In this document: positions 1 through 64,000 of the stretch, one piece after another
Position numbering within the stretch: the first letter of the stretch is position 1
Layout: each line of letters opens with the position of its first letter
DNA from: Spirochaetia bacterium
GTDB lineage: Bacteria > Spirochaetota > Spirochaetia > UBA9216
Length of the DNA stretch: 64,000 bases
Reading direction: 5' to 3'
Assembly (NCBI GenBank): GCA_963677925.2
Contig: CAXXYH010000003.1
Span: 1,792,001 to 1,856,000 of the forward strand
The notes under the pieces: model-generated
Seen by the model: the letters and a program-made list of their open reading frames with translations, nothing else
Database searches by the model: none
What the model was told of the DNA's origin: nothing
Made by a program: the position numbers and the translations under genes

Positions 1-800
1 ATAACCTCATCATTTCCCGAAGCTTCCATCATCTTCATATCAACCCGGTAAGGTTCAAGAAGTTTTATTCTTTCTTCAAACTTATCCTCTTCCCCCATCG
101 AAACCCATACATCTGTATAGATTGCATCTGCATCCTTTACACCGGCTTTAATATCATCAGTAATAACTATTTCAGAACCGGTCTCCTTGGCAAGAAGCGA
201 GACCTCGTCAACCAGAGCCTTTTCAGGATACAGACTTGCGGGTGCCACAATAGTAAAATCCATACCGGTTTTTGCAGCACCTATCATCAATGAATTCGCT
301 ACATTGTTTCTGCCGTCACCGACAAAAACCAGCTTGCATGCAGACAGCGGCTTGGTACTGTTTTCCATTATCGTAAGAAAATCAGCAAGAACCTGTGTAG
401 GATGATAGAGATCGGTCAGCCCGTTCCATACCGGCACTCCTGAAAACCGAGCCAGCTGCTCTACAGTTTCCTGTTTATATCCCCGAAATTCAATACCGTC
501 ATAAAAGCGGCCCAGAACACGGGCGGTATCTTCAACAGATTCCTTCTTGCCCATCTGGCTGTTTGTAAGGAAGGTAACATTTCCGCCCTCATCAAAAGCA
601 GCAGTCTCAAAGGCACAGCGGGTTCTTGTTGATGTTTTTTCAAATATAAGACAGATATTTCTGCCTGACAGGAGGTTTCCTCTGATACCTGCACGCTTCT
701 TGTTCTTCAGATCTGCAGACAGATCAAGCAGGTAATTAATTTCTTCGGTACTGAAATCCTTTAGAGTCAGAAAAGACCTGCCCCTGATGTTGATTGCCAT
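1..800 (-). CDS. argF: Ornithine carbamoyltransferase (3' end outside the window)
   Basis: Manual translation from ATG at 800: [29 protein letters not shown] (carbamoyl-phosphate motif)..[36 protein letters not shown] upstream. Not in the ORF track because the stop lies outside the window. Confidence 0.95.
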
Positions 801-918
801 AAAAACACTCCTATAAAACAAATTGCGTAATAAAAGGTAGTAAACCTGATTATATTGTAAAGAGGCCCCCAAAAGCAAGGTTATTGACTGCAGATAGATA
901 AAGTATTACCCTTCTCCA

Positions 919-1662
919 ATGACTATGAAATTAACAGATAAATCTACTTTTACAGCACTTTTTATACTTTTAGCTGTATTTTTCATTCTTCTCTCCGGGT
1001 GTTCTGTTCAGCAGCAGATAAGCCTTTCTCCGGACGGTTCAGGAACCGCAAAGATGGAGTCGGTTATTGACGATTCATTAATCTTTTACCTTGAGAGTCT
1101 TGCCGAATTAACCGGTGAAAGTACATCGGATGGGGAACTTTTCAACCTTGAAGAAATGAAACAGGGCATAGAAGTAAATCCCGGTGTCAGGGTAACCGGA
1201 ATGAGCAACGATGACAACCGTAAACTCTCGGTTTCCCTGGAGTTCGATGATATAGGCGCCCTTATCGAAGGTTCGACAGGAACTCTGAATAAACGGGCTA
1301 TTTCATTCACAAAAAACGGCAATGAAAGAACCATTTCCATCTACATTGACATCGACAATTTCAAGGATATTGCCCCCCTGTTTCCAGTAGTGGAGGATCC
1401 GCTTTTTGAAGCCTTCGGACCTATTTCAAATCAGGACACTGACGAAGAGGGATATCTTGAACTTATCGAATATGCACTTGGCGAGGGAGGCTCCGAACTG
1501 CTCTCAAAATCCTACATCACAACCGAAATAAAGGTAAAGGGAACCATCGTCTCACAGAAGGGCGGGACCCGGACAGGAGCAGATACTGTCAGCTTCAAAA
1601 TACCTCTTATCAGGGTCCTCCTGCTCGATAAACCGATAGACTATTCAATCACTTTCAAATAG
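919..1662 (+). CDS. Hypothetical lipoprotein
   Basis: Signal peptide with lipobox LSGC; 247 aa; TTGACT-17-TACCCT promoter upstream; followed by a terminator. Confidence 0.8.
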   Translation: MTMKLTDKSTFTALFILLAVFFILLSGCSVQQQISLSPDGSGTAKMESVIDDSLIFYLESLAELTGESTSDGELFNLEEMKQGIEVNPGVRVTGMSNDDNRKLSVSLEFDDIGALIEGSTGTLNKRAISFTKNGNERTISIYIDIDNFKDIAPLFPVVEDPLFEAFGPISNQDTDEEGYLELIEYALGEGGSELLSKSYITTEIKVKGTIVSQKGGTRTGADTVSFKIPLIRVLLLDKPIDYSITFK

Positions 1663-1663
1663 T

Positions 1664-1696
1664 AAAAAAAGGGCTGACTTCTTATGAGTCAGCCCC
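1664..1696. terminator. Intrinsic terminator between convergent genes
   Basis: A7-GGGCTGACT-tcttatg-AGTCAGCCC hairpin. Confidence 0.8.
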
Positions 1697-1714
1697 CATA
1701 TCTCTGCTTAACAG

Positions 1715-3919
1715 CTATTTGCTTACGGAAGCAAACTCAGCAGCTTTTTCACCTGCGATTTTGCCTGAGACAAAGGTCCAGGACTGAGCCTGTCCGGCCC
1801 ATGGTGTATATGCCTTTCCTGATGCATTGGTAACACCCTCCGAATCCTGCCCAACAGCAAAAAGATTCTCAATAACACTTCCGTCCTCTTTAAGAACATT
1901 CATGTTTTCATCGATATCGAGTCCTCCGACTGTCGCATAGGCATAACCGGCGGTTATTACTGCATAATATTCAGTATCTTCACCTCCGAGTGACCTGGCA
2001 AGCTCATCCGTATCGCAGCCGATAGCCGAAGCAAGCCCTGCAATACCGTCGGCCTTAATCACATTGCCGTAGCTTTCACCGACGGAAAGAATATCATAGA
2101 TGTCTGTTACCGGCACTCCGGTTGCAAACTCTCCACCCTGACCCATAAACATGGATGTAGCCTTTGCAAAACTGTCTCTAAGACCTGTCCGGGCAATCTC
2201 TGCAATTTCTTCTGCAGTATAAACAACATAATACTGATAACCGGGGGCAAAACATATTTCAACATTCAGCGCTTCATCCTGAGTACCGCTCTCATCGGTA
2301 TCACCCCAGATCTTTCCTTCAGTTGTTACACTCAGCTGATCGGTAGTAAGAGCCAGTGCAGAAAGGATTGCCTTCTGATTCGGGTTGAGATCGTTATTTT
2401 TGATCATATTCTTAACCTGTGAAATGTGAATCATTGGAAGGACATCCATATTCATGAGAGCGCCGCCTACTTCCTGAGCCATTCTGATTCCCGCACCGTT
2501 ATTAACTGTTACGCCAAGGGTGTTTACAGTGCTGCCAAGGTACTCCCTCATCATATGATCATTACCGATAAAACCGCCGGTAGCTATAATTACAGATTTT
2601 CCGTAGATATTGTATTTTGTTCCGTCATAGGAAGAACATCGCACACCTGTTACCTTTCCTGACTTATCGGTAATCAGCTTGTCGGCGGTCAGTTCAAGCA
2701 TGAAATCATTTTTAGCATTCAAGCCTTTTGCAATATCCATAGCCCTGTCAAACTGATAGGTTTTATTGGGTCCCAGTACATTCCAGGAGGTATTATCATT
2801 ATCTGCTGTATAAACACACCAGAGTTTATTCCATTCGGGCTTAACAAAGCTTCCCAGCATTCCGCCCAGACCTTCGAAGGCAAAACTGAACTTTTCTACG
2901 AAGAAATCCAGAGCAGAGCCAGATTCGTAAACAGCCTTTTTGATAACTTCAGGCTTTCCGTCATTTTCTACATAATCAATCCATGTTTCATAAACATCAT
3001 CTTCGTTAATGTAGTCTTTGCCGTCGTTGTAGAGATTTTTCAGATATTCAGAATTAAGAGCCATCGGCCCGTATGTACAGGCAGAATCACCGCCGAGTTT
3101 AGCGGCAGCCTCGATTCCGAACACTGACGCACCTTCAGACGCTGCTGAGCAGTAGGAGAGGATTCCCGATCCGCCAAGGCCTACAACTACTACATCGTAT
3201 CCCTTGAGATCAATCACTTCATTGCGCTTCTCAATTTCAGTATACCAGTCACTGCTTGCCCCGCCGGCCTGTTCAATTGCATCGGCAACACAGTCTCGAA
3301 CAGCATTGGATGAAAATGTTGCTCCGGTAACAGCATCAACTTCAAGTGACTGGTTCTCGAGTATTCTTGGAATATATTTATCAAGAACTGTATAAAACCA
3401 TTCACCGGTGAAGCTTTCATATTCTTCAACCACTTTAATATCAGTAATGGCATTATCAGCAAAGGTTACATCACAGGTCACCTGTCCGGTCCAGCTGAAT
3501 CCGGAAGCTGTAGCTGTATATGTACCGTCTGTTACAGGCATTTTCTCAGAAGGACCTGCAACAGCAGCCTTCGACAGGGCCTTTGACAGTGCCAGCTGCA
3601 CAGCCGACGATGTTGCGGATGCACCTGAAACTCCGTCAATTTCGGAGCTCTGAGCGTCCATAATCTGTTTAACAAGCGATTCAACAGCAGCCTGACCAAT
3701 GGCCTCTGTTTCACCAGAAAGATCAAGGTTGACAGCTGTTATGCTGTCTGCATCTACAGTAACCTCAACGGTTACTTCGCTTATTCCTTTAGCCGATGCA
3801 GAGTAAGTTCCGGGATTATATATTCCTGAGCTGTCTGTATCAACGCCTCCATTCCCTGCACAACCGGCCAGGGCTGCAATAACAGCAGCTGCCAGCAGCA
3901 GAACTCTAGTTAGTTTCAT
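1715..3919 (-). CDS. Lipoprotein with two FMN-binding domains and an FAD-binding (flavocytochrome c / fumarate-reductase superfamily) domain
   Basis: Lipobox LAGC; flavinylation motifs DGVSGAS and DAVTGAT; FAD motifs VVVGLGGSG, IIATGGF, TVGGLDIDE, NLFAVG. Confidence 0.85.
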   Translation of the reverse strand: MKLTRVLLLAAAVIAALAGCAGNGGVDTDSSGIYNPGTYSASAKGISEVTVEVTVDADSITAVNLDLSGETEAIGQAAVESLVKQIMDAQSSEIDGVSGASATSSAVQLALSKALSKAAVAGPSEKMPVTDGTYTATASGFSWTGQVTCDVTFADNAITDIKVVEEYESFTGEWFYTVLDKYIPRILENQSLEVDAVTGATFSSNAVRDCVADAIEQAGGASSDWYTEIEKRNEVIDLKGYDVVVVGLGGSGILSYCSAASEGASVFGIEAAAKLGGDSACTYGPMALNSEYLKNLYNDGKDYINEDDVYETWIDYVENDGKPEVIKKAVYESGSALDFFVEKFSFAFEGLGGMLGSFVKPEWNKLWCVYTADNDNTSWNVLGPNKTYQFDRAMDIAKGLNAKNDFMLELTADKLITDKSGKVTGVRCSSYDGTKYNIYGKSVIIATGGFIGNDHMMREYLGSTVNTLGVTVNNGAGIRMAQEVGGALMNMDVLPMIHISQVKNMIKNNDLNPNQKAILSALALTTDQLSVTTEGKIWGDTDESGTQDEALNVEICFAPGYQYYVVYTAEEIAEIARTGLRDSFAKATSMFMGQGGEFATGVPVTDIYDILSVGESYGNVIKADGIAGLASAIGCDTDELARSLGGEDTEYYAVITAGYAYATVGGLDIDENMNVLKEDGSVIENLFAVGQDSEGVTNASGKAYTPWAGQAQSWTFVSGKIAGEKAAEFASVSK

Positions 3920-4017
3920 TGAGTCTTCTCCTATAGTTAATTATTTATCAATAATACTATTAATGAATAAAAATGTAACTATTGAAGGCTTGGAATGAAG
4001 AGTTTTGGGAAGTAAAA

Positions 4018-4056
4018 ATAAAAAAAGGCTGACCGGAATCAAATCTCAGTCAGCCC
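4018..4056 (-). terminator. Terminator after secF
   Basis: GGCTGAC...GTCAGCC stem with adjacent A-run (U-tail on the minus strand). Confidence 0.7.
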
Positions 4057-4079
4057 CTCTATCATGTGCAGGAAAAGGA

Positions 4080-5414
4080 TTATTTTTTCTTCCTCTTTCC
4101 GCCTTTCTTTTTTCTTTCGAGATTAGGAATCTCAATTATCTTAGCTGAATCAGATTCTTCAGTTTCAGCAGATTCCTTTTTCTTAACCGTTTCGGAACTC
4201 ACTCCGTATTTCTGCTTATCCTTTGCAACCTTGCGGCTTCTTCGGCTGTTTATCCATCCAAGAAGGACCGGTGATGCAATGAAGATTGAAGAATATGTAC
4301 CTACAACAACACCGACTATCATAGCAAGAGCAAAGTCTTTAATCTGGCCGCTTGCAAAGATGTAGATTGCAAGAACAGCAAGAAGTGTAGTAAGCGATGT
4401 AATTATCGTTCTGCTGAGAGACTGTGTAATACTGGTATTAACAATAGTTTTAAGATCAGCATCTCTCATGAGATTTCTGTTTTCTCTGATTCGGTCAAAA
4501 ACAACGATAGTATCGTTGAGTGAGTAACCTACTATTGTAAGTACAGCAGCTACAGTTGCAGTAACAACTTCCATCTGTGTAAGACCGATGAATCCAAGCA
4601 TTATGAGCACGTCATGTGCAAGAGCTATAATGGCTGATACAGCAAAAGCAAGCTCAAACCTGAACCAGATGTAGATAAGAATAAGTGCAAGTGCAAGTGC
4701 AACAAGCAGGAATACCTGGTTTCCAAGGTCTGCTGAAAATCTGGGACCGACATAGTCGGACTGCTTCACGATTACAGAACCTGTTCCGTAAGCCTTCTCA
4801 AGAAGCTCGAGCACCTTATCGGAATAGACATTGCTGAAATCTTTTGTACCGTCATCCTGCAGGCGGATCAGGAACTCCTGATTGTCATCGCTTCCTACCA
4901 CCTGAATCTGCGGACTTCCTGTCTCAGCAAGAACCTCTCTGATTTCATCTATAGTTACCCAGCTGTCAGCACCTGCATTTGAGTAGTTTACATCTGCTTT
5001 CTCTTCAGAAAGGTCGATGAAATAGACAAATGAAAGTATCTTGTCAGCCGGAACATCAGCCTTCACAACATTTACTGTTACAGAAGGAACTTCAGACATC
5101 GCCTGTGCAAGATCACCGGATGTAGCGTAGTCAGCAAGCTGAAAAGCATAACTGTCGGTAGAACCGCTCTTGGTAAAGATATCAAAGGTAACTTCTTCAT
5201 TTAAGATGTTAAACCTTGCTTCTTCTTCACCGATATAGCTTACTTCCATAACAACAGGGGCAATCTGAATTCTCTGACTTAGTCCTGATTTGAAATCGAT
5301 ACCGAGGTTAAAACCTCCGTTTACAACTGTACCTGCAACACCTGCCAGGATCACCACAATTGAGACGGCGAACATGACGAAACGGATTTTTGTGAACTTA
5401 ATTACTCGTTTCAT
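4080..5414 (-). CDS. secF: Protein translocase subunit SecF
   Basis: LGIDFKSG, VGPRFS, ALAHDV, GYSLNDTIVVFDRIRE, GTYSSIFIA motifs. Confidence 0.97.
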   Translation of the reverse strand: MKRVIKFTKIRFVMFAVSIVVILAGVAGTVVNGGFNLGIDFKSGLSQRIQIAPVVMEVSYIGEEEARFNILNEEVTFDIFTKSGSTDSYAFQLADYATSGDLAQAMSEVPSVTVNVVKADVPADKILSFVYFIDLSEEKADVNYSNAGADSWVTIDEIREVLAETGSPQIQVVGSDDNQEFLIRLQDDGTKDFSNVYSDKVLELLEKAYGTGSVIVKQSDYVGPRFSADLGNQVFLLVALALALILIYIWFRFELAFAVSAIIALAHDVLIMLGFIGLTQMEVVTATVAAVLTIVGYSLNDTIVVFDRIRENRNLMRDADLKTIVNTSITQSLSRTIITSLTTLLAVLAIYIFASGQIKDFALAMIVGVVVGTYSSIFIASPVLLGWINSRRSRKVAKDKQKYGVSSETVKKKESAETEESDSAKIIEIPNLERKKKGGKRKKK

Positions 5415-7138
5415 TTTTTCCTCCAGCTGATGCTCAGCTTTTTCAAGTGTAGTTGCTGGATACTGAAATCAAATATCAGACGTGACACAAACAGAGCAGT
5501 GAACATTGAAGAAATAATACCTACAGCGAGCGTATAAGCAAAACCCTGAACAGGTCCGGTTCCTATCTGTGAAAGGAACAGAGCCGCAATGAGTGTTGTA
5601 AGGTTTGCATCCATAACAGTCCAGAAAGCCTTCTGAAAACCGGCTTTAACCGAAGCTGCAGGAGACTTGCCCAGTGCATATTCTTCCTTGATTCGCTCAA
5701 AAATAATTACATTCGCATCGACTGCCATACCGACAGTTAAAATCAGACCGGCAATACTTGTAAGAGTAAGGGTAAGATTAAGAACTGAAAGGATAGCGGT
5801 TATAATAAAAAGGTTCAGAACAAGTGCTATGTCAGCAACCAAACCGGCACCCTTGTAGTATATCAGCATGAACACGATAACAAGGAGAAAACCGTAGGTT
5901 ATAGCCTTGATACCTTCAGCAATAGAGTCTTCACCAAGTGAAGCACCGACTGCCTGCTGGTTTACTATAGTAAGTTCAACCGGCATTGCCGCTGTTCTTA
6001 AAACAAGTGACAGGTCATTTGCTTCCTGTCTTTCGAAACCGGTCATCTGAACGCCTTCCCTGATTGCTTCAGAGATTCTGGCACCAGCCTTGACCTTGTC
6101 GTCAAGAACAATAGCAAGAGTTTCACCGACATGTGAGGATGTAAGCTGGTAGAAAATCTCTCCGCCTTCCTTATCAAGGGTGAAGTTGATTACCGGACGT
6201 CCGGTAACTGCATGTGAACCAACCTGTGCGTCTACAATATGCAGACCGTCAAGGCCGGGTTCTTCAGTTATAACCATATCTCTCTGATACTGATCGACAC
6301 CGTATGAATCTTTAGTATAGTAACCTCTTACAACAAGACCTGCATCAAGAACGGTTTCATCAAGAGGATGCCCCGCGTCATCAAGAAGCTTGCCTGAGTG
6401 GCTTGCCTTGTATTCATTCCAGGCTGCTGTACCTTCATCGTTTACGATATGAAAACTCAGGCTGCCCTTACCCTTAAGGAAAGAATTAACCCTGTCAGGA
6501 TCTGCAGCACCGGGAATTTCAATTGCTATACCGGTATCACCCTGCTTTCGAATCTGCGGTTCAGTAACACCGAACTTATCGATTCGGTTGTTAAGAATCT
6601 CAATAGCCTGATCCACCGCTGATGACTGTTCATCTACGGTCGGAGTATGGCCGAGTCTTTCTGCAAGGCTGTCCATGTCAGCCTCAAGAAGGATGCTCAT
6701 ACCGCCTGAAAGGTCAAGACCAAGCTGCAGAACACTGTCCCTGTCATCCTTGTAACCAAGCAGAAGCTCTGCATAGTAGTTTTCAAGAACACTCAGGGCT
6801 TTATCCCTGTTTCGGAATACACCAAGAACATCGGTTACAGACCAGGCATCCGGTGCATCCTTCTCTTCAATTTTGTACTGTTCCTTTGCATAATCGACTA
6901 CAAAGTCGTATTTCTCAGGAACTGCTGCTTTCGGATCTTTGACAGCAAGTGACTGGAGGGTTTCCAGACCATTTTCTGCCATAGTTACCGAATATTCTCT
7001 TATCTGTTCTCTGGATGCTGCTGATAGATCTTTCATCTCCTGTGGAACATTGAAATACCAATTATAGGTAGGCCACAGGAAGACTCCGCACACCAGCACA
7101 ACCAGAATAACGATCAACAATCTGCCTCGTTTGCTCAT
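5411..7138 (-). CDS. secD: Protein translocase subunit SecD
   Basis: LGLDLSGG, RIDKFGVTEP, GMAVDANVIIFERIKEE, MDANLTT motifs. Confidence 0.97.
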   Translation of the reverse strand: MSKRGRLLIVILVVLVCGVFLWPTYNWYFNVPQEMKDLSAASREQIREYSVTMAENGLETLQSLAVKDPKAAVPEKYDFVVDYAKEQYKIEEKDAPDAWSVTDVLGVFRNRDKALSVLENYYAELLLGYKDDRDSVLQLGLDLSGGMSILLEADMDSLAERLGHTPTVDEQSSAVDQAIEILNNRIDKFGVTEPQIRKQGDTGIAIEIPGAADPDRVNSFLKGKGSLSFHIVNDEGTAAWNEYKASHSGKLLDDAGHPLDETVLDAGLVVRGYYTKDSYGVDQYQRDMVITEEPGLDGLHIVDAQVGSHAVTGRPVINFTLDKEGGEIFYQLTSSHVGETLAIVLDDKVKAGARISEAIREGVQMTGFERQEANDLSLVLRTAAMPVELTIVNQQAVGASLGEDSIAEGIKAITYGFLLVIVFMLIYYKGAGLVADIALVLNLFIITAILSVLNLTLTLTSIAGLILTVGMAVDANVIIFERIKEEYALGKSPAASVKAGFQKAFWTVMDANLTTLIAALFLSQIGTGPVQGFAYTLAVGIISSMFTALFVSRLIFDFSIQQLHLKKLSISWRKK

Positions 7139-7189
7139 TAATTAACTCCGATTGTGGATTAAATTTTGTTTAGAAAACAGTTTGAATGG

Positions 7190-7540
7190 TTAATTCTTTG
7201 TACTTACTTCGCTTACTTCAATAACTTCGCCAATGGCGCTTTTAGCAAATTCAAGTTTTGTATTGTCATCAACCTTTACGACAACTGTATTGTCGGTATC
7301 ATTCACATTGTGAACTACACCACGGATACCACCGATACTCTGTACCTTGTCACCCTTTTTAATGGCTGCAAGCATCTTCTTTGTTTCTTTCTGTTTCTTG
7401 TTCTGCGGTCTGATAATCAGAAAATAAAAGATCGCAATAACCAGACCGAAGGTAACAAAGGTAGTTGCCATTGACCCACCGCTTCCGCCGGAGCCACCGA
7501 AAAGCTGCATTATGGGCATGCTGCCCGTAATAATATTCAT
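7190..7540 (-). CDS. yajC: Preprotein translocase subunit YajC
   Basis: FYFLIIRPQNKKQK..KKGDKVQSIGGIRG; directly upstream of secD. Confidence 0.95.
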   Translation of the reverse strand: MNIITGSMPIMQLFGGSGGSGGSMATTFVTFGLVIAIFYFLIIRPQNKKQKETKKMLAAIKKGDKVQSIGGIRGVVHNVNDTDNTVVVKVDDNTKLEFAKSAIGEVIEVSEVSTKN

Positions 7541-7602
7541 CAGCTGAACCTTCCTCGATATTAATAGATTTGGACTAAAATAACACGTTTATAAAGCTGT
7601 AG

Positions 7603-8898
7603 TCAAGCTGGATTTACTGCCGCCTCAGCCCTGGAATCAGGAAGGAAAAGAGTAAAAACGACACCTCGTACGGGTTCACCGGCCTCGATGAACTGAGAAA
7701 CCCTTATCTCTCCACCGTGAAGGTTGATTATTTCTCTCGTGATTGAAAGACCCAGCCCGCTGCCGGGCGTTGTACGTCCGGAGTCGCCCCGGTAAAGTCT
7801 TGTAAAAATCAGTTCACGCTGCTGTGCAGGAATGTCAGGTCCGTTATTCGATATTTCTATCATTCCGGGGGCGGCACTTATCCGGACTTTTCCTCCGTCA
7901 TCTACAAACTTGACAGCATTAGAAAGAATATTTCCGACAGCCCTCAGAAGCAGAGGCTGATCGCCGTACAATTTTCCGGCTGTGATATCTTTTTCTATTG
8001 TAATACCCCGGCTGTCAGCCTCAATTTCATATGGAATTATCAGCTGAGAGATAAACTTATGGATATCAATATCTGTTTTATCAATATCACTGCGCGATTC
8101 AATAGCGGTAAGCTCACCTATCGATTCGGCAAGAGATTCAAGCCGTTTAACCTCAGACAGATGTCTTTCAAATCTCTCACCTGTAGGCTCAAGCACTCCG
8201 TCAATCATAGCCTCAAGCTGGGACTTCAGCCCTGCAAGAGGGGTCCGTAAATCATGAGACAGATCCCTAAGCCACTGCCGCTTGTAATCTTCCTGTCTGA
8301 ACAGAACTTCTGAGGTTTCAGACGTATCAACGGACATCTCGGCGAATTCGCTGATGTCAAATTCCCGTGCAGGCACAGTTTTAAGAGACCTGATGTCATG
8401 AATATCATGCCGCAGAATCCCGACCGGCTCGGACATCTTCCGGGAACTTAACCATGCGGCAAAAAAACCGATTACAAGCGAAATCACCACTGAAAGGCTT
8501 GTCAGAAATATAAGCGATACCAGAAAGATGCGGTTTGTCTGATTGTCGGCAAATCCGAGTTCCCCGGCATGAAAATATCCCAGCAGGGCGCCGTCTGCAT
8601 AAATCGGACTTATATCGCCGGTCAGTATCGAGCGGCCCTTACCGCGGTTTGAAAAAATCAGTTCCTTATCGATAGAAAATACAAAAAACGGGTTTGTCCC
8701 CGGAAGCTCAATTTCAGCTTCCGCAATCGAACCGCTTAATATTTCATAAGCTATTGTACGGTACTGCTCGACGCGGGCATTTTCATACCTGGAAAGAACC
8801 AGATTCAAACCGAGGATATAGATTATTATCTGGGTAGCAAAAAGAACTGCAAAGGCGATCATGAACCGTTTGAGTATCCATGAGAAAAAACTGGTCAT
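7603..8898 (-). CDS. Membrane sensor histidine kinase (BaeS/OmpR-partner type)
   Basis: Two TM segments; H-box SHDLRTPL; N-box NILSNAVKF; G2 box GSGLGL; ATGA overlap with the response regulator. Confidence 0.93.
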   Translation of the reverse strand: MTSFFSWILKRFMIAFAVLFATQIIIYILGLNLVLSRYENARVEQYRTIAYEILSGSIAEAEIELPGTNPFFVFSIDKELIFSNRGKGRSILTGDISPIYADGALLGYFHAGELGFADNQTNRIFLVSLIFLTSLSVVISLVIGFFAAWLSSRKMSEPVGILRHDIHDIRSLKTVPAREFDISEFAEMSVDTSETSEVLFRQEDYKRQWLRDLSHDLRTPLAGLKSQLEAMIDGVLEPTGERFERHLSEVKRLESLAESIGELTAIESRSDIDKTDIDIHKFISQLIIPYEIEADSRGITIEKDITAGKLYGDQPLLLRAVGNILSNAVKFVDDGGKVRISAAPGMIEISNNGPDIPAQQRELIFTRLYRGDSGRTTPGSGLGLSITREIINLHGGEIRVSQFIEAGEPVRGVVFTLFLPDSRAEAAVNPA

Positions 8899-9593
8899 AC
8901 TCTCCTGCCGTTAAACCGGAAACCGAAACCCCGAACCGTTTCAATCCAGCCGCCGTCACCCAGTTTGGCTCTGATATTCTTTACATGTGTATCGATAGTC
9001 CTCTCGGATCCTTCGGCTACCGAGTTGAGACAGTATTCAAGCAGCTGCACCCTGTTAAACACCTGCGGGGATTTTTCTGCCAGAAAGAGCAGAATATTCC
9101 ATTCCGCAGCGGTGAACAGAAGCGGAGTTCCGTCAAGAAGTATCCGGTGCTCATCCTCTACGATCTGAAGCCTTCCGCCATCCAGCTCATAACTGTGCAA
9201 TACATCGGCTGAGGACGGCGAGCCGCCGCTGCGTTTCAGGACAGCTTTCACCCTGAGAACAAGTTCTTTGGTTGAAAACGGCTTAACCACATAGTCATCG
9301 GCGCCAAGTTCAAGTCCGGTTATCCGGTCTGATTCCTGGTCACGTGCAGTAAGGAATATTATGGGGATGTCACGTTTTTCCTTTATTCGCTTTGCAAATA
9401 AAAAGCCGTCGCCGTCGGGAAGCATTACATCAAGCAGAATTAAATCGGGAGCCGCTCCGGCCGGAGAGTCAAGAAACTTCTCCGCCGGTTTAATTGCACC
9501 GTATTCTTCTACTTCATAGCCTTCAAGCTTCAGATAGCCGGCAGCGGCCTCACGAACATTTTCATTATCTTCAACAAGTAATATTTTTGCCAT
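8895..9593 (-). CDS. OmpR/PhoB-family response regulator
   Basis: LLVEDN, LLDVMLP, GADDYVVKPF, ERTIDTHVKNIRAKL, ETVRGFGF. Confidence 0.96.
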   Translation of the reverse strand: MAKILLVEDNENVREAAAGYLKLEGYEVEEYGAIKPAEKFLDSPAGAAPDLILLDVMLPDGDGFLFAKRIKEKRDIPIIFLTARDQESDRITGLELGADDYVVKPFSTKELVLRVKAVLKRSGGSPSSADVLHSYELDGGRLQIVEDEHRILLDGTPLLFTAAEWNILLFLAEKSPQVFNRVQLLEYCLNSVAEGSERTIDTHVKNIRAKLGDGGWIETVRGFGFRFNGRRV

Positions 9594-9596
9594 TAC

Positions 9597-11186
9597 TTAC
9601 ATATTATCAAGCATTGCCTGAAGTTCAACCTTATATTCTGAAAATTCAAGACCTTCAGCGGAGAGAAAATCCCGTATTGTCACACCTGCTGCACCCATCT
9701 TCATTCCTAGTACGGACTCAATCTGCTCCTTGGTAAGTCCCCAGTCAAGCAGATCGCCGAAGGTTGTATTTCCTTTTATTTCACCTGAAATAACTTCATG
9801 CTCTTCGGCTGCAGCCGGTTCTGAAGAAATCTCTGAAGACTCTGCTTCTGCTTCCCCTGATTCCGGAGAAGCTTTCAAAACATCAAGATCAATTGACAGA
9901 GCCTGAAGCGCTTCAATGTCGGCAGGAGCAAGCTTATCCTTAAGAACCTCAATTGCCGATGAGGGAAGTCTTGTGGTCTCTTCTGGAGTATAAGGAAGCC
10001 CCTTATAACGGGAAACAAACAGTCTTACTGAATCAGTTCCTACTTCTGAACCGTCATCAAGCGGAATGTAGATTTCTTCAAAAAGTTTAATCTGGAAGGC
10101 TGCGGGATTTGAGTCCGTTACTCCAAAGGCCTTTGCAAGAACATCTACATCTATACCGAAAGTGTTTTCAATATCACCGAAGGAGTAGGAACCGCGGATA
10201 TCAGCAGGATTGTATTCACCCGAAAATTCACCGTCTGAATATGTAGCCGGAAGCTTCGTAGACTCGGTGATCCACAGATTCGTAGCCATAGTGAGGCCGA
10301 TTCCTACTATAAATGTGGCCGGAACAATGATTGCAAGGATTTTTTCCTTAACCTGACCTTTGGTAATTTTTTTTGCAGCTACGAGTGCTACCGTATCATT
10401 CACGGGGCATGACTGCTCGCTTGTACATTTCATACAGCTTATACACTGATGATTCCTAACTGTTCCGGCTGTTGACACCTCAATATTCATCGGGCAGGCC
10501 TTATCACAGGCACTGCAGCTTATGCAGGTGTCTGCAGCACGTTTGATTCCGAATATACGGAACAGATTCGAAAGGCCGAGAACCGCACCGTAGGGACAGG
10601 CGTATTTACAGAAGGGTCTCTCAACAAAAAGTGAAAGTATTATTGAAACGGCAAGGATAATATATCCCGATATGGCGACCTCACCTGTCCAGAAATTAAA
10701 AAGAGCATAATAGGGATCGTAGTCGGCAAAGATTATCTTTCCAGTTACAGCAGTCATGTAAATAACCCAGGCAAGAACAATGTAGCGCAGGTATCTAAGC
10801 CACCTGTCAAACTTATATGGAATAAAGCGGTTATACTTCTTTTTAAAGATTTTTTTCCCGATTTTTCCGATAAGTTCCTGGACCGTGCCGAAGGGACATA
10901 TCCATCCGCAGAATACCGGACCGAAGGCGACTGCAAGGACAGCAACAATAATCATCAATATGAAGGATGACTCGTGAGTTTTCTTCACAAATGTTCCGCT
11001 GACAGCATACTGGTATATGGAAACAACTCCGCCGAAAGGACATACGGCATGAAGAGAAGCACTTCCTATTATTGGTATGGCTGCTCCGGACTCCTCCAGG
11101 GTGTGATTAACAGCAATAAGAGCTATTAAAACAAGTAAAATAACCTGAATAACAGTTCTGATACTGCTTCTGCGTTTCTTTCCCAT
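9597..11186 (-). CDS. NapH/MauN-like polytopic 4Fe-4S membrane protein with C-terminal extracytoplasmic extension
   Basis: AVCPFGG, FCGWICPFG, FCKYACPYG, CISCSACDKACP, CISCMKCTSEQSCP; several TM helices. Confidence 0.85.
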   Translation of the reverse strand: MGKKRRSSIRTVIQVILLVLIALIAVNHTLEESGAAIPIIGSASLHAVCPFGGVVSIYQYAVSGTFVKKTHESSFILMIIVAVLAVAFGPVFCGWICPFGTVQELIGKIGKKIFKKKYNRFIPYKFDRWLRYLRYIVLAWVIYMTAVTGKIIFADYDPYYALFNFWTGEVAISGYIILAVSIILSLFVERPFCKYACPYGAVLGLSNLFRIFGIKRAADTCISCSACDKACPMNIEVSTAGTVRNHQCISCMKCTSEQSCPVNDTVALVAAKKITKGQVKEKILAIIVPATFIVGIGLTMATNLWITESTKLPATYSDGEFSGEYNPADIRGSYSFGDIENTFGIDVDVLAKAFGVTDSNPAAFQIKLFEEIYIPLDDGSEVGTDSVRLFVSRYKGLPYTPEETTRLPSSAIEVLKDKLAPADIEALQALSIDLDVLKASPESGEAEAESSEISSEPAAAEEHEVISGEIKGNTTFGDLLDWGLTKEQIESVLGMKMGAAGVTIRDFLSAEGLEFSEYKVELQAMLDNM

Positions 11187-11258
11187 ATTAAATCTCCTGT
11201 TCTTTAATGATCTATTGTAAATAGAATAGAAGCAGATTGCAAAAGAAACGGAAGTTTA

Positions 11259-11333
11259 TTGTGAAGATTTCGTGAAGAGGATTTTTTTCATTCTCCCCGA
11301 TCTCTTTTAAACAGCTTCACAATTTCTTCAAAA
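11259..11333. promoter_or_regulatory. Two oppositely oriented direct-repeat boxes (candidate OmpR-family sites) in a divergent promoter
   Basis: TTGTGAAGATTTCGTGAAGA (11259-11278) and CTTCACAATTTCTTCAAAA (11315-11333), each with 11-bp repeat period. Confidence 0.6.
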
Positions 11334-11375
11334 TTGGATTCTACATTTGTTTCATAAGCTTTAGGAGGCTATGAC

Positions 11376-12173
11376 ATGACAAAGAAACTTTTAATTGCAT
11401 TAACAATTCTGGTTGCAGCTACTGCAACTATTTACGCTAACGGTTCACAGGAATACGATGGAACATACGGCAGCGGAAGAGGACAGGGACAGGGCCTCAG
11501 AGACGGCAGCGGCTACGGCGGCGGTCAGGGCGGAGGCGGAGGCTACGGACGCAGCAGCAGCGGAACAACCTACAGGGAAAACTTCGTTGGAGAACTGGCT
11601 ACTGTATATAATGAAAGTATCGGTTCAGGCGTCCTCACTGACGAAGAGGCAGAAGGGCTTGTGCTGATGGCTGAGGAAGAAAAACTTGCCCGTGATGTTT
11701 ACAAGGCACTGTATGAAAAATGGAATATCCCTGTATTCAATAATATAGGCGACAGTGAACAGCAGCACATGGACGCAGTAGTACTTATGCTTGAAGCCTA
11801 TGATGTAGAAGTACCTTCAACGACAGCAACTCCGGGATCATTTCTGAATGCCGATCTTCAGAAACACTATGATGACCTCGTAGCACTCGGCTCAAAGTCA
11901 TTTGAAGATGCGCTCATGGTTGGAGCTACAATAGAAGATCTTGATATTGCCGACCTGCAGAAACTTCTTGAGAACACAGAGAACGAAGAAGTAGCAATTC
12001 TGTACCAGAATCTGATGAAGGGTTCAAGAAATCATATGAGATCATTCACCGCACAGCTTGAAAGATACGATGAAGAATATGAACCGGTATTCATAACCGA
12101 GGAATACTTCGAAAAAATCCTTAAATACAACAGGGAAATGGCGCCGATTGCCAATCCTGACTATTCACTTTAA
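11376..12173 (+). CDS. Exported DUF2202-type ferritin-like protein with Gly-rich linker
   Basis: Signal peptide then ANGSQE; EEEKLARDVY, SEQQHMDAV, IEDLDIADL, GSRNHMRSF di-iron-type motifs; AGGAGG SD. Confidence 0.85.
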   Translation: MTKKLLIALTILVAATATIYANGSQEYDGTYGSGRGQGQGLRDGSGYGGGQGGGGGYGRSSSGTTYRENFVGELATVYNESIGSGVLTDEEAEGLVLMAEEEKLARDVYKALYEKWNIPVFNNIGDSEQQHMDAVVLMLEAYDVEVPSTTATPGSFLNADLQKHYDDLVALGSKSFEDALMVGATIEDLDIADLQKLLENTENEEVAILYQNLMKGSRNHMRSFTAQLERYDEEYEPVFITEEYFEKILKYNREMAPIANPDYSL

Positions 12174-12212
12174 ACAGATAAGAGGGCAAACCCGACCATC
12201 TGCTTAAAAACA

Positions 12213-12253
12213 AAAAAGCCTGCTGGAGCTTAAACCTCCGGCAGGCTTTTTTT
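12213..12253. terminator. Bidirectional intrinsic terminator
   Basis: AAAAAAGCCTGCTGGAG-cttaaac-CTCCGGCAGGCTTTTTTT. Confidence 0.9.
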
Positions 12254-12286
12254 ATTGCCGGATTATTCTCACGGGAAGATACCGAT

Positions 12287-14227
12287 TTAAAGATCCAGAG
12301 CTGCGTGGTATCCAAGATATACAGCGTTTGTTATATTTGACGGCCTTACACAGTCGCCGATGCACCTGACAAATGGAGCAGCATCAAGATAATCCATAGT
12401 ATTTCTCGACTTCTGCCCTACTGCACAGATAACAGTCTTTCCTTCAACAAGAATTTTTTCACCATCCCTGTTTTCACAAAAGACACCGTCCTCAGTAATT
12501 TCAACCGCACGCATTCCGGTATAGGCCGAAACCTTTTGCTCTATTTCCTGGAGGAGCAGAGGTCTGTGCCTGACATTCGAATCTTTCGCAAGCTCCTCCT
12601 GCATCTCGATAAGACTGACTTTTCTGCCTTCATTTGCAAGATGTACAGACAATTCAGCTCCGGAAAGTCCGCCGCCGATTATTACAGCGCTCTCCGCAAC
12701 TGAATCCTGCATTCTGTGATAATCATTCACAACCATCACATTCTCACCATCGATTCCGGGAATCGGCGGAATAACCGGCTCTGAACCTATCGCAAGAATT
12801 ACCGCATCAACAGCCTCGTTCTCGGCATATTCAGAGCTGAATTTAGTATTCAGGCGGATATCAACTCCTTCCTTACGGGCTATTCGTTCCATTGTTTTAC
12901 CAAGTTCATACATTTCCCGCTTAAAGGGAATAGCGCTTTCACAGTTAAGAATACCGCCTGCCTCATTCTGTTCTTCAACAAGAATCACCCTGTGACCGCG
13001 GCGTGCAGCGGTTATTGCCGCTCTTAGACCTCCGGGACCGGCACCGGCAATCATAACCTTGAGCGGATGAATAGCGCGGTGAATCTCAATTCCTGCGACC
13101 TCACGTCCGATAAGGGGGTTAATTGCGCAGCGCCTTGTAGTTGTGGTTGCCCTTTCAGCCATGCAGACAAAACACCTCAGACAGTGCAGAATTTCGTCAT
13201 CACGGTTCATAAGAACTTTTCTCGGAAGCTCATGATCAGCAAGCAGAGCCCTGGCCATCTCAACTACATCAGCCTTTCCGGAGGCTATAATTTCTTCCAT
13301 CATCTCAGGATGATTGAGACCTCCAATAGTCGCTACCGGAACCTTTACATGCTTCTTGATTGCAGCTGCAAGATAAACGTTGTTACCGTGCGGAATAAAC
13401 ATTGAAGGATGAGTTATACCGAAACCGGTCTGATACGTACCAGCCGATACATGAAGCAGGTCGATATCATCTTCAAGCAGCTTTGCAATTTCAATGCCCT
13501 CATTAAGATTATAACCGCCTTTAAAAAGTTCAGAACCGCTGAACCGGAACTCTATGGGAAAGCCCGGACCGACATTGGCCCTCACACTTGCAAGAACCTC
13601 CTTTGCAAACCGGACCCTGTTTTCCAGAGTTCCGCCGTATTCATCCTTTCTGCGGTTGAAAAACGGAGAAAAAAACTGGTTTATAAGCCAGCCGTGTCCG
13701 CCATGGACCATTATCATCTGGAAACCCGCACGCTTTGCAAGTGCAGCGCTGTCTCCATAAGCTTTTACAATTTCATCGATCATCTCTTTTGAGAGCTCTT
13801 TGATAGGCACACCGTCTTTGCGGACACCCTCACTAGGGCCGTACTGATGGAGCTGGAGCTTACTGTCCTTGTCCGCCATATAGGTCCCCGAGTACTGTCC
13901 CGAATGTGAAAGCTCAACACTCGGTACAGCCCCGTGTCGTCTTATAGAATCGGCAGTATGGGCAAAACCATACAATGCTCCCGGAATCTTTAAATCAAGA
14001 TGATATGCATGAGAGCCGTCTGTCTCGGGGTGGACCATCAGCTCACTGACTGTAACAGCGGCGGCACCACCCTTGGCTCTAAGTTCATAAAAGGCAGTCG
14101 AATCCTGCCCGATTACACCGTCAGCGGTAATGTGAGTTCCGCCCATTGGTGCAGAAAACATTCTGTTGCGGAAGACTACATTACCGATTTTGACAGGCTG
14201 GCTTAAGTTGGGATATTTTCGTTTCAT
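12287..14227 (-). CDS. NADH:flavin oxidoreductase (Old Yellow Enzyme TIM barrel + 4Fe-4S + FAD/NAD domains; FadH/BaiH-like)
   Basis: RNRMFSAPM, VHGGHGWLINQF, NRRKDEYGG, CLRCFVC..CAINP, IAGAGPGG, IIGGGLSG. Confidence 0.92.
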   Translation of the reverse strand: MKRKYPNLSQPVKIGNVVFRNRMFSAPMGGTHITADGVIGQDSTAFYELRAKGGAAAVTVSELMVHPETDGSHAYHLDLKIPGALYGFAHTADSIRRHGAVPSVELSHSGQYSGTYMADKDSKLQLHQYGPSEGVRKDGVPIKELSKEMIDEIVKAYGDSAALAKRAGFQMIMVHGGHGWLINQFFSPFFNRRKDEYGGTLENRVRFAKEVLASVRANVGPGFPIEFRFSGSELFKGGYNLNEGIEIAKLLEDDIDLLHVSAGTYQTGFGITHPSMFIPHGNNVYLAAAIKKHVKVPVATIGGLNHPEMMEEIIASGKADVVEMARALLADHELPRKVLMNRDDEILHCLRCFVCMAERATTTTRRCAINPLIGREVAGIEIHRAIHPLKVMIAGAGPGGLRAAITAARRGHRVILVEEQNEAGGILNCESAIPFKREMYELGKTMERIARKEGVDIRLNTKFSSEYAENEAVDAVILAIGSEPVIPPIPGIDGENVMVVNDYHRMQDSVAESAVIIGGGLSGAELSVHLANEGRKVSLIEMQEELAKDSNVRHRPLLLQEIEQKVSAYTGMRAVEITEDGVFCENRDGEKILVEGKTVICAVGQKSRNTMDYLDAAPFVRCIGDCVRPSNITNAVYLGYHAALDL

Positions 14228-14343
14228 AGTACTCCTCGGAAAATGAGGTACTATTTATCGATAAATTTATCAATATATTTCATCGAACAGATTCTGTATT
14301 TTTACCCGTAAATCAAAAACTGATATTTAAATGTCAGGTTTCG

Positions 14344-15774
14344 TCACCTCAGACTAAAGCCGCCGATCTTCAAATCAAGGTATTCCTGAATACCTTCAGG
14401 GCCTCCTTCCCTTCCAAGACCGCTCTCTTTAACACCTCCGAACGGCACAGCAACGGCAGTAGGATTGATATCATTAATACCGATAATACCGAATCGAAGC
14501 TGTTCGAAGTATTTCATTGCAGTATTGAGATTCTGAGTGTAGACGTATGAGGCAAGTCCGTAATCAGTATCGTTAGCCATCGTCATAAGGTCGGCATCAT
14601 CTGAATATTCAATTATCGGAGCTACCGGCCCGAAAGTCTCCTCCCTGTAGATAAGCATATCTGGTGTAACACCCTTTAACACAGTGGGGGCAAAGAAGAA
14701 GCCCTTATCAAGCCCCCCATCGGTGAGTCGAGCTCCTCCCGCAAGGCATTCAGCGCCCTTTGAAAGAGCGTCTTTGACCTGATTTTCAACCTTTGCAACG
14801 GCCCTGTCATTAACTAACGGGCCGATACTTATTCCCGCATCAAGTCCGCTGCCCGCCTTCATTTTCTGAACCCTGCCGGTAAATTCGTTTACAAAGGCAT
14901 CCATCTGGTCTTTGTGAACATAAAACCGGTTAGGGCTGATGCAGGCCTGCCCGGTATTAAGAAATTTGACAAGAACAGCACCCTTTACCGCCTGAACAGG
15001 GTCGGCGTCCCTGCATACAATAAACGGGGCGTGCCCGCCAAGCTCAAAGGAGGTCCGCTTCATCCGGGCGGCTGCACGGCCTGCAATCATCTTTCCCACA
15101 TCAGTTGAACCGGTGAAGGTTATTTTACGGACTCTCGGATCATCAATAAGGACATCTCCGATTGGACCGGGATTCATTCCGGTAACAAGGTTCAGAACTC
15201 CAGGCGGAAGTTCCGCTTCCTCAAATATTTTAAACATCTCTACTGCACACAGAGGCGTTGCCTCTGCCGGTTTCACAACCATGCTACATCCGGCGGCAAT
15301 AGCCGGAGCGGCCTTTCTTGTAATCATTGACATGGGATAATTCCACGGAGTAATTGCCGCGGTAACACCGACAGGCTGGTAGCCGGTCATAAAGCGCTGG
15401 TCTGCCCTGGGGGCAGGAATTGTCCGTCCGTAGACGCGCTTAACTTCTTCGGCATACCAGAGCATAAAATCAGCTGCATACTGAACTTCATTTGCTGAAG
15501 CCTTTAAGGGTTTTCCCTGCTCAATGGTCATTGTTCTGGCCAGCTCAGCCTTCTTATCCATCATCAGTTCATAAATCCGGTATAGATATTTTGATTTTTC
15601 ATAGGCCGTGGTCTTCGACCATGTTTCAAAGGCCGCTTCGGCTGCATCAACAGCAGCAAGAGTATCAGCACTTCCTCCATCAGGGAGCTCTGCGACAGCC
15701 TCGCCGGTAGCCGGGTTATATGATGTAAAGACAGCACCGCTTACTGCATCAGTCCATTTTCCGTTAATAAACAT
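14344..15774 (-). CDS. gabD: NAD(P)-dependent succinate-semialdehyde dehydrogenase (start revised to MFINGKW)
   Basis: ITPWNYP, KPAEATP, FTGSTDVG, ELGGHAP, GQACIS, EETFGP, PFGGVKESGLGREG; GGAGGT SD before ATG at 15774. Confidence 0.85.
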   Translation of the reverse strand: MFINGKWTDAVSGAVFTSYNPATGEAVAELPDGGSADTLAAVDAAEAAFETWSKTTAYEKSKYLYRIYELMMDKKAELARTMTIEQGKPLKASANEVQYAADFMLWYAEEVKRVYGRTIPAPRADQRFMTGYQPVGVTAAITPWNYPMSMITRKAAPAIAAGCSMVVKPAEATPLCAVEMFKIFEEAELPPGVLNLVTGMNPGPIGDVLIDDPRVRKITFTGSTDVGKMIAGRAAARMKRTSFELGGHAPFIVCRDADPVQAVKGAVLVKFLNTGQACISPNRFYVHKDQMDAFVNEFTGRVQKMKAGSGLDAGISIGPLVNDRAVAKVENQVKDALSKGAECLAGGARLTDGGLDKGFFFAPTVLKGVTPDMLIYREETFGPVAPIIEYSDDADLMTMANDTDYGLASYVYTQNLNTAMKYFEQLRFGIIGINDINPTAVAVPFGGVKESGLGREGGPEGIQEYLDLKIGGFSLR

Positions 15775-15829
15775 AAGACCTCCGGTATTGTTCCAATTTA
15801 TCCGTATATATATTAATATCTTAGCAGAT

Positions 15830-16972
15830 ATGAGTACAGTATGGCAGAAAAAGAATTTAAACCGGGCAGAGCTTAAGACCGATATTGCAGCAATTCTTGA
15901 TGCATCTAAAGCCTGCGGATGGCTTGGAGAAAAATCGGCACCGGTACTGCTCAAACCGAATCTTGTCGTAAGCAAACCGGCCGCCGGAGGAGCAACAACA
16001 CACCCCGAGATAGCTGCGGCTCTTATAGAATATCTTAGCGACAAAGGATACACAGACATCAGGATTGCTGAAGGCTCATGGGTAGGTGATTCCACACAGA
16101 AAGCTTACAAGACCTGCGGATACACCGATCTTCAGAAAAGGTATGGAACAGAACTAATCGATCTTCAGAAGGACGGCGCAGTGCCTGTAGAAATTATGGG
16201 AGAGCAGTATAAAATTTGCCGAAGCATAGCAGATCTCAAGAATAACGGAGGCAGTCTTATAAACCTTCCGGTTTTAAAGGGTCACGGACAGACAAGGGTG
16301 ACATGCGCGCTAAAGAATCTGAAAGGCTGCATTCCCAACTCTGAAAAACGCAGATACCATACTCTCGGTGTCCACCAGCCTGTAGCCCTGCTGAATACTG
16401 TCATAAAACCGGCCTTCGCTCTGGTAGACGGCCTTAACGGTGACCCCTACTGGGAAGAGGGCGGCTCTCCTGAAAAGCGGGACCTGCTTCTATTAGGCCG
16501 GGATCCGGTTTCAATTGACAGTTATGCCTGCATGCTGCTGGGCGTAGAACCTTCAGATATAAAATATATCCGAATCGCAGGTGAGCTTGGGATAGGAAAT
16601 AATATAGGCATAGAGACCGACGTAATTAATCTTGACGGCACTTCCTCTGCGAAGAAGATGAAGCCTGCCGGGTCAGCTGAGGCAGAAAAGATAATTGACT
16701 GGATTGAACAGATTACAGATCAGCGCTCGGCATGTTCAGCCTGTTTCGGTAATCTTGCCACAGCCCTTCGTTCATTTCATAATTCCGACAGAAAAGCAGC
16801 GGAGGCAATCGCTGAAAAATCCATCTGCATAGGACAGGATTTCAGAGGCAGCGAAATAACCAGCAGCCTGATTGGTGTAGGTAAATGTGTAAAGGGCGGA
16901 TTTGAAATCAAAGGATGCCCGCCGTCCGAACGGACAATCCTTGAGGCTCTTGAAAGTCTTTTTGCCAAATAA
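15830..16972 (+). CDS. DUF362 Fe-S protein (start revised to MSTVWQK)
   Basis: VLLKPNLV, GATTHP, INLPVLKGH, ALKNLKG, DPVSID; C-terminal CSAC..GKC..GCPP. Confidence 0.82.
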   Translation: MSTVWQKKNLNRAELKTDIAAILDASKACGWLGEKSAPVLLKPNLVVSKPAAGGATTHPEIAAALIEYLSDKGYTDIRIAEGSWVGDSTQKAYKTCGYTDLQKRYGTELIDLQKDGAVPVEIMGEQYKICRSIADLKNNGGSLINLPVLKGHGQTRVTCALKNLKGCIPNSEKRRYHTLGVHQPVALLNTVIKPAFALVDGLNGDPYWEEGGSPEKRDLLLLGRDPVSIDSYACMLLGVEPSDIKYIRIAGELGIGNNIGIETDVINLDGTSSAKKMKPAGSAEAEKIIDWIEQITDQRSACSACFGNLATALRSFHNSDRKAAEAIAEKSICIGQDFRGSEITSSLIGVGKCVKGGFEIKGCPPSERTILEALESLFAK

Positions 16973-17008
16973 AAAAGAGCCGGCTGGAATTACATCCCGA
17001 CCGGCTCC
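16972..17008. terminator. Terminator between convergent genes
   Basis: A-run followed by GAGCCGG...CCGGCTC hairpin. Confidence 0.7.
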
Positions 17009-17047
17009 TGATAATTATTTCCGAAAAAGTATTAATTTGAAGCTCTG

Positions 17048-18331
17048 CTAATCCCAGTATTTTTTCATTCTCGAGCGCAGCTCTTCCCGGTAGGCATCCC
17101 AGTCAGTTATCGGCTCACGTGCGTGACCTTCTTCACAGGCTGCCCTGGCTACGGCTATGGCCTCCCACTCAATGACTCTTGGGTCAAAGGGTTTGGGAAC
17201 AATGTATTCCCTTCCGAATGTAAAATCCCGTCCGTAGGCTTTTCTAACCTCATCAGTCACAGGCTCCCGAGCCAGAAGCGCAAGAGCTTTTGCCGCTGCC
17301 ATCTTCATGCCTTCAGAGATGGCAATTGATTTAACATCAAGTGCGCCCCTGAAAATAAAGGGAAACCCAAGGACATTGTTCACCTGGTTGGGAAAGTCGC
17401 TTCGGCCTGTCGCCATAATTACGTCGGATCGTGTTTCCGTTGCAAGCTCATATGTTATTTCAGGGTTCGGATTAGCCATAGCAAAAACTATAGGGTCCTT
17501 TGCCATTGAAAGAAGCATCTCAGGACTCACACAGCCCTCGGTTGAAAGACCGACAAAAACATCGGCACCGTTCATCGCGTCAGAAAGACTTCTTGCATCC
17601 GTCTCAACAGCAAATTCAGCCTTCTGCTCGGTCATCTTCTCATCACGGCCTTTATATATAACCCCGCGGCTGTCGCACATAAGCAGATTTTCTTTTGAAA
17701 CCCCTGCGGCTATAAACATTCTGGCACAGCTTATTCCTGCAGCTCCCGCTCCGTTGAAAACAACCTTCATTTCTGAAATCCGTTTTCCCGCAACTTCCGC
17801 TGCGTTGATCATTCCGGCAGTGCAGATTATTGCAGTTCCGTGCTGGTCATCATGAAAAACCGGAATATCGCAGATCTCTTTGAGCGACTTTTCAATTTTA
17901 AAGCATTCAGGAGCTTTAATATCTTCGAGGTTGATTCCTCCGAAGGTCGGCGACATTGCCTTTACAATTCGTATCAGTTCATCAGGGTCCTGAGTATCGA
18001 GTTCGATATCAAAGACATCGATATCGGCAAATCTCTTAAAAAGAACCCCCTTACCTTCCATTACAGGTTTTGAAGCAAGGCCGCCCCTGTTGCCAAGGCC
18101 CAGAATTGCCGTACCGTTGGAGATAACCCCGACCAGGTTGCCTTTTGCAGTGTACTTATATGCGTTAGCCGGATTTTCGGCAATCTCAAGTACAGGCTTG
18201 GCAACACCCGGTGTATACGCGAGTGAAAGGTCGTCTGCCGTCATGCAGGGCTTGGTGGCGCAAACCTCAATCTTGCCGGGTTTGCCGTTCATACTGTGAT
18301 ATTCAAGTGCTTTCTTTGTCAGTTCATCCAT
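17048..18331 (-). CDS. Malic enzyme (MaeB-type catalytic part, no PTA domain)
   Basis: [67 protein letters not shown]. Confidence 0.95.
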
Positions 18332-18337
18332 ACTAAA

Positions 18338-19462
18338 TCAATCCCATGGAAATTTATAATCCATCTCCCATCTGTCTCTAAGAGCCGACATCTGGTTCCG
18401 GAGAACTTCCGGAACAGGACAGCCGTGCTCTTTTCTGTAATTCCAGGCAAGCCATTCCTTCTCGCCCGCTGTATAAATACGTTCTTCTCCCTCGGCTTTC
18501 TGAGAATTGCGCAGATCCCGCATTATCGAACCTGCGATTTTTGTAAAAATATCAATGCCGAGAAAGAAATCAATATTAATTGCCATAAAAAAGTGTCCAA
18601 GAGGATATGGTATCCGGTTGCCTTCTTCATCAAAACCGTTGAGGGCTTTAAGATACGAGCCGCCCTGAAGTGCCGCTGAAAGGACCTCAACAACCGTTGC
18701 ATAACCGAAGCCCTTATAGCCGCCGGTAATCTCTCCCAGTCCTCCGACGGGAGCCAGAGCAGCCTTGCCCTTTGTAAGATCCACCAGAATCTGATCGGTA
18801 TCAGTCCGTGTCTTTCCGTCCTTGCCGATAACCCAGCCCGGCGGCAGTTCCTTACCGGCTCTTGAGTACATCTCAATCTTTCCGCGCTGGGTAACCGAGG
18901 TAGCACAGTCCAGAACAAAGGGAAACTCTTCATCTGTGGGGAATCCGAATGTAATTGGGTTGGTCCCCAGCATGTTTTCAACACCGAAGGTCGGCGCAAT
19001 AGAGGGTCTGGCATTTGTACCGGTGATACCTATCATACCGGCTTCACTTGCCATTGTTACGTAGTAGCCTGCAATTCCGTAGTGGGTGGAATTCCTGACA
19101 GTAACCATTCCAAGACCGTTTTCCTTTGCCTTATCGATTGCCATCTGCATGGCCTTTTTACCGACAACATGGCCCATACCGTTATTACCGTCAAGAACTG
19201 CGGTAGTCGGAGTTTCCTTGATTACATCTATCTTTGTAACCGGGTTAAGAATTCCCCAGTCAATTCTATCTATATAAATAGGCTTAAGCCTTCCGATTCC
19301 GTGAGAATCTATTCCGCGTTTGTCCGACTCAATTAGGATATCCGAGACGATTGAAGCATCAGCCTCGGGCAGCCCGCTCTTAATCAGGCAGTCCTTCATA
19401 AAACTTTCAAGAACCTCAAAATCAATCCATACACAATCCGTATACGCATCCTGGTATGCCAT
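18338..19462 (-). CDS. Ldh_2-family (type 2 malate/L-lactate) dehydrogenase
   Basis: RGIDSHG, RNSTHYG, LGTNPI, LDCATS, GGYKGFG. Confidence 0.9.
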   Translation of the reverse strand: MAYQDAYTDCVWIDFEVLESFMKDCLIKSGLPEADASIVSDILIESDKRGIDSHGIGRLKPIYIDRIDWGILNPVTKIDVIKETPTTAVLDGNNGMGHVVGKKAMQMAIDKAKENGLGMVTVRNSTHYGIAGYYVTMASEAGMIGITGTNARPSIAPTFGVENMLGTNPITFGFPTDEEFPFVLDCATSVTQRGKIEMYSRAGKELPPGWVIGKDGKTRTDTDQILVDLTKGKAALAPVGGLGEITGGYKGFGYATVVEVLSAALQGGSYLKALNGFDEEGNRIPYPLGHFFMAINIDFFLGIDIFTKIAGSIMRDLRNSQKAEGEERIYTAGEKEWLAWNYRKEHGCPVPEVLRNQMSALRDRWEMDYKFPWD

Positions 19463-19477
19463 TTTATACCTCCATAA

Positions 19478-20266
19478 TCAGCCTTTACAGCCTTCCTTAA
19501 TTATTCTGATACCCGCCTCTTCAAAGTCGGGCCTGAAAGACTCATCAAAATCCCTGTCTGTTAGCAGAACATCGGCATTACTCAATGCTGTGGTAAAAAA
19601 GGTAGTTACTCTTCCAACCTTACTGCTGTCGGCGGCAACAATTACCGGTCCGGCAGTCTGTTCGATCATCATCTTGGTTACGGCAGCCTCCTGAGAAACC
19701 GGTGAAGTGATGCCGCTTTTAAGACTGATACCGTCTGCACCGATAAAAAGCTTTGTACCGCTTATCTGCCTTATCAGCTGGGAAGCAAAATCTCCGACAG
19801 TACATCCGGAGTTGGTGCGAAGTACTCCGCCAATTAAAATTATTTCGGTGTCCTCAGCAGGATTTGCCGAAGCGGCTGCAATAACATTGTTTGTTACGAT
19901 TCTTATGGAAGGAAGTGCCGCAATCACACGGATCAGATGGCTGGTTGTTGATCCGCTGTTTACGAAGACAGTATCTCCGGGTTCAATAAAATCAGCAGCG
20001 AGTGCGGCGATTGACTCCTTGGCATCAAGCCGCTCCGAATCTTTTTCACTGAAGCTGCTTTCATTCTTTATATGCCGGGTAAGTATTGCCCCGCCGTGAG
20101 TCCGTTCAAGCAGACCCTCCGACTCAAGCTCGGCAAGATCCCTGCGGATGGTAATGACCGATACATTGAAATGCTTTGAAAGCTCATCAACGCTTATGAA
20201 ACGGCGCTCCTGTATCAGCGATAGTATCTCGGTTCGTCTGCCCGCGGGAATAAGTCCATTTGACAT
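19478..20266 (-). CDS. DeoR/GlpR-family transcriptional regulator
   Basis: VSVITIRRDL..LERTHGGA HTH; NSGSTT; VTNN; ADSSK. Confidence 0.95.
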   Translation of the reverse strand: MSNGLIPAGRRTEILSLIQERRFISVDELSKHFNVSVITIRRDLAELESEGLLERTHGGAILTRHIKNESSFSEKDSERLDAKESIAALAADFIEPGDTVFVNSGSTTSHLIRVIAALPSIRIVTNNVIAAASANPAEDTEIILIGGVLRTNSGCTVGDFASQLIRQISGTKLFIGADGISLKSGITSPVSQEAAVTKMMIEQTAGPVIVAADSSKVGRVTTFFTTALSNADVLLTDRDFDESFRPDFEEAGIRIIKEGCKG

Positions 20267-20272
20267 ACTTAA

Positions 20273-20349
20273 AGTATAGCTGGAGAATGAACGTTTGTAA
20301 ATATAATATGAACGTTTTCGGTCTTATTATGACCGTTTTCGACCGTTTA
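20273..20349 (-). promoter_or_regulatory. Sigma70-type leaderless promoter with phased operator repeats
   Basis: Minus strand TTTACA-17-TATACT-6-ATG; ATGA(A/C)CGTTT repeats at 20287, 20308 and 20329 (21-bp period). Confidence 0.65.
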
Positions 20350-20565
20350 CTTCAGATATGAGGTACCCCTCTCATTTACAATACTTATAAAGTTTTCAAT
20401 TGATCTGTCTCCAGAGCTCTCCATATCAGCCGGGAAGTAGCAGGCAGGCAGTGCGCCCTTGGCCCTGTGGTTAGCCACACATTCACAGCAGATTCCCTTT
20501 CGCCCGCAGCTGAAAGTACAGTTGCAGAATTCCAGATTTCTTTCCTTGTTTTCACACTTAGTCAT
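20347..20565 (-). CDS. Small Cys-rich protein (DUF6485-like)
   Basis: CNCTFSCGRKGICCECVANH..LPACYFP; GAGGAG SD. Confidence 0.8.
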   Translation of the reverse strand: MTKCENKERNLEFCNCTFSCGRKGICCECVANHRAKGALPACYFPADMESSGDRSIENFISIVNERGTSYLK

Positions 20566-20595
20566 TTTTATTTCTCCTCTTAATATAGAACAGCT

Positions 20596-21381
20596 TCAGA
20601 ACGATGAAGTTAAAAAACTGCTTACCAGCTCTGTAAATTCATCGGGCTCTTCCGAATGTACCCAGTGACCTGCGCCATCAATAGTCTCAAGGTCAGCAGC
20701 AGGAAACAGCTGCATTATTAGCGGAATATATTCATCCTTAACGTAGTCGGATGCTCCGCCGCGTATAAAAAGTGCAGGTCCGCTGTAAACACGGCCGCCT
20801 TTAACCGGTTCCCAGATATTGCTGTAATGGGACGTTATTCCTTTCAGATTGATCCGCCATTTGTAGATTTCACCGTCTTTTTTAAGGTTGGTCAGAAAAA
20901 ACATCCTTAAGGCCCTGTCGGGAACAATTTCTTCAATCAGCTTTCCTGCATCAGAGCGCTTTTTAACTCCGGACAGATCAAGATCACGCAGAGCGTTGAT
21001 ATAGATGGAATATTCAGACTTATACTGAACAGGGGCAATATCAGCCACAACAATCGACTTCACCCGCGCAGGGTTTGCCAGAGCCGATTCCATTGACATC
21101 TTTCCGCCCATTGAATGTCCAACGATATGAAATTCCTGAAGCCTGAGATGATCTGCAAGTTCAATCAAATCTGCAGCCATCAGCGGATAACTCATCTCAT
21201 CCGAGTGAAAAGATTCTCCATGGTTCCGCAAATCAACAGTTATAATCCGAAACTTCCCCGGCGCAGATCTATCAAGCTTTTTTACAATGGTTCCCCAGTT
21301 CTCAGCATTTCCCAGCAGGCCGTGAAGAAAAAAAACCGGAACAGGGGCTTCCGGATTGGTTATTTTATAATTAAGCAGCAC
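20596..21381 (-). CDS. Alpha/beta hydrolase (YbfF/ABHD11-like esterase); start revised to GTG at 21381
   Basis: LHGLLG, DLRNHGES, GHSMGG nucleophile elbow, DIAP, AGHWVH. Confidence 0.88.
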   Translation of the reverse strand: MLLNYKITNPEAPVPVFFLHGLLGNAENWGTIVKKLDRSAPGKFRIITVDLRNHGESFHSDEMSYPLMAADLIELADHLRLQEFHIVGHSMGGKMSMESALANPARVKSIVVADIAPVQYKSEYSIYINALRDLDLSGVKKRSDAGKLIEEIVPDRALRMFFLTNLKKDGEIYKWRINLKGITSHYSNIWEPVKGGRVYSGPALFIRGGASDYVKDEYIPLIMQLFPAADLETIDGAGHWVHSEEPDEFTELVSSFLTSSF

Positions 21382-21382
21382 T

Positions 21383-22186
21383 TCAGCTCTCTTCCTCTGA
21401 TTTTTTCCCCGTTTTCGGCGGAATATCCACGACCCCATCCAGAATATAATTCGGCCTGTATGCAAAGCGGTTAATATCATCACGGCTTGTGACGCCGCTT
21501 AAGACCAGTACAGTTTCAATCTCGGCTTCTATTCCGGAGATAACATCAGTATCCATACGGTCTCCGACAATTACAGTATCTTCGCGCTTGGATTCAAGCC
21601 TTTTAAGGGCATGCCTCATCATAAGCGGATTCGGCTTCCCTACAAAGTAGGCTTTATTACCGGTTGCAAGTTCTATCGGAGCCATCAGGGCTCCTGTAGC
21701 CGGAGAAATTCCGCCTTCAATAGGACCTGTCAGATCAGGATTGGTACCTATGAGCTTGGCTCCGCGCATTATAAGATTAACTGCATGCTCCAGCATATCC
21801 ATGTTGTAGGTTTTCGATTCACCGACAACTACATAGTCGGGGTTTACATCATTCATGGTAAAACCGGCATTGTAGAGGGCATTTATAAGACCCGCTTCAC
21901 CGATAACAAAAACTGAACCGCCCGGCTGCTGCTGTTCCAGAAAACCGGCAGTTGCGAGAGCGCTGGTATAGAAATGCTCTTTTTCAACCTCAACACCAAG
22001 TCTGGCCAGTTTCTGCTGAAGCTCAAGGGGTGAGCGCTGACTGCTGTTTGTAAGAAACAGAAACTTTTTATCTTCATCCTTAAGCCAGTTAACAAATTCC
22101 TTCACTCCTGGAAGCAAACGGTTTCCATGATATATAACACCGTCCATATCGCATATGAACGCCTTTTTGTCCCTTAAATCATCCAT
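21383..22186 (-). CDS. HAD-IIA hydrolase (NagD-like)
   Basis: CDMDGVIY, LTNSS, TNPD, VGKPNP, VGDRMDTD. Confidence 0.93.
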   Translation of the reverse strand: MDDLRDKKAFICDMDGVIYHGNRLLPGVKEFVNWLKDEDKKFLFLTNSSQRSPLELQQKLARLGVEVEKEHFYTSALATAGFLEQQQPGGSVFVIGEAGLINALYNAGFTMNDVNPDYVVVGESKTYNMDMLEHAVNLIMRGAKLIGTNPDLTGPIEGGISPATGALMAPIELATGNKAYFVGKPNPLMMRHALKRLESKREDTVIVGDRMDTDVISGIEAEIETVLVLSGVTSRDDINRFAYRPNYILDGVVDIPPKTGKKSEEES

Positions 22187-22203
22187 AATTCACCTCTTCT
22201 TCA

Positions 22204-22830
22204 TTATATTTTATAACTCAATGTTAATCCATGACCTACCGGAAGTATACTGCTGTATAAATCCTTACGGGCAAAGACCATGCGGTTGTACAGGTCTGTG
22301 TGCCGTCCCAGATTCGGCCTGACTGAATCTTCAACTGCAAACAGAGTATCCTCGGCAATAATCAGTCCGCCCTCTTTCAGGAGCGACACAGTCCGATCGA
22401 GAAGCTGGGGATAAAGATACTTGCCGCAGTCCTGAAATACAATATCAAAGGGGCCGTCAAGCTGCTGAATGATCTCTTCCGCGTCACCTGAAATCGCAGT
22501 TACAATATCATCATATCCTGCAGTCCGGTAATTCTCTAAGGCTTCAAGATGCAGACGGTGTTTTGAATCAATGGTAGTAAGATGCCCGCCCGTAATCCTG
22601 AGCGCTTCAAGAAACCAGAGCCCCGAGCTCCCGTTGCTGCTTCCCAGTTCGAGTACTGCTTTTGCATTCATCAGTCTTACAAGCAGGGAAAGAAAACTGC
22701 CGACCTCGGGTTCGACTTCCGGCTGTACATCATTTCGCCTGCTGTTAGCCTCGGCAATCACGCTGATAACGCCGTTTCCGGGCTTTATAAAGCCTCTAAG
22801 GTATTCAAGTTTATCATCAATATCCTTCAT
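22204..22830 (-). CDS. Class I SAM-dependent O-methyltransferase (YrrM/COMT-like)
   Basis: VLELGSSNGSS, GDA, FDIVFQDCGK, LKEGGLII. Confidence 0.88.
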   Translation of the reverse strand: MKDIDDKLEYLRGFIKPGNGVISVIAEANSRRNDVQPEVEPEVGSFLSLLVRLMNAKAVLELGSSNGSSGLWFLEALRITGGHLTTIDSKHRLHLEALENYRTAGYDDIVTAISGDAEEIIQQLDGPFDIVFQDCGKYLYPQLLDRTVSLLKEGGLIIAEDTLFAVEDSVRPNLGRHTDLYNRMVFARKDLYSSILPVGHGLTLSYKI

Positions 22831-22888
22831 GACGGAATTCTATAACAAAAGTAACACCTTTGTAAGGTAGCCGTGTTATATTTTATCT

Positions 22889-23158
22889 ATGGATGTAAAC
22901 GAAGAAAAATATGAAAGAGCACGCAAACGTGCCCAGGAAAAAATGGGGTTCTTGAGACATCTTGTAACATACATTGTTACGATGGTCTTTCTGGCAGTTG
23001 TCAACAACATGACATGGGGAGGCTACCAGTGGTGGCTTTGGGCAGCACTGGGATGGGGAATAGGAGTTGTTTCTCACTTCTTTCAGGTATATGCCTTTAA
23101 AAACAGCAGCCTTGAAAGAAGACTCATAGAGAAAGAACTGGAAGATATGGAAGACTGA
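22889..23158 (+). CDS. 2TM-domain membrane protein
   Basis: YERARKR..GFLRHLVTY..WAALGWGIGVVSH. Confidence 0.88.
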   Translation: MDVNEEKYERARKRAQEKMGFLRHLVTYIVTMVFLAVVNNMTWGGYQWWLWAALGWGIGVVSHFFQVYAFKNSSLERRLIEKELEDMED

Positions 23159-23162
23159 GATT

Positions 23163-24047
23163 ATGAGAAGATCTTCGCTTGATTTTATAAATGTTATCGG
23201 CTTCCTTGCAGTTCTCGGTCTGGTCGTTTTTTCGGCTTATACAATGATTTTCAGTAAACCGTATTTTATGGGCGGATTCAGAGACGGATTCCGGGATGGG
23301 TTCAGCAGCGACGACTCATGGTCCTCCGAAAGTGAAGCGGATGAATCGGGCAGCTTTAGTGCCGAATCTGATGTTTCCTATCTGGATATCTCAAATGTAT
23401 CCGGAGATATATCGGTAAAAAGCTCCTCCGGAAGCCTCGTAGAAGTTGAATACTACAAGCACGGTCCGGGAAGGCTCCCTGATTATAAAGTCGAGTACTC
23501 GGGCGAAACAATGATCCTTAAAGCAGTCTATCCCAAAACACCCGGGATTACAGGTTCAATTGATTTCGTACTGATGGTGCCTTCATCCCTGACTGAAATC
23601 GAGGCTTCAACAGTGAGTGGTAAAATTAAAATTGATGAACTTGAATCTGAAACCACGCAGAAACTCAACACAACCTCCGGCTCAATTTCAACAGAGGGCG
23701 CATATGAGCTTGACGCGAAGAGCGTAAGCGGCAGTATTGATTTCAAGGCCCACGGCGGAGATATAAGGGCAACCACAACCTCCGGCCGAATCAGCGGCGA
23801 GAGCGGCTCGGTAATTGACGGCCGAAGCAGAATAACTATAAAATCTGTTTCAGGCGGAGTAAGACTGAAGCTTGATGAACTTGATAATGCGGATATTGAT
23901 CTGCATTCTGTAAGCGGTTCGGTGAATACCGATTTTCCTGTAATGGTAAGCTCCGTTAAAAATAACACAATAAAGGGAAAAATAGGAGACGGAGGAAGCA
24001 GTATTGAGATGAATACTGTTTCCGGTTCTATTAAGCTCAGTGAATGA
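23163..24047 (+). CDS. DUF4097-type beta-repeat membrane-anchored protein
   Basis: N-terminal TM; repeated [NTS]VSG[DSK]I / TTSG[SR]I units. Confidence 0.88.
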   Translation: MRRSSLDFINVIGFLAVLGLVVFSAYTMIFSKPYFMGGFRDGFRDGFSSDDSWSSESEADESGSFSAESDVSYLDISNVSGDISVKSSSGSLVEVEYYKHGPGRLPDYKVEYSGETMILKAVYPKTPGITGSIDFVLMVPSSLTEIEASTVSGKIKIDELESETTQKLNTTSGSISTEGAYELDAKSVSGSIDFKAHGGDIRATTTSGRISGESGSVIDGRSRITIKSVSGGVRLKLDELDNADIDLHSVSGSVNTDFPVMVSSVKNNTIKGKIGDGGSSIEMNTVSGSIKLSE

Positions 24048-24895
24048 ATGGATTAATACTCGAGGGCGGTGGAATGCGCGGAGCCTTCACCGCCGGTGTT
24101 CTTGATGCATTTTTGGAAAAAGAACTTTACTTCGATTATGTATGCGGTGTTTCAGCCGGTGCAAGCAACGGCGCTTCATATATATCAAGGCAGAAGGGCA
24201 GAAACCGCAAAATATTTGTCGAGAAAACAAAAGAGTTCAGCTATTTCAGCCTGAAACACTTCCCGAAACAAAAGAGCTTCCTTGATATCAGACTTCTTTT
24301 CGACACCTACCCGAATAAGCTTGTACCCTTTGATTATAAAACCTTTGATTCAAACCCTGCCCTCTTCAAGGTCTGCCTGACAGACTGTGAAACAGGGAAG
24401 CCTGAATATGTAGAGCGGCACAGTGTCGATCATGAAGAGTTTATGATGAAAATACTTGCCGGCTCAAACAGCCTGCCTCTTGTTTCTCCACCGGTGCAGC
24501 ATATGGGCAGAAAGTTTCTTGACGGAGGCTTAAGCGACTCAATTCCGGCAGAAAAGGCCTTTGAGGACGGCTGCAGAAAATGTGTGGTCATACTTACAAG
24601 GGAAGACGGGTACAGGAAAAAGCCGTCAAAATCAGCAGGAATTACCTCCCTGCTCTACAATGGAATGCCGGGAGTCGGAACAGCTCTTAAAAGCAGACAC
24701 CTTGAATACAACAGGTCGCTTGACTACTGCGAAAAGCAGGAACGTTCCGGAATGGTTTTCCGTATACTTCCGGACGAAACAATGGATGTGGGAAGGACCG
24801 AATCAGATTTTAAAAAACTGGACAGCCTTTACAGACACGGATATGAAAAAGGTCTTAAACTTCACCCTTCAATAACTGAATTCCTGTTCTCCTGA
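24044..24895 (+). CDS. Patatin-like phospholipase (YjjU-like)
   Basis: LEGGGMRG, GVSAG, DGG motifs. Confidence 0.92.
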   Translation: MNGLILEGGGMRGAFTAGVLDAFLEKELYFDYVCGVSAGASNGASYISRQKGRNRKIFVEKTKEFSYFSLKHFPKQKSFLDIRLLFDTYPNKLVPFDYKTFDSNPALFKVCLTDCETGKPEYVERHSVDHEEFMMKILAGSNSLPLVSPPVQHMGRKFLDGGLSDSIPAEKAFEDGCRKCVVILTREDGYRKKPSKSAGITSLLYNGMPGVGTALKSRHLEYNRSLDYCEKQERSGMVFRILPDETMDVGRTESDFKKLDSLYRHGYEKGLKLHPSITEFLFS

Positions 24896-25824
24896 GACAA
24901 GCCGGCTTCCCTCCTGACTATTATCAGACATCCTGACAGAAGGACAAGGCTTCCGGCAATCTGAATCAAACTGAGCCGCTCATCAAAAAGAAAAAATGAA
25001 ACTATAGAAGCAATCACAGGAATCAACAGTCCGATGGTTGAACTGAACATGATACCGACCATTTTTATAGATGTGTAATAAAAGGAATACGCCAGACCAA
25101 TCCCTACAAGGCTTGAAACGGCAAGTACAGCCCATGCGGACATCGGGGCTTCAGGAAGTATTATCCGGCCCCCACCTTCAAAGAGCATTGTGATAACAAA
25201 CAGCGGAACAACAATTGTAAAAAGAAAGCTTGTTGCAAAATAGGATTCCACCGGAGGAACTCTGGTTTTTATCATGAAAGTGAATAAAGCCCATGAGGCT
25301 GATGAAATGAGAATATAAATAACACCCCTGACAGAATTTCCGCCGGCGGCAGCTGAGGACCCGCTGCTGAGGACTTCAGGAATCAGAGTAAAAGCCAGAC
25401 CGGTCAGCGTGATGATAATTCCTGTTCTAAGAATCCTGTCACGTAAAAAATATCTTTCCGAAGGTATAAAAAGGTAGCTCAGCAGAAAAGAGAATAGAAG
25501 AGTCGACTCCTCGAGTATGGCAGTGATACCGGGAAATAGAAGAAAAACTCCTGCTATCAGAAAATACTGGTGTGTAAAATTAAAAACAGCCGTCAAAATC
25601 AGTGAGGGGACATGCTTTTTCATAAGAACAAACCTCGAACGCAGGCTTGATTTACGCAGACTGACTGCCGTAAAAATCCAGAGTATGACAAGCGACAGGC
25701 TGTATCTGAAGAAATTCTGAAAGCCTACGGAGAACCAGTCTTTAACAAGCCTGATAAGAGTCGGACTGACAGCCCAGCAGAGAACAGACAGCAGGCTGAA
25801 AAGCATGGCGGTTTTTCTTTTCAT
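24862..25824 (-). CDS. DMT/EamA-family transporter
   Basis: About 10 hydrophobic helices in two repeats; FLFDERLS..GSLVLLSG C-terminus. Confidence 0.85.
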   Translation of the reverse strand: MKRKTAMLFSLLSVLCWAVSPTLIRLVKDWFSVGFQNFFRYSLSLVILWIFTAVSLRKSSLRSRFVLMKKHVPSLILTAVFNFTHQYFLIAGVFLLFPGITAILEESTLLFSFLLSYLFIPSERYFLRDRILRTGIIITLTGLAFTLIPEVLSSGSSAAAGGNSVRGVIYILISSASWALFTFMIKTRVPPVESYFATSFLFTIVVPLFVITMLFEGGGRIILPEAPMSAWAVLAVSSLVGIGLAYSFYYTSIKMVGIMFSSTIGLLIPVIASIVSFFLFDERLSLIQIAGSLVLLSGCLIIVRREAGLSQENRNSVIEG

Positions 25825-25909
25825 TGAAACAATATATGATTATTCATAAGTATTTGCCATCGCTCTGATTTATTATTAGAATTATGACAGACGGATATTA
25901 TTTTTTGCT

Positions 25910-26848
25910 ATGAACAATAATTCAAAAACCGGACAAGGAGTAAGGAATATCATTTTTATCATAATTGCAGCTGCAGTCCTTATCATCCTCCTATCAACAG
26001 CACCCTTTCTTATATCAGGAAAAGTTGATGCCGTACCGGTTTCTTTTTATTTTGAACAGAATACTCACCCGGACCACACCGGATATCATACCAGCGATTT
26101 CTCTGTAATGTCGCTTAATATCGGGCACGGCAGGGGCGGCGGCTTCCATCAGATGACACAGGGCCGGAAGAAAATCACATCCAATGCCGATTACATCTCT
26201 GAAATCGTGATGAAGGAAGACATAACGATTACCGCGCTGCAGGAAGTTGACGGACCGGGGCTCTGGAACGGCGGACTTGATTTGATTGAACACCTTGCTG
26301 AATCATCCGGTTATGCACACGGGATATGGACCAAGAATGTTGATATCCCGGCACTCAGCTACGGGACTGCGGTATTAAGCAGCCTCCCCTACTCAACCGC
26401 TGAATCTTTTACCTTCAGGGCAAGACCGGTAGTTCTTCCAAAAGGCTTCACGCTCGGAGTATTCAGAGTATCTGAAACTGACGACCGTCATGTCTGTGTG
26501 GTATCTGTCCATCTGGACCCGATATTCAGTTTGATGAGAAGAAAACAGGCTGATGCTATCATTGAAAAGCTTGCCGCATACGACTACCCTGTGATAATTG
26601 CCGGAGACTTCAACTGCGGATGGAGAACGGGCTCGGCTGTCCAGTATCTTGCCGAAAAACTCAACCTGCAGGCATGGGAGCCTGAATCAAAAAAATACCC
26701 GACAAGACTGCCGGGCAAAAGACGTCTGGACTGGATTTTAATCTCAGACGAAATGGAATTTGTTCATTATGAAACTCTGCCCTACATACTGTCGGATCAC
26801 TCCGCAGTAAGGGCAGATATACGTTTCAAAGAACAGCAGGTTTATTAA
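25910..26848 (+). CDS. Endonuclease/exonuclease/phosphatase-family protein, membrane-anchored
   Basis: MSLNI, ALQEVD, SVHL, IAGDFN, RLDWI, LSDH. Confidence 0.9.
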
Positions 26849-27006
26849 TCTTCAGGTGAGAAATCATCCTTGGATGCGCCGCACATTGGACAAACCCAGT
26901 CTTCGGGGATATCTGCAAATGCAGTTCCAGCTGCTACACCGTTATCAGGATCACCTTCTGACGGATCATAAACATATCCGCATACATCACATACATACTT
27001 CTGCAT
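26845..27006 (-). CDS. Rubredoxin (53 aa; below the ORF-track cutoff)
   Basis: Manual translation [53 protein letters not shown]; AAGGAG SD. Confidence 0.97.
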
Positions 27007-27021
27007 CTTATTACTCCTTAA

Positions 27022-27405
27022 TTAGTTGCTTTTCCACAAACCGTGAAGGTTACAGTATTCACGGGCTGTTACATTATCATGGGCTCCACACATGAACTCA
27101 GCTACAGGCTGATCTCCGGGGGCCAGGAATTTCTTACCGCTCTTGCCGTCAAAATTAATCTCGATCCATTCAATAAAATGTTCATCAAGCATAGGATGGA
27201 GAGTACTTCCAACAGTCACCTTGTAACCGCCGTCGATAGCCTCGATCACAGGTACATGCTTTTCGGTTGATGAATCAGCTGCTTTTTCTTCCAGCTTATC
27301 CATTGGTTGTCCGCAGCAGACGAGATCGCCGCCGCCAGCATGCAGAACTTCTACGACATTACCGCAAAGACTGCATTTGTAAACTTCTTTTTTTTCTTTT
27401 GTCAT
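27022..27405 (-). CDS. dfx: Desulfoferrodoxin (2Fe superoxide reductase)
   Basis: [35 protein letters not shown]. Confidence 0.96.
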
Positions 27406-27416
27406 TTGGCTCTCCT

Positions 27417-27992
27417 TTACCAGTTTTCACCAAGTATTTCAAAATATGCCTTCGGATGTGCACAGGCCGGACAAACTTCAGGGGCTGATTCCGCCTCATG
27501 AAGATAGCCGCAGTTTAGACATCTCCAGACTGTTTTTTCGCTTCTTTTAAAAACTTCTCCGCTTTCAATGTTAGCGAGAAGATCCTTGTATCGTTTTTCA
27601 TGCTGCTTTTCCGAAACACTTACAGCCTCATACATATCTGCAACAGCCTTAAAGCCTTCTTCCCTTGCAATTTTTGCAAAGCCCGGATAAAGGTCGGTCC
27701 ATTCTTCATTCTCGCCTGCTGCAGCTTCAGCAAGATTTTCCGCAGTTGTACCGATTTTTCCAGCAGGATATGAAGCAGTAATCTCTACCATTCCGCCCTC
27801 AAGGAATTTGAACATTCTTTTTGCATGTTCTTTTTCCTGATCTGCGGTTTCTTCAAATATCTTTGATATCTGAACATAACCTTCTTTTTTTGCTACGCTG
27901 GCGAAATAGGTATACCTGTTTCTTGCCTGAGACTCACCCGCGAAGGATTTAAGAAGACATTTTTCCGTCTCTGTACCTTTTAAATTACTCAT
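27417..27992 (-). CDS. rbr: Rubrerythrin
   Basis: [42 protein letters not shown]. Confidence 0.97.
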
Positions 27993-28008
27993 TTTACCCT
28001 CTCTATGA

Positions 28009-28863
28009 TTAAATTAATTGATCTTCCAACTCTTTGTAGGTTAAATCAGGGTGGATTCCGATTCTCGACATACTAAAATCATATCTTACAGGATCCCCTT
28101 TGTCAAACTTTTTGAGGCTGTCAGTTATTTCAACGGCAGTTGTAAAATCTGCACTCTTTCTATTAGTGAGTCCCAGAAAGGTACTCACCTTCATTACATG
28201 GGTATCCACCGGGATAATCAGCTGGGATTTGTCCAGTTTCCACCCGCCCGGATCGATATTATCTGATCTTACCATCCATCGCAGAAAAAGGCTCTGTCTC
28301 TTGCAGGCGCTTCCACAGTCCGGGTTGGCGATAACGCTACGTCCCTCAGGGCGTTCACCGGCTGATTCACTGCAGCCGGATACTAACTTACCAGGCCTGC
28401 TGTAAATACTTTTATATATATTCCCGAGCCCCGCAGGAACAAGACCTGTATCAGGAGTCTTCTCAACGCCTGCGGAGAAGCAGTTCTCCAGAGAACCATA
28501 CTCAATATATATCCTGCGAAGACCGGCAAGGAATTTTCCAATATCAGATTCAGAATAAAACCGATACTTCATCCCCGCAGCCAGAGCCGTCAGCTCTGCC
28601 TCTGAACGGTTCACTAGCCCATCATAAGGACTGCCGAGACGTAAAAAAAGTTTTTCAAGAAAATCGAGGATCGCGTTTACACGGCCAAGTGCAAATGCAG
28701 CTGAAATAAAGGCCGAAGCTTCTATATCCTTAAAATCTGTATACCTAAGGGGAAAAATCAAGGGGTCCGGATTTATATACTCCGCTTTATGATACTTCCT
28801 GTAAAATCGTTCCAGTATTTCTGCTGTCTGCTCTTCGGTGAGATTTCTTACCGGTTTTGTCAT
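28009..28863 (-). CDS. TIGR02757 / DUF2400-family protein
   Basis: [37 protein letters not shown]. Confidence 0.88.
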
Positions 28864-28947
28864 ATAGATAAATTAAGGACTTTATTCAGGAAATTCAAGT
28901 ACAAATAATAATTTTATATAATTATATAGAATATTAACCATATACTA

Positions 28948-28992
28948 ATAAAAACGGTTTAAGACAGTTTTTATAGCTGCTGCCTTAAACCG
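28948..28992 (-). terminator. Probable terminator closing the nqr-like operon
   Basis: CGGTTTAAG...CTTAAACCG stem with U-rich tail on the minus strand. Confidence 0.6.
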
Positions 28993-29030
28993 CATTATAA
29001 TGCTGATATGATAGTGTGCTTATAAAAGCT

Positions 29031-29492
29031 TCAAATCTTTATGTCCTTTAAAAACAGCAGAACTTCCGGGTCAAGCCTGAAGAAACTGCCCTTCCCCTGA
29101 AAAAAACCGTGTTCCCTAATCAGGTGAATACCCAGATCAGTATAGAACATTTCTTCTTCGGTTTTTTTATTTGCCACGGTTATAACCGTTTTACGGAACA
29201 GCCCCGGATGATCAAAAGGACATGGAAGCTTGCCGCGTACAGAATCGGCTTTTACCATATAGTCACCCGAGATGCTGATAAAATCACCAAAGCCCTCAAG
29301 TGCTTTTTCCCGCAGGGCTTCCAGACTGTCGGCAATTTCATCACGAGTCAGCCCGATTTTTTCGAGAGTCATTGCATCATGATCGATTATCTCTTCGATG
29401 CTGCGGGAATCTTCACCCATAAAACCGTTAAGAGAAATAACTCCGGGTTTCATGTTTTCTATAATTTTATGCATTGCAGGATTTTCTTTCAT
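29031..29492 (-). CDS. Hypothetical soluble protein, last gene of the nqr-like operon
   Basis: GGAGGT SD; 15 bp after the nqrF-like stop; motifs LPCPFDH and IHLIREHGFFQG. Confidence 0.8.
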   Translation of the reverse strand: MKENPAMHKIIENMKPGVISLNGFMGEDSRSIEEIIDHDAMTLEKIGLTRDEIADSLEALREKALEGFGDFISISGDYMVKADSVRGKLPCPFDHPGLFRKTVITVANKKTEEEMFYTDLGIHLIREHGFFQGKGSFFRLDPEVLLFLKDIKI

Positions 29493-29507
29493 TTCTACCT
29501 CCGATCA

Positions 29508-30617
29508 TTAGGCGAATTTGTCATAATAAATCAGTTCTTCCGGAACACCCTTGGATGTCAGGACTTTTACACAGGCATCAATCATTCCGGGACTTCCGCA
29601 GAGATATGCTTCTACATTATCCCCGGAAGCAAGTGAATCAGCCACTGCATCGGTAACAAAACCGGTAGCCCCGTCCCAGTTATCCTCTTCAGATGGTTCG
29701 GATAATACCGGAATATATTTATAGTTTGGAAGCTTCTCACTGATTGCAGCCATTTCATCAGGAAGGACTAAATCTTTGCGGGTACGCGCTCCATAAAAAT
29801 ACTTTACATTCCGCTGGTTTCCGTTTTCTGCCATATCCAGCAGGATTGATTTAATCGGGGCATTTCCCGAACCTCCGGCGATACAGATGATATCCCGTTC
29901 GGTATCACGAAGAAAGAAATCACCGTATGGACCGTTCACAGTAACCTTATCACCCTCTTTTAGGAACTGGTGAACGTATGTAGTGCAAATTCCATTTGGA
30001 ACAAGACGAATCTCAAGCTCTACACTATCCTTCACAGATGGAGATGAAGAAATTGAGTAGGCCCGAAATACTGATTCATCGCTGAGTTTATATTCGGGAG
30101 TCATTATCTGGACAAACTGACCGGCCTTGAAGTTGATATCCTCGGGCTTGAGAAGCTTGAAAGTGATTTCCTTGATATCATGCGTAAGATCCTTGATGCT
30201 GGCAACCTCGGTCTGATACTGACGCACACTGAACAGCTCTTCAGGAATTTTGATCTCCATGTCATTCTTAACTTTAACCTGACAAGAAAGCCTTATCTTC
30301 TCAGCCTGCTCCTCCTTGCTTATCCAGGGAAGCTCGGTAGGCAGATACTGACCCGCGCCGTCAAGAACCCTGACCTTGCAGAGCCCGCATGAGCCGCGGC
30401 CGCCGCAGGCTGACGGAATAAATATCTCCTTCTCCATGAGCGTAGAAAGCAGGGTTCGTCCGCCCTTGACGGTGATATCCTTTTTGCCGTTGATATTGAT
30501 GTTAACCTCACCATAATTGGCAATGAAAGCATCTGCAACAACAAGAATTACCGCTAAAATTACTGTCAGGGCTGTAATGGCCCCGATGCTTATTAAAAGT
30601 GCTGATACAGAAAACAT
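29508..30617 (-). CDS. nqrF: NqrF-like 2Fe-2S / FAD / NAD(P)H reductase subunit with N-terminal TM anchor
   Basis: PSACGGRGSCGLC..RLSCQ, RAYSISS, GICT, GPYGDF, AGGSGNAP, YLCGSPGM. Confidence 0.8.
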   Translation of the reverse strand: MFSVSALLISIGAITALTVILAVILVVADAFIANYGEVNININGKKDITVKGGRTLLSTLMEKEIFIPSACGGRGSCGLCKVRVLDGAGQYLPTELPWISKEEQAEKIRLSCQVKVKNDMEIKIPEELFSVRQYQTEVASIKDLTHDIKEITFKLLKPEDINFKAGQFVQIMTPEYKLSDESVFRAYSISSSPSVKDSVELEIRLVPNGICTTYVHQFLKEGDKVTVNGPYGDFFLRDTERDIICIAGGSGNAPIKSILLDMAENGNQRNVKYFYGARTRKDLVLPDEMAAISEKLPNYKYIPVLSEPSEEDNWDGATGFVTDAVADSLASGDNVEAYLCGSPGMIDACVKVLTSKGVPEELIYYDKFA

Positions 30618-30627
30618 CGAAACCTCC

Positions 30628-31215
30628 CTAACTTATATTTATCATTCCGGAAAAACCCATAAAGGCAAGGGCCATCATTCCGGCTATGATCAGCGTGATT
30701 CCCGGACCTTCAAGACCTTTAGGAACCGGAGCTGATGCTATCTTTTTCCTGATTCCGGCCATCGCAAGAATGGCAAGAAACCAGCCTACACCGCTTCCCA
30801 GTCCAAAGAAAAATGAAGAAATCAGATCATAATCACGGATTACCATAAAAAGGCTGACACCAAGGATAGCACAGTTTACAGTAATGAGCGGCAGAAAGAT
30901 TCCAAGTGCGGCATACAGACCTTCACTGACTCTTTCAATTATCATTTCAACCAGCTGAACAAAAGCGGCTATAACAACGATAAATACAATAAACCGAAGA
31001 TATTCCAGTCCAAGAGGTATCAGCAGGTAGTGATAGACTATCCAGTTTAAAAGTGTGGTCACAGCCATTACAAAGATGACCGCAGCGCCCAGACCTGTTG
31101 ATGTCTTAATTTCCTTTGAAACAGACAGAAAGGAACACATTCCAAGATAATTAGCAAGCAGAATGTTTCCGGTAAAAATTGAGCCGAAGAAAATGGCTAC
31201 TGGAAGCATGTTCAT
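30628..31215 (-). CDS. nqrE: NqrE/RnfA-family membrane subunit
   Basis: YLGMCSFL, LGIFLPLITVNCAILG. Confidence 0.8.
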   Translation of the reverse strand: MNMLPVAIFFGSIFTGNILLANYLGMCSFLSVSKEIKTSTGLGAAVIFVMAVTTLLNWIVYHYLLIPLGLEYLRFIVFIVVIAAFVQLVEMIIERVSEGLYAALGIFLPLITVNCAILGVSLFMVIRDYDLISSFFFGLGSGVGWFLAILAMAGIRKKIASAPVPKGLEGPGITLIIAGMMALAFMGFSGMINIS

Positions 31216-31805
31216 TCTGACCTCCCTTTAACTATCCAGATAAAGATTGCCAGCATGAAGAAAGCACCGGGCGGCATAATCATGATTGCCCAGTTCGTCC
31301 ACCAGCTTCCGAAAACACTGATTCCCAGGATTGTTCCCGAGCCCAGCAGTTCCCTGAAAAAAGCAATTATTATCAGTACATATGAATAGCCGATTCCCGA
31401 TGCAAGACCGTCGATAAGACTCAGGCCCGGGGGATTGCTGGCAGCGAAGGCCTCCATACGGCCCATTACAATACAGTTGGTGATGATAAGTCCGACATAG
31501 GGTCCCAGCTGCTTCGAAATCTCGGGCAGATAGGCCTTAAGCACTATATCTACAATAATTACATATGTTGCAATGATGAGTGTTTCAACCATCATTCTGA
31601 TTCTGCCCGGTATAACCTTTCGAAGGGCTGAAAATGTGAATGATGAGAGTGCTGTTGTAAACAGAACTCCAAGTGTCATTACAATTGTATTTTCAAGTTT
31701 GTTTGTTACCGCAAGGGTTGAGCATATTCCCAGAATCTGTACAAAAACAGGGTTATCCTTTCCAAGCGGCGATATGAAGGTCTTAGCGATTTTTCCTGAT
31801 GCCAT
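31212..31805 (-). CDS. nqrD: NqrD/RnfE-family membrane subunit
   Basis: DNPVFVQILGICSTLAVT, YVGLIITNCIVMGR, PPGAF. Confidence 0.8.
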   Translation of the reverse strand: MASGKIAKTFISPLGKDNPVFVQILGICSTLAVTNKLENTIVMTLGVLFTTALSSFTFSALRKVIPGRIRMMVETLIIATYVIIVDIVLKAYLPEISKQLGPYVGLIITNCIVMGRMEAFAASNPPGLSLIDGLASGIGYSYVLIIIAFFRELLGSGTILGISVFGSWWTNWAIMIMPPGAFFMLAIFIWIVKGRSE

Positions 31806-32404
31806 TACATTACCTCCTTTTCAATCTCTACGGCCTTTTCAACAGCCCTGTTAAAGATATCAAGAACATAGCCGCTGGTACGGGAAGCACCGGTAATGGC
31901 ATCTATCTCGGTATCAGTTGTCGGGGAACCTTCTGGAACCATAGTCAAAGGTCCGGTCTTACCGCGAAGCTGTTCCTTGAACCAGGTTTCAGTTATTCTG
32001 GCTCCCAGTCCGGGAGTTTCATTCTGATCAGTAAACTCTACACCGGCAAAAGTTTTGAAATCAGGTTCAAAGGCTGTTACGGCCTCTATAGTACCCCAGA
32101 GCCCGGGCCCTGAGATTATAAAAGCATAGGCATCAGGATTGCCGTCAGAGCCCTTTATTATAAAAATACCGTTCTGCTCGGAGACCCTTTGTGAATACAG
32201 CTCATTTACAGCCGCATTAGACTCAGGAACTTCAACACCGCCAGCGTAGAGAACCGCTTTTTTCTGAAAAAGGCCGTTGTTTGCAGTAACGGTATCAAGT
32301 GTTGCAAGGTATATGCCCGATATGATTGCAATACAGATGATTGTAATAACAGCCATCACAACAACAGGTTTAATTCTTTCTGCATAAAATCCGTCTTTTT
32401 TCAT
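31805..32404 (-). CDS. nqrC: NqrC/RnfG-family FMN-binding subunit
   Basis: N-terminal TM; GPGLWG, ETPGLGARI, DAITGASRTS flavinylation motif. Confidence 0.8.
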   Translation of the reverse strand: MKKDGFYAERIKPVVVMAVITIICIAIISGIYLATLDTVTANNGLFQKKAVLYAGGVEVPESNAAVNELYSQRVSEQNGIFIIKGSDGNPDAYAFIISGPGLWGTIEAVTAFEPDFKTFAGVEFTDQNETPGLGARITETWFKEQLRGKTGPLTMVPEGSPTTDTEIDAITGASRTSGYVLDIFNRAVEKAVEIEKEVM

Positions 32405-33366
32405 GCCTTTGCACCTGCCTTTTTCTTTTTCTTGTACTCCTTCATATAATGATCAAGAAGCGGCGCAAACATGTTTGCAAGCAGAATTGCGAAGGTTGTT
32501 GCCTCAACCCATATCGAGAAAAGCCTTATTAAAGCGATTAAAACACCGATCAGCGCTCCGTAAATCCAGCGTCCGGTATCGGTTGTCTGCGACGACGAAA
32601 TGGGGTCTGTAGCCATAAAGACCATTCCATAGAGAAGGCTTCCGCTCAGCAGCCCGTAAACAGGATTTACAGCACCTTCCAGGCCGCCAAAGTAGAAAGC
32701 AGCCTGAATTACAAGGTAACCGACAATACCTGAAAGTATTATTCTGAAGTTTGCCGCTTTTTTGTAGATCAAAAAGATACCGGCAATAATAATCAGCAGG
32801 GCGCTGGTCTCGCCCAGAGAACCGGAAACATTGCCGAGAAGCAGATTCATTAGCGGAGTATCTGTCCCGGCTGCAAAATTTGCTATCGGAGTGGCCTTGG
32901 AAACTGCATCAGCACCGTTAAGCCACTGCGCAAAACCTCCGGGAAAGCCCGAAGAAACCGGAACAAAGCCTGAGGTCATCGGTACACCAAAGCTGATATA
33001 TATAAAAGCACGGCCCGAAATAGCAGGATTGAAGACATTCCGTCCGAATCCGCCGAATACCATCTTTCCGAAAACAACGCCGAAGACAATACCGGCAACT
33101 GCTATCCAGTAAGGAACAGCTGGTGGTAGAGAAAGGGCGAAAAGAAAGTTGGTTACAAAAACAGCTGACGAAACCTGCTTTTTATAGATCTTTGCGAAGA
33201 TATACTCACTTAAAAATCCTGCGATATTTACAATTAACAGAACAGAGAGGGCTCTCCATCCGAAAAAGTAAATTGACAGCACCGCAACAGGAATAAGAGA
33301 GTACACTACCTGGAACATTACCTTCTGCCGCATGATTAACGGCTTTTTTTTATCTGTTGTTGCCAT
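32401..33366 (-). CDS. nqrB: NqrB/RnfD-family membrane subunit (start revised to MATTDKK)
   Basis: KMVFGGFGRNVFNPA, DAVSKATP, GSLGETS, FMATDP, AILLANMFAPLLD; TTGACA-17-GAAGAT-6-ATG supports the start at 33366. Confidence 0.75.
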   Translation of the reverse strand: MATTDKKKPLIMRQKVMFQVVYSLIPVAVLSIYFFGWRALSVLLIVNIAGFLSEYIFAKIYKKQVSSAVFVTNFLFALSLPPAVPYWIAVAGIVFGVVFGKMVFGGFGRNVFNPAISGRAFIYISFGVPMTSGFVPVSSGFPGGFAQWLNGADAVSKATPIANFAAGTDTPLMNLLLGNVSGSLGETSALLIIIAGIFLIYKKAANFRIILSGIVGYLVIQAAFYFGGLEGAVNPVYGLLSGSLLYGMVFMATDPISSSQTTDTGRWIYGALIGVLIALIRLFSIWVEATTFAILLANMFAPLLDHYMKEYKKKKKAGAKA

Positions 33367-33472
33367 ACTTCTATCTTCTTTGATTTTGCAAACATTGTCA
33401 ATTTTAATATTCAGATAAAACGCCACTATATCAGTAGTTGACCCGTGCCATCAAATAATAGAGAATGTATAT

Positions 33473-33823
33473 ATGATAACTCTTGAACAAGTTTCCGGAA
33501 ATCTTGAATGTAAAACATACAACCAGAGCAGTAACTTTAAAAATGCCGGAATTGAAAACATAGTCGCAAGCGATCTGATGAGCGAAGTCCTTGTCGCAGA
33601 AGAAGAAGGGCTCCTGCTTATTACTGCACTCAATACAGAACAGACCCTGAGAACTGCACATATAGTCGATGCCGTTGGGATTCTGCTTGTGAACGGAAAG
33701 ACCCCCCAGCCCGGAATGATAAAACTGGCTGACGAATTTGATATCACCCTGATCTCAACCAGGACCTCTATGTTCAGAGCCTGTGCCGCGCTCGGCAGAA
33801 TGATGGATGAGGGACAGCATTGA
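33473..33823 (+). CDS. DRTGG-domain protein
   Basis: ASDLMSEVL..LLITAL..QTLRTA..LVNGKTP..SMFRAC. Confidence 0.85.
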   Translation: MITLEQVSGNLECKTYNQSSNFKNAGIENIVASDLMSEVLVAEEEGLLLITALNTEQTLRTAHIVDAVGILLVNGKTPQPGMIKLADEFDITLISTRTSMFRACAALGRMMDEGQH

Positions 33824-34749
33824 AAAAACTGATTCCTGTTTATCAGAATCAGCCGCTTGCGGTACTTGAGTTAATCCAGGGACATAAAATAAAGGATATA
33901 ATGTCCAGGAACCCGACCTCTGTACCGGGAACAACTACAATGAAAGAGGTCAAGCAGCTGATGAAAGAACGCTCAATTAGCGGTGTTCCTGTACTGAAAA
34001 ACCGAAGACTTGTCGGAATAATCAGCGTCGAAGATCTTCTCAATGCTCTTGAAGCAGGACGGATGAATGATCCGGTTGAAAAGCACATGTCAAGAAATCT
34101 TGTAGTCCTGGAAGAAATGATGCCTGTCAGGTTTGCAATTGATTACTTTGAAAACTACAATTACGGACGTTTCCCGGTTCTTAACGAAAAGAAAGAGCTT
34201 ACAGGCATCATCACCAGCCGCGATATTATCATGCACATGATCAAGGTAATGAATGAGGAGATTCAGCGCCTTGAAGAACTGGCTAAAGACGGCGCACAGA
34301 CAGAAATCGGCAATATTGTCCGGCGGTTTGCAATCCTTCAGAATGATTTCAAGAATGCGGGAAAGGCATCAATCGAGATTAAAAATATTCTCAAAGAACA
34401 CAACATAAACCGGAAAATTATCCGGGCAACCGCAACAGCTGTTTACGAACTTGAAATAAATCAGGTAGTACATTCGATGGGTGGAGAAATTCTGTGCAGG
34501 ATAACCGACAAGTATGTTGAAATACTTGCACGTGACCGAGGACCGGGGATCCCTGATGTTGAGAAGGCAATGACTCCGGGATTTTCAACGGCAACCGACT
34601 GGATCCGGACCCTTGGATTCGGTGCCGGAATGGGTCTGCCCAATATAAAGAGGGTATCCGATGAATTCACTCTGGAGACTTCTGAATCAGGAACAGAAAT
34701 AAGGGTAGTTGTATATATCCCGGATGACAATGCTGAAAAAACGTTATAG
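33820..34749 (+). CDS. CBS-pair domain fused to RsbT/RsbW-type Ser/Thr kinase (HATPase)
   Basis: Two CBS repeats (IMSRNP..ISGVPV..LVGII; HMSRN..GRFPV..LTGII); YELEINQVVH, DRGPGIPD, GFSTA, GAGMGLPNIKR. Confidence 0.88.
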   Translation: MKKLIPVYQNQPLAVLELIQGHKIKDIMSRNPTSVPGTTTMKEVKQLMKERSISGVPVLKNRRLVGIISVEDLLNALEAGRMNDPVEKHMSRNLVVLEEMMPVRFAIDYFENYNYGRFPVLNEKKELTGIITSRDIIMHMIKVMNEEIQRLEELAKDGAQTEIGNIVRRFAILQNDFKNAGKASIEIKNILKEHNINRKIIRATATAVYELEINQVVHSMGGEILCRITDKYVEILARDRGPGIPDVEKAMTPGFSTATDWIRTLGFGAGMGLPNIKRVSDEFTLETSESGTEIRVVVYIPDDNAEKTL

Positions 34750-34758
34750 AATAAGAAC

Positions 34759-35097
34759 ATGAAAATCAGCGAATTACAGGAAAAACTCGGATATACCATT
34801 CTTACGGCTATGCCTGATAAAAAGATTCTGAATGCATACACATCAGATCTTCTCAGTGATGTGATGGGAAATGCAGCAGATGATTCTGTCCTGATAACCA
34901 TTCAGGCTCATAAAAATACAATAGCAGTAGCCTCACTTGCAGGAATAAATGCAATAATACTCTGCAACGGACGGAAACCTCCCGAGGATATGCTCCCCGC
35001 AGCAGAACAGGAAGGCATTGCAGTATTAAGCACTTCAGTGAACCAGTTCGAAGCTTCTGTGGATGTGGCAAAAGCCCTTAACCTCTGCGGCTGCTGA
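34759..35097 (+). CDS. DRTGG-domain protein
   Basis: YTSDLLSDVMG..LITIQAHKNTIAVASL. Confidence 0.85.
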   Translation: MKISELQEKLGYTILTAMPDKKILNAYTSDLLSDVMGNAADDSVLITIQAHKNTIAVASLAGINAIILCNGRKPPEDMLPAAEQEGIAVLSTSVNQFEASVDVAKALNLCGC

Positions 35098-35100
35098 ACA

Positions 35101-35823
35101 TTGCCGGAATTTAAAGCAGATCTGCACATCCACTCATGCCTCAGTCCATGCGGAAGCCTGGATATGTCGCCGTCGCTGATTGCCGGCGAACTGAAGAAAC
35201 AGAACTTTAAAATTGCAGCCCTCACCGACCACAATTCGGCACTTAACTGCGCGGCTTTTGAAAAATGCTGCCGCCTGCTTGATATAGTACCTATAAGCGG
35301 AATTGAGGTTACGACTGTAGAAGAGTCCCATGTTGTATGCCTTTTCAACAGTGCAGGAACAGCGGAAGAACTGGGAAGGCTTGTCTATTCAAAACTTCCC
35401 GAAGTTCAGAATGTGGCGGAAAAGTTCGGCGATCAGGTAGCCGTTGACGAGGACGAAAACATTATAGCAGAGGTAGATAAATACCTGCTGAGTGCATCAG
35501 AGCTCAGCCTTGATGATCTTTACGACGCCGTCACTGCCCTGGGAGGACTCTTCATTCCTGCTCATATAAACAGACCTGTTTTCAGCATCCCTTCTCAGCT
35601 AGGGTTCCTTCCCGACATGAATTATTCCGCTGTTGAAGTAACAAAACTTCCCTGTGAAACCGATCTAAAAAATTATACAGTGATAGTCAATTCCGATGCA
35701 CACTACCCCCATAACATAGGAAACAGATACAGCATATATGAAAGCGGCGACATTTCCTTTGAAGGTTTGAAAATTTCTATGAAAAAAGGACTGGTATCCA
35801 CTATAATTCAGTCAGGAGTATAA
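35101..35823 (+). CDS. PHP-family phosphoesterase
   Basis: DLHIHSCLSPC, LTDHN, GIEVTT, PAHINR, NSDAH. Confidence 0.9.
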   Translation: MPEFKADLHIHSCLSPCGSLDMSPSLIAGELKKQNFKIAALTDHNSALNCAAFEKCCRLLDIVPISGIEVTTVEESHVVCLFNSAGTAEELGRLVYSKLPEVQNVAEKFGDQVAVDEDENIIAEVDKYLLSASELSLDDLYDAVTALGGLFIPAHINRPVFSIPSQLGFLPDMNYSAVEVTKLPCETDLKNYTVIVNSDAHYPHNIGNRYSIYESGDISFEGLKISMKKGLVSTIIQSGV

Positions 35824-35830
35824 TTCTGAC

Positions 35831-37684
35831 ATGGATTTATTAAAAGATCTGAAAAACCTCCTTGAAGATCTCACAGAACCTGCATGTTTTCTGTCTGCGG
35901 AGTTCAGATATATATGGGCTAATACCAGGTATATAACCCATTCCGGTCATAAAACTGAGGATCTGGATGGTAAAAATCTTTGTGAAGTAATTCCGGCCGA
36001 TTACGCACCGATTCTAATTGAAAAACTTAAAGCCCTGACCACGGAAAATCCTTATTTCGATAATGAATATCCTGAAATTATGATGAACGGTCAGATCATC
36101 AACAGGAGCTGGAGAAACAGGGCAATATTTGACAATAACGGAAAGGTCCTCGCCTACTGCTGTATTGTACAAACTTCAAGCCCGGGAGAAAAGGCTGTAG
36201 TTAACCTGCGTGACAATGATCTAATCCTGAATTCAGTGCTGAAATCTGCAGTTTTCGGATTGATGATCGCTGAAAAAGATAAAATACTTTTTATTAATGA
36301 TGTCTTTGAGCAGATGCTAGAACTATCAGAAAATAAACCTGACCGTGAACGATACAGTTTTGCTGAACTGCTTAACTCATTTTTCAACACTGAATCGCCT
36401 GTAATAAACTCACTCACTGAATACTCGGGAAGTATAAAATTCGAAAAAGAAATAGCAGCCAAAGGAAAAAAAAGATGGGTGTCCGTGATCACCAAGATCC
36501 AGGAATATAATAACAGGATTTTCACAATGATGGTCAGTGAGGATATAACTGTAAAAAAACTCTATGAACTGGAACTTAAAAGAAACAGGGAGAACCTGGC
36601 CCATATAAACAGAATAGCAAAACTGGGATACTGGGAGAAGGATTTCAGCAGGGACCGCTGGTTCTGGTCTGAAGACACCTACCGTATTTTCGATGTCAAA
36701 TATCCTGACGAGGTTACTGAAGATATCATTAAAAATAAATTCCACCCCGATGACTACAAAAAAAGACTCCGGAATATTGAAACATGCATAAACTCGACCA
36801 GCGACTGCAGCTATGAATATGAATACAGAATATTTACTGGAAACGGTAAAATCAGGTGGATTACAGGACAATCATTCTTCAAGACCAATTCGTCAGAAAA
36901 GAAATCCAAATTCTTCGGCTGGGTACAGGATCAAACAGATCGAAAGCAAAATGAGGAAGCCTTAAAGGAAGCTCTGGTAAAAGCTGAAGAATCCGAAAGA
37001 CTAAAAACTGCCTTCCTGGCGAATATCAGTCATGAAATAAGAACGCCTCTGAATGCTATTCTTGGTTTCTCTGACCTTATTTCAAAGACAAGTGACCCCG
37101 ATTTACAGAAAACCTATTCGGGAATAATCAGGAGCAGCGGAAACCTCCTGCTGACCCTGGTCAACGATATGATTGATTTTGCAAAAATTGAAGCAGGGTC
37201 TTTTGAACTGTTTATTTCCGATGTTTACCTTGAAGATCTTTTTCATGAACTCAGAGACATGTTCATGAACCAGAGCGGCGGCGCTGTCAGGCTGCAGATA
37301 GCCGAAGCTCCTGATACAAAGGGACTCCTTCTTACTGACAGAGACAGGCTGACGCAAATCCTTGTAAACCTGATAAATAACGCATTCAAGTACACTGAAA
37401 AAGGCATTATCAGCATCGAAGCTGAGATTAATCATTCTGCAGCAACAGTGGTTATCAGTGTGAGCGACACAGGAATTGGTATAAACCCCTCAGATCTCGA
37501 GCATATTTTTGATCGCTTCTATCAGATTAACAGCTTCAGCCAGGGTACGGGTCTGGGACTCCCCATTTCAAGAGCAATAGCGGCTCAGCTTGGAGGTTCG
37601 CTTACAGTAGAGTCTCAACCTGCGCAGGGATCGAAATTCATGCTCTGCCTGCCCTTTGTCACACCCTCGGAATTAATGTCTTAG
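35831..37684 (+). CDS. Cytoplasmic multi-PAS sensor histidine kinase
   Basis: No TM; PAS-like segments (WANTRY; LGYWE..WSEDTYRIF..HPDD..EYRI); FLANISHEIRTPLN, NLINNAFKYT, DTGIGI, GTGLGL. Confidence 0.9.
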   Translation: MDLLKDLKNLLEDLTEPACFLSAEFRYIWANTRYITHSGHKTEDLDGKNLCEVIPADYAPILIEKLKALTTENPYFDNEYPEIMMNGQIINRSWRNRAIFDNNGKVLAYCCIVQTSSPGEKAVVNLRDNDLILNSVLKSAVFGLMIAEKDKILFINDVFEQMLELSENKPDRERYSFAELLNSFFNTESPVINSLTEYSGSIKFEKEIAAKGKKRWVSVITKIQEYNNRIFTMMVSEDITVKKLYELELKRNRENLAHINRIAKLGYWEKDFSRDRWFWSEDTYRIFDVKYPDEVTEDIIKNKFHPDDYKKRLRNIETCINSTSDCSYEYEYRIFTGNGKIRWITGQSFFKTNSSEKKSKFFGWVQDQTDRKQNEEALKEALVKAEESERLKTAFLANISHEIRTPLNAILGFSDLISKTSDPDLQKTYSGIIRSSGNLLLTLVNDMIDFAKIEAGSFELFISDVYLEDLFHELRDMFMNQSGGAVRLQIAEAPDTKGLLLTDRDRLTQILVNLINNAFKYTEKGIISIEAEINHSAATVVISVSDTGIGINPSDLEHIFDRFYQINSFSQGTGLGLPISRAIAAQLGGSLTVESQPAQGSKFMLCLPFVTPSELMS

Positions 37685-37687
37685 AAT

Positions 37688-37718
37688 AAAAAAAGGCTGC
37701 ATCCCGAAGGATACAGCC
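37688..37718 (-). terminator. Terminator of the hydrogenase operon
   Basis: A7-GGCTGCATCC-cgaa-GGATACAGCC. Confidence 0.8.
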
Positions 37719-37748
37719 GTAATTGTACTACTCAAAACGTCAAACTGT

Positions 37749-39500
37749 TCAGTTCTTGTAAAGAGGTCTAGGTGTGTAATGAGTATGAAGAAGGTGGTGA
37801 GACTTCTCGGAAAGAGGAGCACCAAGATATTCTTCATAGATCTTTGCAATATCAGGGTTCTGGTGTGAACATCTGATAGTACTCTTTTCATCATCATTAT
37901 AAAGACCGGCAATTCGCTTCTCACGGATATCGTCTTCAGTACCGTAGGGCTGTCCGCCTCCGGCGATACATCCGCCGCGGCATGCCATTACTTCAATGAA
38001 GTGGTAGGGAAGTTCATCACCCTTTTCCTTGGCAGCTCTAATCTCGTCAAGGACGGCCTTAACATTTGCCATGCCATGAGCTACCGCAACCTTAACCTTG
38101 GTGCCCTTGATATCAACAACACCGGCTTTAACTCCGTCCATACCTCGGACAGCAGTAATATTTACATCAGCAAGCTCTTCCTTGGTTACAAGGTAGTAGG
38201 CTGAGCGCACTGCGGCTTCCATAACACCGCCGGTTACACCGAAGATTGTTCCTGCACCTGTGTATGCGCCGATAGGACTGTCAGCCTCTTCCTCAGGAAG
38301 GTTGGCAAAGTCGATACCTGCAGTTTTTATGCATCTTGCAAGCTCTCTTGTTGTAAGAACGAGATCCACATCATCATAGCCTGATGACTGCATGTTCTCA
38401 TCTCTGACTCTTTCAAACTTCTTGGCTGTACATGGCATTATTGAAACAGAGTAAATCTTTGAAGGATCAATCCCCTTCTTCTCTGCATAATATGTCTTGG
38501 TTATTGCTCCCTGCATCATCTGCGGAGATTTTGCAGTTGAGAAATGCGGAATCATATCCGGATAGTATTTTTCCATGTAATCTGTCCATGCGGGACAGCA
38601 GGAAGTAAGCTGCGGCAGCTCACCCTTTCCGTTTACAAGCCTTTCAACAAGCTCGGACCCCTCTTCCATGATGGTGAGGTCGGCGGAAAAGTTAGTATCA
38701 AATACAGCATCAACACCAAGCATTCTAAGTGCAGCATAAATTTTTCCAGTTACAATTTCACCGGGTTTCATGCCGAATGCTTCACCGATTGCAACCCTGA
38801 CTGCAGGTGCCATCTGAACAGCTACATGCTTCTCGGGATCCTTGATAGCAGCTTTCATCAGGTCGGTATCATCTTTTTCATAGATTGCGCCGACAGGACA
38901 GTGTGCTGAACACTGACCGCACTTGATACAGGGGCTTTCATTAAGAACTACACCTGCTGAAGGCATAAGTCTTGTATTCTCACCTCTGTTAAGGAATTCA
39001 AGTGCCCATACATCCTGCAGCTGCTGACAGACCTGTGCACAGCGGCCGCACTGGATACATTTTGAAGGATCAAGAATGATTGAAGGTGTTGATTCATCCT
39101 TCGGGAGTCTTTTAACATTGCGGTCAAAAGGGATTTCCCTGATGGCGTATTCAGCAGCAAGCCTCTGAAGCTCACAGGTCTGGTTACGTCCGCAGGTAAG
39201 ACATTCCTGGGGATGATCCGCAAGAGTCATTTCAATAACGGTTTTTCTTATTGAATGTATTTCAGGATCGTTGGTGATATAATTCTGTCCCTCACTTACA
39301 AGTGTTGAACAGGCTCTGACCATTCTGGGGTTGCCCTCAATCTTGACAACACAGATTCCGCATGCAGCCCAGGGGGTCAGATCAGAATGATAACAGAGTG
39401 TCGGAATCTTAACACCGGCCATCTTTGCGGCTTTGAGTATTGATGTTCCAACCGGAACACTCTGTTCTCTGCCGTTAACCTTTATATTTACAGTACTCAC
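37749..39500 (-). CDS. hydA: [FeFe]-hydrogenase catalytic subunit (group A, bifurcating type)
   Basis: H-cluster motifs TSCCPAW, MPCTAKKFE, EVMACRGGCIAGGGQP; N-terminal 2Fe-2S, His-ligated 4Fe-4S and 2x4Fe-4S. Confidence 0.96.
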   Translation of the reverse strand: MSTVNIKVNGREQSVPVGTSILKAAKMAGVKIPTLCYHSDLTPWAACGICVVKIEGNPRMVRACSTLVSEGQNYITNDPEIHSIRKTVIEMTLADHPQECLTCGRNQTCELQRLAAEYAIREIPFDRNVKRLPKDESTPSIILDPSKCIQCGRCAQVCQQLQDVWALEFLNRGENTRLMPSAGVVLNESPCIKCGQCSAHCPVGAIYEKDDTDLMKAAIKDPEKHVAVQMAPAVRVAIGEAFGMKPGEIVTGKIYAALRMLGVDAVFDTNFSADLTIMEEGSELVERLVNGKGELPQLTSCCPAWTDYMEKYYPDMIPHFSTAKSPQMMQGAITKTYYAEKKGIDPSKIYSVSIMPCTAKKFERVRDENMQSSGYDDVDLVLTTRELARCIKTAGIDFANLPEEEADSPIGAYTGAGTIFGVTGGVMEAAVRSAYYLVTKEELADVNITAVRGMDGVKAGVVDIKGTKVKVAVAHGMANVKAVLDEIRAAKEKGDELPYHFIEVMACRGGCIAGGGQPYGTEDDIREKRIAGLYNDDEKSTIRCSHQNPDIAKIYEEYLGAPLSEKSHHLLHTHYTPRPLYKN

Positions 39501-39515
39501 TGTTATTCTCCTTTA

Positions 39516-41309
39516 TTAGCTCTTTGATATTGCACCGAATTTACAGCTGGTAAAACATTCACCGCACTTCACACACTGACTCTGGTCAATAACGTGAGCC
39601 TGCTTTCTTTCACCGCTGATACAGTTAACCGGACACTTTCTGGCACATACCGTACAGCCGATACATTTGTCTGCATCAATCTCAAACTTTACAAGATCCT
39701 TACATTTACCGGGCTTACAGACCTTTCCGTCTACATGCTCAAGGTATTCATTCTTAAAGTATTTAAGAGTTGAAAGTATCGGGTTCGGAGCTGTCTGACC
39801 AAGACCGCAGAGCGCAGCCTTTTTCATTGCTGTTCCGATTGTTTCAAGGTTTTCAAGGTCCTTATGAGTTCCCTTACCCTTGCTTATCTTGTCTAGAATA
39901 TCATAGAGCTTTCTGGTTCCGATTCGGCATGGAGCACATTTACCGCAGGACTCTTCAACACAGAAATCCTGATAAAATTTGGCTACGTTGATAATACAGT
40001 CGTCTTCATCCATTACGATCATTCCGCCTGAACCCATCATTGAGCCGATGGCTGTCAGCTGATCAAAGTCGATAGGAGTATCAAGGAATTCAGAAGTAAT
40101 AACACCGCCGGAAGGTCCGCCTGTCTGCACGGCCTTGAATGCCTTACCGTCCCTGATTCCTCCGCCGATATCAAAAACGATTTCACGGAGAGTTGTACCC
40201 ATAGGAACTTCAACCAGACCGGAGTTATTAATCTTGCCTGTGAGGGCAAAAACCTTTGTTCCGGGAGATCTTTCCGTACCGATAGATTTGAACCACTCAC
40301 CGCCTTTAAGGATAATCATGGGAATATTTGCCCAGGTTTCAACATTGTTGATTACAGTCGGCTTTGCCCAAAGTCCTTCAACAGCAGGAAAAGGCGGTTT
40401 CGGAGTAGGCATACCCCTGTTTCCTTCAATAGATCTTAGTAGAGCAGTCTCTTCACCGCAGACAAATGCACCGGCACCGAGTCTGATTTCAAAATCAAAG
40501 TTGAAACCGCTGCCGAGAATATCATTTCCGAAGAGTCCGTATTCTCTGGCCTGTTCAATTGCAATTTCAAGACGTTTAATAGCAAGCGGGTATTCCGCTC
40601 TAATGTATATAACTCCTTTTTCAGCGCCTACAGCGTAACCGGCAATGGCCATAGCCTCAAGAACTGAATGCGGATCGCCTTCAAGAGTACTTCTGTCCAT
40701 ATATGCACCGGGGTCGCCCTCGTCTGCATTACATACAATGTATTTCACATCGTTTTCAACGTCTTTTGTGAATTTCCACTTCATCCATGTCGGAAAGCCG
40801 GCTCCGCCGCGTCCTCTAAGTCCGGAAATTTTAAGCTGCTCTATAACTTCATCCTGAGACATTTCAAAAAGAACTTTTTCGAGCGCTGAATAACCTTCTC
40901 TGGCTATGTACTCATCGATCTTTTCCGGATCAATGAATCCGCAGTTTCTAAGGACTATTCTGACCTGCTTCTGGTAGAATTTAATTTTTTCAATATCAAA
41001 CTCGTCTTTTGAGCCGTTTTCATCATCAACATAGAGAAGTCTTTTAACCATTCGGCCTTTTACGATTGACTCTGCGATAATTTCCTTAGCGTCTTCAGGA
41101 ACAACTTCTACATAAAAAGATTCTTCCGGAAGTATTTTTACGATTGGTCCCTTTTCACAGAAACCGAAACATCCTGTTTTTACAATCTGAACATCATCTG
41201 CAACACCCTGGGCTTCAGCCTCACTTTTCAGGGCATTGAAGATTTCGTTTGCTTTGCTTGATTCGCATGCTGTACCGCCGCAAACAAGTATATAATTCTT
41301 AACTGCCAT
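39516..41309 (-). CDS. hydB: NuoF-like diaphorase subunit of bifurcating hydrogenase
   Basis: GLRGRGGAGFP, CNADEGDPGA, GAGAFVCGEETAL, ESCGKCAPCRIG, CGLGQ; C-terminal 2x4Fe-4S. Confidence 0.95.
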   Translation of the reverse strand: MAVKNYILVCGGTACESSKANEIFNALKSEAEAQGVADDVQIVKTGCFGFCEKGPIVKILPEESFYVEVVPEDAKEIIAESIVKGRMVKRLLYVDDENGSKDEFDIEKIKFYQKQVRIVLRNCGFIDPEKIDEYIAREGYSALEKVLFEMSQDEVIEQLKISGLRGRGGAGFPTWMKWKFTKDVENDVKYIVCNADEGDPGAYMDRSTLEGDPHSVLEAMAIAGYAVGAEKGVIYIRAEYPLAIKRLEIAIEQAREYGLFGNDILGSGFNFDFEIRLGAGAFVCGEETALLRSIEGNRGMPTPKPPFPAVEGLWAKPTVINNVETWANIPMIILKGGEWFKSIGTERSPGTKVFALTGKINNSGLVEVPMGTTLREIVFDIGGGIRDGKAFKAVQTGGPSGGVITSEFLDTPIDFDQLTAIGSMMGSGGMIVMDEDDCIINVAKFYQDFCVEESCGKCAPCRIGTRKLYDILDKISKGKGTHKDLENLETIGTAMKKAALCGLGQTAPNPILSTLKYFKNEYLEHVDGKVCKPGKCKDLVKFEIDADKCIGCTVCARKCPVNCISGERKQAHVIDQSQCVKCGECFTSCKFGAISKS

Positions 41310-41320
41310 CCTCTCCTCCG

Positions 41321-41713
41321 TTATTCCCTGACAATATCGGCTGCGGGCTTGTCAAAAATATGGTTGTCGACAAGCTTGCCCGCTAAAATATGTTCTTTAA
41401 CTATCCGGCGGGCTGTATCCCCGTCAACCTGTCCATAGATTGTATCCGGCATTCCCGGAGCCTTGATTTCAACTGTAGGTTCTACATAGCAGAGGCCCAT
41501 ACAGCCGGTCTGTTTTACAGTTACATTCTTGACTCCGCTTTTCTCTATTTCATCAAGGAAGGCATCGAGAGCTTCTTTGGCGCCGGCGGCGATTCCGCAT
41601 GTACCCATCCCGATGATGATATGAATATCTTTTCCTTCTGTATCTCTCTTATCAATTTCAGCTTTTTTGCTGTTCCTGAGATTTCTAAGTTCCTCAAGGG
41701 TCATTTTTGCCAT
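41321..41713 (-). CDS. Thioredoxin-like 2Fe-2S ferredoxin subunit (HydD/HndB-like)
   Basis: GMGTCGIAAGA..TGCMGLCYVEP. Confidence 0.88.
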   Translation of the reverse strand: MAKMTLEELRNLRNSKKAEIDKRDTEGKDIHIIIGMGTCGIAAGAKEALDAFLDEIEKSGVKNVTVKQTGCMGLCYVEPTVEIKAPGMPDTIYGQVDGDTARRIVKEHILAGKLVDNHIFDKPAADIVRE

Positions 41714-41715
41714 AA

Positions 41716-42276
41716 TTAATCTCCCTGTATCAAATCTTCTTCCTGTGACCGCAGAAACTGTCTCGCAAGAATAAGCGAGTCTGCATCATTAAGGTCACCA
41801 AGAACCTCTATTATTTCTGATCGTTTTACGGAATACCCGCGTACTTCACCTTCTATCTCCAGGCTGCGTTCAACCGGCATATCATACAGTCCATCAAACA
41901 TGAATGCCTGCAGAATCATCGCGCTGAGGTCTCCGAGAGGAGGGGTATCGATATTATCAAGCGGAAATGTAAAAACAAGGTCGGTCCCTCTGTTCTTTTC
42001 CGACTTTATCGAAAAATCTCCTCCGGTCTGCTCAACCGTCTGGATCAAAAAAGGAAGTCCTAACCCGACTTTGCGTGATTTGTGTTTTATACCGTCCGTA
42101 TAGAATGGATCGACAGCCTTTTTTAATTCGTCTTCATCCATTCCTCTGCCGTTGTCTTTAATTGAAACCGCGAAGTTCCGGGCGGTCTGGTTTATATCAA
42201 GATAAACCTCGGTAGCCCCTGCTTCTACAGAATTCTGAAGACAATCAAGGATAAAATCACAGACGGCTGCATGCAC
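41716..42276 (-). CDS. Stand-alone HATPase (GHKL) protein within the hydrogenase operon
   Basis: LDCLQNSVEAGA, DNGRGM, DPFYT, VGLGLP; no HisKA domain. Confidence 0.88.
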   Translation of the reverse strand: MHAAVCDFILDCLQNSVEAGATEVYLDINQTARNFAVSIKDNGRGMDEDELKKAVDPFYTDGIKHKSRKVGLGLPFLIQTVEQTGGDFSIKSEKNRGTDLVFTFPLDNIDTPPLGDLSAMILQAFMFDGLYDMPVERSLEIEGEVRGYSVKRSEIIEVLGDLNDADSLILARQFLRSQEEDLIQGD

Positions 42277-42279
42277 TAA

Positions 42280-42768
42280 TCAGCCTCTGGATCGGAATTT
42301 AGCAAGTACTTCCGGGAGCTCGTCTTTAGTTACTTTACCGAAGACCTCTCCGTCAACTATCATTACCGGTGCAAGACCGCAGCAGCCTACGCATCGAACC
42401 GATTCTATAGAAAAAAGACCGTCATCAGTTACTTCATTCACGGCCACACCGAGAAGTGTCTCAAGCTCTTTGATTAAGTCTTCTCCGCCTTTCAGATAAC
42501 ATGCAGTTCCCATGCATACCTGAATATTGTATTTTCCGGGTTTATCAAGTTTAAAGAAATGATAAAAAGTAATTACACCATAAATCTTGGCCAGCGGTGT
42601 ATCGAGCATGTCGGAAACTTTGATTGCGGCTTCTCTTGGAATATAGCCAAATTCTTCCTGCACCTTGTGAAGTACCATAATCAGATTTCCAGGTTTGTTC
42701 TTCCATTCCTCAATAAATGAAACGAGTTCACTGGAGAACTCGATCTGAGGAGCTGTTTCTACAGCCAT
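42280..42768 (-). CDS. hydC: NuoE-like 2Fe-2S subunit
   Basis: LHKVQEEFGY, VCMGTACYLKG, VRCVGCCGLAP. Confidence 0.93.
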   Translation of the reverse strand: MAVETAPQIEFSSELVSFIEEWKNKPGNLIMVLHKVQEEFGYIPREAAIKVSDMLDTPLAKIYGVITFYHFFKLDKPGKYNIQVCMGTACYLKGGEDLIKELETLLGVAVNEVTDDGLFSIESVRCVGCCGLAPVMIVDGEVFGKVTKDELPEVLAKFRSRG

Positions 42769-42968
42769 AGATCCTCCTGTTTGAATTTTTGGGATTTACC
42801 AGGTAAAAATCTGGATCTTATTAAGTAAAATGTCAATACATATAATAAGCAATACATCACCAATCATGCTTCAAAAACATTTTTTTTTGTTTTTTCAATT
42901 GTTTTTTTCTCATAACATGCGTATAATGTTTATATATTGTGAATAGAGACGCATTAAAAGCGACTAAG

Positions 42969-42986
42969 ATACGAAATACTTCACAA
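42969..42986. promoter_or_regulatory. Candidate Rex operator
   Basis: ATACGAA-ATAC-TTCACAA versus consensus TTGTGAA-N4-TTCACAA; a second perfect half-site TTGTGAA at 42937; lies between hydC and rex. Confidence 0.6.
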
Positions 42987-43006
42987 CAAGGAGATTTTTT
43001 AAATTC

Positions 43007-43669
43007 ATGAATAAGGAACTCATCCTCAGACTGTCCAAATATAAGAGACTTCTATACAAACTTAAAGCACTCGGACTTGAACGTGTATTCTCAAACAACC
43101 TTGGAGATGCGATTGCCGTAGCACCATCACTGGTCAGAAAAGACTTCTCGGTACTTAACCTTCCCGGAAACAAACGCGGGGGCTATGATATTGATATGCT
43201 GATTGAAAAACTCGATGTCGTACTCGGACGGGATAAACCTCAGGAGGTCATCGTTGCCGGATGCGGTCGTATCGGTACCGCACTCATGCAGTATGAAGAG
43301 TTCAGAAATGAAGGGATCAAGATAGTAGCAGGTTTTGATATAGCGCCCGAGAATGTTTCGAAAACCTCCGGAGTCCCGATATACCACATGCGTGAGATGA
43401 AGGAGTATGTCCAGAAAAACGGAACCAGGGTAGGTATAATTGCGGTGCCCGACAGTGCAGCGGCTCAGACCCTTGAGACAATGATTGATGCAGGAATAAG
43501 AGGCGTCCTGAACTTCGCAACAATAGAATTACGGACAGGAAAAGGCGGAGAGCTTGCTGATGACAATCTCCAGTGCACGATACACAACATTAATATATGT
43601 CTTGAACTTGAGCATCTTTTCTATCAGGTAAATGTTGCCAACAACCTCCCGGAAATTAACGAATCATAA
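43007..43669 (+). CDS. rex: Redox-sensing transcriptional repressor Rex
   Basis: RLSKYKR..VRKDFS..GGYD; GCGRIG; GFD; IIAVP; GIRGVLNFA. Confidence 0.93.
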   Translation: MNKELILRLSKYKRLLYKLKALGLERVFSNNLGDAIAVAPSLVRKDFSVLNLPGNKRGGYDIDMLIEKLDVVLGRDKPQEVIVAGCGRIGTALMQYEEFRNEGIKIVAGFDIAPENVSKTSGVPIYHMREMKEYVQKNGTRVGIIAVPDSAAAQTLETMIDAGIRGVLNFATIELRTGKGGELADDNLQCTIHNINICLELEHLFYQVNVANNLPEINES

Positions 43670-43676
43670 AGATAAT

Positions 43677-44726
43677 TCACAGCCTTTCCAGTACAGCAAT
43701 AACCGGAAAGTGGTCGGAATACCCCTCTTTCGCTGAATTGATCCAGCGGAGAGGGGTTTTATATTCTGTAAGCATAAAATCCGGCTGATGCACCTTAAAA
43801 GATTTAAACTCCAGGCCCTGCCCGTCAAGAGCTTTTCCGTCAAAAAAGAACTGATCCAGAGCCTCCCAGCTGCCGCGATAACTGTAGCTGCCCGAAGATT
43901 CACAGTCTATCCACGGATTATACATCAGCCCCTCTGCACCGGAAGCAAGTACAGTTTGAGAATCAGCCATCCTTAGATATTGAGATTTTTTTTCATCAGG
44001 GCCTATTTGAAGTGCAACCTCATAAGCCCCGTCTACCCTGATTTGCTCATCCCATGACTCATTAAAGTCTCCTGCAGCAATAATCAGACGCTCCGGTAAA
44101 TCCCCGGTGCTCAGCGTTTCAGCTGCAGACTGTAAATCCACAATTAAAGAAGACAGCCGTCTTGATGCAGCAATACGCTGGGGTTCGGTCTCCTCAGCAC
44201 CTCCGGATCTGGATTTCCAGTGGTTTACAAAAAAATATATTTCAGAAAGGTCATCAGCCTTCAGCCGGATCTCGGCAATGGATCTGCCTGCTGCTGCAGA
44301 ATCGAGATAAACTGTATGTGTTATGATTTCCTCAATTTCAAGCCTGCTCAGAACAGCATTGCTTACAGCTGAACCCTGCGTAGGAAGAAAGGCCGACCAG
44401 ATATATCCGCACTCTTTCAGATACATATCTTTCAGCAGATTAAGCGCATTTTCATTTTCGACTTCCTGCAGGACGACAACCTCGGGCCCTGAAGGCTTAA
44501 CAGACTGAATGACTTCCGCCAGGGCTGCAGCCTTCTGATTATAGCAGTCGGTATCCCAGTCTCCTTCTGAAGGATCGAATTCGCTGTATTCCGTTCCGTC
44601 ACTGATATCATCAAAGAAGTTCTGAACATTCCAGGACATTATAGTTATTTCGGTATCTTCCTGACCGCCGCAGCTGCATGACAGCAGCAGAAGCACCAGG
44701 GCTGATAGAAAGTATATGGTTCTCAT
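43677..44726 (-). CDS. Endonuclease/exonuclease/phosphatase-family lipoprotein
   Basis: LLLSC lipobox; SWNVQNFFD, LQEVEN, NHWKSR, GDFNE, LDQF, GYSDHFP. Confidence 0.9.
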   Translation of the reverse strand: MRTIYFLSALVLLLLSCSCGGQEDTEITIMSWNVQNFFDDISDGTEYSEFDPSEGDWDTDCYNQKAAALAEVIQSVKPSGPEVVVLQEVENENALNLLKDMYLKECGYIWSAFLPTQGSAVSNAVLSRLEIEEIITHTVYLDSAAAGRSIAEIRLKADDLSEIYFFVNHWKSRSGGAEETEPQRIAASRRLSSLIVDLQSAAETLSTGDLPERLIIAAGDFNESWDEQIRVDGAYEVALQIGPDEKKSQYLRMADSQTVLASGAEGLMYNPWIDCESSGSYSYRGSWEALDQFFFDGKALDGQGLEFKSFKVHQPDFMLTEYKTPLRWINSAKEGYSDHFPVIAVLERL

Positions 44727-44793
44727 ACAGTATTTAAACCCGTATTTATCCCTATTGATTGAAATCAGGACTTTAAAATACGAGAATTAAAGT

Positions 44794-45207
44794 ATGAAAA
44801 GCTATAGAAAGGAATTATTTTTCAATACAACCGAACGGTATCAGATAATGAATATCACTTCCGAGGTTGAAGACTGTCTTTCTGATAGCGGAATACAGGA
44901 AGGGCTCTGTCTTGTAAACGCAATGCATATTACAGCCAGCGTTTTTGTCACAGAAGCCGAGGAAGCCCTCCATCAGGATCATCTGGACTGGCTTGAAGGT
45001 CTTGCTCCATACCGAAGAACCGGATATCGCCACAACATCGGACAGGATAACGGGGACGGGCACCTTAAACGTCAGGTTCTGGGACGGGAAACTGTTGTTG
45101 CGGTGACCGGCGGCAAACTTGATCTGGGGACCTGGGAGAATATCTGTTACGGAGAGTTTGACGGCAGAAGAAAAAAGCGGGTGCTTGTTAAAATTATAGG
45201 AGAATGA
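44794..45207 (+). CDS. YjbQ / UPF0047-family protein
   Basis: [31 protein letters not shown]. Confidence 0.92.
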
Positions 45208-45220
45208 ACGCTTAAGGATC

Positions 45221-45254
45221 AAAAAAGGCTGCCCAAATCGCGGACAGCCTTTTT
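45221..45254. terminator. Bidirectional intrinsic terminator
   Basis: AAAAAAGGCTG..CAGCCTTTTT. Confidence 0.85.
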
Positions 45255-45296
45255 AGTTTGAGCCGTATATATACACGACTTCAGCTTCGTTCTGCT

Positions 45297-46256
45297 TTAT
45301 GCAAGATAGGCGGTAATAGCTTTTACCTCTTCAGCCTCTGTAAGAGACTGAGGAACAAACTCGGTTCCGGTAATCTGCTCATATGCCTGAATATAGCGCC
45401 ATGCAACTTCAATTCTGACTTCATCCGGAATAACCGGTGATTCACCGTCGCCCATGAAGTTCTTCTCGGTTATAAGCCAGTGCCTGAGATATTCCTTGTC
45501 AATCTTGCGCTGTTCCTCACCTTTTTCAAAAAGGTCTTCATAGGTATCTGCATACCAGAATCGGCTGGAATCAGGGGTGTGAACCTCATCAACAAGGATA
45601 AGCTCGCCGTCGAGCAGGCCGAACTCGTATTTGGTATCTACCAGGATAAGCCCCTGCTTTTCAAGCATATTGCTTCCGCGGTTAAACAGAGCCACAGCGG
45701 CCTTTTCAACCTTTGCCCAGAGTTCTTTTTCAACAAGCCCTGTTTTCACAATTTCTTCACAGCTGATCGGCATATCATGTTCGCCGATCTCCGCCTTTGT
45801 GGAAGGTGTAAGCAGAGGCTGTTCAAACTTCTGATTCATCTTCATTCCGGCGGGAAGCTTAATTCCTGATATATCCTTTCCGGCCTGGTAATCCCTCCAG
45901 GCTGAACCGGTGAGATAGCCGCGTACAATCACTTCAACAGGAAGAACCTCGCATTTCTTTACAGCAACCGTCCGTGCCGTAACCTGCTCAGCAATATGGT
46001 TTGCAACTATATCTGCAGTCTGTTCAAACCAGAAGAGGGAAATGCGGTTAAGCAGTTCACCCTTGCAGGGTATAGTAGAAAGAATCCGGTCAAAGGCCGA
46101 TATTCGATCGGAAGTCGTGATAACCAGTTTGTCGTCGCCGGACGGAAAGATATCACGAACCTTTCCGGAAATATATCCCGGTGTTTTTACCGCCTCGCTT
46201 CCGGCAAATCCGCCGAAAGCACTTCCCATGTAGGATGCTATTTCTTCTCTTTTCAT
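45297..46256 (-). CDS. purC: SAICAR synthetase
   Basis: GKVRD, SDRISAFD, VRGYLTGS, TPSTKA, LVDTKYEFG, DEVHTPDSSRFW. Confidence 0.96.
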   Translation of the reverse strand: MKREEIASYMGSAFGGFAGSEAVKTPGYISGKVRDIFPSGDDKLVITTSDRISAFDRILSTIPCKGELLNRISLFWFEQTADIVANHIAEQVTARTVAVKKCEVLPVEVIVRGYLTGSAWRDYQAGKDISGIKLPAGMKMNQKFEQPLLTPSTKAEIGEHDMPISCEEIVKTGLVEKELWAKVEKAAVALFNRGSNMLEKQGLILVDTKYEFGLLDGELILVDEVHTPDSSRFWYADTYEDLFEKGEEQRKIDKEYLRHWLITEKNFMGDGESPVIPDEVRIEVAWRYIQAYEQITGTEFVPQSLTEAEEVKAITAYLA

Positions 46257-46843
46257 CAGGCCAGTTCACTCCTGCTGCTAATTACCTTTGATATAAGTCC
46301 GTACTCCACTGAATCCAAAGCATTGAGCCAGTAGTCACGGTCAGTATCCTTCTCTACTCTATCAAGCGACTGGCCGGTTTCATCGGCGATAAGCTGATTC
46401 AGCTTCTGCCTGGTTTTCTCAAGTTCCTTAGCGTGAATTTCAATCTCGGTTGCAACGCCGCGCATACCGGAAAGTGGCTGGTGGATCAGGTAGTGGGAAT
46501 TGGGAAGACCGAGTCTTCTCTCCTTCGGTGCGGCAAGCAGGATAAGTGCTCCCGCACTGGCAACCAGCCCCATTCCAACTGTATAAACATCCGGTTTTAC
46601 AAATCTGATCATATCGAAAATTGCATAGCCTGCATCAACGTCACCGCCGGGAGAGTCAATGAAAACCTTGATTGGCTCATCGCTTTCGGCTTCAAGAATT
46701 AGAAGCTGTTTTACAACCTTTTCAGCAAGCTCCTTGTTTACTTCTCCGGAAAGCAGAATTGTTCTTGTCTTCAGTATTTTTTCAGATACCGCATCAGGAT
46801 TTTCCGCTTTATCCTTACTGCATTCTCTTTCTTCTTCACTCAT
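46256..46843 (-). CDS. clpP: ATP-dependent Clp protease proteolytic subunit (start revised to MSEEER)
   Basis: FIDSPGG, GLVASAG, LIHQP, DTDRDYW; AGGAG SD before ATG at 46843. Confidence 0.93.
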   Translation of the reverse strand: MSEEERECSKDKAENPDAVSEKILKTRTILLSGEVNKELAEKVVKQLLILEAESDEPIKVFIDSPGGDVDAGYAIFDMIRFVKPDVYTVGMGLVASAGALILLAAPKERRLGLPNSHYLIHQPLSGMRGVATEIEIHAKELEKTRQKLNQLIADETGQSLDRVEKDTDRDYWLNALDSVEYGLISKVISSRSELA

Positions 46844-46921
46844 AAAAATAACTACTCCTGTTTTTATGTAACATGATGCAAAGCCTCTTGTCAATTGTAT
46901 AGAATTTACTACAATTAGCAA

Positions 46922-47815
46922 ATGAAGTCAGCATATATATCCATTATAGGACGGCCTTCTGCCGGAAAATCGACCCTAATAAACAGCATCTGCGGTGAAA
47001 AAGTCTCAATAGTATCACCGGTACCTCAAACTACCAGAAATAAAATCCGCGGAATTATAACCAGAGACGAAGGCCAGCTGGTTTTCATAGATACTCCCGG
47101 ATACCATATTTCGGACAAAAAGTTCAACAATTACCTGAAAGACCTTGCAGGATCGGCAGTAGAAGATGCAGATCTATTTCTATATGTAATAGATACAGCC
47201 AGAAAACCCGGAGCTGAAGAGAAGGAAGTTCTTTCCATGCTGGAACCCTACTTCGACAGGACGATAGTTGCATTGAATAAAACCGATCTGCCCGAATCAA
47301 AGCCTCAGGAAATAGTAGATTTCATCGGGGAAACCGCAGGTTCACATCCTGCAGGTATGATAGGGATTTCTGCTGAAAAGGGAACCAATGTTGAAGACAT
47401 ACTCAAAGCCCTTTTTGAACTGGCACCGGAAGGCTTTCCCCTGTACCCGGAAGACTACTACACCGACCAGGAGCCTTCCTTCCGTATAATGGAAGTAATA
47501 CGGGAAAAGGCAATCACCGGCTCCAGACAGGAACTGCCCCACTCTATCTATGTAGATATTGCCGATATGGAGGCGGACAGGGATGAAAGCGGTGAAATCA
47601 AAAAGCTATGGGTACGTGCATTTCTTACTGCAGAAAGAGATAGCCAGAAAGGAATTCTTGTAGGACGCGGCGGAGAAAACATTAAAAGGATTCGGCTTGA
47701 AGCACAGAAGGAGCTTAACCAGCTTTTTCCCTACAGGGTAAGCCTTGATTTAAGGGTTAAGGTGAATCCAAAATGGCGGCGTAACGACGGACTGCTTAAG
47801 AATATGCTGTTTTAA
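46922..47815 (+). CDS. era: GTPase Era
   Basis: GRPSAGKST, PQTTR, DTPG, NKTD, ISA; KH domain with SQKGILVGRGG. Confidence 0.96.
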   Translation: MKSAYISIIGRPSAGKSTLINSICGEKVSIVSPVPQTTRNKIRGIITRDEGQLVFIDTPGYHISDKKFNNYLKDLAGSAVEDADLFLYVIDTARKPGAEEKEVLSMLEPYFDRTIVALNKTDLPESKPQEIVDFIGETAGSHPAGMIGISAEKGTNVEDILKALFELAPEGFPLYPEDYYTDQEPSFRIMEVIREKAITGSRQELPHSIYVDIADMEADRDESGEIKKLWVRAFLTAERDSQKGILVGRGGENIKRIRLEAQKELNQLFPYRVSLDLRVKVNPKWRRNDGLLKNMLF

Positions 47816-47822
47816 GAATCTC

Positions 47823-48992
47823 TTAAGGCTGTTTATCCGAATCAGCCCTGTGCCGGTGAAAAATCCGGTAGGGGGTTTCGGGCAGAGTGTTTTCAACCAT
47901 TTTATCGTAAAGTTCCAAATCGCGCTTTCGGGCCCGGCCGCCGAGCTTGCGGATTGTCTTCAGCAGTGCAGCCACCTGCTTGCGCTGCTCAGAATTCATG
48001 TTGATGAACAGAAGTCCGTAATGGTAGAAATCTTTAACCTTTTTCTTCCATTTAACAACACCGTCTATATCAGCAGAGTCATATCCTACCGTACAGAAGA
48101 AGCCGCAGAGCTCTCCCATCTTGATATCAAGCGAGGTTTCAAGACAGGCGCCGGTGCTTGAGACATTTACGAGTTTTGCCGGGTTAATATTTCCCTGGAA
48201 GCGGAGTGAAACATTTATATTAACAGAGTAACGGCTGTACAGTCTCTTTTCCTCAGCTGATTCAACCTCGGTGATCGCGCCCACACCCAGCAGGTGAAGC
48301 ATTGCAATTATATGCTCAACCCCCTCTTTTTCTGTTTCCGAGATATTTACAAACATTATTCCGTACCCCGGAAGGCTGCAGTCATCCAGAACGCTGCGCA
48401 TTACCCGGCCTTTTAAGGCAACGGAAATACTGTTGCCCATATAGATTCTTAGGGGATAGATATGGCCTGTATCAATTTTCTCTGCGATTCTGATAAAACA
48501 ACCCCCGAGGGAGATATCTTCAAGGTAGCCCAGTTCTGCCATTCCTGCATATTCGATGGAAACACCAAGATCAATTTCGTATCTTCTGGCCTGTTCCCAC
48601 CACCTAAGCCGCGGGTTGAAATACGGCGCAATTATATGTTTTCTGAAAAAGAACCCTGCAGCAGCAAAAAGCACCAGGTTGAACATAATCATTCCGCCCA
48701 GCGAGATCATGGGATTAGCAGCATATGCTGTAATATTATAAACAATCATCGTGGCCGCAGTTACCATAAAAACCCACCACCCGGCTTTATGAACTGTATA
48801 AACGGCAACTGCTGCCAGGGGGTAGAGACATAAAATTATGATATCGGAAACTGCAAGCCTGGTAAAAATATTTCCGCGGCCCCAGAGAGGTATCATATTT
48901 ATGTAAGCATTGAGGACAACCGTCACAAGCGGAGTTAAAATAAGCAGCAGTGAAAAAAAGAGAATACTTCCGGGACGTTTCAGACTGTTCAA
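47823..48992 (-). CDS. Membrane protein with tandem PilZ domains
   Basis: About 4 TM helices; DISLGG in domain 1; RLYSR + NVSSTG in domain 2. Confidence 0.8.
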   Translation of the reverse strand: MNSLKRPGSILFFSLLLILTPLVTVVLNAYINMIPLWGRGNIFTRLAVSDIIILCLYPLAAVAVYTVHKAGWWVFMVTAATMIVYNITAYAANPMISLGGMIMFNLVLFAAAGFFFRKHIIAPYFNPRLRWWEQARRYEIDLGVSIEYAGMAELGYLEDISLGGCFIRIAEKIDTGHIYPLRIYMGNSISVALKGRVMRSVLDDCSLPGYGIMFVNISETEKEGVEHIIAMLHLLGVGAITEVESAEEKRLYSRYSVNINVSLRFQGNINPAKLVNVSSTGACLETSLDIKMGELCGFFCTVGYDSADIDGVVKWKKKVKDFYHYGLLFINMNSEQRKQVAALLKTIRKLGGRARKRDLELYDKMVENTLPETPYRIFHRHRADSDKQP

Positions 48993-49102
48993 AACGCACT
49001 CCTTTTTTAATTTACATTTAAATTATAGTATGAATATACAGGATTTTCGCTAAAAATGTCCAGAAAACTTGAATAATATTCCATCTCCACTATAATTTGG
49101 GT

Positions 49103-50341
49103 ATGAATCGAAGGCTGATTTTTTTACTTACTGTGACTGCAATCTTTTATTTTTTTATCAGCCTTTCCGGATGTTCTCTCTTCATATTAAAAGACAGCCT
49201 TACCCCTGATGAATATCTTCCGGAAGCCGTATTAATAGTAGTTGATAGTGAAGTAGCCCGGGAAACAGAAGCAAGAATTGCCGTCTATCAAAGTGATTTG
49301 AGTGCAGAAGGAGTAAGTTCTTCTGTCATAGTCTGGGAAAATTCCGACAATTACGCAGAACTCAAAGACAGACTTATTGCCTCATCAGCTGATCATACCT
49401 GCGCCTTTTTCGTTGGGAATCTTCCGGTTGCCTGGTACGAGCAGGAGGCCTTCGGCGAAGAAGAAGTATTTCCTGCAGATCTCTATTATATGGATCTTGA
49501 TTCGATCTGGTCCGACACAGACGGGGACGGATATCTTGATGAACACAGTGATATTGAGGTTGATTTCTATATTTCACGAATTACAGGCTCAGCTGAAGAA
49601 CTTAACTTCTATTTTGATAAATTATCTGCCTACCGCAGCGGAACCGGATTTATTTATGATGATGCTCTGATATTCAAGGATGATGACTGGCAGTCGAATT
49701 ACCGAAGCAACAGCCTCGGCCTTGATTCACTCTACAGCAGCGTAACAATTCTGCAGGACCCCGAAACGACCCTGAGGGAAAGCTATATAGAACAGGTTAC
49801 CGGAAACGGTTATGAGTTTGTATATCAGTGGGTACACGCCGCGCCGCCTGTTCTTTTCTTTGACGAGGGCGATACATATGATCTGATGAGAGCCAGCGAC
49901 ATAGGGGCTAACAACCTTAAAGCCAACTTCTACAATCTCTTCGACTGTCAGGCGGCCAGGTTTACCGTCAACAATCTTGCATCAAACTACCTGCTTGAAA
50001 CTGATTCAGCCATTTCCGTAGTAGGCTCGACGAAGACCGGAGGCATATACTATCCGATTGAATTCAATAAAGCGCTGGGTGAAGGGGCCTGCTGGGGAGC
50101 CGCATACAGAGTCTGGTACAACAATTCCGGATATACCGATGACAATTGGTTTCTGGGAATGATTATAATGGGTGATCCGGCAATCAGACCCTACCATGCA
50201 TCCGGAGCCGATATTGCGGAAGGCAGCAGATCTATATCTACCATTATTCCTTTAAGCGAAGAAGAAACCGACCGCATGTTCCTGCAGCTGCGTGATTTCG
50301 ACCTTGCCGAGGAATATGAAGATAAATCTGTGGATGAATAA
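49103..50341 (+). CDS. Lipoprotein, probable peptidase C25 (gingipain-like) fold; start revised to ATG at 49103
   Basis: LSGC lipobox; FFVGNLP, ADLYYMDLD, ISRI, WVHAAP, FDCQAARF, MGDP. Confidence 0.65.
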   Translation: MNRRLIFLLTVTAIFYFFISLSGCSLFILKDSLTPDEYLPEAVLIVVDSEVARETEARIAVYQSDLSAEGVSSSVIVWENSDNYAELKDRLIASSADHTCAFFVGNLPVAWYEQEAFGEEEVFPADLYYMDLDSIWSDTDGDGYLDEHSDIEVDFYISRITGSAEELNFYFDKLSAYRSGTGFIYDDALIFKDDDWQSNYRSNSLGLDSLYSSVTILQDPETTLRESYIEQVTGNGYEFVYQWVHAAPPVLFFDEGDTYDLMRASDIGANNLKANFYNLFDCQAARFTVNNLASNYLLETDSAISVVGSTKTGGIYYPIEFNKALGEGACWGAAYRVWYNNSGYTDDNWFLGMIIMGDPAIRPYHASGADIAEGSRSISTIIPLSEEETDRMFLQLRDFDLAEEYEDKSVDE

Positions 50342-50408
50342 ACGTAATTTTATTCCAGCATTAAGATCTGTTATTTGACTTTTTACAGCCCTGCTATTAT
50401 TAATAGAC

Positions 50409-51623
50409 ATGCAGAAATCATTACTTCGAAAAATCAGCCTATTGCTGCTGTTTGTAATCACCATATTCAGGCTTCCTGCCGCTGAATCAGCCTTTCCTGT
50501 AATAAATTCAGAATCGGCAATTCTTATAGACATGGGAACAGGTACAGTACTCTTTGAAAAGAATGCAGACACGGTTATTCCTCCCGCATCAATGACAAAG
50601 CTTATGACAATGCACATTGCGCTCGAAGCAGTCAAAAACGGGCAATGCAGCCTTGACGATTATGTACCGATAGGCAGGAATGCTGATTTCCGAAACCAGC
50701 CTCCCCACTCTTCGCTTATGTTTATCGAAGAAGGTCAGAAGGTAACACTTGCCGGACTGCTTACCGGACTGGCAATTCCCTCCGGTAATGATGCCGCGGT
50801 GGCTGTAGCTGACTTTATAGCCGGCAGCACCCCGGAATTTATCAGAATGATGAATGCAGAGGCGGACAGGCTTGGTCTGCTGAACACAAATTTTGATGAC
50901 ACCTCCGGATATTCAGCATATAACAGTACAACATCAAGGGAGTATGCTGAGTTCTGCAGCTACTACATAAGCGAACATCCTGAAGCACTTGAACTCTTTC
51001 ATGCAATAACCGAGTTCACCTATCCGGCAGAGAATAATCTGCCGGACAGCGGAGAAAGCGTTTACGGACCCATAACACAGTACAATCATAACCAGCTTGC
51101 CGGAAGATACCCGGGAGTCGATGGACTAAAAACCGGTTATATTGATGAATCGGGTTTTAACATAGCCGCCACCTGTATACAGAACGAAAGAAGGCTTCTT
51201 GCTGTCATTATGGGGGGCCGGGGAAAGACCACATCAGATGGAAATCTTAAAAGGCTTGTCGATGTTTCAATTCTTTTTACCTACGGTTTTGAGGCATGGA
51301 CTGTTTTCAGTCCCGGAAAAAACACTTACACCGAGATGAAGGTCTGGAAAGGAAAGCGGGATTTCGTTGCCGCCGAAAGAACAAAGGCTGATGATATATG
51401 TCTTAAATACTCTGATTTGATTGATGCCCAATACATAGACACTCCGGCAGACCTGCTCGAAGCCCCGCTATCCAGGGGTGATACGATTGGGTCATGGAAG
51501 CTTGTAGCATCCGATGGCGAAACCCTTACAGAGGGAACTCTTACAGCCATGGCTGAAATAGAAGAAGGCGGCTGGATAAAAAGAAAGCTTGATTCGTTCA
51601 GACTGCGGCGGCTTAGTAATTAG
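50409..51623 (+). CDS. D-alanyl-D-alanine carboxypeptidase (peptidase S11)
   Basis: PASMTK (SxxK), SGN (SxN), LKTG. Confidence 0.93.
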   Translation: MQKSLLRKISLLLLFVITIFRLPAAESAFPVINSESAILIDMGTGTVLFEKNADTVIPPASMTKLMTMHIALEAVKNGQCSLDDYVPIGRNADFRNQPPHSSLMFIEEGQKVTLAGLLTGLAIPSGNDAAVAVADFIAGSTPEFIRMMNAEADRLGLLNTNFDDTSGYSAYNSTTSREYAEFCSYYISEHPEALELFHAITEFTYPAENNLPDSGESVYGPITQYNHNQLAGRYPGVDGLKTGYIDESGFNIAATCIQNERRLLAVIMGGRGKTTSDGNLKRLVDVSILFTYGFEAWTVFSPGKNTYTEMKVWKGKRDFVAAERTKADDICLKYSDLIDAQYIDTPADLLEAPLSRGDTIGSWKLVASDGETLTEGTLTAMAEIEEGGWIKRKLDSFRLRRLSN

Positions 51624-51994
51624 AAAGAATCAGGAAACTTGGAGCTTAGATAACTTTTCAGGTGGGCCTTGTTTACCGGTTTTTCAAGATAACCGTCATA
51701 CGACATCGATGACAGCCGGCCGGCAAACATTTTCTCGGGATAGGCGGAGATAAAGATCACCTTTGTATCAGGATTTTCGGTCTTGATTATCTCACAGGCA
51801 TCAAGACCGTCCTCCTTTGAAGCCATATTTATATCAAGAAATGCTACATCGGGCTTGTGAGCTCTCACAGCCTTTACAACCTCAGTACCATCCTGAGCTT
51901 CGGATTGAATTTCAATTCCGAAGCCGGTAAGTGTCATTGACAGAAATACTCTGAGGATTATCTCATCATCAGCTATAACAGCTCTTAATCCCAT
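51620..51994 (-). CDS. Single-domain response regulator
   Basis: IADDE, FLDINM, ISAY, LEKP. Confidence 0.9.
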   Translation of the reverse strand: MGLRAVIADDEIILRVFLSMTLTGFGIEIQSEAQDGTEVVKAVRAHKPDVAFLDINMASKEDGLDACEIIKTENPDTKVIFISAYPEKMFAGRLSSMSYDGYLEKPVNKAHLKSYLSSKFPDSF

Positions 51995-52023
51995 GCAGGC
52001 TCCTTATGATAACAGAGAGATGT

Positions 52024-53610
52024 TTATACTCTGTATTTACCAAGTAATTTACATACTTTTTCGCTGCCGATTGCATACAGAAAACTGGCAAGCCGCGGTC
52101 CTTTTTCCTTGCCGATAAGGGCTCGGTACACAACCGGAAAAAAATCACCTGACTCAAGCCCGTTCTTCTGAGCCGCATCATAGATACTGACACTGAACTC
52201 TTTCTCGTCCAGTTTATCCATCTTTGCAGCAACTTCATCGCAGAGCATAGACAGCGCGGCGGCTTCAGCCGGACTCACTTTTTCAGCCTCTGCATCATCA
52301 TCTTTAAGGGCAAACTGAAAATCTTCGGGAGCAAAGTTTTTAACCCAGTTCCAGGCACATTCGGCACGCTGTCTGAGTCTTGCTTCCTGCTCAGGCTTTA
52401 CATCGCCAAGATACTCAATAAGCCGATCCACATCCCCAGACTGAATCTGAAGCAGATTGCATAGATGCCTTATCTGTATCTGGTAGGGCATTTCGGCTTC
52501 AGGATTTTCAAGCTGGGACAGTTCATAAATACGGGCCTGTTTTTCCCACTTTTTAAGAGCCTTCTCTGTATCCGGCTTGTTGTAATAGGTCCGTTCGCAC
52601 TTATCATAATCTTCGTAAATTTTCAGTACGTCCAAATCAAAAGATATCGCAAATTCCGCATTAGGTCTGGTTCCTGCGAATAAAAATCTTGCAACTTCGG
52701 GCTGATAGACTTCAAGCACATCATCAAGACCTACGACCTCACCTGAGGATGAGGAAATCTTTCCGCCGCGTCCCTTTATTCTGATAAAATCATACTGAAA
52801 GGTTACCGGCGGTTCCCATCCGTAAATCTCTTTAGAAACCAGTTTTGCAGTATCGAAGGAGCCTCCTTCTGAGTGGTGGTCCTTACCTGCAGGCTCAAAA
52901 TCAACCTGCTCTTCACGCCATCTCATCGGCCAGTCTATTCGCCAGGGAAGTTTCACGGCCCCTGTTTCACGAAGGTCGAGACTCTCATGGTTTCCGCATG
53001 ATTCACATGTATATGTAATTTCCCAGTCACCGTTCCAGGATTCAACTTTGGTTGTATCACGGTTGCATGCAGCACAGAATACACTTACCGGCATCCAGTC
53101 GGCGGCCAGAGGTTCGGTTCTGTGAGCATCCAGTATTTTCCGGATTGATTCTTTCTTTTCAAGAGCGGTCCGCATGCCCTGTGCATAACGGCCGGATTTA
53201 TATTCAGAAGTCTGGTATATGTACTCAGGGAAAACGCCTACAAGGGGGAGAAGAACTTCAAGCCTTTTCTCATTTGCCCGGGCGTAGCTCTCTTCGTTTC
53301 CAAGAACATCAGGGACCGTAGTTATGGGCTGACGAAGAAAGCCTTCAAGCTTTTCCTGCTCAGGCATATTTTTCGGAACCTTGCGGAAAACATCATATTC
53401 ATCCCATGAGTAGATAAACTTCACATTGCAGCCCTTCTGTCTGAGAGCACGAACAACAAGTTCTACAGAGATGATTTCCCTGAAATTTCCAATGTGAACT
53501 GTTCCGGAAGGGGTGATTCCCGAGGCGCAGACGTAGACATCCTTATCGCCTTTTTCTCTGATTATCTTATAGGCGGTAATATCCGCCCAGTGCGTAGATT
53601 GTATATTCAT
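52024..53610 (-). CDS. lysS: Class I lysyl-tRNA synthetase
   Basis: HWAD, SGITPSGTVHIGNFRE, KLPWRIDWPMRW, EPAGKDH, KISSS, GPRLASF. Confidence 0.96.
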   Translation of the reverse strand: MNIQSTHWADITAYKIIREKGDKDVYVCASGITPSGTVHIGNFREIISVELVVRALRQKGCNVKFIYSWDEYDVFRKVPKNMPEQEKLEGFLRQPITTVPDVLGNEESYARANEKRLEVLLPLVGVFPEYIYQTSEYKSGRYAQGMRTALEKKESIRKILDAHRTEPLAADWMPVSVFCAACNRDTTKVESWNGDWEITYTCESCGNHESLDLRETGAVKLPWRIDWPMRWREEQVDFEPAGKDHHSEGGSFDTAKLVSKEIYGWEPPVTFQYDFIRIKGRGGKISSSSGEVVGLDDVLEVYQPEVARFLFAGTRPNAEFAISFDLDVLKIYEDYDKCERTYYNKPDTEKALKKWEKQARIYELSQLENPEAEMPYQIQIRHLCNLLQIQSGDVDRLIEYLGDVKPEQEARLRQRAECAWNWVKNFAPEDFQFALKDDDAEAEKVSPAEAAALSMLCDEVAAKMDKLDEKEFSVSIYDAAQKNGLESGDFFPVVYRALIGKEKGPRLASFLYAIGSEKVCKLLGKYRV

Positions 53611-53679
53611 AGTGGAGCAAGTATACCGGCTGGGTACAAAAATATCAATCCACAGCCGCCCGCTGCCGATAATTGAACT

Positions 53680-54318
53680 ATGAACAGACCGGCGTTTTTC
53701 ATCTGCATTTTAACAATATTCATCATTTTTTCAGGCACGGTTTCGGCTTCTGAAACAGGGCAGGCGTCCTGGTACGGAGGCAAATTTCAGGGACGGCAGA
53801 CAGCCAACGGCGAGATTTTTGATACAAACAAGCTGACTGCCGCACACAAAACCCTGCCGTTTGGAACTGTTGTTAAGGTAACAAACCTCCATAATAACAA
53901 GAGCGTAGAGGTGAGAATAAACGACCGGGGACCCTTTATTGAGGGCAGAATTATCGATCTGTCAAAGGCCGCTGCGGATGCTATAGAGATGACAGCACGG
54001 GGTGTTGCTACTGTCAGGCTTGAAATTGTCAGCTCTCCGGCTGAAAATGCTGCAGGAACAGCTCAGATATCACCTGTCCCGTCTAAATACGAAACTGACA
54101 GCGGCTTCATAGTACAGATTGCTTCATTCTCAAAACTCGATAACGCCGAAAACACACTGAAAAAGCTCTACGGCTACGGCTTCAGCCCTGCAATAGAATT
54201 AAGCAGCAGCGGGATGTACAGAGTAATAATCAACACAGAAACCAGGGTTCAGGCGGATACTGTCTGCCGAAAACTTGCGAATTTCGGATACACAAGCCCC
54301 CTGGTAAGAAATAATTAA
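53680..54318 (+). CDS. rlpA: Septal ring lytic transglycosylase RlpA family (DPBB + SPOR)
   Basis: [37 protein letters not shown]; SPOR-like VQIASF..NA. Confidence 0.92.
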
Positions 54319-54450
54319 TATCAATCTGATATAACGGTCAGCGACTGATAATGACACAACTTCTCATTAATGATAGTTTTTTAGAACTCATATACAGTAG
54401 AAAACATTGAGATCAAATACATTAGATTTTTTTTATATAAAGGTGTTTTT

Positions 54451-57400
54451 ATGCAGAACATAGGAATTAACATTGGCTCTTCAAGCCTGAAAATTGTTAT
54501 GCTTGAAGACGGCAAAATCAGCTGGACAAGTGTTCTTCCTCATGAAGGAGATTTTGTCTCCACACTTACTAAATCACTCAGCGGCAGAGACATTGCACCC
54601 GATGCAACAGCCCTGGTAACAGGAACTGAAGGCCGCTACCTTTTCAATATCAAGAGTACAATTGAGACTGTATGTATTGAAAGCGCTCTGAACCAGATTG
54701 GGCACAAGGTAAATGCAGTGGTCAGCATGGGCGGTGAAGATCTGACGGTCTACACTATAGATGAGAATAACAAGATTCAGAACAACTTCACAGGAAGTAA
54801 ATGTGCTTCAGGAACCGGCGAGTTCTTCAAGCAGCAGCTTGGACGAATGGACATGGTTCTCTCTGATGTAGAGAATGTTGATGAGAATGCAAAGGTTCTT
54901 TCTCTGTCATCAAGATGTTCAGTTTTCATGAAGAGTGACTGTACACACCGGCTTAACAAGAGAGAAGCCACAAAGGATGATATCGTTCTTTCTCTAAGCG
55001 ATGTAATGGCCACTAAAGTAATCGACTTCCTCAACAGGGCAAAGATTAAGGACGGAAAGGTTCTTCTTGCCGGAGGAATCACACTTAACAAGTTCATTGT
55101 AAGCTTCATCAAAGAAAAGGCTCCCGGAATCGAGTTTATCGTACCCGAAGAAGCCCCCTACTTTGAAGCCTACGGCGCAGCCCTTCTTGCAGGCGAAAAC
55201 GGAAGCAAGATGCCGGCTGTTGAAAAGCTGCTGAAGGACAATGTTATCAAATTCCCCCGCTATGACAAGCTTTCAAGCGTGATGGACAAGGTAACATACT
55301 TCGAAGCCGAAGTCGGCAAGGTTGAAGCAGGAAAGGAATACATCCTCGGTGTAGACGGCGGTTCAACAACAACCAAGGCCTGTCTTATCGATATTGAAAC
55401 TGATCAGATTGTTGCACAGCATTACGGACGAACCCATGGAGACCCTGTTAAGGCTCTCAAGGGCTGTATCGTTGAACTTCAGAAGAAGATTAAGGAAGAT
55501 ATCGGTGATGAGAAGATTAAAATCAGTCTTGCCTCAACAACCGGGTCTTCACGAGAGATTCTCGGTGTTTTTCTTGAAACATCAGGTGTTTACAACGAGA
55601 TTATTGCTCATGCATACGGAACAACCTTCTTTGCCGAAGATGTAGATACAATCTTCGAAATCGGCGGGCAGGATGCAAAATACGTACTTCTCAATCATAA
55701 GGTACCTATCGATTATGCTATGAACGAGGCATGTTCTGCAGGAACAGGCTCCTTCCTAGAAGAATCAGCATCAGGCGATCTCAACATCAGAAGCGCTGCC
55801 GACATAGGTGACATCGCAATCAAGGCTGAAAGACCGCTGAAGTTCGGCGAGCACTGTTCTGCATTTATCAATTCAGACATCAGAAAGGCTATCCAGCAGG
55901 GAGCCCTTCGTGAAGATATTACAGCGGGTATTGTTACCTCAATTGTTTCAAACTACCTCAACCGCGTAGTTGGAAACAGAACAATAGGAAACAAAATCTT
56001 CCTCCAGGGCGGTGTTGCTAAGAACAAGGCAATTCCGCTGGCATTTGCAATGATGGTAGGAAAAGAGATTCTGGTTCCCCCGTCCCCTGAACTTATGGGA
56101 TGTTTCGGTGTAGGTCTTCTTGCAAAGCAGAAACTTGCCGAGGGACTTCTTGAAAAATCAGAATTCGATCTCGATGCAATACTCGAGACAGAAATTGTCT
56201 ACGAAAAGCAGTTCAGATGCAAGGCATGTGACAATGACTGTCCGATTCAGGTGCTTCAGGTTAACGGTCACAAGTACATGTTCGGCGGACGCTGTTCAAA
56301 ATACACAAACAGCAGAAAGAAGATTGAGACAAGCACCGAGACTGTAGACTTTGTACAGAGACGTTCAGACCTTAACTTTGTTGAGTGCGCCGCTGATCCT
56401 GAAACCTTCGTACAGAAAAGAGATTACACAGTGGGTATTCCAAGGGCCTTCTCGGTTCATTCGCTATACCCGCTTTACTCATGGTTCTTCCATACACTCG
56501 GAATTAAAACCGTGCTTTCAGATGAAATTGCACATGAGGGTATTGCAAGAGCGGAAAGTACTTACTGCTTTCCGGCGGAAATTGCGCACGGAGCAGTTCA
56601 GGACATCATCAACAAGGGCTGTGACTACATCTTCCTGCCTCACTTCAGGGATATGACCAGCTATGAAACCGATGTCCACGCTAACTTCTGTCCTATCACG
56701 CAGGGTCTTCCCTACTACATCAAGAAAGCATTCCCGGATGTTGCCGAGAACAAGATTCTTGAACTTGTAGTTTCCTTCAAATTCGGAAAAGACAAGGCTC
56801 TTGAACTGTTCCAGAAGTTCGGCAAGCAGCTTGATATCAGCGAGGGCGAAATCAAGAAGGCTTTCAACGTTGCCGTTCAGAAACAGGAAGCCTTCCTGCT
56901 CAAGCTTAAAGAACTGGGACTTGAGGCTCTTGAGTTTGCAAGAAACAGCGACAAGCCTGTTATTGCCCTTCTTGGACGTCCCTACAACGCATTCACCCGC
57001 GAAGCAAACATGGGTATCCCCAAGAAATTTACATCAAAGAACTTTACAGTAATTCCGTTCGACATTCTGCCGTACGAGAATGAAGAGATATACGACAACA
57101 TGTACTGGTACTACGGTCAGCAGGACATGAAGTCGGCAAGACTCATCAAGCAGGAAGACAACATCTATGCAGCATGGATTTCAAACTTCTCATGCGCGCC
57201 TGACTCCTTCATGCTCCACTACCTCAAGTGGATTATGGGAAGAAAGCCCTTCCTCGTTCTTGAACTTGACTCACACTCTGCAGACGCCGGTGTCGACACC
57301 CGTGTTGAGGCCTTTCTTGATATTATTGAAGGATACAGAAGCAAGTTTGAAGATGTTGAGCAGGAAAGATACGACAACGGACTGCGGTTCAGAAACGAAG

Positions 57401-58788
57401 ACAGCCTTTATATTGAAAACATCCACAGCGGCGAGAAGTTCCCGGTTATAAACAGCGACCGAGTTGAGCTGATTGTTTCAAACATGGGTGAGATTGCATC
57501 TGAACTGGTAGCAACTGCGCTCACAGCACAGGGTTTCAACGCCAAGTCGATGCCTGTAGCCGATGCTAAAACTCTTGAATACGCAAGAAACTACTGCTCG
57601 GGCAAGGAATGTGTTCCGTCCCAGCTGGTTCTAGGCGGCGCACTCAAGTTCATGGCATCCAAAGAGTTCAGAAAGGACAAGATTTACGCGCTGTTCGTAC
57701 CGATCACAACAGGACCCTGCCGAACCGGTCAGTACTATGTTTTCTATGAAAACCTCTTTCGGGACCTGAAGATTGACAACGTAGTTGTATTCACACTCAG
57801 TGCAGACAACTCATATAACGAGCTAGGTCCCGGCTTCTCTCAGTACGCATGGAAGGCGATCACAGCTTCAGACTACCTGAAGGACGTACAGACAACCCTC
57901 CGGGCCTGTGCCGAAGATCCCGCAGCCGCCATGATTGAATACAAAAAATCCTGGAAGAAGGTTGTGAAATCTGTAGGTGAAGATCTTAAGTCTCTCTACC
58001 CTGCCCTTGAAGTAATGGGTAAGGAAATGGCAACTATCCCGCTGAAGAAGAATCCGCTTGAATGCCCGAAGGTACTTGTAGTTGGTGAAATCTTTGTTCG
58101 ACGTGATGACTTTGCTGTAGACGAGCTTATTGAAAACTTTGCCCGAAAGGGAATAATTGCCAAGGTATCAAGTATTGCGGAATGGATTCACTATACCGAC
58201 TTCGTCCGTGACTATGACATCAAGAAGAGAATCAAGCTTAAGCCCTTCCTTTTCAGACCGTTCACAAAAGAATTCAGAACCTGGGTTTACTACCAGATTG
58301 AAAAGAAATGGAAGGCATCGATGGAACACAAGGCAAAGCATGCTCTTAATGTGAATAACCTTGTCCCCTCAGCTCCGCATGACATGAACAGAATCATGAA
58401 AACTGTAGAGGAAGAGTTTGTCAACCTTGAGCTCAACTCTGAAATTGCAGTTTCTTCAGGTTCCGCTGCAACTGCTATGGAAGAAGGCTACTCGGGTGTT
58501 GTAAACATTTCACCCTTTGCATGTCTTATCGGACGTGTAATTCAGGGAATCTATACTCCATGGGCACGTGAGAGAAACTTCCCGACAATGTCGGTAGAGG
58601 TAGACGGAAACATGCTTCCGCCGAATATTCTCAACCAGCTTAACATCTTCATGCTGAACGTTCTTAGATTCAAGCATGATATGGATATCAAAGACCTTGT
58701 TGACGACAGCGATACTGTCTACAGCTCCGGCCTTGCCGGAATGATGGGATCCGACTCTGAAGAGAAGGAACTTGTTAACCAGAAATAA
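54451..58788 (+). CDS. Multidomain acyl-CoA dehydratase-activase / reductase fusion (2x ASKHA activase + reductase modules; PlsA/Ger-like)
   Basis: INIGSSS..MGGED..KCASGTG..SRCSVF; VDGGSTTTK..EIGGQDAK..MNEACSAGTG..EHCSAF; CKACDNDC..GGRC; YCFP, NFCP, NFSCAPD, GKECVP, GPCRTGQY, SPFACL. Confidence 0.85.
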   Translation: MQNIGINIGSSSLKIVMLEDGKISWTSVLPHEGDFVSTLTKSLSGRDIAPDATALVTGTEGRYLFNIKSTIETVCIESALNQIGHKVNAVVSMGGEDLTVYTIDENNKIQNNFTGSKCASGTGEFFKQQLGRMDMVLSDVENVDENAKVLSLSSRCSVFMKSDCTHRLNKREATKDDIVLSLSDVMATKVIDFLNRAKIKDGKVLLAGGITLNKFIVSFIKEKAPGIEFIVPEEAPYFEAYGAALLAGENGSKMPAVEKLLKDNVIKFPRYDKLSSVMDKVTYFEAEVGKVEAGKEYILGVDGGSTTTKACLIDIETDQIVAQHYGRTHGDPVKALKGCIVELQKKIKEDIGDEKIKISLASTTGSSREILGVFLETSGVYNEIIAHAYGTTFFAEDVDTIFEIGGQDAKYVLLNHKVPIDYAMNEACSAGTGSFLEESASGDLNIRSAADIGDIAIKAERPLKFGEHCSAFINSDIRKAIQQGALREDITAGIVTSIVSNYLNRVVGNRTIGNKIFLQGGVAKNKAIPLAFAMMVGKEILVPPSPELMGCFGVGLLAKQKLAEGLLEKSEFDLDAILETEIVYEKQFRCKACDNDCPIQVLQVNGHKYMFGGRCSKYTNSRKKIETSTETVDFVQRRSDLNFVECAADPETFVQKRDYTVGIPRAFSVHSLYPLYSWFFHTLGIKTVLSDEIAHEGIARAESTYCFPAEIAHGAVQDIINKGCDYIFLPHFRDMTSYETDVHANFCPITQGLPYYIKKAFPDVAENKILELVVSFKFGKDKALELFQKFGKQLDISEGEIKKAFNVAVQKQEAFLLKLKELGLEALEFARNSDKPVIALLGRPYNAFTREANMGIPKKFTSKNFTVIPFDILPYENEEIYDNMYWYYGQQDMKSARLIKQEDNIYAAWISNFSCAPDSFMLHYLKWIMGRKPFLVLELDSHSADAGVDTRVEAFLDIIEGYRSKFEDVEQERYDNGLRFRNEDSLYIENIHSGEKFPVINSDRVELIVSNMGEIASELVATALTAQGFNAKSMPVADAKTLEYARNYCSGKECVPSQLVLGGALKFMASKEFRKDKIYALFVPITTGPCRTGQYYVFYENLFRDLKIDNVVVFTLSADNSYNELGPGFSQYAWKAITASDYLKDVQTTLRACAEDPAAAMIEYKKSWKKVVKSVGEDLKSLYPALEVMGKEMATIPLKKNPLECPKVLVVGEIFVRRDDFAVDELIENFARKGIIAKVSSIAEWIHYTDFVRDYDIKKRIKLKPFLFRPFTKEFRTWVYYQIEKKWKASMEHKAKHALNVNNLVPSAPHDMNRIMKTVEEEFVNLELNSEIAVSSGSAATAMEEGYSGVVNISPFACLIGRVIQGIYTPWARERNFPTMSVEVDGNMLPPNILNQLNIFMLNVLRFKHDMDIKDLVDDSDTVYSSGLAGMMGSDSEEKELVNQK

Positions 58789-58812
58789 GCTGATCTATTT
58801 TTAAAACACTGG

Positions 58813-58850
58813 GAGCTGACTAAGAACTATTCTTAGCCGGCTCTTTTTTT
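58813..58850 (+). terminator. Intrinsic terminator
   Basis: GAGCTGACTAAGAA-cta-TTCTTAGCCGGCTC-T7. Confidence 0.88.
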
Positions 58851-58984
58851 ATGGCATAAATCAATGTTTTACAAACCAGACCGGTCCTGCCGACACTTTT
58901 GCAGCCGTTTTTAACGTAAAATTAATACAATTTTTGTAAGAAATGGCACATTGTATATGGAATTCTCTATGAAAGAATGCTAAT

Positions 58985-59017
58985 TTAAACATACGTTTGA
59001 TTTAAACGGACGTTTAA
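58985..59017. promoter_or_regulatory. Tandem palindromic operator (candidate TetR autoregulatory site)
   Basis: TTAAAC-atac-GTTTGA and TTAAAC-ggac-GTTTAA immediately before the TetR ATG. Confidence 0.7.
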
Positions 59018-59019
59018 TT

Positions 59020-59656
59020 ATGAGTATTATAAATTTATCAACCAAGAAAAAAATACTGGATACAGCCTATGAGCTGTTTTCGGAGAACGGATATGAGGGG
59101 ACATCGGTCAGACAGCTGGCGAAAGAAGCCGATGTCAATATTTCACTGATTGGATACTACTTCGGCGGTAAGGAAGGACTCTACCGTGAAGTTATAAACC
59201 ACAGAATAGGTGAGTTCAGCAACAACTTTGTTGCCTCAGTTCAGGATGAGAAGGATGTTAAAAAGCGGATAAGAAGGTTCTCGGAGCTGCTCCTTTCGTC
59301 TCTCATTGAATCACCTTCCATTCTTACGATAATTACAAGAGAGCTTGTGACAGGCAAAAATAATACCGCCTTTGTAACAGCCGAACTGGTAAAGAATTTT
59401 ATGATCATTTTTTAATTCCTTTTTCACAGACTCAGCCTTACCTGATCTCCTGGAACTGGATGTAACAGAAATGATCTTCGATATATTTATGGTGATAGCA
59501 CCAATCTATTTTTACAGCATAGTCAAGCCGCTTATAGATGACAATATGTTGATGGATGAACACGAAATAGAATCATTCCACGACAAACTGGTAGATCAGG
59601 CCTACGAGATGGGTCTGAAACTATATAAAAGCAATACGAAAGGCTTTACAGCATAA
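59020..59656 (+). pseudogene. TetR/AcrR-family regulator with a +1 frameshift in the T6 run at 59408-59413 (real lesion or sequencing error)
   Basis: HTH ILDTAYELFSENGYEGTSVRQLAKEADVN..YYFGGKEGL. Removing one T joins ORF 59020-59415 to ORF 59471-59656 (..MIIFNSFFTDSALPDLLELDVTEMIFD..), giving about 211 aa. Confidence 0.8.
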
Positions 59657-59672
59657 TCAAACTGGAGTCAAT

Positions 59673-62600
59673 ATGAATAACAAAACCCTCCTCGCGGGAA
59701 TAGACGTCGGTTCAACCACGGTAAAGATTGCCGTAATGGAACCGGAAACCAAAGAAGTCGTTTTCTCAAGATATCAGAGACATAATGCGGATCAGGCATC
59801 GACCGTTTACTCGATACTGACAGAGGTACATGAAAATTTTTCAGACAGAGATATCAGTCTTGCAGTCTGCGGAAGCGGAGGCCAGAGCATAGCCGAATCA
59901 CTTCAGGCATTCTTTATACAGGAAGTGGTGGCAAACTCAATAGCGATAAGAACCTTTTATGATGATGTAAGGGTTGCAATTGAGCTTGGCGGTCAGGATG
60001 CCAAGGTTATATTTTTCAGGCATGATGAAGAAAGCGACAGCCTGGTGGTACATGACATGAGGATGAACGGAAGCTGTGCGGGCGGTACTGGGGCATTTAT
60101 CGATCAGGTGGCCGAGCTTCTGCATGTAACACCCGAACAATTCGGGGCACTTGCTGCCGCCGGAACTGAGGTTTATTCCATTTCAGGCCGATGCGGCGTA
60201 TTCGCAAAGACTGATATTCAGCCGCTTTTAAACCAGGGCGTATCAAAGGAAGACATTGCACTTTCCTCATTTCACGCTATTGCAAAGCAGACCATAGGCG
60301 GCCTTGCCCAGGGTATGGAGATTAGGCCGAAGGTAATATTTGAGGGCGGTCCGCTTACATTCAACCCGCGTCTTATTGAAGTATTCAAGGAACGACTTAA
60401 CTTAAGTGATGCGGATACAATTATCCCGGACAACCCTGAAATTATTGTTGCCGTCGGTGCAGCCCTTTCTATTGAAGCCATGTTCAGCGGTAAGGAAGAC
60501 CTTTACAAAAACGGCGCCAACCTTGAGAAAATCCTTTACAGGCAGGCAACCGGTATACTTGAACAGGACAAGGAACTGCCTTTCTTCTACGACACCGACG
60601 AAATGAACCTGTTCAGAGAGGAGCGAAGGCTTCCGGATTTTACCCCAAAGGCATGGGAGCCCGGTACAATACTGCCTGTATACATTGGTATGGATGCCGG
60701 TTCTACAACAAGTAAATTTATTCTAATGACCGAAGATGAGGAAATTGTCGATATCTTCTACGCCAATAACCAGGGGGATCCCCTCACAATTATCAAGGAA
60801 GCTCTTACACAGATGTATGAAAAATACATCGGCATGGGCGTTGCGCTTGAGATCAGGGGAATGGGAAGTACCGGCTATGGCGAGCTGCTTTTCAACAAGG
60901 CTTTCAAGGGAGACTACCATACTGTAGAAACAGTAGCGCACGCGGAAGCGGCAAAGAAGTATGCGCCCAACGTAAGTTTTATTCTTGATATCGGCGGACA
61001 GGATATGAAGGCTATCTACGTCAATGACGGCGTAGTTACCGGAATAGTTTTAAACGAGGCCTGTTCGGCAGGCTGCGGTTCCTTTATTGAGACCTACGCT
61101 AAGAGCCTTGGCGTAAAGGTTCAGGATATAGCCGACATCGCCTTTCAGGCCGGAAGTCCGTCAAAGCTCGGATCAAGATGTACCGTTTTTATGAACAGCT
61201 CAATTATTACCGAACAGAAAAACGGCAAGAGCACCGGCGACATCCTTGCAGGAATTTCCCGATCAATTATTGAGAACGTATTTACCAAGGTTATCAGAAT
61301 GTCAAACCTTGAATCTTTGGGCGAGTGTATTGTGGTACAGGGAGGAACCTTCAAAAACGATGCGGTTCTCAGAAGCCTCGAGCAGTACACCGGAAAGCAG
61401 GTTGTAAGACCGCCGCATCCGGGAGAGATGGGAGCTATCGGTATTGCCCTGCTTACAAAAAAGTATATAGCCCGTCAGGAAGAAAAGACCGGCAGGAAAT
61501 ACCAGAGCACTTTTATAGGGACTGGAAAATATTGAAGCCTTCAGTTTTACTAAAAAAGCAGGTCAGGTCTGCAGCTTCTGTTCAAACAACTGTAACCGGA
61601 CGATAATCGAATTTAACAACGGAAGCAGACATGTAACCGGAAACCGCTGTGAAAAGGGAGAGGTCTTCGGCGATGTCAGGGAGAAGTCTGTTAAGGACAG
61701 ACTGAAAGAGGTTAACGGCAGACTTAATGCTGTGCCAGACATGATCAAGCTTCAGAATAAGCTTCTTGTAATGGATTATGCTCCGGAGCAGAAGGCTGTA
61801 ACCCAGGGAATCACCATAGGGATTCCGAGAACCCTTGAGTTCTGGAACTCTCTTCCGTTCTGGAAAAGCCTTTATACCTCGCTCGGGTTCAAGGTTGTAG
61901 TTTCCGCTCCAAGTTCGTACAAACTCTTTGAAAGCGGTCTGCAGTCTATTCCCTCCGATACAGTCTGTTTTCCGGCAAAGCTGGTACACGGACATGTTCA
62001 GGATCTGATCAGCAGGAAGGTTGATAGAATCTTCAACCCGGTACTGACCAGAATCCCTAAGGAAAATGAAAAAGCCGAAGACAGCTGCAACTGTCTAGTT
62101 GTTCAGGGCTATTCGATGGTTGTTGATGAAAGCGATACCCCTGAAGCAAAGAACGGCATCAAGTATGACAGGCCTGTCTTTCACTTCGACACCCGGAAAC
62201 TCATGGATAAGCAGATCTGCGAGTACATGAAGATAACCTTCGGCATCGATTTCAATACTACAAGGAGCGCGCTTGAAGAGGCGCATTCTATTCAGGAAGA
62301 TTACTCCGACAGGATGCAGAGAAAGGGCCGTGAGGTAATTAAAAGCCTTGAAGGCAAGGATGATTTTGCGGTTGTTCTAGCGGGCAGGCCCTACCATAAC
62401 GACCTGCTTGTGAATCACGGAATCGCCGACCATTTCAAGAAGATGGGAATTCCGGTTCTTAACCTTGAATCCATTGCCGAGATCCATGATCAGTCTTTTG
62501 ATCATGTAAGATTCGACAGCCTGATAGCCTTTCACGGCAGAATGTACTCTGCTGCAAGCTTTGTTGCCGAGCATCCGAACCTTGAACTTGTTCAGATTGT

Positions 62601-64000
62601 TTCATTCGGATGCGGACATGACGCGATTATTTCAGATGAGATGGCCAGAATACTGAATGACAGAGCCGGAAAGCAGATGCTGGTTCTAAAACTCGATGAG
62701 GGTGAAAATCAGGGACCGCTTAATATCAGAATCAAATCATTTATTGAAACGGTAAAAGCAAGCAGGAGGCTTAAAAAAGACAATCCTGTAGAGCTTAAAG
62801 AATACTGCAAACCCTATGAGGTGAAGTTCGAAAAAGAAGACAAGCGAAGGACCGTACTGATCCCGACCCTGTCTCCGGCCTTTGCAAAGTATTCAGCCAA
62901 GGTTCTTGAGGCTGAAGGCTACAAGGCTGTTCCGGCCATGCTTGCCGACAGGGAAGCCATTGCCCTGGGGAAGAAATACGTCCACAACGATATATGCTAC
63001 CCGGCCCAGATCAACGTAGGCGAACTGCTGAAAACCATCAGGGATGGGAACTATAAGTCAACAGATGTTGCCATCGGACTTGCGAAGAACTGTGAAGCAT
63101 GCAGAGCCGGGCATTATGCGGGACTGGCAAGAAAAGCCCTCGATGAAGCAGGTTATGCCGATGTGCCGATCCTGACCACTGGTAAGGACACAAAGGATAT
63201 GCATCCCGGCTTCAAGGTTACGCTTAAGTTCCAGATGAACATGCTCTGGTCGATAACAATTACCGATGTTCTTGAGGAAATACGCAGGAAGATAAGACCG
63301 TACGAGGTTAACGCCGGTGAATCCGATGAACTTTTTGAACTGTATACAGATTTCATCTATGACAATATCTGCAGCAGCCGCAAAAAGGCTTTGAAGTACT
63401 TTGAACAGGCTATTGAAGCATTCAACAATGTCGAATGCGACCGGACCATCAGAAAGCCGAGGGTTGGAATTATCGGAGAAATCCTGATGAACTTCCACCC
63501 GGAATCAAATGCCAATGTAGAACGCTACCTTGAAGCCAACGGAATGGAAACAGTCTTCCCCGCCATGCATGATTTTTTCAGGCAGAGTGTTGTTATCAAG
63601 AAAGAGAAAGGCAGACGCGGGCACACATCAAATGCGTTCATGGATTACTGCCTCAACGGTCTCACCGACTATGTGTACGGTTCTGTTCACAAAAAGGTTG
63701 ATGAATACTACCGGAAGTTCAAGTTTTATGACGGCTATGGAGATGTGAAGAATCTTGCCGAAAACACTTCTGATATGATGGACATGACATACCGCGGCGG
63801 TGAGAGCTGGATGATGCCCGGAGAAGTAATAGAGCTTGCAAAGAAGGGTGTTAACTCCTTCGTATATGTTCAGCCATTCGGCTGTATGCCGAACCACATT
63901 ACCGGTCGCGGAATGATCAAGACTGTAAAGAAGAAGTTTCCTCATATTCAGATCATTGCGCTTGATTACGATCCTGATACAGCGCTTGCAAACATCGAGA
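59673..64000 (+). CDS. Second multidomain activase/reductase fusion (PlsA-like), interrupted by a +1 frameshift at GGG 61518-61520; runs off the window end
   Basis: GIDVGSTT, ELGGQDAK, MNGSCAGGTG, GRCGVFAK, NEACSAGCG, SRCTVF. After removing one G: ..FIGLENIEAF..VCSFCSNNC..GNRC..VCFPAK..SFGCGHD..HNDICYP..CEACRAG..QPFGCMPNH..LDYDPD, reading open to 64000. Confidence 0.85.

Follow-up and report, generated by a model that had tools for sequence, protein, structure and literature searches.

A six-gene unit of this Spirochaetia bacterium, nqrB-C-D-E-F-orfX, would encode a self-contained, ion-translocating NADH oxidoreductase of the NQR lineage that lacks NqrA and passes its electrons to a non-quinone acceptor on the cytoplasmic side, a reading to which we assign a probability of roughly 0.6. 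The unit lies in the 64-kb stretch of DNA that was analyzed (the window). Its coordinates and family matches bear out the first-pass annotation, which had described a self-contained unit in the order B-C-D-E-F-orfX with an NADH input module, F; the latter is recognized both by the nqrF model and by its domains.

33366-29031, minus strand: six-gene unit nqrB-C-D-E-F-orfX (ORF calls and family models)
33366..32401, minus strand: B, 321 aa from the ATG, or 341 aa from an upstream GTG at 33426
32404..31805, minus strand: C, 199 aa, FMN_bind match
31805..31212, minus strand: D, 197 aa, Rnf-Nqr match, NqrD-type
31215..30628, minus strand: E, 195 aa, Rnf-Nqr match, NqrE/RnfA-type
30617..29508, minus strand: F, 369 aa, Fer2, FAD_binding_6 and NAD_binding_1 matches
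29492..29031, minus strand: orfX, 153 aa, no Pfam or NCBIfam match
33454..33425, minus strand: top-scoring promoter-like site upstream of B, TTGATG-18-TATAGT, its -10 preceded by TG (promoter scan)
33401..33373, minus strand: weak promoter candidate of the first-pass annotation, TTGACA-17-GAAGAT (sequence read)
28997-28950, minus strand: intrinsic terminator hairpin followed by a U-run (folding and shuffles)

B and C overlap by 4 nt, C and D by 1 nt, and D and E by 4 nt, while gaps of 10 nt and 15 nt separate E from F and F from orfX. The terminator proposed for the end of the unit was confirmed: the folding energy of its hairpin (-19.4 kcal/mol, z = -4.3) was equaled in none of 200 shuffles, and UUUUUAUU lies directly 3' of it. 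The proposed promoter fared less well. Its hexamers are present at a spacing of 17 nt (TTGACA at 33401-33396, GAAGAT at 33378-33373), but GAAGAT agrees with a -10 element in just 3 of its 6 bases and stops 6 nt short of the ATG at 33366, and the site overlaps the likely ribosome-binding stretch of B. Since the promoter scan gave 10 such sites for the region and 9.7 +/- 2.9 for its shuffles, which is the chance level, neither promoter candidate is statistically supported.

B matches PF03116 in the family search and is a short membrane protein of the NqrB/RnfD family; the NCBI pipeline labels its relatives “RnfD.” As had been noted before, it is RnfD-sized and lacks the long N-terminal region of NqrB. 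The nqrB models align to it only from model positions 85-122 onward, and at the start of the alignment Vibrio cholerae NqrB residue 132 pairs with B residue 42. Ahead of the conserved core there are about 41 residues in B versus 105 in canonical NqrB, and the missing stretch comes to about 65-90 residues (~90 relative to V. cholerae NqrB). B scores below the cut-offs of both NqrB equivalog models (234.5, cut-off 414; 217.5, cut-off 349.9) and passes the rnfD subfamily model, which is a broad one (239.8, cut-off 207).

Phylogeny places B with NqrB. In the B tree, RnfD occupies one side of a branch with a support of 100, and B lies on the opposite side together with NqrB; all 8 RnfD representatives of the tree that were tested score far higher as rnfD than as nqrB. 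Canonical NqrB is likewise set apart by a branch with a support of 100, and the nesting within canonical Na+-NQR that the first-pass annotation had considered is not seen in this tree. B belongs instead to a starred set of 18 short-B rows. The short-B proteins form a large clade, which is sister to NqrB proper if the root of this unrooted tree is placed within RnfD; the clade as a whole is weakly supported (85 in one tree and 42-88 in another).

The other subunits were compared with family models and with the structures of V. cholerae Na+-NQR (7XK3, 8A1U) and Rnf (7ZC6, 8AHX, 9ERK). D reaches 244.8 bits with the nqrD equivalog (cut-off 235) versus 175 with rnfE, and against the solved structures 198.7 bits with NqrD versus 138 bits with the Rnf counterpart. 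F reaches 327.1 bits with the nqrF model TIGR01941 (cut-off 295) and 233.6 bits in the comparison with V. cholerae NqrF, while E scores equally as RnfA and as NqrE. Because B falls on the NqrB side and D and F exceed the NqrD and NqrF cut-offs, the predicted complex is a deeply branching member of the NQR lineage rather than a mixture of Rnf and Nqr parts. The earlier description of a “hybrid” complex was abandoned on these grounds, and an Rnf/Nqr chimera is ruled out by them.

Every cofactor site of the NQR electron path is present and conserved. F combines an N-terminal membrane helix with a 2Fe-2S ferredoxin domain and an FAD/NADH domain, and its four cluster cysteines (Cys71, 77, 80, and 112) recur in every one of the 81 F proteins aligned; insertions of ~30, 14, and 7 residues found in canonical NqrF are missing. 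The ligands of the intramembrane 2Fe-2S cluster are equally constant, Cys28 and Cys111 of D in 62/62 proteins and Cys27 and Cys115 of E in 63/63. C, which is ~40 residues shorter than canonical NqrC, consists of one membrane anchor and an FMN_bind domain with the flavinylation motif DAITGAS (Ser174), and all eight NqrA-less C proteins carry DAITGA[ST]. The flavinylation residue of B, Thr159, lies in DAVSKAT, and its column holds Thr in every protein compared (25/25 short-B, 12/12 intermediate, 11/11 canonical NqrB, and 16/16 RnfD). Covalent FMN on B and C is accordingly a predicted modification; the 57 window ORFs scanned include no apbE. The riboflavin ligands of V. cholerae NqrB, given as T162, G198, N200, N203, A205, F342, and D346 in PMC10643135, align to T72, G108, N110, N113, A115, F250, and D254 of B. 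Four of these, G108, N110, N113, and A115, do not vary among the 40 short-B proteins compared. Acidic residues of B, D, and E align with V. cholerae NqrB D397, NqrD D133, and NqrE E95, which we take to have a role in Na+ transport. With all of these cofactor sites kept, the U-shaped electron chain looks intact.

In the proposed mechanism, NADH would be oxidized at the FAD domain of F, whose 2Fe-2S cluster would deliver single electrons to the intramembrane 2Fe-2S cluster of D/E. The electrons would continue to the covalent FMN of C at the outer face and return to the cytoplasmic side by way of B, first its covalent FMN and then its riboflavin; as in Na+-NQR, this would drive the export of Na+ or H+. 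From the riboflavin of B the electrons would leave to a soluble acceptor with a potential much higher than that of NADH. Both the activity and the ion pumping are predictions by homology.

As the first-pass annotation had stated, the unit contains no NqrA, RnfB, or RnfC. A profile built from 48 NqrA sequences had no match at E<=10 in the six-frame translation of the 64-kb window or in loci L001 to L008, whereas it matched 51 of 52 canonical loci holding B. RnfC and RnfB domains were found neither in the unit nor in the 57 window ORFs scanned nor in 45 flanking ORFs of L002 to L008, and the sole Complex1_51K domain in the window belongs to a NuoF-like hydrogenase subunit (39516-41309). The window also holds a bifurcating-type FeFe hydrogenase, a rubrerythrin, a superoxide reductase, and a rubredoxin. 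The order B-C-D-E-F-orfX is kept in all seven spirochaete loci, one of which (L001) is from the same species as the window, and NqrA is present in none of them.

NqrBCDEF clusters without NqrA have been noted in Pseudothermotoga thermarum, Pseudothermotoga lettingae, Clostridium ultunense, Alkaliphilus metalliredigens, and “Ca. Izimaplasma” ZiA1 (PMC4148951, PMC5924567, PMC6256511), and Salinispira pacifica is probably another case (PMC4511686). The excerpts of these four reports state that the acceptor is unknown. The published clusters resemble the spirochaete unit in gene order, in the absence of nqrA, and in their anaerobic hosts, where they occur alongside a full rnf operon; they comprise five genes, whereas the spirochaete form adds orfX in 7/7 loci. 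Judged by gene order and description, the two probably belong to one clade, and the Tissierellia locus L007, with an F identity of 54%, forms a bridge between the spirochaete group and the C. ultunense type. The first-pass remark that partial nqr-like operons had been noted before without biochemistry is correct (PMC4148951, PMC5924567, PMC4511686), and our literature search found no biochemical study of an NqrA-less NqrBCDEF.

The co-occurrence of NqrBCDEF with a complete rnf operon in these organisms (PMC5924567, PMC4148951, PMC4511686) could mean that the unit is not self-contained and borrows RnfC, RnfB, or NqrA from elsewhere, for example from such an operon, and our search for NqrA and RnfC covered a 64-kb window of the genome. 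We nevertheless regard borrowing as very improbable. With RnfC added, the electrons of NADH would simply end on NAD+, and no work would be done; B falls outside the RnfD clade; the same six genes, without a seventh, recur in all seven loci; and nqrA is reported, in the excerpts of PMC4148951 and PMC5924567, to be missing altogether from the published genomes.

For a self-contained complex, the question is where electrons leave. NqrA of Na+-NQR carries no cofactor and is assigned no function in the excerpts of PMC12174285 and PMC10643135, which place the bound quinone at the NqrB rim, with 11.6 A between it and riboflavin; both quinone and HQNO recruit the N-terminal NqrB helices (PMC10643135). 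Since quinone is bound at NqrB and NqrA has no cofactor, the loss of NqrA alone leaves the exit in place. The claim that neither known output module is present thus holds insofar as NqrA and RnfC are absent, but it is overstated. The real loss, as the alignment indicates, is that of the amphiphilic N-terminal helices of NqrB, which complete the quinone pocket.

A minimal NADH:menaquinone oxidoreductase, reducing quinone at the rim of B near riboflavin with neither NqrA nor the N-terminal helices, would suit the conserved riboflavin site and surrounding helices of B, its place with NqrB, across the split from RnfD, and the binding of quinone by NqrB itself. We consider it unlikely. B is without the helices that build the high-affinity quinone pocket, and no quinone biosynthesis gene occurs among the 57 window ORFs scanned, although 64 kb samples little of the genome. 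In PMC3372971, Sphaerochaeta carrying rnf and nqr is said to be devoid of respiratory functions, and for S. pacifica, likened to our case by description, the excerpt of PMC4511686 reports a five-gene NQR-like cluster while lipoquinone and cytochrome genes are absent and none were detected chemically. The absence of NqrA, a B subunit without the pocket-completing helices, and a quinone-free, fermentative related spirochaete together make a soluble high-potential acceptor most likely.

Rubredoxin, feeding superoxide reductase and rubrerythrin, is the soluble acceptor that we would tentatively prefer, at odds well below even. Rubredoxins, rubrerythrin, and a superoxide reductase are all present in S. 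pacifica, an organism that reduces O2 (PMC4511686), and a candidate electron sink lies downstream of the unit in the window (26845..27992):

27992-27417, minus strand: rubrerythrin (family match)
27405-27022, minus strand: desulfoferrodoxin-type superoxide reductase (family match)
27006-26845, minus strand: rubredoxin (family match)

This trio is found downstream on the same strand in 3 of the 7 loci (window/L001, L002, and L005), representing both subclades of the B tree, and in none of the 73 other loci; of these three, the window/L001 and L002 are closely related to one another. In L003, L004, L006, and L008 the neighbors are unrelated, and in the window the terminator and a separate DUF2400 gene lie between orfX and the trio. 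Were rubredoxin the acceptor, the net reaction would be that of clostridial NADH:rubredoxin oxidoreductase, a soluble flavoenzyme of unrelated origin that neither has a membrane part nor conserves energy, and hence a functional analogue only. A pathway from NADH via rubredoxin to rubrerythrin is cited in PMC4511686, whose excerpt states that an NADH:rubredoxin oxidoreductase gene was not found in S. pacifica.

Alternatively, electrons might exit on the outer side, from the FMN of C to periplasmic flavinylated reductases, which would make the complex an NADH-driven source of electrons for extracytosolic reductions. The window encodes a candidate lipoprotein (1715-3919; LAGC lipobox) that carries a flavocytochrome-c-like FAD domain besides two flavinylation motifs, and a similar role, sending electrons one way to the outside, has been proposed for a two-subunit NQR/RNF-like system made of an NqrB-like domain fused to an NAD-binding domain and an NqrC-like protein (PMC8238504, PMC11334425). 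That system, too, is a partial NQR/RNF that takes its electrons from NAD(P)H and contains neither NqrA nor RnfC, but it has no D, E, or separate F and, as described there, has lost the flavinylation Thr of its B domain, whereas the unit keeps D, E, F, and Thr159 and its B is unfused. If electrons left at C, the Thr and the riboflavin ligands of B would be unnecessary, yet B retains every one of them. The reductase, moreover, is 25 kb distant, and a NapH/NosR-like membrane iron-sulfur protein (9597-11186) is much nearer to it and its likely supplier. We therefore judge an outer-side exit to be quite improbable and retain the soluble cytoplasmic acceptor.

The predicted complex shares with Na+-NQR the order B-C-D-E-F, an NqrF with anchor, 2Fe-2S, and FAD/NADH parts, an NqrD-type D, the four D/E cysteines, the flavinylation sites of B and C, the riboflavin ligands, and the acidic membrane residues. 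It differs in the absence of NqrA and of the N-terminal region of B, in shorter C and F, in the extra orfX, and in its setting in fermentative anaerobes. Likeness to Rnf lies in the RnfD and RnfG lengths of B and C, in the passing of the rnfD subfamily model by B, in the equal RnfA and NqrE scores of E, and in the “RnfD” label given to relatives of B; RnfC and RnfB are absent, B lies outside the RnfD clade, D is clearly NqrD-like, and NADH would enter via NqrF on the D/E side, which in Rnf is the entry point of ferredoxin.

The stripped-down NQR form has been noticed before in the genomes of other anaerobes; the spirochaete loci add the conserved orfX. OrfX is predicted to be a soluble, acidic protein (pI 5.25) with a confidently modeled structure. 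It has one Cys and no recognizable cofactor motif, and it matched no Pfam or NCBIfam family. The first-pass annotation had counted it as a sixth subunit. Linkage to the nqr unit in 7/7 spirochaete loci agrees with this, but orfX was not found after F in the single Tissierellia locus, L007, and the published Thermotoga and C. ultunense clusters have five genes; OrfX is not a universal sixth subunit. We propose that it is a lineage-specific cytoplasmic accessory protein, acting either as a docking or output adaptor on B or as a maturation factor.

All six genes of the operon run in tandem along the minus strand, with overlaps of 4, 1, and 4 nt at the B/C, C/D, and D/E junctions and gaps of 10 and 15 nt between E and F and between F and orfX.

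Genes of the operon (coordinates, strand, product; families from Pfam/NCBIfam)
33366-32401, minus strand: B, 321 aa from ATG, or 341 aa if the GTG at 33426 is used; NQR2_RnfD_RnfE protein
32404-31805, minus strand: C, 199 aa; FMN_bind protein
31805-31212, minus strand: D, 197 aa; Rnf-Nqr membrane protein
31215-30628, minus strand: E, 195 aa; Rnf-Nqr membrane protein
30617-29508, minus strand: F, 369 aa; 2Fe-2S/FAD/NAD protein
29492-29031, minus strand: orfX, 153 aa; no Pfam or NCBIfam match

A database protein 98% identical to B is 321 aa long, and F scores 327.1 bits on the nqrF equivalog model (cut-off 295). The terminator that the first-pass annotation had placed after orfX is supported by a hairpin 35 to 80 nt past the stop codon (−19.4 kcal/mol, z = −4.3), which was equaled by none of 200 shuffles and is followed by UUUUUAUU. 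Of the promoter proposed there, the hexamers are present in the sequence, but the −10 element is a poor one lying right next to the start codon. Upstream of B, at 33454-33425, another promoter-like site looks better, and the number of such sites in the upstream region equals the shuffled expectation. Rfam gave no RNA element or riboswitch in the window at gathering score, and none in 28800-33800 at E ≤ 1.

The reported absence of NqrA, RnfB, and RnfC was borne out by profile and domain scans of the window. A profile built from 48 NqrA genes located upstream of nqrB in related loci (all three NqrA Pfam domains being present in 6 of 6 members checked) found nothing at E ≤ 10 in the six-frame translation of the whole 64 kb, and no RnfC or RnfB architecture was found among the 57 window ORFs scanned. 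Related genomes were then represented by one genome per species in a scan with F, which left 80 loci. The order B-C-D-E-F-orfX recurs in all seven spirochaete loci (F identity 61 to 99%; one, L001, is from the window's own species), and the NqrA profile found no NqrA in any of the seven. The flanks vary among the NqrA-less loci (45 flanking ORFs scanned), so the six genes form a conserved unit, and the unit lacking NqrA is real. That the complex depends on further subunits encoded elsewhere is, set beside these loci, a very improbable reading. Among the remaining loci (L009-L080), 52 hold B, and NqrA lies directly upstream in 51 of them, the exception being a contig whose first bases already fall within B. 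Identity to B ranges from 57 to 98% among its best 120 database relatives, and those with names are spirochaetal; the B protein of the isolate Sediminispirochaeta bajacaliforniensis is 60% identical to that of the window. Such relatives are named RnfD by NCBI and NqrB by JGI.

The complex had been described as an Nqr/Rnf hybrid, a description that does not hold, as B lies on the NqrB side of the RnfD branch (support 100), D is NqrD-like, and F is NqrF. Family scores against solved structures and NCBIfam models are split between the subunits. While D gives 198.7 bits on the NqrD side versus 138 for RnfE among solved structures, and 244.8 bits on the NqrD model (cut-off 235), E and C score equally on the Nqr and Rnf sides. 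The only model whose cut-off B clears is that of the broad rnfD subfamily, yet the B core matches Vibrio cholerae NqrB best.

A search with B against 1.84 billion cluster representatives gave 6401 matches at E ≤ 0.001, of which the best 150 were taken. The first B tree contains 119 of these representatives (290 to 450 aa), 7 NqrA-less B proteins (the window and six loci, with the same-species L001 omitted), and 16 of the 52 canonical NqrB proteins; a second, from a quick search, applied a site-heterogeneous model (PMSF) to 64 rows. The RnfD group is set apart by a branch of support 100 and length 0.55, and all eight members tested score far higher on rnfD than on nqrB. Canonical NqrB proteins form a clade that is likewise supported at 100 (3/3 tested are above the nqrB cut-off). 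The window B falls, in a starred set of 18 rows, inside a large group of "short B" proteins; it is of RnfD-like length and lacks the N-terminal NqrB region completing the quinone pocket. Ten of ten group members tested score about equally on the rnfD and nqrB models. Of the 119 representatives in the first tree, themselves drawn from the best 150 of the 6401 matches, 44 belong to this clade. Provided that the tree is rooted on RnfD, an assumed rooting that rests on the view, found in excerpts of the published work, that NQR arose from RNF, the short-B group would be the sister group of NqrB broadly defined.

The stretch ahead of the conserved core measures ~40 residues in short B, 50 in RnfD, 82 in intermediate NqrB-like proteins, and 105 in canonical NqrB. 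Relative to canonical NqrF, 9/9 NqrA-less F proteins carry three deletions, of ~30, ~14, and ~7 residues, and C is ~40 residues shorter than its canonical counterpart. Thus, the B trees, the N-terminal lengths, and the shortened F and C point to a deep branch of the NQR lineage, and neither to a chimera nor to a form nested within canonical NQR. Nesting of the subunits in canonical NQR, raised by the first-pass annotation as grounds for abandoning its view, was not seen in the B trees, where short B lies outside the canonical NqrB clade. The intermediate NqrB-like proteins (P0069, P0070, P0087, P0094, P0100, P0103, P0126, and other database matches of 350 to 400 aa with ~82 residues before the core) score 311 to 366 bits on the nqrB model, under its cut-off, and branch beside canonical NqrB.

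The alignments indicate that all NQR cofactor sites are intact, as is the input module, with the chain ending at the riboflavin in B. The four cysteines of the F ferredoxin domain are kept in 81 of 81 aligned F proteins, Cys28 and Cys111 of D in 62 of 62 sequences, and Cys27 and Cys115 of E in 63 of 63. The flavinylation motif of C is DAITGAS; the corresponding position is Ser or Thr in all eight NqrA-less C proteins and Thr in 53/53 canonical ones. In B the motif is DAVSKAT, and the Thr159 column is Thr in all 64 sequences of the four groups compared. B residues T72, G108, N110, N113, A115, F250, and D254 align with the V. cholerae NqrB riboflavin ligands T162, G198, N200, N203, A205, F342, and D346 given in the excerpts of Hau et al. 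(PMC10643135), and four of the seven show no variation across 40 of 40 short-B proteins. Since these sites are all intact, the U-shaped NQR/RNF path, which ends at the riboflavin near the cytoplasmic face of B, is preserved. G140/G141 was dropped as a quinone-site marker, as its second position varies even in canonical NqrB of the surveyed loci.

OrfX had been proposed as a sixth subunit. It is present in all seven spirochaete loci but is not universal, being absent after F from the Tissierellia locus (54% identity, 4.2-kb contig), where a sigma-54 activator follows E-F. Because it is missing both there and from the published five-gene clusters, we treat it as a lineage-specific accessory. Its 54 relatives, of about 150 aa, come mostly from Spirochaetales and a few Clostridiales. 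In an alignment of 30 of these, down to 38% identity, 16 columns are invariant (G23, F24, G26, D28, R30, I35, D39, G87, P92, K101, H123, H128, F130, G133, R139, and P142) and Cys91 almost so. OrfX is acidic, has no hydrophobic segment, and is modeled by AlphaFold as a compact alpha/beta fold (pLDDT 93.6, pTM 0.88). Judging by a GKGS loop and by conserved Asp, Arg, Lys, and His residues, it may bind an anionic ligand or a metal. No solved-structure relative was found in the PDB, where the best match is a designed repeat protein (E = 0.0023 over 31 residues); Pfam gave no family common to more than one of the 30 members at E ≤ 1, and NCBIfam gave none. Longer, fused forms were not found, which is weak evidence. 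The homologue P0047 matches only unnamed Atlas clusters in Planctomycetota, Thermodesulfobacteriota, Spirochaetota, and Cloacimonadota (0.95 to 0.98), one of which carries DUF7919 on 13% of its members, a lead only. The hhalign comparison of OrfX with 18 NqrA sequences gave a probability of 1.4%, so OrfX is not an NqrA remnant.

The NqrA-less form is already noticed in print. The excerpts available describe NqrBCDEF without NqrA in Clostridium ultunense and Alkaliphilus metalliredigens in 2018 (PMC5924567) and in an Izimaplasma draft genome (PMC6256511), as well as a five-gene NQR-like cluster alongside a six-gene RNF in Salinispira pacifica (PMC4511686). In that account, Salinispira lacks both quinone genes and quinones and reduces oxygen with rubredoxins and rubrerythrin, although a gene for NADH:rubredoxin oxidoreductase was not found. 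A 2014 evolution paper and a 2025 review (PMC12174285) do not discuss NqrA-less forms in the parts accessible, where the review covers RNF and NQR only; the two-subunit "NQR/RNF-like" system, as described in excerpt, is distinct from NqrA-less NqrBCDEF. No biochemical study of the latter was found in the literature, as far as the excerpts extend, in agreement with the earlier remark that partial nqr-like operons appear in genome papers without biochemistry.

By homology, the complex is expected to oxidize NADH and to couple this to export of Na+ or H+. We favor, with a probability of roughly 0.6, an ion-pumping NADH oxidoreductase whose exit step is unlike that of NQR, because B lacks the N-terminal region that completes the quinone pocket, because NqrA, which sits on the cytoplasmic face, is absent, and because Salinispira is described, in the excerpts, as having neither quinone genes nor quinones. 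The first-pass annotation had counted NqrA as an output module, which we correct here: it is not the output module. A minimal quinone reductase, with the path to riboflavin kept and the quinone-pocket region of B missing, seems unlikely. Still less likely is that the complex supplies electrons outward to flavinylated reductases of the periplasm, such as the one encoded at 1715-3919; the retention of the path as far as the riboflavin of B argues against electron exit at C.

Forward pumping from NADH requires an acceptor well above −320 mV, a role that rubredoxin would suit. Downstream of the operon, and on its strand, are genes for rubrerythrin (27992-27417), superoxide reductase (27405-27022), and rubredoxin (27006-26845), both in the window with its same-species locus L001 and in two further spirochaete loci (L002 and L005). 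The trio is absent from four of the seven spirochaete loci and found in 0 of the other 73, and the loci bearing it are spread over the two subclades of the spirochaete B tree. In the window, the terminator and another gene sit between operon and trio; this, like the four loci without the trio, weighs against rubredoxin. Rubredoxin as the acceptor is a tentative proposal, with odds of perhaps one in four or five, and the fuller version, an ion-pumping NADH:rubredoxin oxidoreductase with rubredoxin docking on B and reduced by its riboflavin, is at the lower end of that estimate. The docking site would be the cytoplasmic face of B, which is bare here but occupied by RnfC or NqrA in the known complexes; rubredoxin, perhaps positioned by OrfX, would there receive electrons from the riboflavin. 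A fermenter free of quinones and cytochromes could in this way gain sodium- or proton-motive force from the reduction of superoxide, peroxide, and oxygen.

If rubredoxin is the acceptor, oxygen detoxification in an anaerobe would be coupled to energy gain, and the complex would be the rubredoxin reductase that is "missing" from Salinispira and similar spirochaetes. Redox-driven ion pumps of this kind form a unique class with only two known members, RNF and NQR; with a third form, itself widespread, strict fermenters would have a new energy-conserving reaction in their metabolism. The NqrA-less form has NADH input but neither quinone pocket nor RnfC. It may mark a stage in the origin of NQR from RNF, since the N terminus of B lengthens stepwise (~40, ~82, and ~105 residues) over three NqrB-side clades. 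Cultured spirochaetes carry the operon, so the acceptor question is directly testable, and the NqrA-less complex is worth a bench test.

Several neighboring genes deserve mention. The minus-strand gene at 1715-3919 encodes a lipoprotein of 734 aa, whose signal ends in LAGC. It has a flavocytochrome-c-like FAD domain and two FMN_bind domains with one flavinylation motif apiece (GVSGASAT and AVTGATFS); from this architecture, its product is predicted to be an extracytosolic flavinylated reductase. Its best NCBIfam match, vinyl phenol reductase, reaches 95.8 bits, far under the cut-off. At 7603-11186, on the minus strand, a 529-aa NapH/NosR-like membrane iron-sulfur protein with two Fer4_5 domains adjoins a response regulator and a histidine kinase and is likely a transmembrane electron conduit near the flavinylated reductase. 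Divergent from the operon, 33473-42768 holds DRTGG, CBS-HATPase, DRTGG, PHP, and PAS histidine-kinase genes, and the same regulators flank the L002 operon. They are followed, on the minus strand, by a NuoE/NuoF/HydA-type (bifurcating-type) FeFe hydrogenase cluster with an HATPase protein, beyond which lies a Rex-like repressor (43007-43669). A DUF2400/TIGR02757 gene (28009-28863, minus strand) separates orfX from the rubrerythrin gene; in L002 it is also found 3' of the operon, behind a histidine kinase gene.

Two observations concern loci outside the NqrA-less set. A 4Fe-4S dicluster domain is present in RnfC and is said to have been lost from NqrA. One nqrABCDEF locus from an uncultured bacterium is canonical except that its NqrA gene (L016:5260-6699, plus strand) encodes such a domain at the C terminus, with residues 404 to 460 matched by five Fer4-type Pfam families, so this NqrA may be the relic of an intermediate linking RnfC and NqrA. 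The F protein of this locus is the closest canonical F to that of the window (40% identity). In twelve Cytophagales/Ekhidna/Roseivirgaceae-type loci (L027, L030, L034, L036, L039, L041, L043, L046, L050, L051, L057, and L058), an NqrF-like gene of ~431 aa lies at about 10000-11290, with B, C, D, E, and NqrA absent within 10 kb on each side; judged by this context, each is a putative split operon or stand-alone NqrF paralogue.

Follow-up and report, generated by a model that had tools for sequence, protein, structure and literature searches.

The locus lies at the 3′ end of a 64,000-nt stretch of Spirochaetia DNA (hereafter the window) and carries, all on the + strand, gene 1, a TetR-family regulator gene and gene 2, in that order (Table 1). 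As reference for indels and dN/dS we used L001, a sister genome with 92% DNA identity to the window. In L001 the gene 2 orthologue is intact, a single ORF of 1474 aa, and comparison with it places the window edge approximately 32 codons short of the gene 2 stop.

Table 1 Features of the locus (window positions).
Feature	Position	Strand	Basis and remarks
Gene 1 upstream conserved region	54345..54450	+	Alignment of window, L001, L002, L004 and L005
Gene 1 (fused double activase + 4-Cys linker + reductase)	54451..58788	+	ORF/translation; intact, 1445 aa, 161 kDa
Terminator-like hairpin + T7, 3′ of gene 1 stop	58813..58850	+	14-nt arms, 3-nt loop
Imperfect palindrome TTAAACATACGTTT-N5-AAACGGACGTTTAA, candidate TetR operator	58985..59017	+	Ends 2 nt before the TetR ATG; identical in L001
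TetR-family regulator gene, frameshifted	59020..59656	+	TetR_N; frames 59020-59415 and 59411-59656
Gene 2 N-terminal part, two activase modules	59673..61520	+	Pfam; frame stop at 61533-61535
Gene 2 C-terminal part, 4-Cys linker + DUF2229 + reductase modules	61519..64000	+	+1 frame, open to window end

Flanking signals and the TetR gene

Upstream of gene 1 we found a TATAAT-like box inside CTGATA(TA)ATGACA, a candidate promoter element, and an AAGG ribosome-binding site preceding the ATG. Downstream, the hairpin (58813-58843) is followed by T7; L001 keeps the hairpin with a T6 tail, and a consensus terminator scan did not list it. An Rfam search of 53500-64000 gave zero matches at E ≤ 1. No TetR gene was seen beside gene-1 orthologues among the flanking ORFs examined (26 ORFs plus one further scan). 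From these signals gene 1 is predicted to be transcribed as a separate unit, with its own promoter and terminator and no adjoining regulator. The preliminary description had likewise given gene 1 its own terminator and placed the TetR ahead of gene 2, and both agree with the hairpin, its T-tail and the 16-nt gap between the TetR gene and gene 2.

The window TetR_N match has an E value of 1e-15 (Pfam). In L001 the gene is intact (211 aa) and its product fits the TetR/AcrR layout, with an N-terminal TetR_N and approximately 200 aa overall; no Pfam family matched the C-terminal ligand domain, and every NCBIfam match of the TetR fell below cut-off. None of these results bears out, for this TetR, the acyl-CoA sensing that the preliminary description associated with the family. 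The palindrome ends 2 nt before the TetR ATG and is 100% identical in L001, the remainder of the spacer being variable; its position and conservation suggest a candidate TetR operator. An adjacent TetR occurs in four of seven PlsA-type or gene-2-clade contexts (window/L001, both Collinsella copies and Acetoanaerobium), the contexts without one being those of Listeria, Fusobacterium and Haliovirga. The window and Collinsella TetRs are not orthologous (BLASTP E 1e-4 and 0.14). The literature already documents a TetR neighbouring a pls gene, at E. faecalis EF1326/EF1327 (PMC9702350), an arrangement that gene 2 resembles in having its TetR upstream.

Domain architecture and invariant cysteines

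Both genes encode two BcrAD_BadFG (PF01869) ATPase modules followed by DUF2229 (PF09989), the "BBD" string of the PlsA/Ger superfamily. Gene 1 contains the two BcrAD_BadFG stretches and DUF2229 in one frame (E 2e-49 and 2e-56); in gene 2 the former lie in the first piece (5e-72) and the latter in the second (1e-69), and the intact L001 orthologue carries the same set. The motifs quoted in the preliminary description are all present in the translations—KCASGTG, NFSCAPD and GKECVP in gene 1, SCAGGTG, SFGCGHD and NDICYP in gene 2—as is the CxxCxxxC..GxRC linker in both, and its account of two large proteins with a common order of two activases, 4-Cys linker and reductase was borne out by Pfam and the translations. 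HGD-D (PF06050) gave a single weak C-terminal stretch per gene (E 0.058 in gene 1 and 0.095 in gene 2, scoring well short of the gathering threshold), and the published BBDH domain-string scheme, tried as a classifier, did not separate the two.

Fourteen cysteines were invariant in 42 of the 42 aligned full-length family rows, the present alignment being the one from which this family-defining set is derived. In gene 1 numbering these are C118, C156, C428, C469, C590, C593, C597, C615, C706, C747, C915, C1054, C1090 and C1358: a pair in each ATPase module, the four of the linker, and six more in the reductase half. Both genes retain all 14, and both proteins therefore look catalytically competent. 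Together with the Pfam domains, these shared cysteines uphold the proposed match to the PlsA/Ger architecture. PlsA/PlsR of C. perfringens (CPE1194/1195) and the single-gene PlsA of E. faecalis (EF1327), L. cremoris and B. longum have the module order of the window genes, and PlsA/PlsR is described as two activation plus two reduction/dehydration domains (PMC12838417). Ger, from T. maritima (Tmari_0479/AGL49404) and D. alkenivorans (SHJ90043), belongs to the same family with the same BB+D architecture (PMC13159169), and at 159 kDa is similar in size to the gene 1 protein (161 kDa).

The activase modules matched solved activators at E 2e-26 to 3e-12 in single-protein searches of the PDB and down to 1e-55 with profiles. 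These are HgdC, HadI and MbdQ/P, the activators of 2-hydroxyacyl-CoA dehydratase and benzoyl-CoA reductase; unlike in those systems, the window proteins have two activase modules on one chain with the reductase. For the reductase half, a profile search of the PDB returned no solved relative at E ≤ 1, and hhalign against a YjiM-type double-cubane reductase aligned only a short C-terminal motif in common with the YjiL/YjiM type (31 columns, 10.6% probability); a cofactor for this half can therefore be proposed only conditionally, and a double-cubane cluster would be a guess. In the literature searched, no paper linked "double-cubane" with "plasmalogen".

The family is large (3044 representatives at E ≤ 1e-3) and includes reductase-only forms of 810-890 aa, each beginning with its own linker. 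As anticipated in the preliminary description, annotation stops at the activase: the public names of relatives are "activase" or "acyl-CoA dehydratase activase", and the ESM Atlas returned only generic "activase" clusters.

Phylogenetic placement

Gene 1 and gene 2 are 29% identical over 609 aa in their N halves (E 3e-52) and 22% over 675 aa in their C halves (E 1e-34). We built trees with stand-ins, in place of validated PlsA (Q8XL48/Q8XL47, Q835P9) and without validated Ger (AGL49404, SHJ90043): the rows called PlsA-type here are those of Listeria, Collinsella (copy 1), Acetoanaerobium and Fusobacterium, labelled via the literature and identity ranges. The Listeria group was taken to represent PlsA because Listeria has one family member only in its 2.9-Mb record, because a review names it as a pls orthologue carrier that makes plasmalogens anaerobically (PMC9702350), and because its identity to the Fusobacterium pair (47%/40%) is near the range published for C. 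perfringens PlsA/PlsR against lactic acid bacteria (48-55%/41-42%; PMC12838417). Cluster look-ups for 30 tree proteins and a search starting from the Brocadiia protein P0324 returned no protein from Thermotoga, Desulfatibacillum or another organism with a validated enzyme; the look-up names were MAGs of Vicinamibacteria, Aerophobetes, Brocadiia, Planctomycetota, Chloroflexota, Acetothermia and Smithellaceae. A composition-based pick of thermophile-like representatives likewise contained no Thermotoga.

IQ-TREE (LG+C20, 43 rows, reductase half) joined the four PlsA-type rows and the nine of the gene-2 clade with an SH-aLRT of 100 on a stem of 1.61, and placed gene 1 across the tree from this join. 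FastTree recovered the join with 80 rows; with 144 rows and the PlsA-type rows left out, it kept the gene-2 clade apart from that of gene 1. A tree of the activase half only agreed, with gene 2 next to the PlsA-type rows. An AU test rejected a grouping of the gene-1 clade with the gene-2 clade (p = 2e-54, the groups tested being named after the tree was seen), which argues that the two genes are not a duplication. A recent tandem duplication is ruled out by the 22-29% identity, all trees and the AU test, in keeping with what the preliminary description had argued from motifs.

That description had set both proteins near PlsA, which holds for gene 2, as a sister clade, and fails for gene 1, which groups far away. 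Against the stand-ins gene 2 shows 34-38% identity (Listeria 36%, Collinsella copy 1 34%, Acetoanaerobium 37%, and 38%/30% for the Fusobacterium two-gene pair), and it lies outside the PlsA-type clade. Collinsella holds one copy each of the PlsA-type and the gene-2-clade type, which makes the two lineages paralogues whose products may differ. Gene 1 is remote from the same proteins (21-27% identity) and falls in a strongly conserved lineage of Spirochaetota/Syntrophales: its best 120 relatives share 64-91% identity, a range that spans phyla, its dN/dS against L001 is 0.015, and the lineage is found in MAGs of Spirochaetota, Smithellaceae/Syntrophaceae and Wallbacteria.

At 33 columns a residue is invariant in the 13 PlsA-type and gene-2-clade rows and never found in the other 29. 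Gene 1 departs from this signature at all 33 columns; the match of gene 2 is partly circular, its clade having been included in the definition. Signature residues flanking invariant cysteines include S977, N1105, D1106, H908, H915 and H954. In its active-site surroundings gene 1 has N/G/N/E/A where PlsA-type proteins have H/H/S/K/S, and just before a cluster cysteine GK in place of ND. A further 32 columns are fixed differently between the gene-2 clade and the PlsA-type clade.

Synteny

The order LysRS-RlpA-gene 1 is retained in L001, L004 and L005, and RlpA-gene 1 in L002, where the scan covered these two genes. TetR-gene 2 follows gene 1 directly in the window and L001 only, and at none of the six other informative gene-1 loci. 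The "dual locus" is therefore a coincidental arrangement within one small lineage, not a unit, contrary to the preliminary description, which had treated the two enzymes as a candidate dual ether-lipid locus.

Single-base insertions in the TetR gene and gene 2

The preliminary description had mentioned a frameshift, which we confirmed in gene 2, and had overlooked a second one in the TetR gene. In gene 2 the first frame stays open until 61535 and the +1 frame takes over at 61519, the break being one extra G in the run 61518-61520. In the TetR gene one extra T gives T6 at 59408-59413, where L001 has TTTTC. The gene 2 break is not a natural split of the plsA/plsR type, L001 having a single ORF; furthermore, the +1 frame has no ATG, GTG or TTG before 61732, so that a natural split would leave the conserved 4-Cys linker untranslated. 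The Fusobacterium-type split falls at a different place, after DUF2229 (975 + 404 aa).

Both sides of each break remain close to L001. The N part of gene 2 is 98% identical to residues 1-616 of the orthologue and the C part 97.7% identical to residues 616-1442, with dN/dS of 0.029 before and 0.027 after the break; the TetR pieces are both 99% identical (tblastn), with dN/dS of 0.012 and 0.059. Old decay into a pseudogene is excluded by these low values. Given intact L001 copies and dN/dS of 0.01-0.06, the two insertions more probably arose in assembly; if real, they are very recent mutations.

A recent, true pseudogenisation of the TetR-gene 2 module in the window's strain, as opposed to misassembly, has in our estimate a chance somewhat below even. 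The only two uncompensated coding indels in the 19.5 kb aligned to L001 hit adjacent genes, split domains were seen in none of 50 other window ORFs scanned and none of four neighbouring ORFs, and by simple arithmetic two random errors in 64 kb would both fall inside the 5-kb module with a chance of ~0.006. With both genes broken, the module may be non-functional in this strain. However, selection is still visible 3′ of the gene 2 break, where 827 codons are open up to the window end. Both coding indels are +1 changes in homopolymers, and a third such difference lies at 58844 in the spacer (T7 versus T6 in L001); three within 2.7 kb resemble a locally poor consensus. A split gene-1 orthologue in another MAG, L008, also speaks against pseudogenisation.

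Discussion

The reading that best explains the observed architecture, cysteines, phylogenetic placement, synteny and selection, and from which we infer cofactors, substrates, products and regulation, is that of two non-orthologous PlsA/Ger-family enzymes, gene 2 regulated by the TetR and gene 1 responsible for a separate, constitutive ester reduction; we judge it probable, with modest confidence. Members of the family would be ATP-driven iron-sulfur enzymes that turn a lipid ester bond into an ether, each ASKHA activase module holding a putative [4Fe-4S] cluster on its cysteine pair and injecting low-potential electrons. In the literature, the substrate of assayed PlsA/Ger-family members is a membrane lipid ester, as against the CoA thioester of the dehydratase and benzoyl-CoA reductase systems. 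The TetR gene and gene 2 would form a small regulated operon, and upon relief of repression the gene 2 enzyme would most likely convert the sn-1 acyl ester of a membrane phospholipid to a vinyl (or alkyl) ether. The gene 1 enzyme would probably carry out a related, constitutive ester reduction, giving an alkyl ether as for Ger, or another product; whether a family member makes the alkyl (Ger) or the alkenyl (PlsA) product is not readable from sequence (PMC13274423; PMC11868695). The two genes would have been brought together in one small lineage by a route other than tandem duplication.

A functional dual ether-lipid locus, with a vinyl-ether enzyme beside an alkyl-ether (Ger-like) one or a split by sn-1/sn-2 position or head group, is in our view possible but doubtful. 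Both enzymes are deeply diverged yet complete, with all 14 cysteines, and clade-specific residues adjoin the cluster cysteines. An identical hypothesis is in print for two Bacillota with two PlsA-like homologues (PMC13274423), and Ger-like matches occur in 19 of 28 Black Sea Spirochaetota MAGs (PMC11868695). Against these points stand the missing adjacency at all six other informative loci and the separate predicted transcription signals of the two genes. A division by position is further weakened by D. alkenivorans, which like the window has two paralogues: Ger (SHJ90043) was sufficient for both sn-1 monoethers and diethers, and the inactive Ger2 (SHK01260) yielded neither (PMC11150832). The claim that some spirochaetes contain plasmalogens found no confirmation in our literature search, and a term search of the tables of PMC13159169 found no spirochaete entry.

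More tentatively, and with the odds against it, gene 1 may represent a third PlsA/Ger lineage whose constitutive ester reduction differs from both the plasmalogen reaction and that of validated Ger, the gene-2 clade being a second, TetR-linked PlsA paralogue that coexists with true PlsA in Collinsella.

The gene 1 lineage is unlikely to be an ATP-driven reductase/dehydratase that has the same fused architecture but acts on a substrate other than glycerolipids. Its low identity to PlsA-type proteins, its departure from the whole signature and a neighbourhood free of lipid genes would suit such a role, as would the family's size set against the handful of members assayed (PMC13159169, PMC12838417, PMC11150832). 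A distant relative on a Paraclostridium plasmid, beside a Crp/Fnr regulator, an ABC transporter and cupins, resembles small-molecule metabolism; this protein is, however, a long-branch outlier outside the gene-1 clade. Gene 1 also has the 14 cysteines and domain order of the family, which PMC13159169 treats as a whole, from a T. maritima Ger search and with Spirochaetes included, as Ger/PlsA homologues.

The locus enlarges the known PlsA/Ger family without constituting a new type of system. That a spirochaete genome should hold two such enzymes is expected, since Ger-like matches occur in most Black Sea Spirochaetota MAGs (PMC11868695), and paralogue pairs, including proposed PlsA plus Ger pairs elsewhere, are already in the literature. 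A TetR beside pls-like genes in strict anaerobes qualifies a published remark limiting such regulators to facultative anaerobes. Bacterial ether lipids blur the archaeal/bacterial "lipid divide" and feed palaeoclimate proxies (brGDGTs), and plasmalogens bear on host-microbe biology. Here two very distant relatives within the family occur naturally in a single anaerobe, and the 33 clade-specific positions could guide mutagenesis or, after more enzyme assays, serve as a sequence signature.

Architecture and setting of the locus

The preliminary description had proposed two large proteins of the same architecture around a TetR-family gene, and the ORFs, Pfam domains and pairwise identities bear this out (see the table below). 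Gene 1 carries DUF2229 and two BcrAD_BadFG ATPase stretches (Pfam), with a generic 'acyl-CoA dehydratase activase' domain as its sole NCBIfam match above cut-off; gene 2 starts 16 bases past the TetR stop. The two genes share 29% identity over their activase halves (E 3e-52) and 22% over their reductase halves (E 1e-34), and the differing motifs listed earlier (KCASGTG/NFSCAPD/GKECVP versus SCAGGTG/SFGCGHD/NDICYP) were all found in the translations.

Features of the locus and of its surroundings in the window
Feature	Position	Strand	Remarks
[FeFe]-hydrogenase set; desulfoferrodoxin, rubrerythrin	37749-42768 and 27022-27992	-	NuoF-like and NuoE-like partners; small histidine-kinase-like ATPase
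Nqr-like set, five genes	29508-33426	-	NQR2_RnfD_RnfE; FMN_bind; two Rnf-Nqr; Fer2+FAD_binding_6+NAD_binding_1
Lysyl-tRNA synthetase	52024-53610	-	class I, archaeal-type; TIGR00467, 574 bits (cut-off 148)
Gene 1	54451-58788	+	intact ORF, 1445 aa
Hairpin, then T7	58813-58843; T-run 58844-58850		14-nt arms; 3' of gene 1 stop
Imperfect palindrome, 33 nt	58985-59017; ends 2 nt before TetR start		identical in L001; rest of spacer varies
TetR-family gene	59020-59656		TetR_N (Pfam), E 1e-15
Gene 2, first part	59673-61520		two activase modules
Gene 2, second part	61519 to window end		+1 frame; CxxCxxxC...C linker and DUF2229

The [FeFe]-hydrogenase, rubrerythrin and desulfoferrodoxin genes of the window mark the host as an anaerobe, and the hydrogenase set looks like a bifurcating hydrogenase. 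In domain order, the Nqr-like genes correspond to NqrB, C, D, E and F; an NqrA-like gene is absent upstream of this set, where the next gene is on the opposite strand.

Interruptions in the TetR gene and gene 2

A genome scan with gene 1 as seed gave 11 loci. L001, from a sister Spirochaetia MAG, showed 91.8% DNA identity to window positions 44453-64000, with the same order of gene 1, an intact TetR (211 aa) and an intact gene 2 (1474 aa). Compared with L001, the window carries an additional T in a TetR-gene T-run (59408-59413; T6 versus TTTTC), and in gene 2 a G-run (61518-61520) is longer by one G. The frameshift reported previously in gene 2 is present; the break in the TetR gene had been overlooked.

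We lean towards a local assembly error as the source of both breaks. Every change is a +1 in a homopolymer, including a third in the spacer, at the terminator T-run starting at 58844 (T7 in the window versus T6 in L001), and the three cluster in 2.7 kb, the rest of the 19.5-kb alignment having none; the remaining indels over this alignment are intergenic, or compensated pairs a few bases apart. A very recent genuine inactivation retains a substantial share of the probability, as the TetR gene and gene 2 are the only broken genes seen in the window, with split domains in none of 50 other ORFs scanned and none of 4 neighbouring ORFs. Old decay is excluded, because the broken-gene pieces retain 98-99% protein identity to L001 despite ~7% DNA divergence, and dN/dS is low on either side of the breaks (gene 2, 0.029 before and 0.027 after; TetR, 0.012 and 0.059; gene 1, 0.015). 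A natural plsA/plsR-type split of gene 2 is likewise ruled out: the downstream frame lacks any start codon ahead of 61732, which would leave the conserved Cys linker untranslated, and the known two-gene form, in Fusobacterium, splits at another place.

In another Spirochaetota MAG (L008:10001-14271), the gene-1 orthologue matches as two overlapping pieces (query residues 1-686 and 667-1421), pointing to a frameshift or an error of assembly around 12004-12061.

Size of the family

Among 8000 candidates scored, 5296 relatives of gene 1 had E <= 1e-3. The best 120 of these are 64-91% identical over the full length; those with a name, from MAGs with Spirochaet- names and one Smithella, are all called 'activase' or similar, in agreement with the earlier expectation for automated annotation. 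Further MAGs, of Smithellaceae, Syntrophaceae, 'Deltaproteobacteria' and Wallbacteria, came from cluster look-ups. The best intact relatives of gene 2, among them Spirochaetes MAGs, Spirochaeta cellobiosiphila, Haliovirga abyssi, Fibrobacter and Deltaproteobacteria, are just 48-56% identical. A full HMMER pass with the gene 1 reductase half over 1.84 billion representatives yielded 3044 matches at E <= 1e-3, 642 of which pass E <= 1e-30. The PlsA/Ger-like family is large and deep.

Ten representatives (P0262, P0276, P0284, P0294, P0342, P0347, P0361, P0364, P0369 and P0355) are stand-alone proteins of 810-890 aa, which start at the 4-Cys linker and cover the reductase half in full, a natural activase/reductase split unlike that of plsA/plsR in Fusobacterium, which falls after DUF2229.

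Phylogenetic placement against PlsA-type proteins

We searched a plasmid collection, which contains mislabelled chromosomes, by tblastn with gene 1 and L001 gene 2. The search revealed a 1475-aa protein as the sole family member in a 2.9-Mb Listeria monocytogenes record, two copies in Collinsella aerofaciens (1593 and 1479 aa), a 975-aa gene and a 404-aa gene in Fusobacterium animalis, and further members in Acetoanaerobium noterae, Haliovirga, Paraclostridium and others. Listeria carries a pls orthologue and makes plasmalogens anaerobically, as stated in a review (PMC9702350). Between the Listeria protein and the Fusobacterium pair, identity is 47%/40%, and it reaches 50-53% for Collinsella copy 1 and Acetoanaerobium; published values for Clostridium perfringens PlsA/PlsR versus lactic-acid-bacterial PlsA are 48-55%/41-42% (PMC12838417). 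Because of this literature and the closeness of these identities, we labelled the Listeria group 'PlsA-type', as a stand-in for validated PlsA.

Both lineages occur in one Collinsella aerofaciens genome: the PlsA-type gene (1593 aa; L013:2024-7527 span) has a TetR-like gene upstream, and the gene-2-clade gene (1479 aa; L019:3498-8610 span) is overlapped at its 3' end by a TetR/AcrR gene. The PlsA-type and gene-2 clades are therefore paralogous, each TetR-linked. A 109-kb Paraclostridium bifermentans plasmid (L016:2855-10666) encodes a 1282-aa, long-branch family member flanked by a Crp/Fnr regulator and by an ABC transporter with two cupins, a context that might point to substrates other than lipids for some members of the family.

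Identity to PlsA-type proteins is 34-38% for gene 2 (30% to the PlsR-like gene) and 21-27% for gene 1. Reductase-half trees were built with FastTree (144 and 80 rows) and IQ-TREE LG+C20 (43 rows, excluding the Paraclostridium long branch and representatives covering <650 positions, the remainder being subsampled). In the 80-row and 43-row trees, PlsA-type rows join the gene-2 clade (SH-like/SH-aLRT 100) on a stem of 1.0-1.6 substitutions per site, with the second Collinsella copy as a basal branch of the gene-2 clade; in the 144-row tree, which predates the PlsA-type rows, the gene-2 clade stands alone on a long stem. Gene 1 lies on the opposite side, in a superclade including a Vicinamibacteria protein, and clades C1 and C2 hold Aerophobetes, Brocadiia, Planctomycetota and Chloroflexota proteins. 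The activase-half tree recovered the same groups. Forcing the gene-1 and gene-2 clades together cost 322 log-likelihood units (AU p = 2e-54, for groups named after the tree was seen). The trees, this test and the 22-29% identities uphold the earlier argument against a recent duplication; the locus is not a duplication.

Across 42 full-length rows, 14 cysteines are invariant, of which each activase module has two, the linker four and the reductase half six; all are present in both genes. A further 33 columns are fixed in the 13 PlsA-type and gene-2-clade rows for a residue absent from the other 29, including an extra Cys in activase 2 (C468), histidines H908, H915 and H954, and, beside two cluster cysteines, S977 and N1105-D1106. 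Given these clade-specific columns, the contrasts NFSCAPD versus SFGCGHD and GKECVP versus NDICYP are clade signatures rather than noise. Between the PlsA-type and gene-2 clades, 32 more columns are fixed for different residues.

Genomic context and regulation

The order LysRS (class I)-RlpA-gene 1 is common to L001, L004 and L005 (LysRS Pfam-confirmed in L004 and L005; an equal-sized ORF in L001), and RlpA-gene 1 is kept in L002, whose ORF upstream of RlpA was outside the scan. The 3' neighbours vary (NfeD/SPFH in L002; a URO-D-like gene and transporters in L005). In L005-L008 and L010, the 10 kb around the gene-1 orthologue contain no second family member, nor do the 2.8 kb available in L002; L003, L004 and L009 end too near gene 1 to count. 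Neither TetR nor lipid genes occur among 26 ORFs scanned around gene-1 orthologues. The neighbourhood of gene 1 and gene 2 is non-conserved.

An adjacent TetR gene was found in four of the seven PlsA-type or gene-2-clade contexts examined (window/L001; Collinsella copy 1, upstream; Collinsella copy 2, downstream; Acetoanaerobium, divergent), and these regulators are not mutually orthologous. The 33-nt palindrome is a candidate TetR operator. A review places such a regulator in facultative, not strict, anaerobes (PMC9702350); strict anaerobes with a TetR gene beside a pls-like gene include Acetoanaerobium (L015:2039-2656 (-)), Collinsella (L013:2024-2734) and the window spirochaete.

Past the point matching the window end, 3' of gene 2, L001:19771-25878 holds a 217-aa ORF without family match and a DUF92 membrane protein and, on the other strand, a UbiA prenyltransferase and the CCG-domain protein, iron-sulfur subunit and flavoprotein of a fumarate-reductase-like set.

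Proposed functions

For both enzymes we infer cofactors, substrates and products by analogy with published members of the family: in the activase modules, ATP would drive low-potential electrons via Fe-S clusters into the reductase half, which would convert a membrane phospholipid acyl ester into an ether. The reductase half has no sequence-detectable relative of solved structure, and comparing it with a YjiM-type double-cubane reductase gave a weak result.

The division of labour proposed in the preliminary description is a reasonable possibility, though one already in print, and there is a negative precedent for its sn-1/sn-2 variant. Spirochaetes are already among the taxa that Sahonero-Canavesi et al. 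list from their family search (PMC13159169), and 19 of 28 Black Sea Spirochaetota MAGs are reported to have Ger-like matches (PMC11868695). Two papers describe Ger and PlsA as not separable by sequence (PMC13274423, PMC11868695), one of which proposes 'one PlsA, other Ger' for two Bacillota (PMC13274423). D. alkenivorans Ger alone is reported to give mono- and diethers, its paralogue Ger2 being inactive in E. coli (PMC11150832).

The PlsA-type derived residues and the TetR partner of gene 2 favour, as its best reading, an enzyme like plasmalogen synthase that is expressed conditionally. For gene 1, which is unregulated, under very strong constraint and distinct in the surroundings of its active-site cysteines, the best reading is a constitutive enzyme belonging to a lineage apart; the boldest reading, that its lineage represents a third activity in the PlsA/Ger family, is a tentative prediction, and a rather doubtful one. 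Gene 1 and gene 2 are further members gained by a known family; their neighbourhood is not conserved, and no duplication gave rise to the locus.
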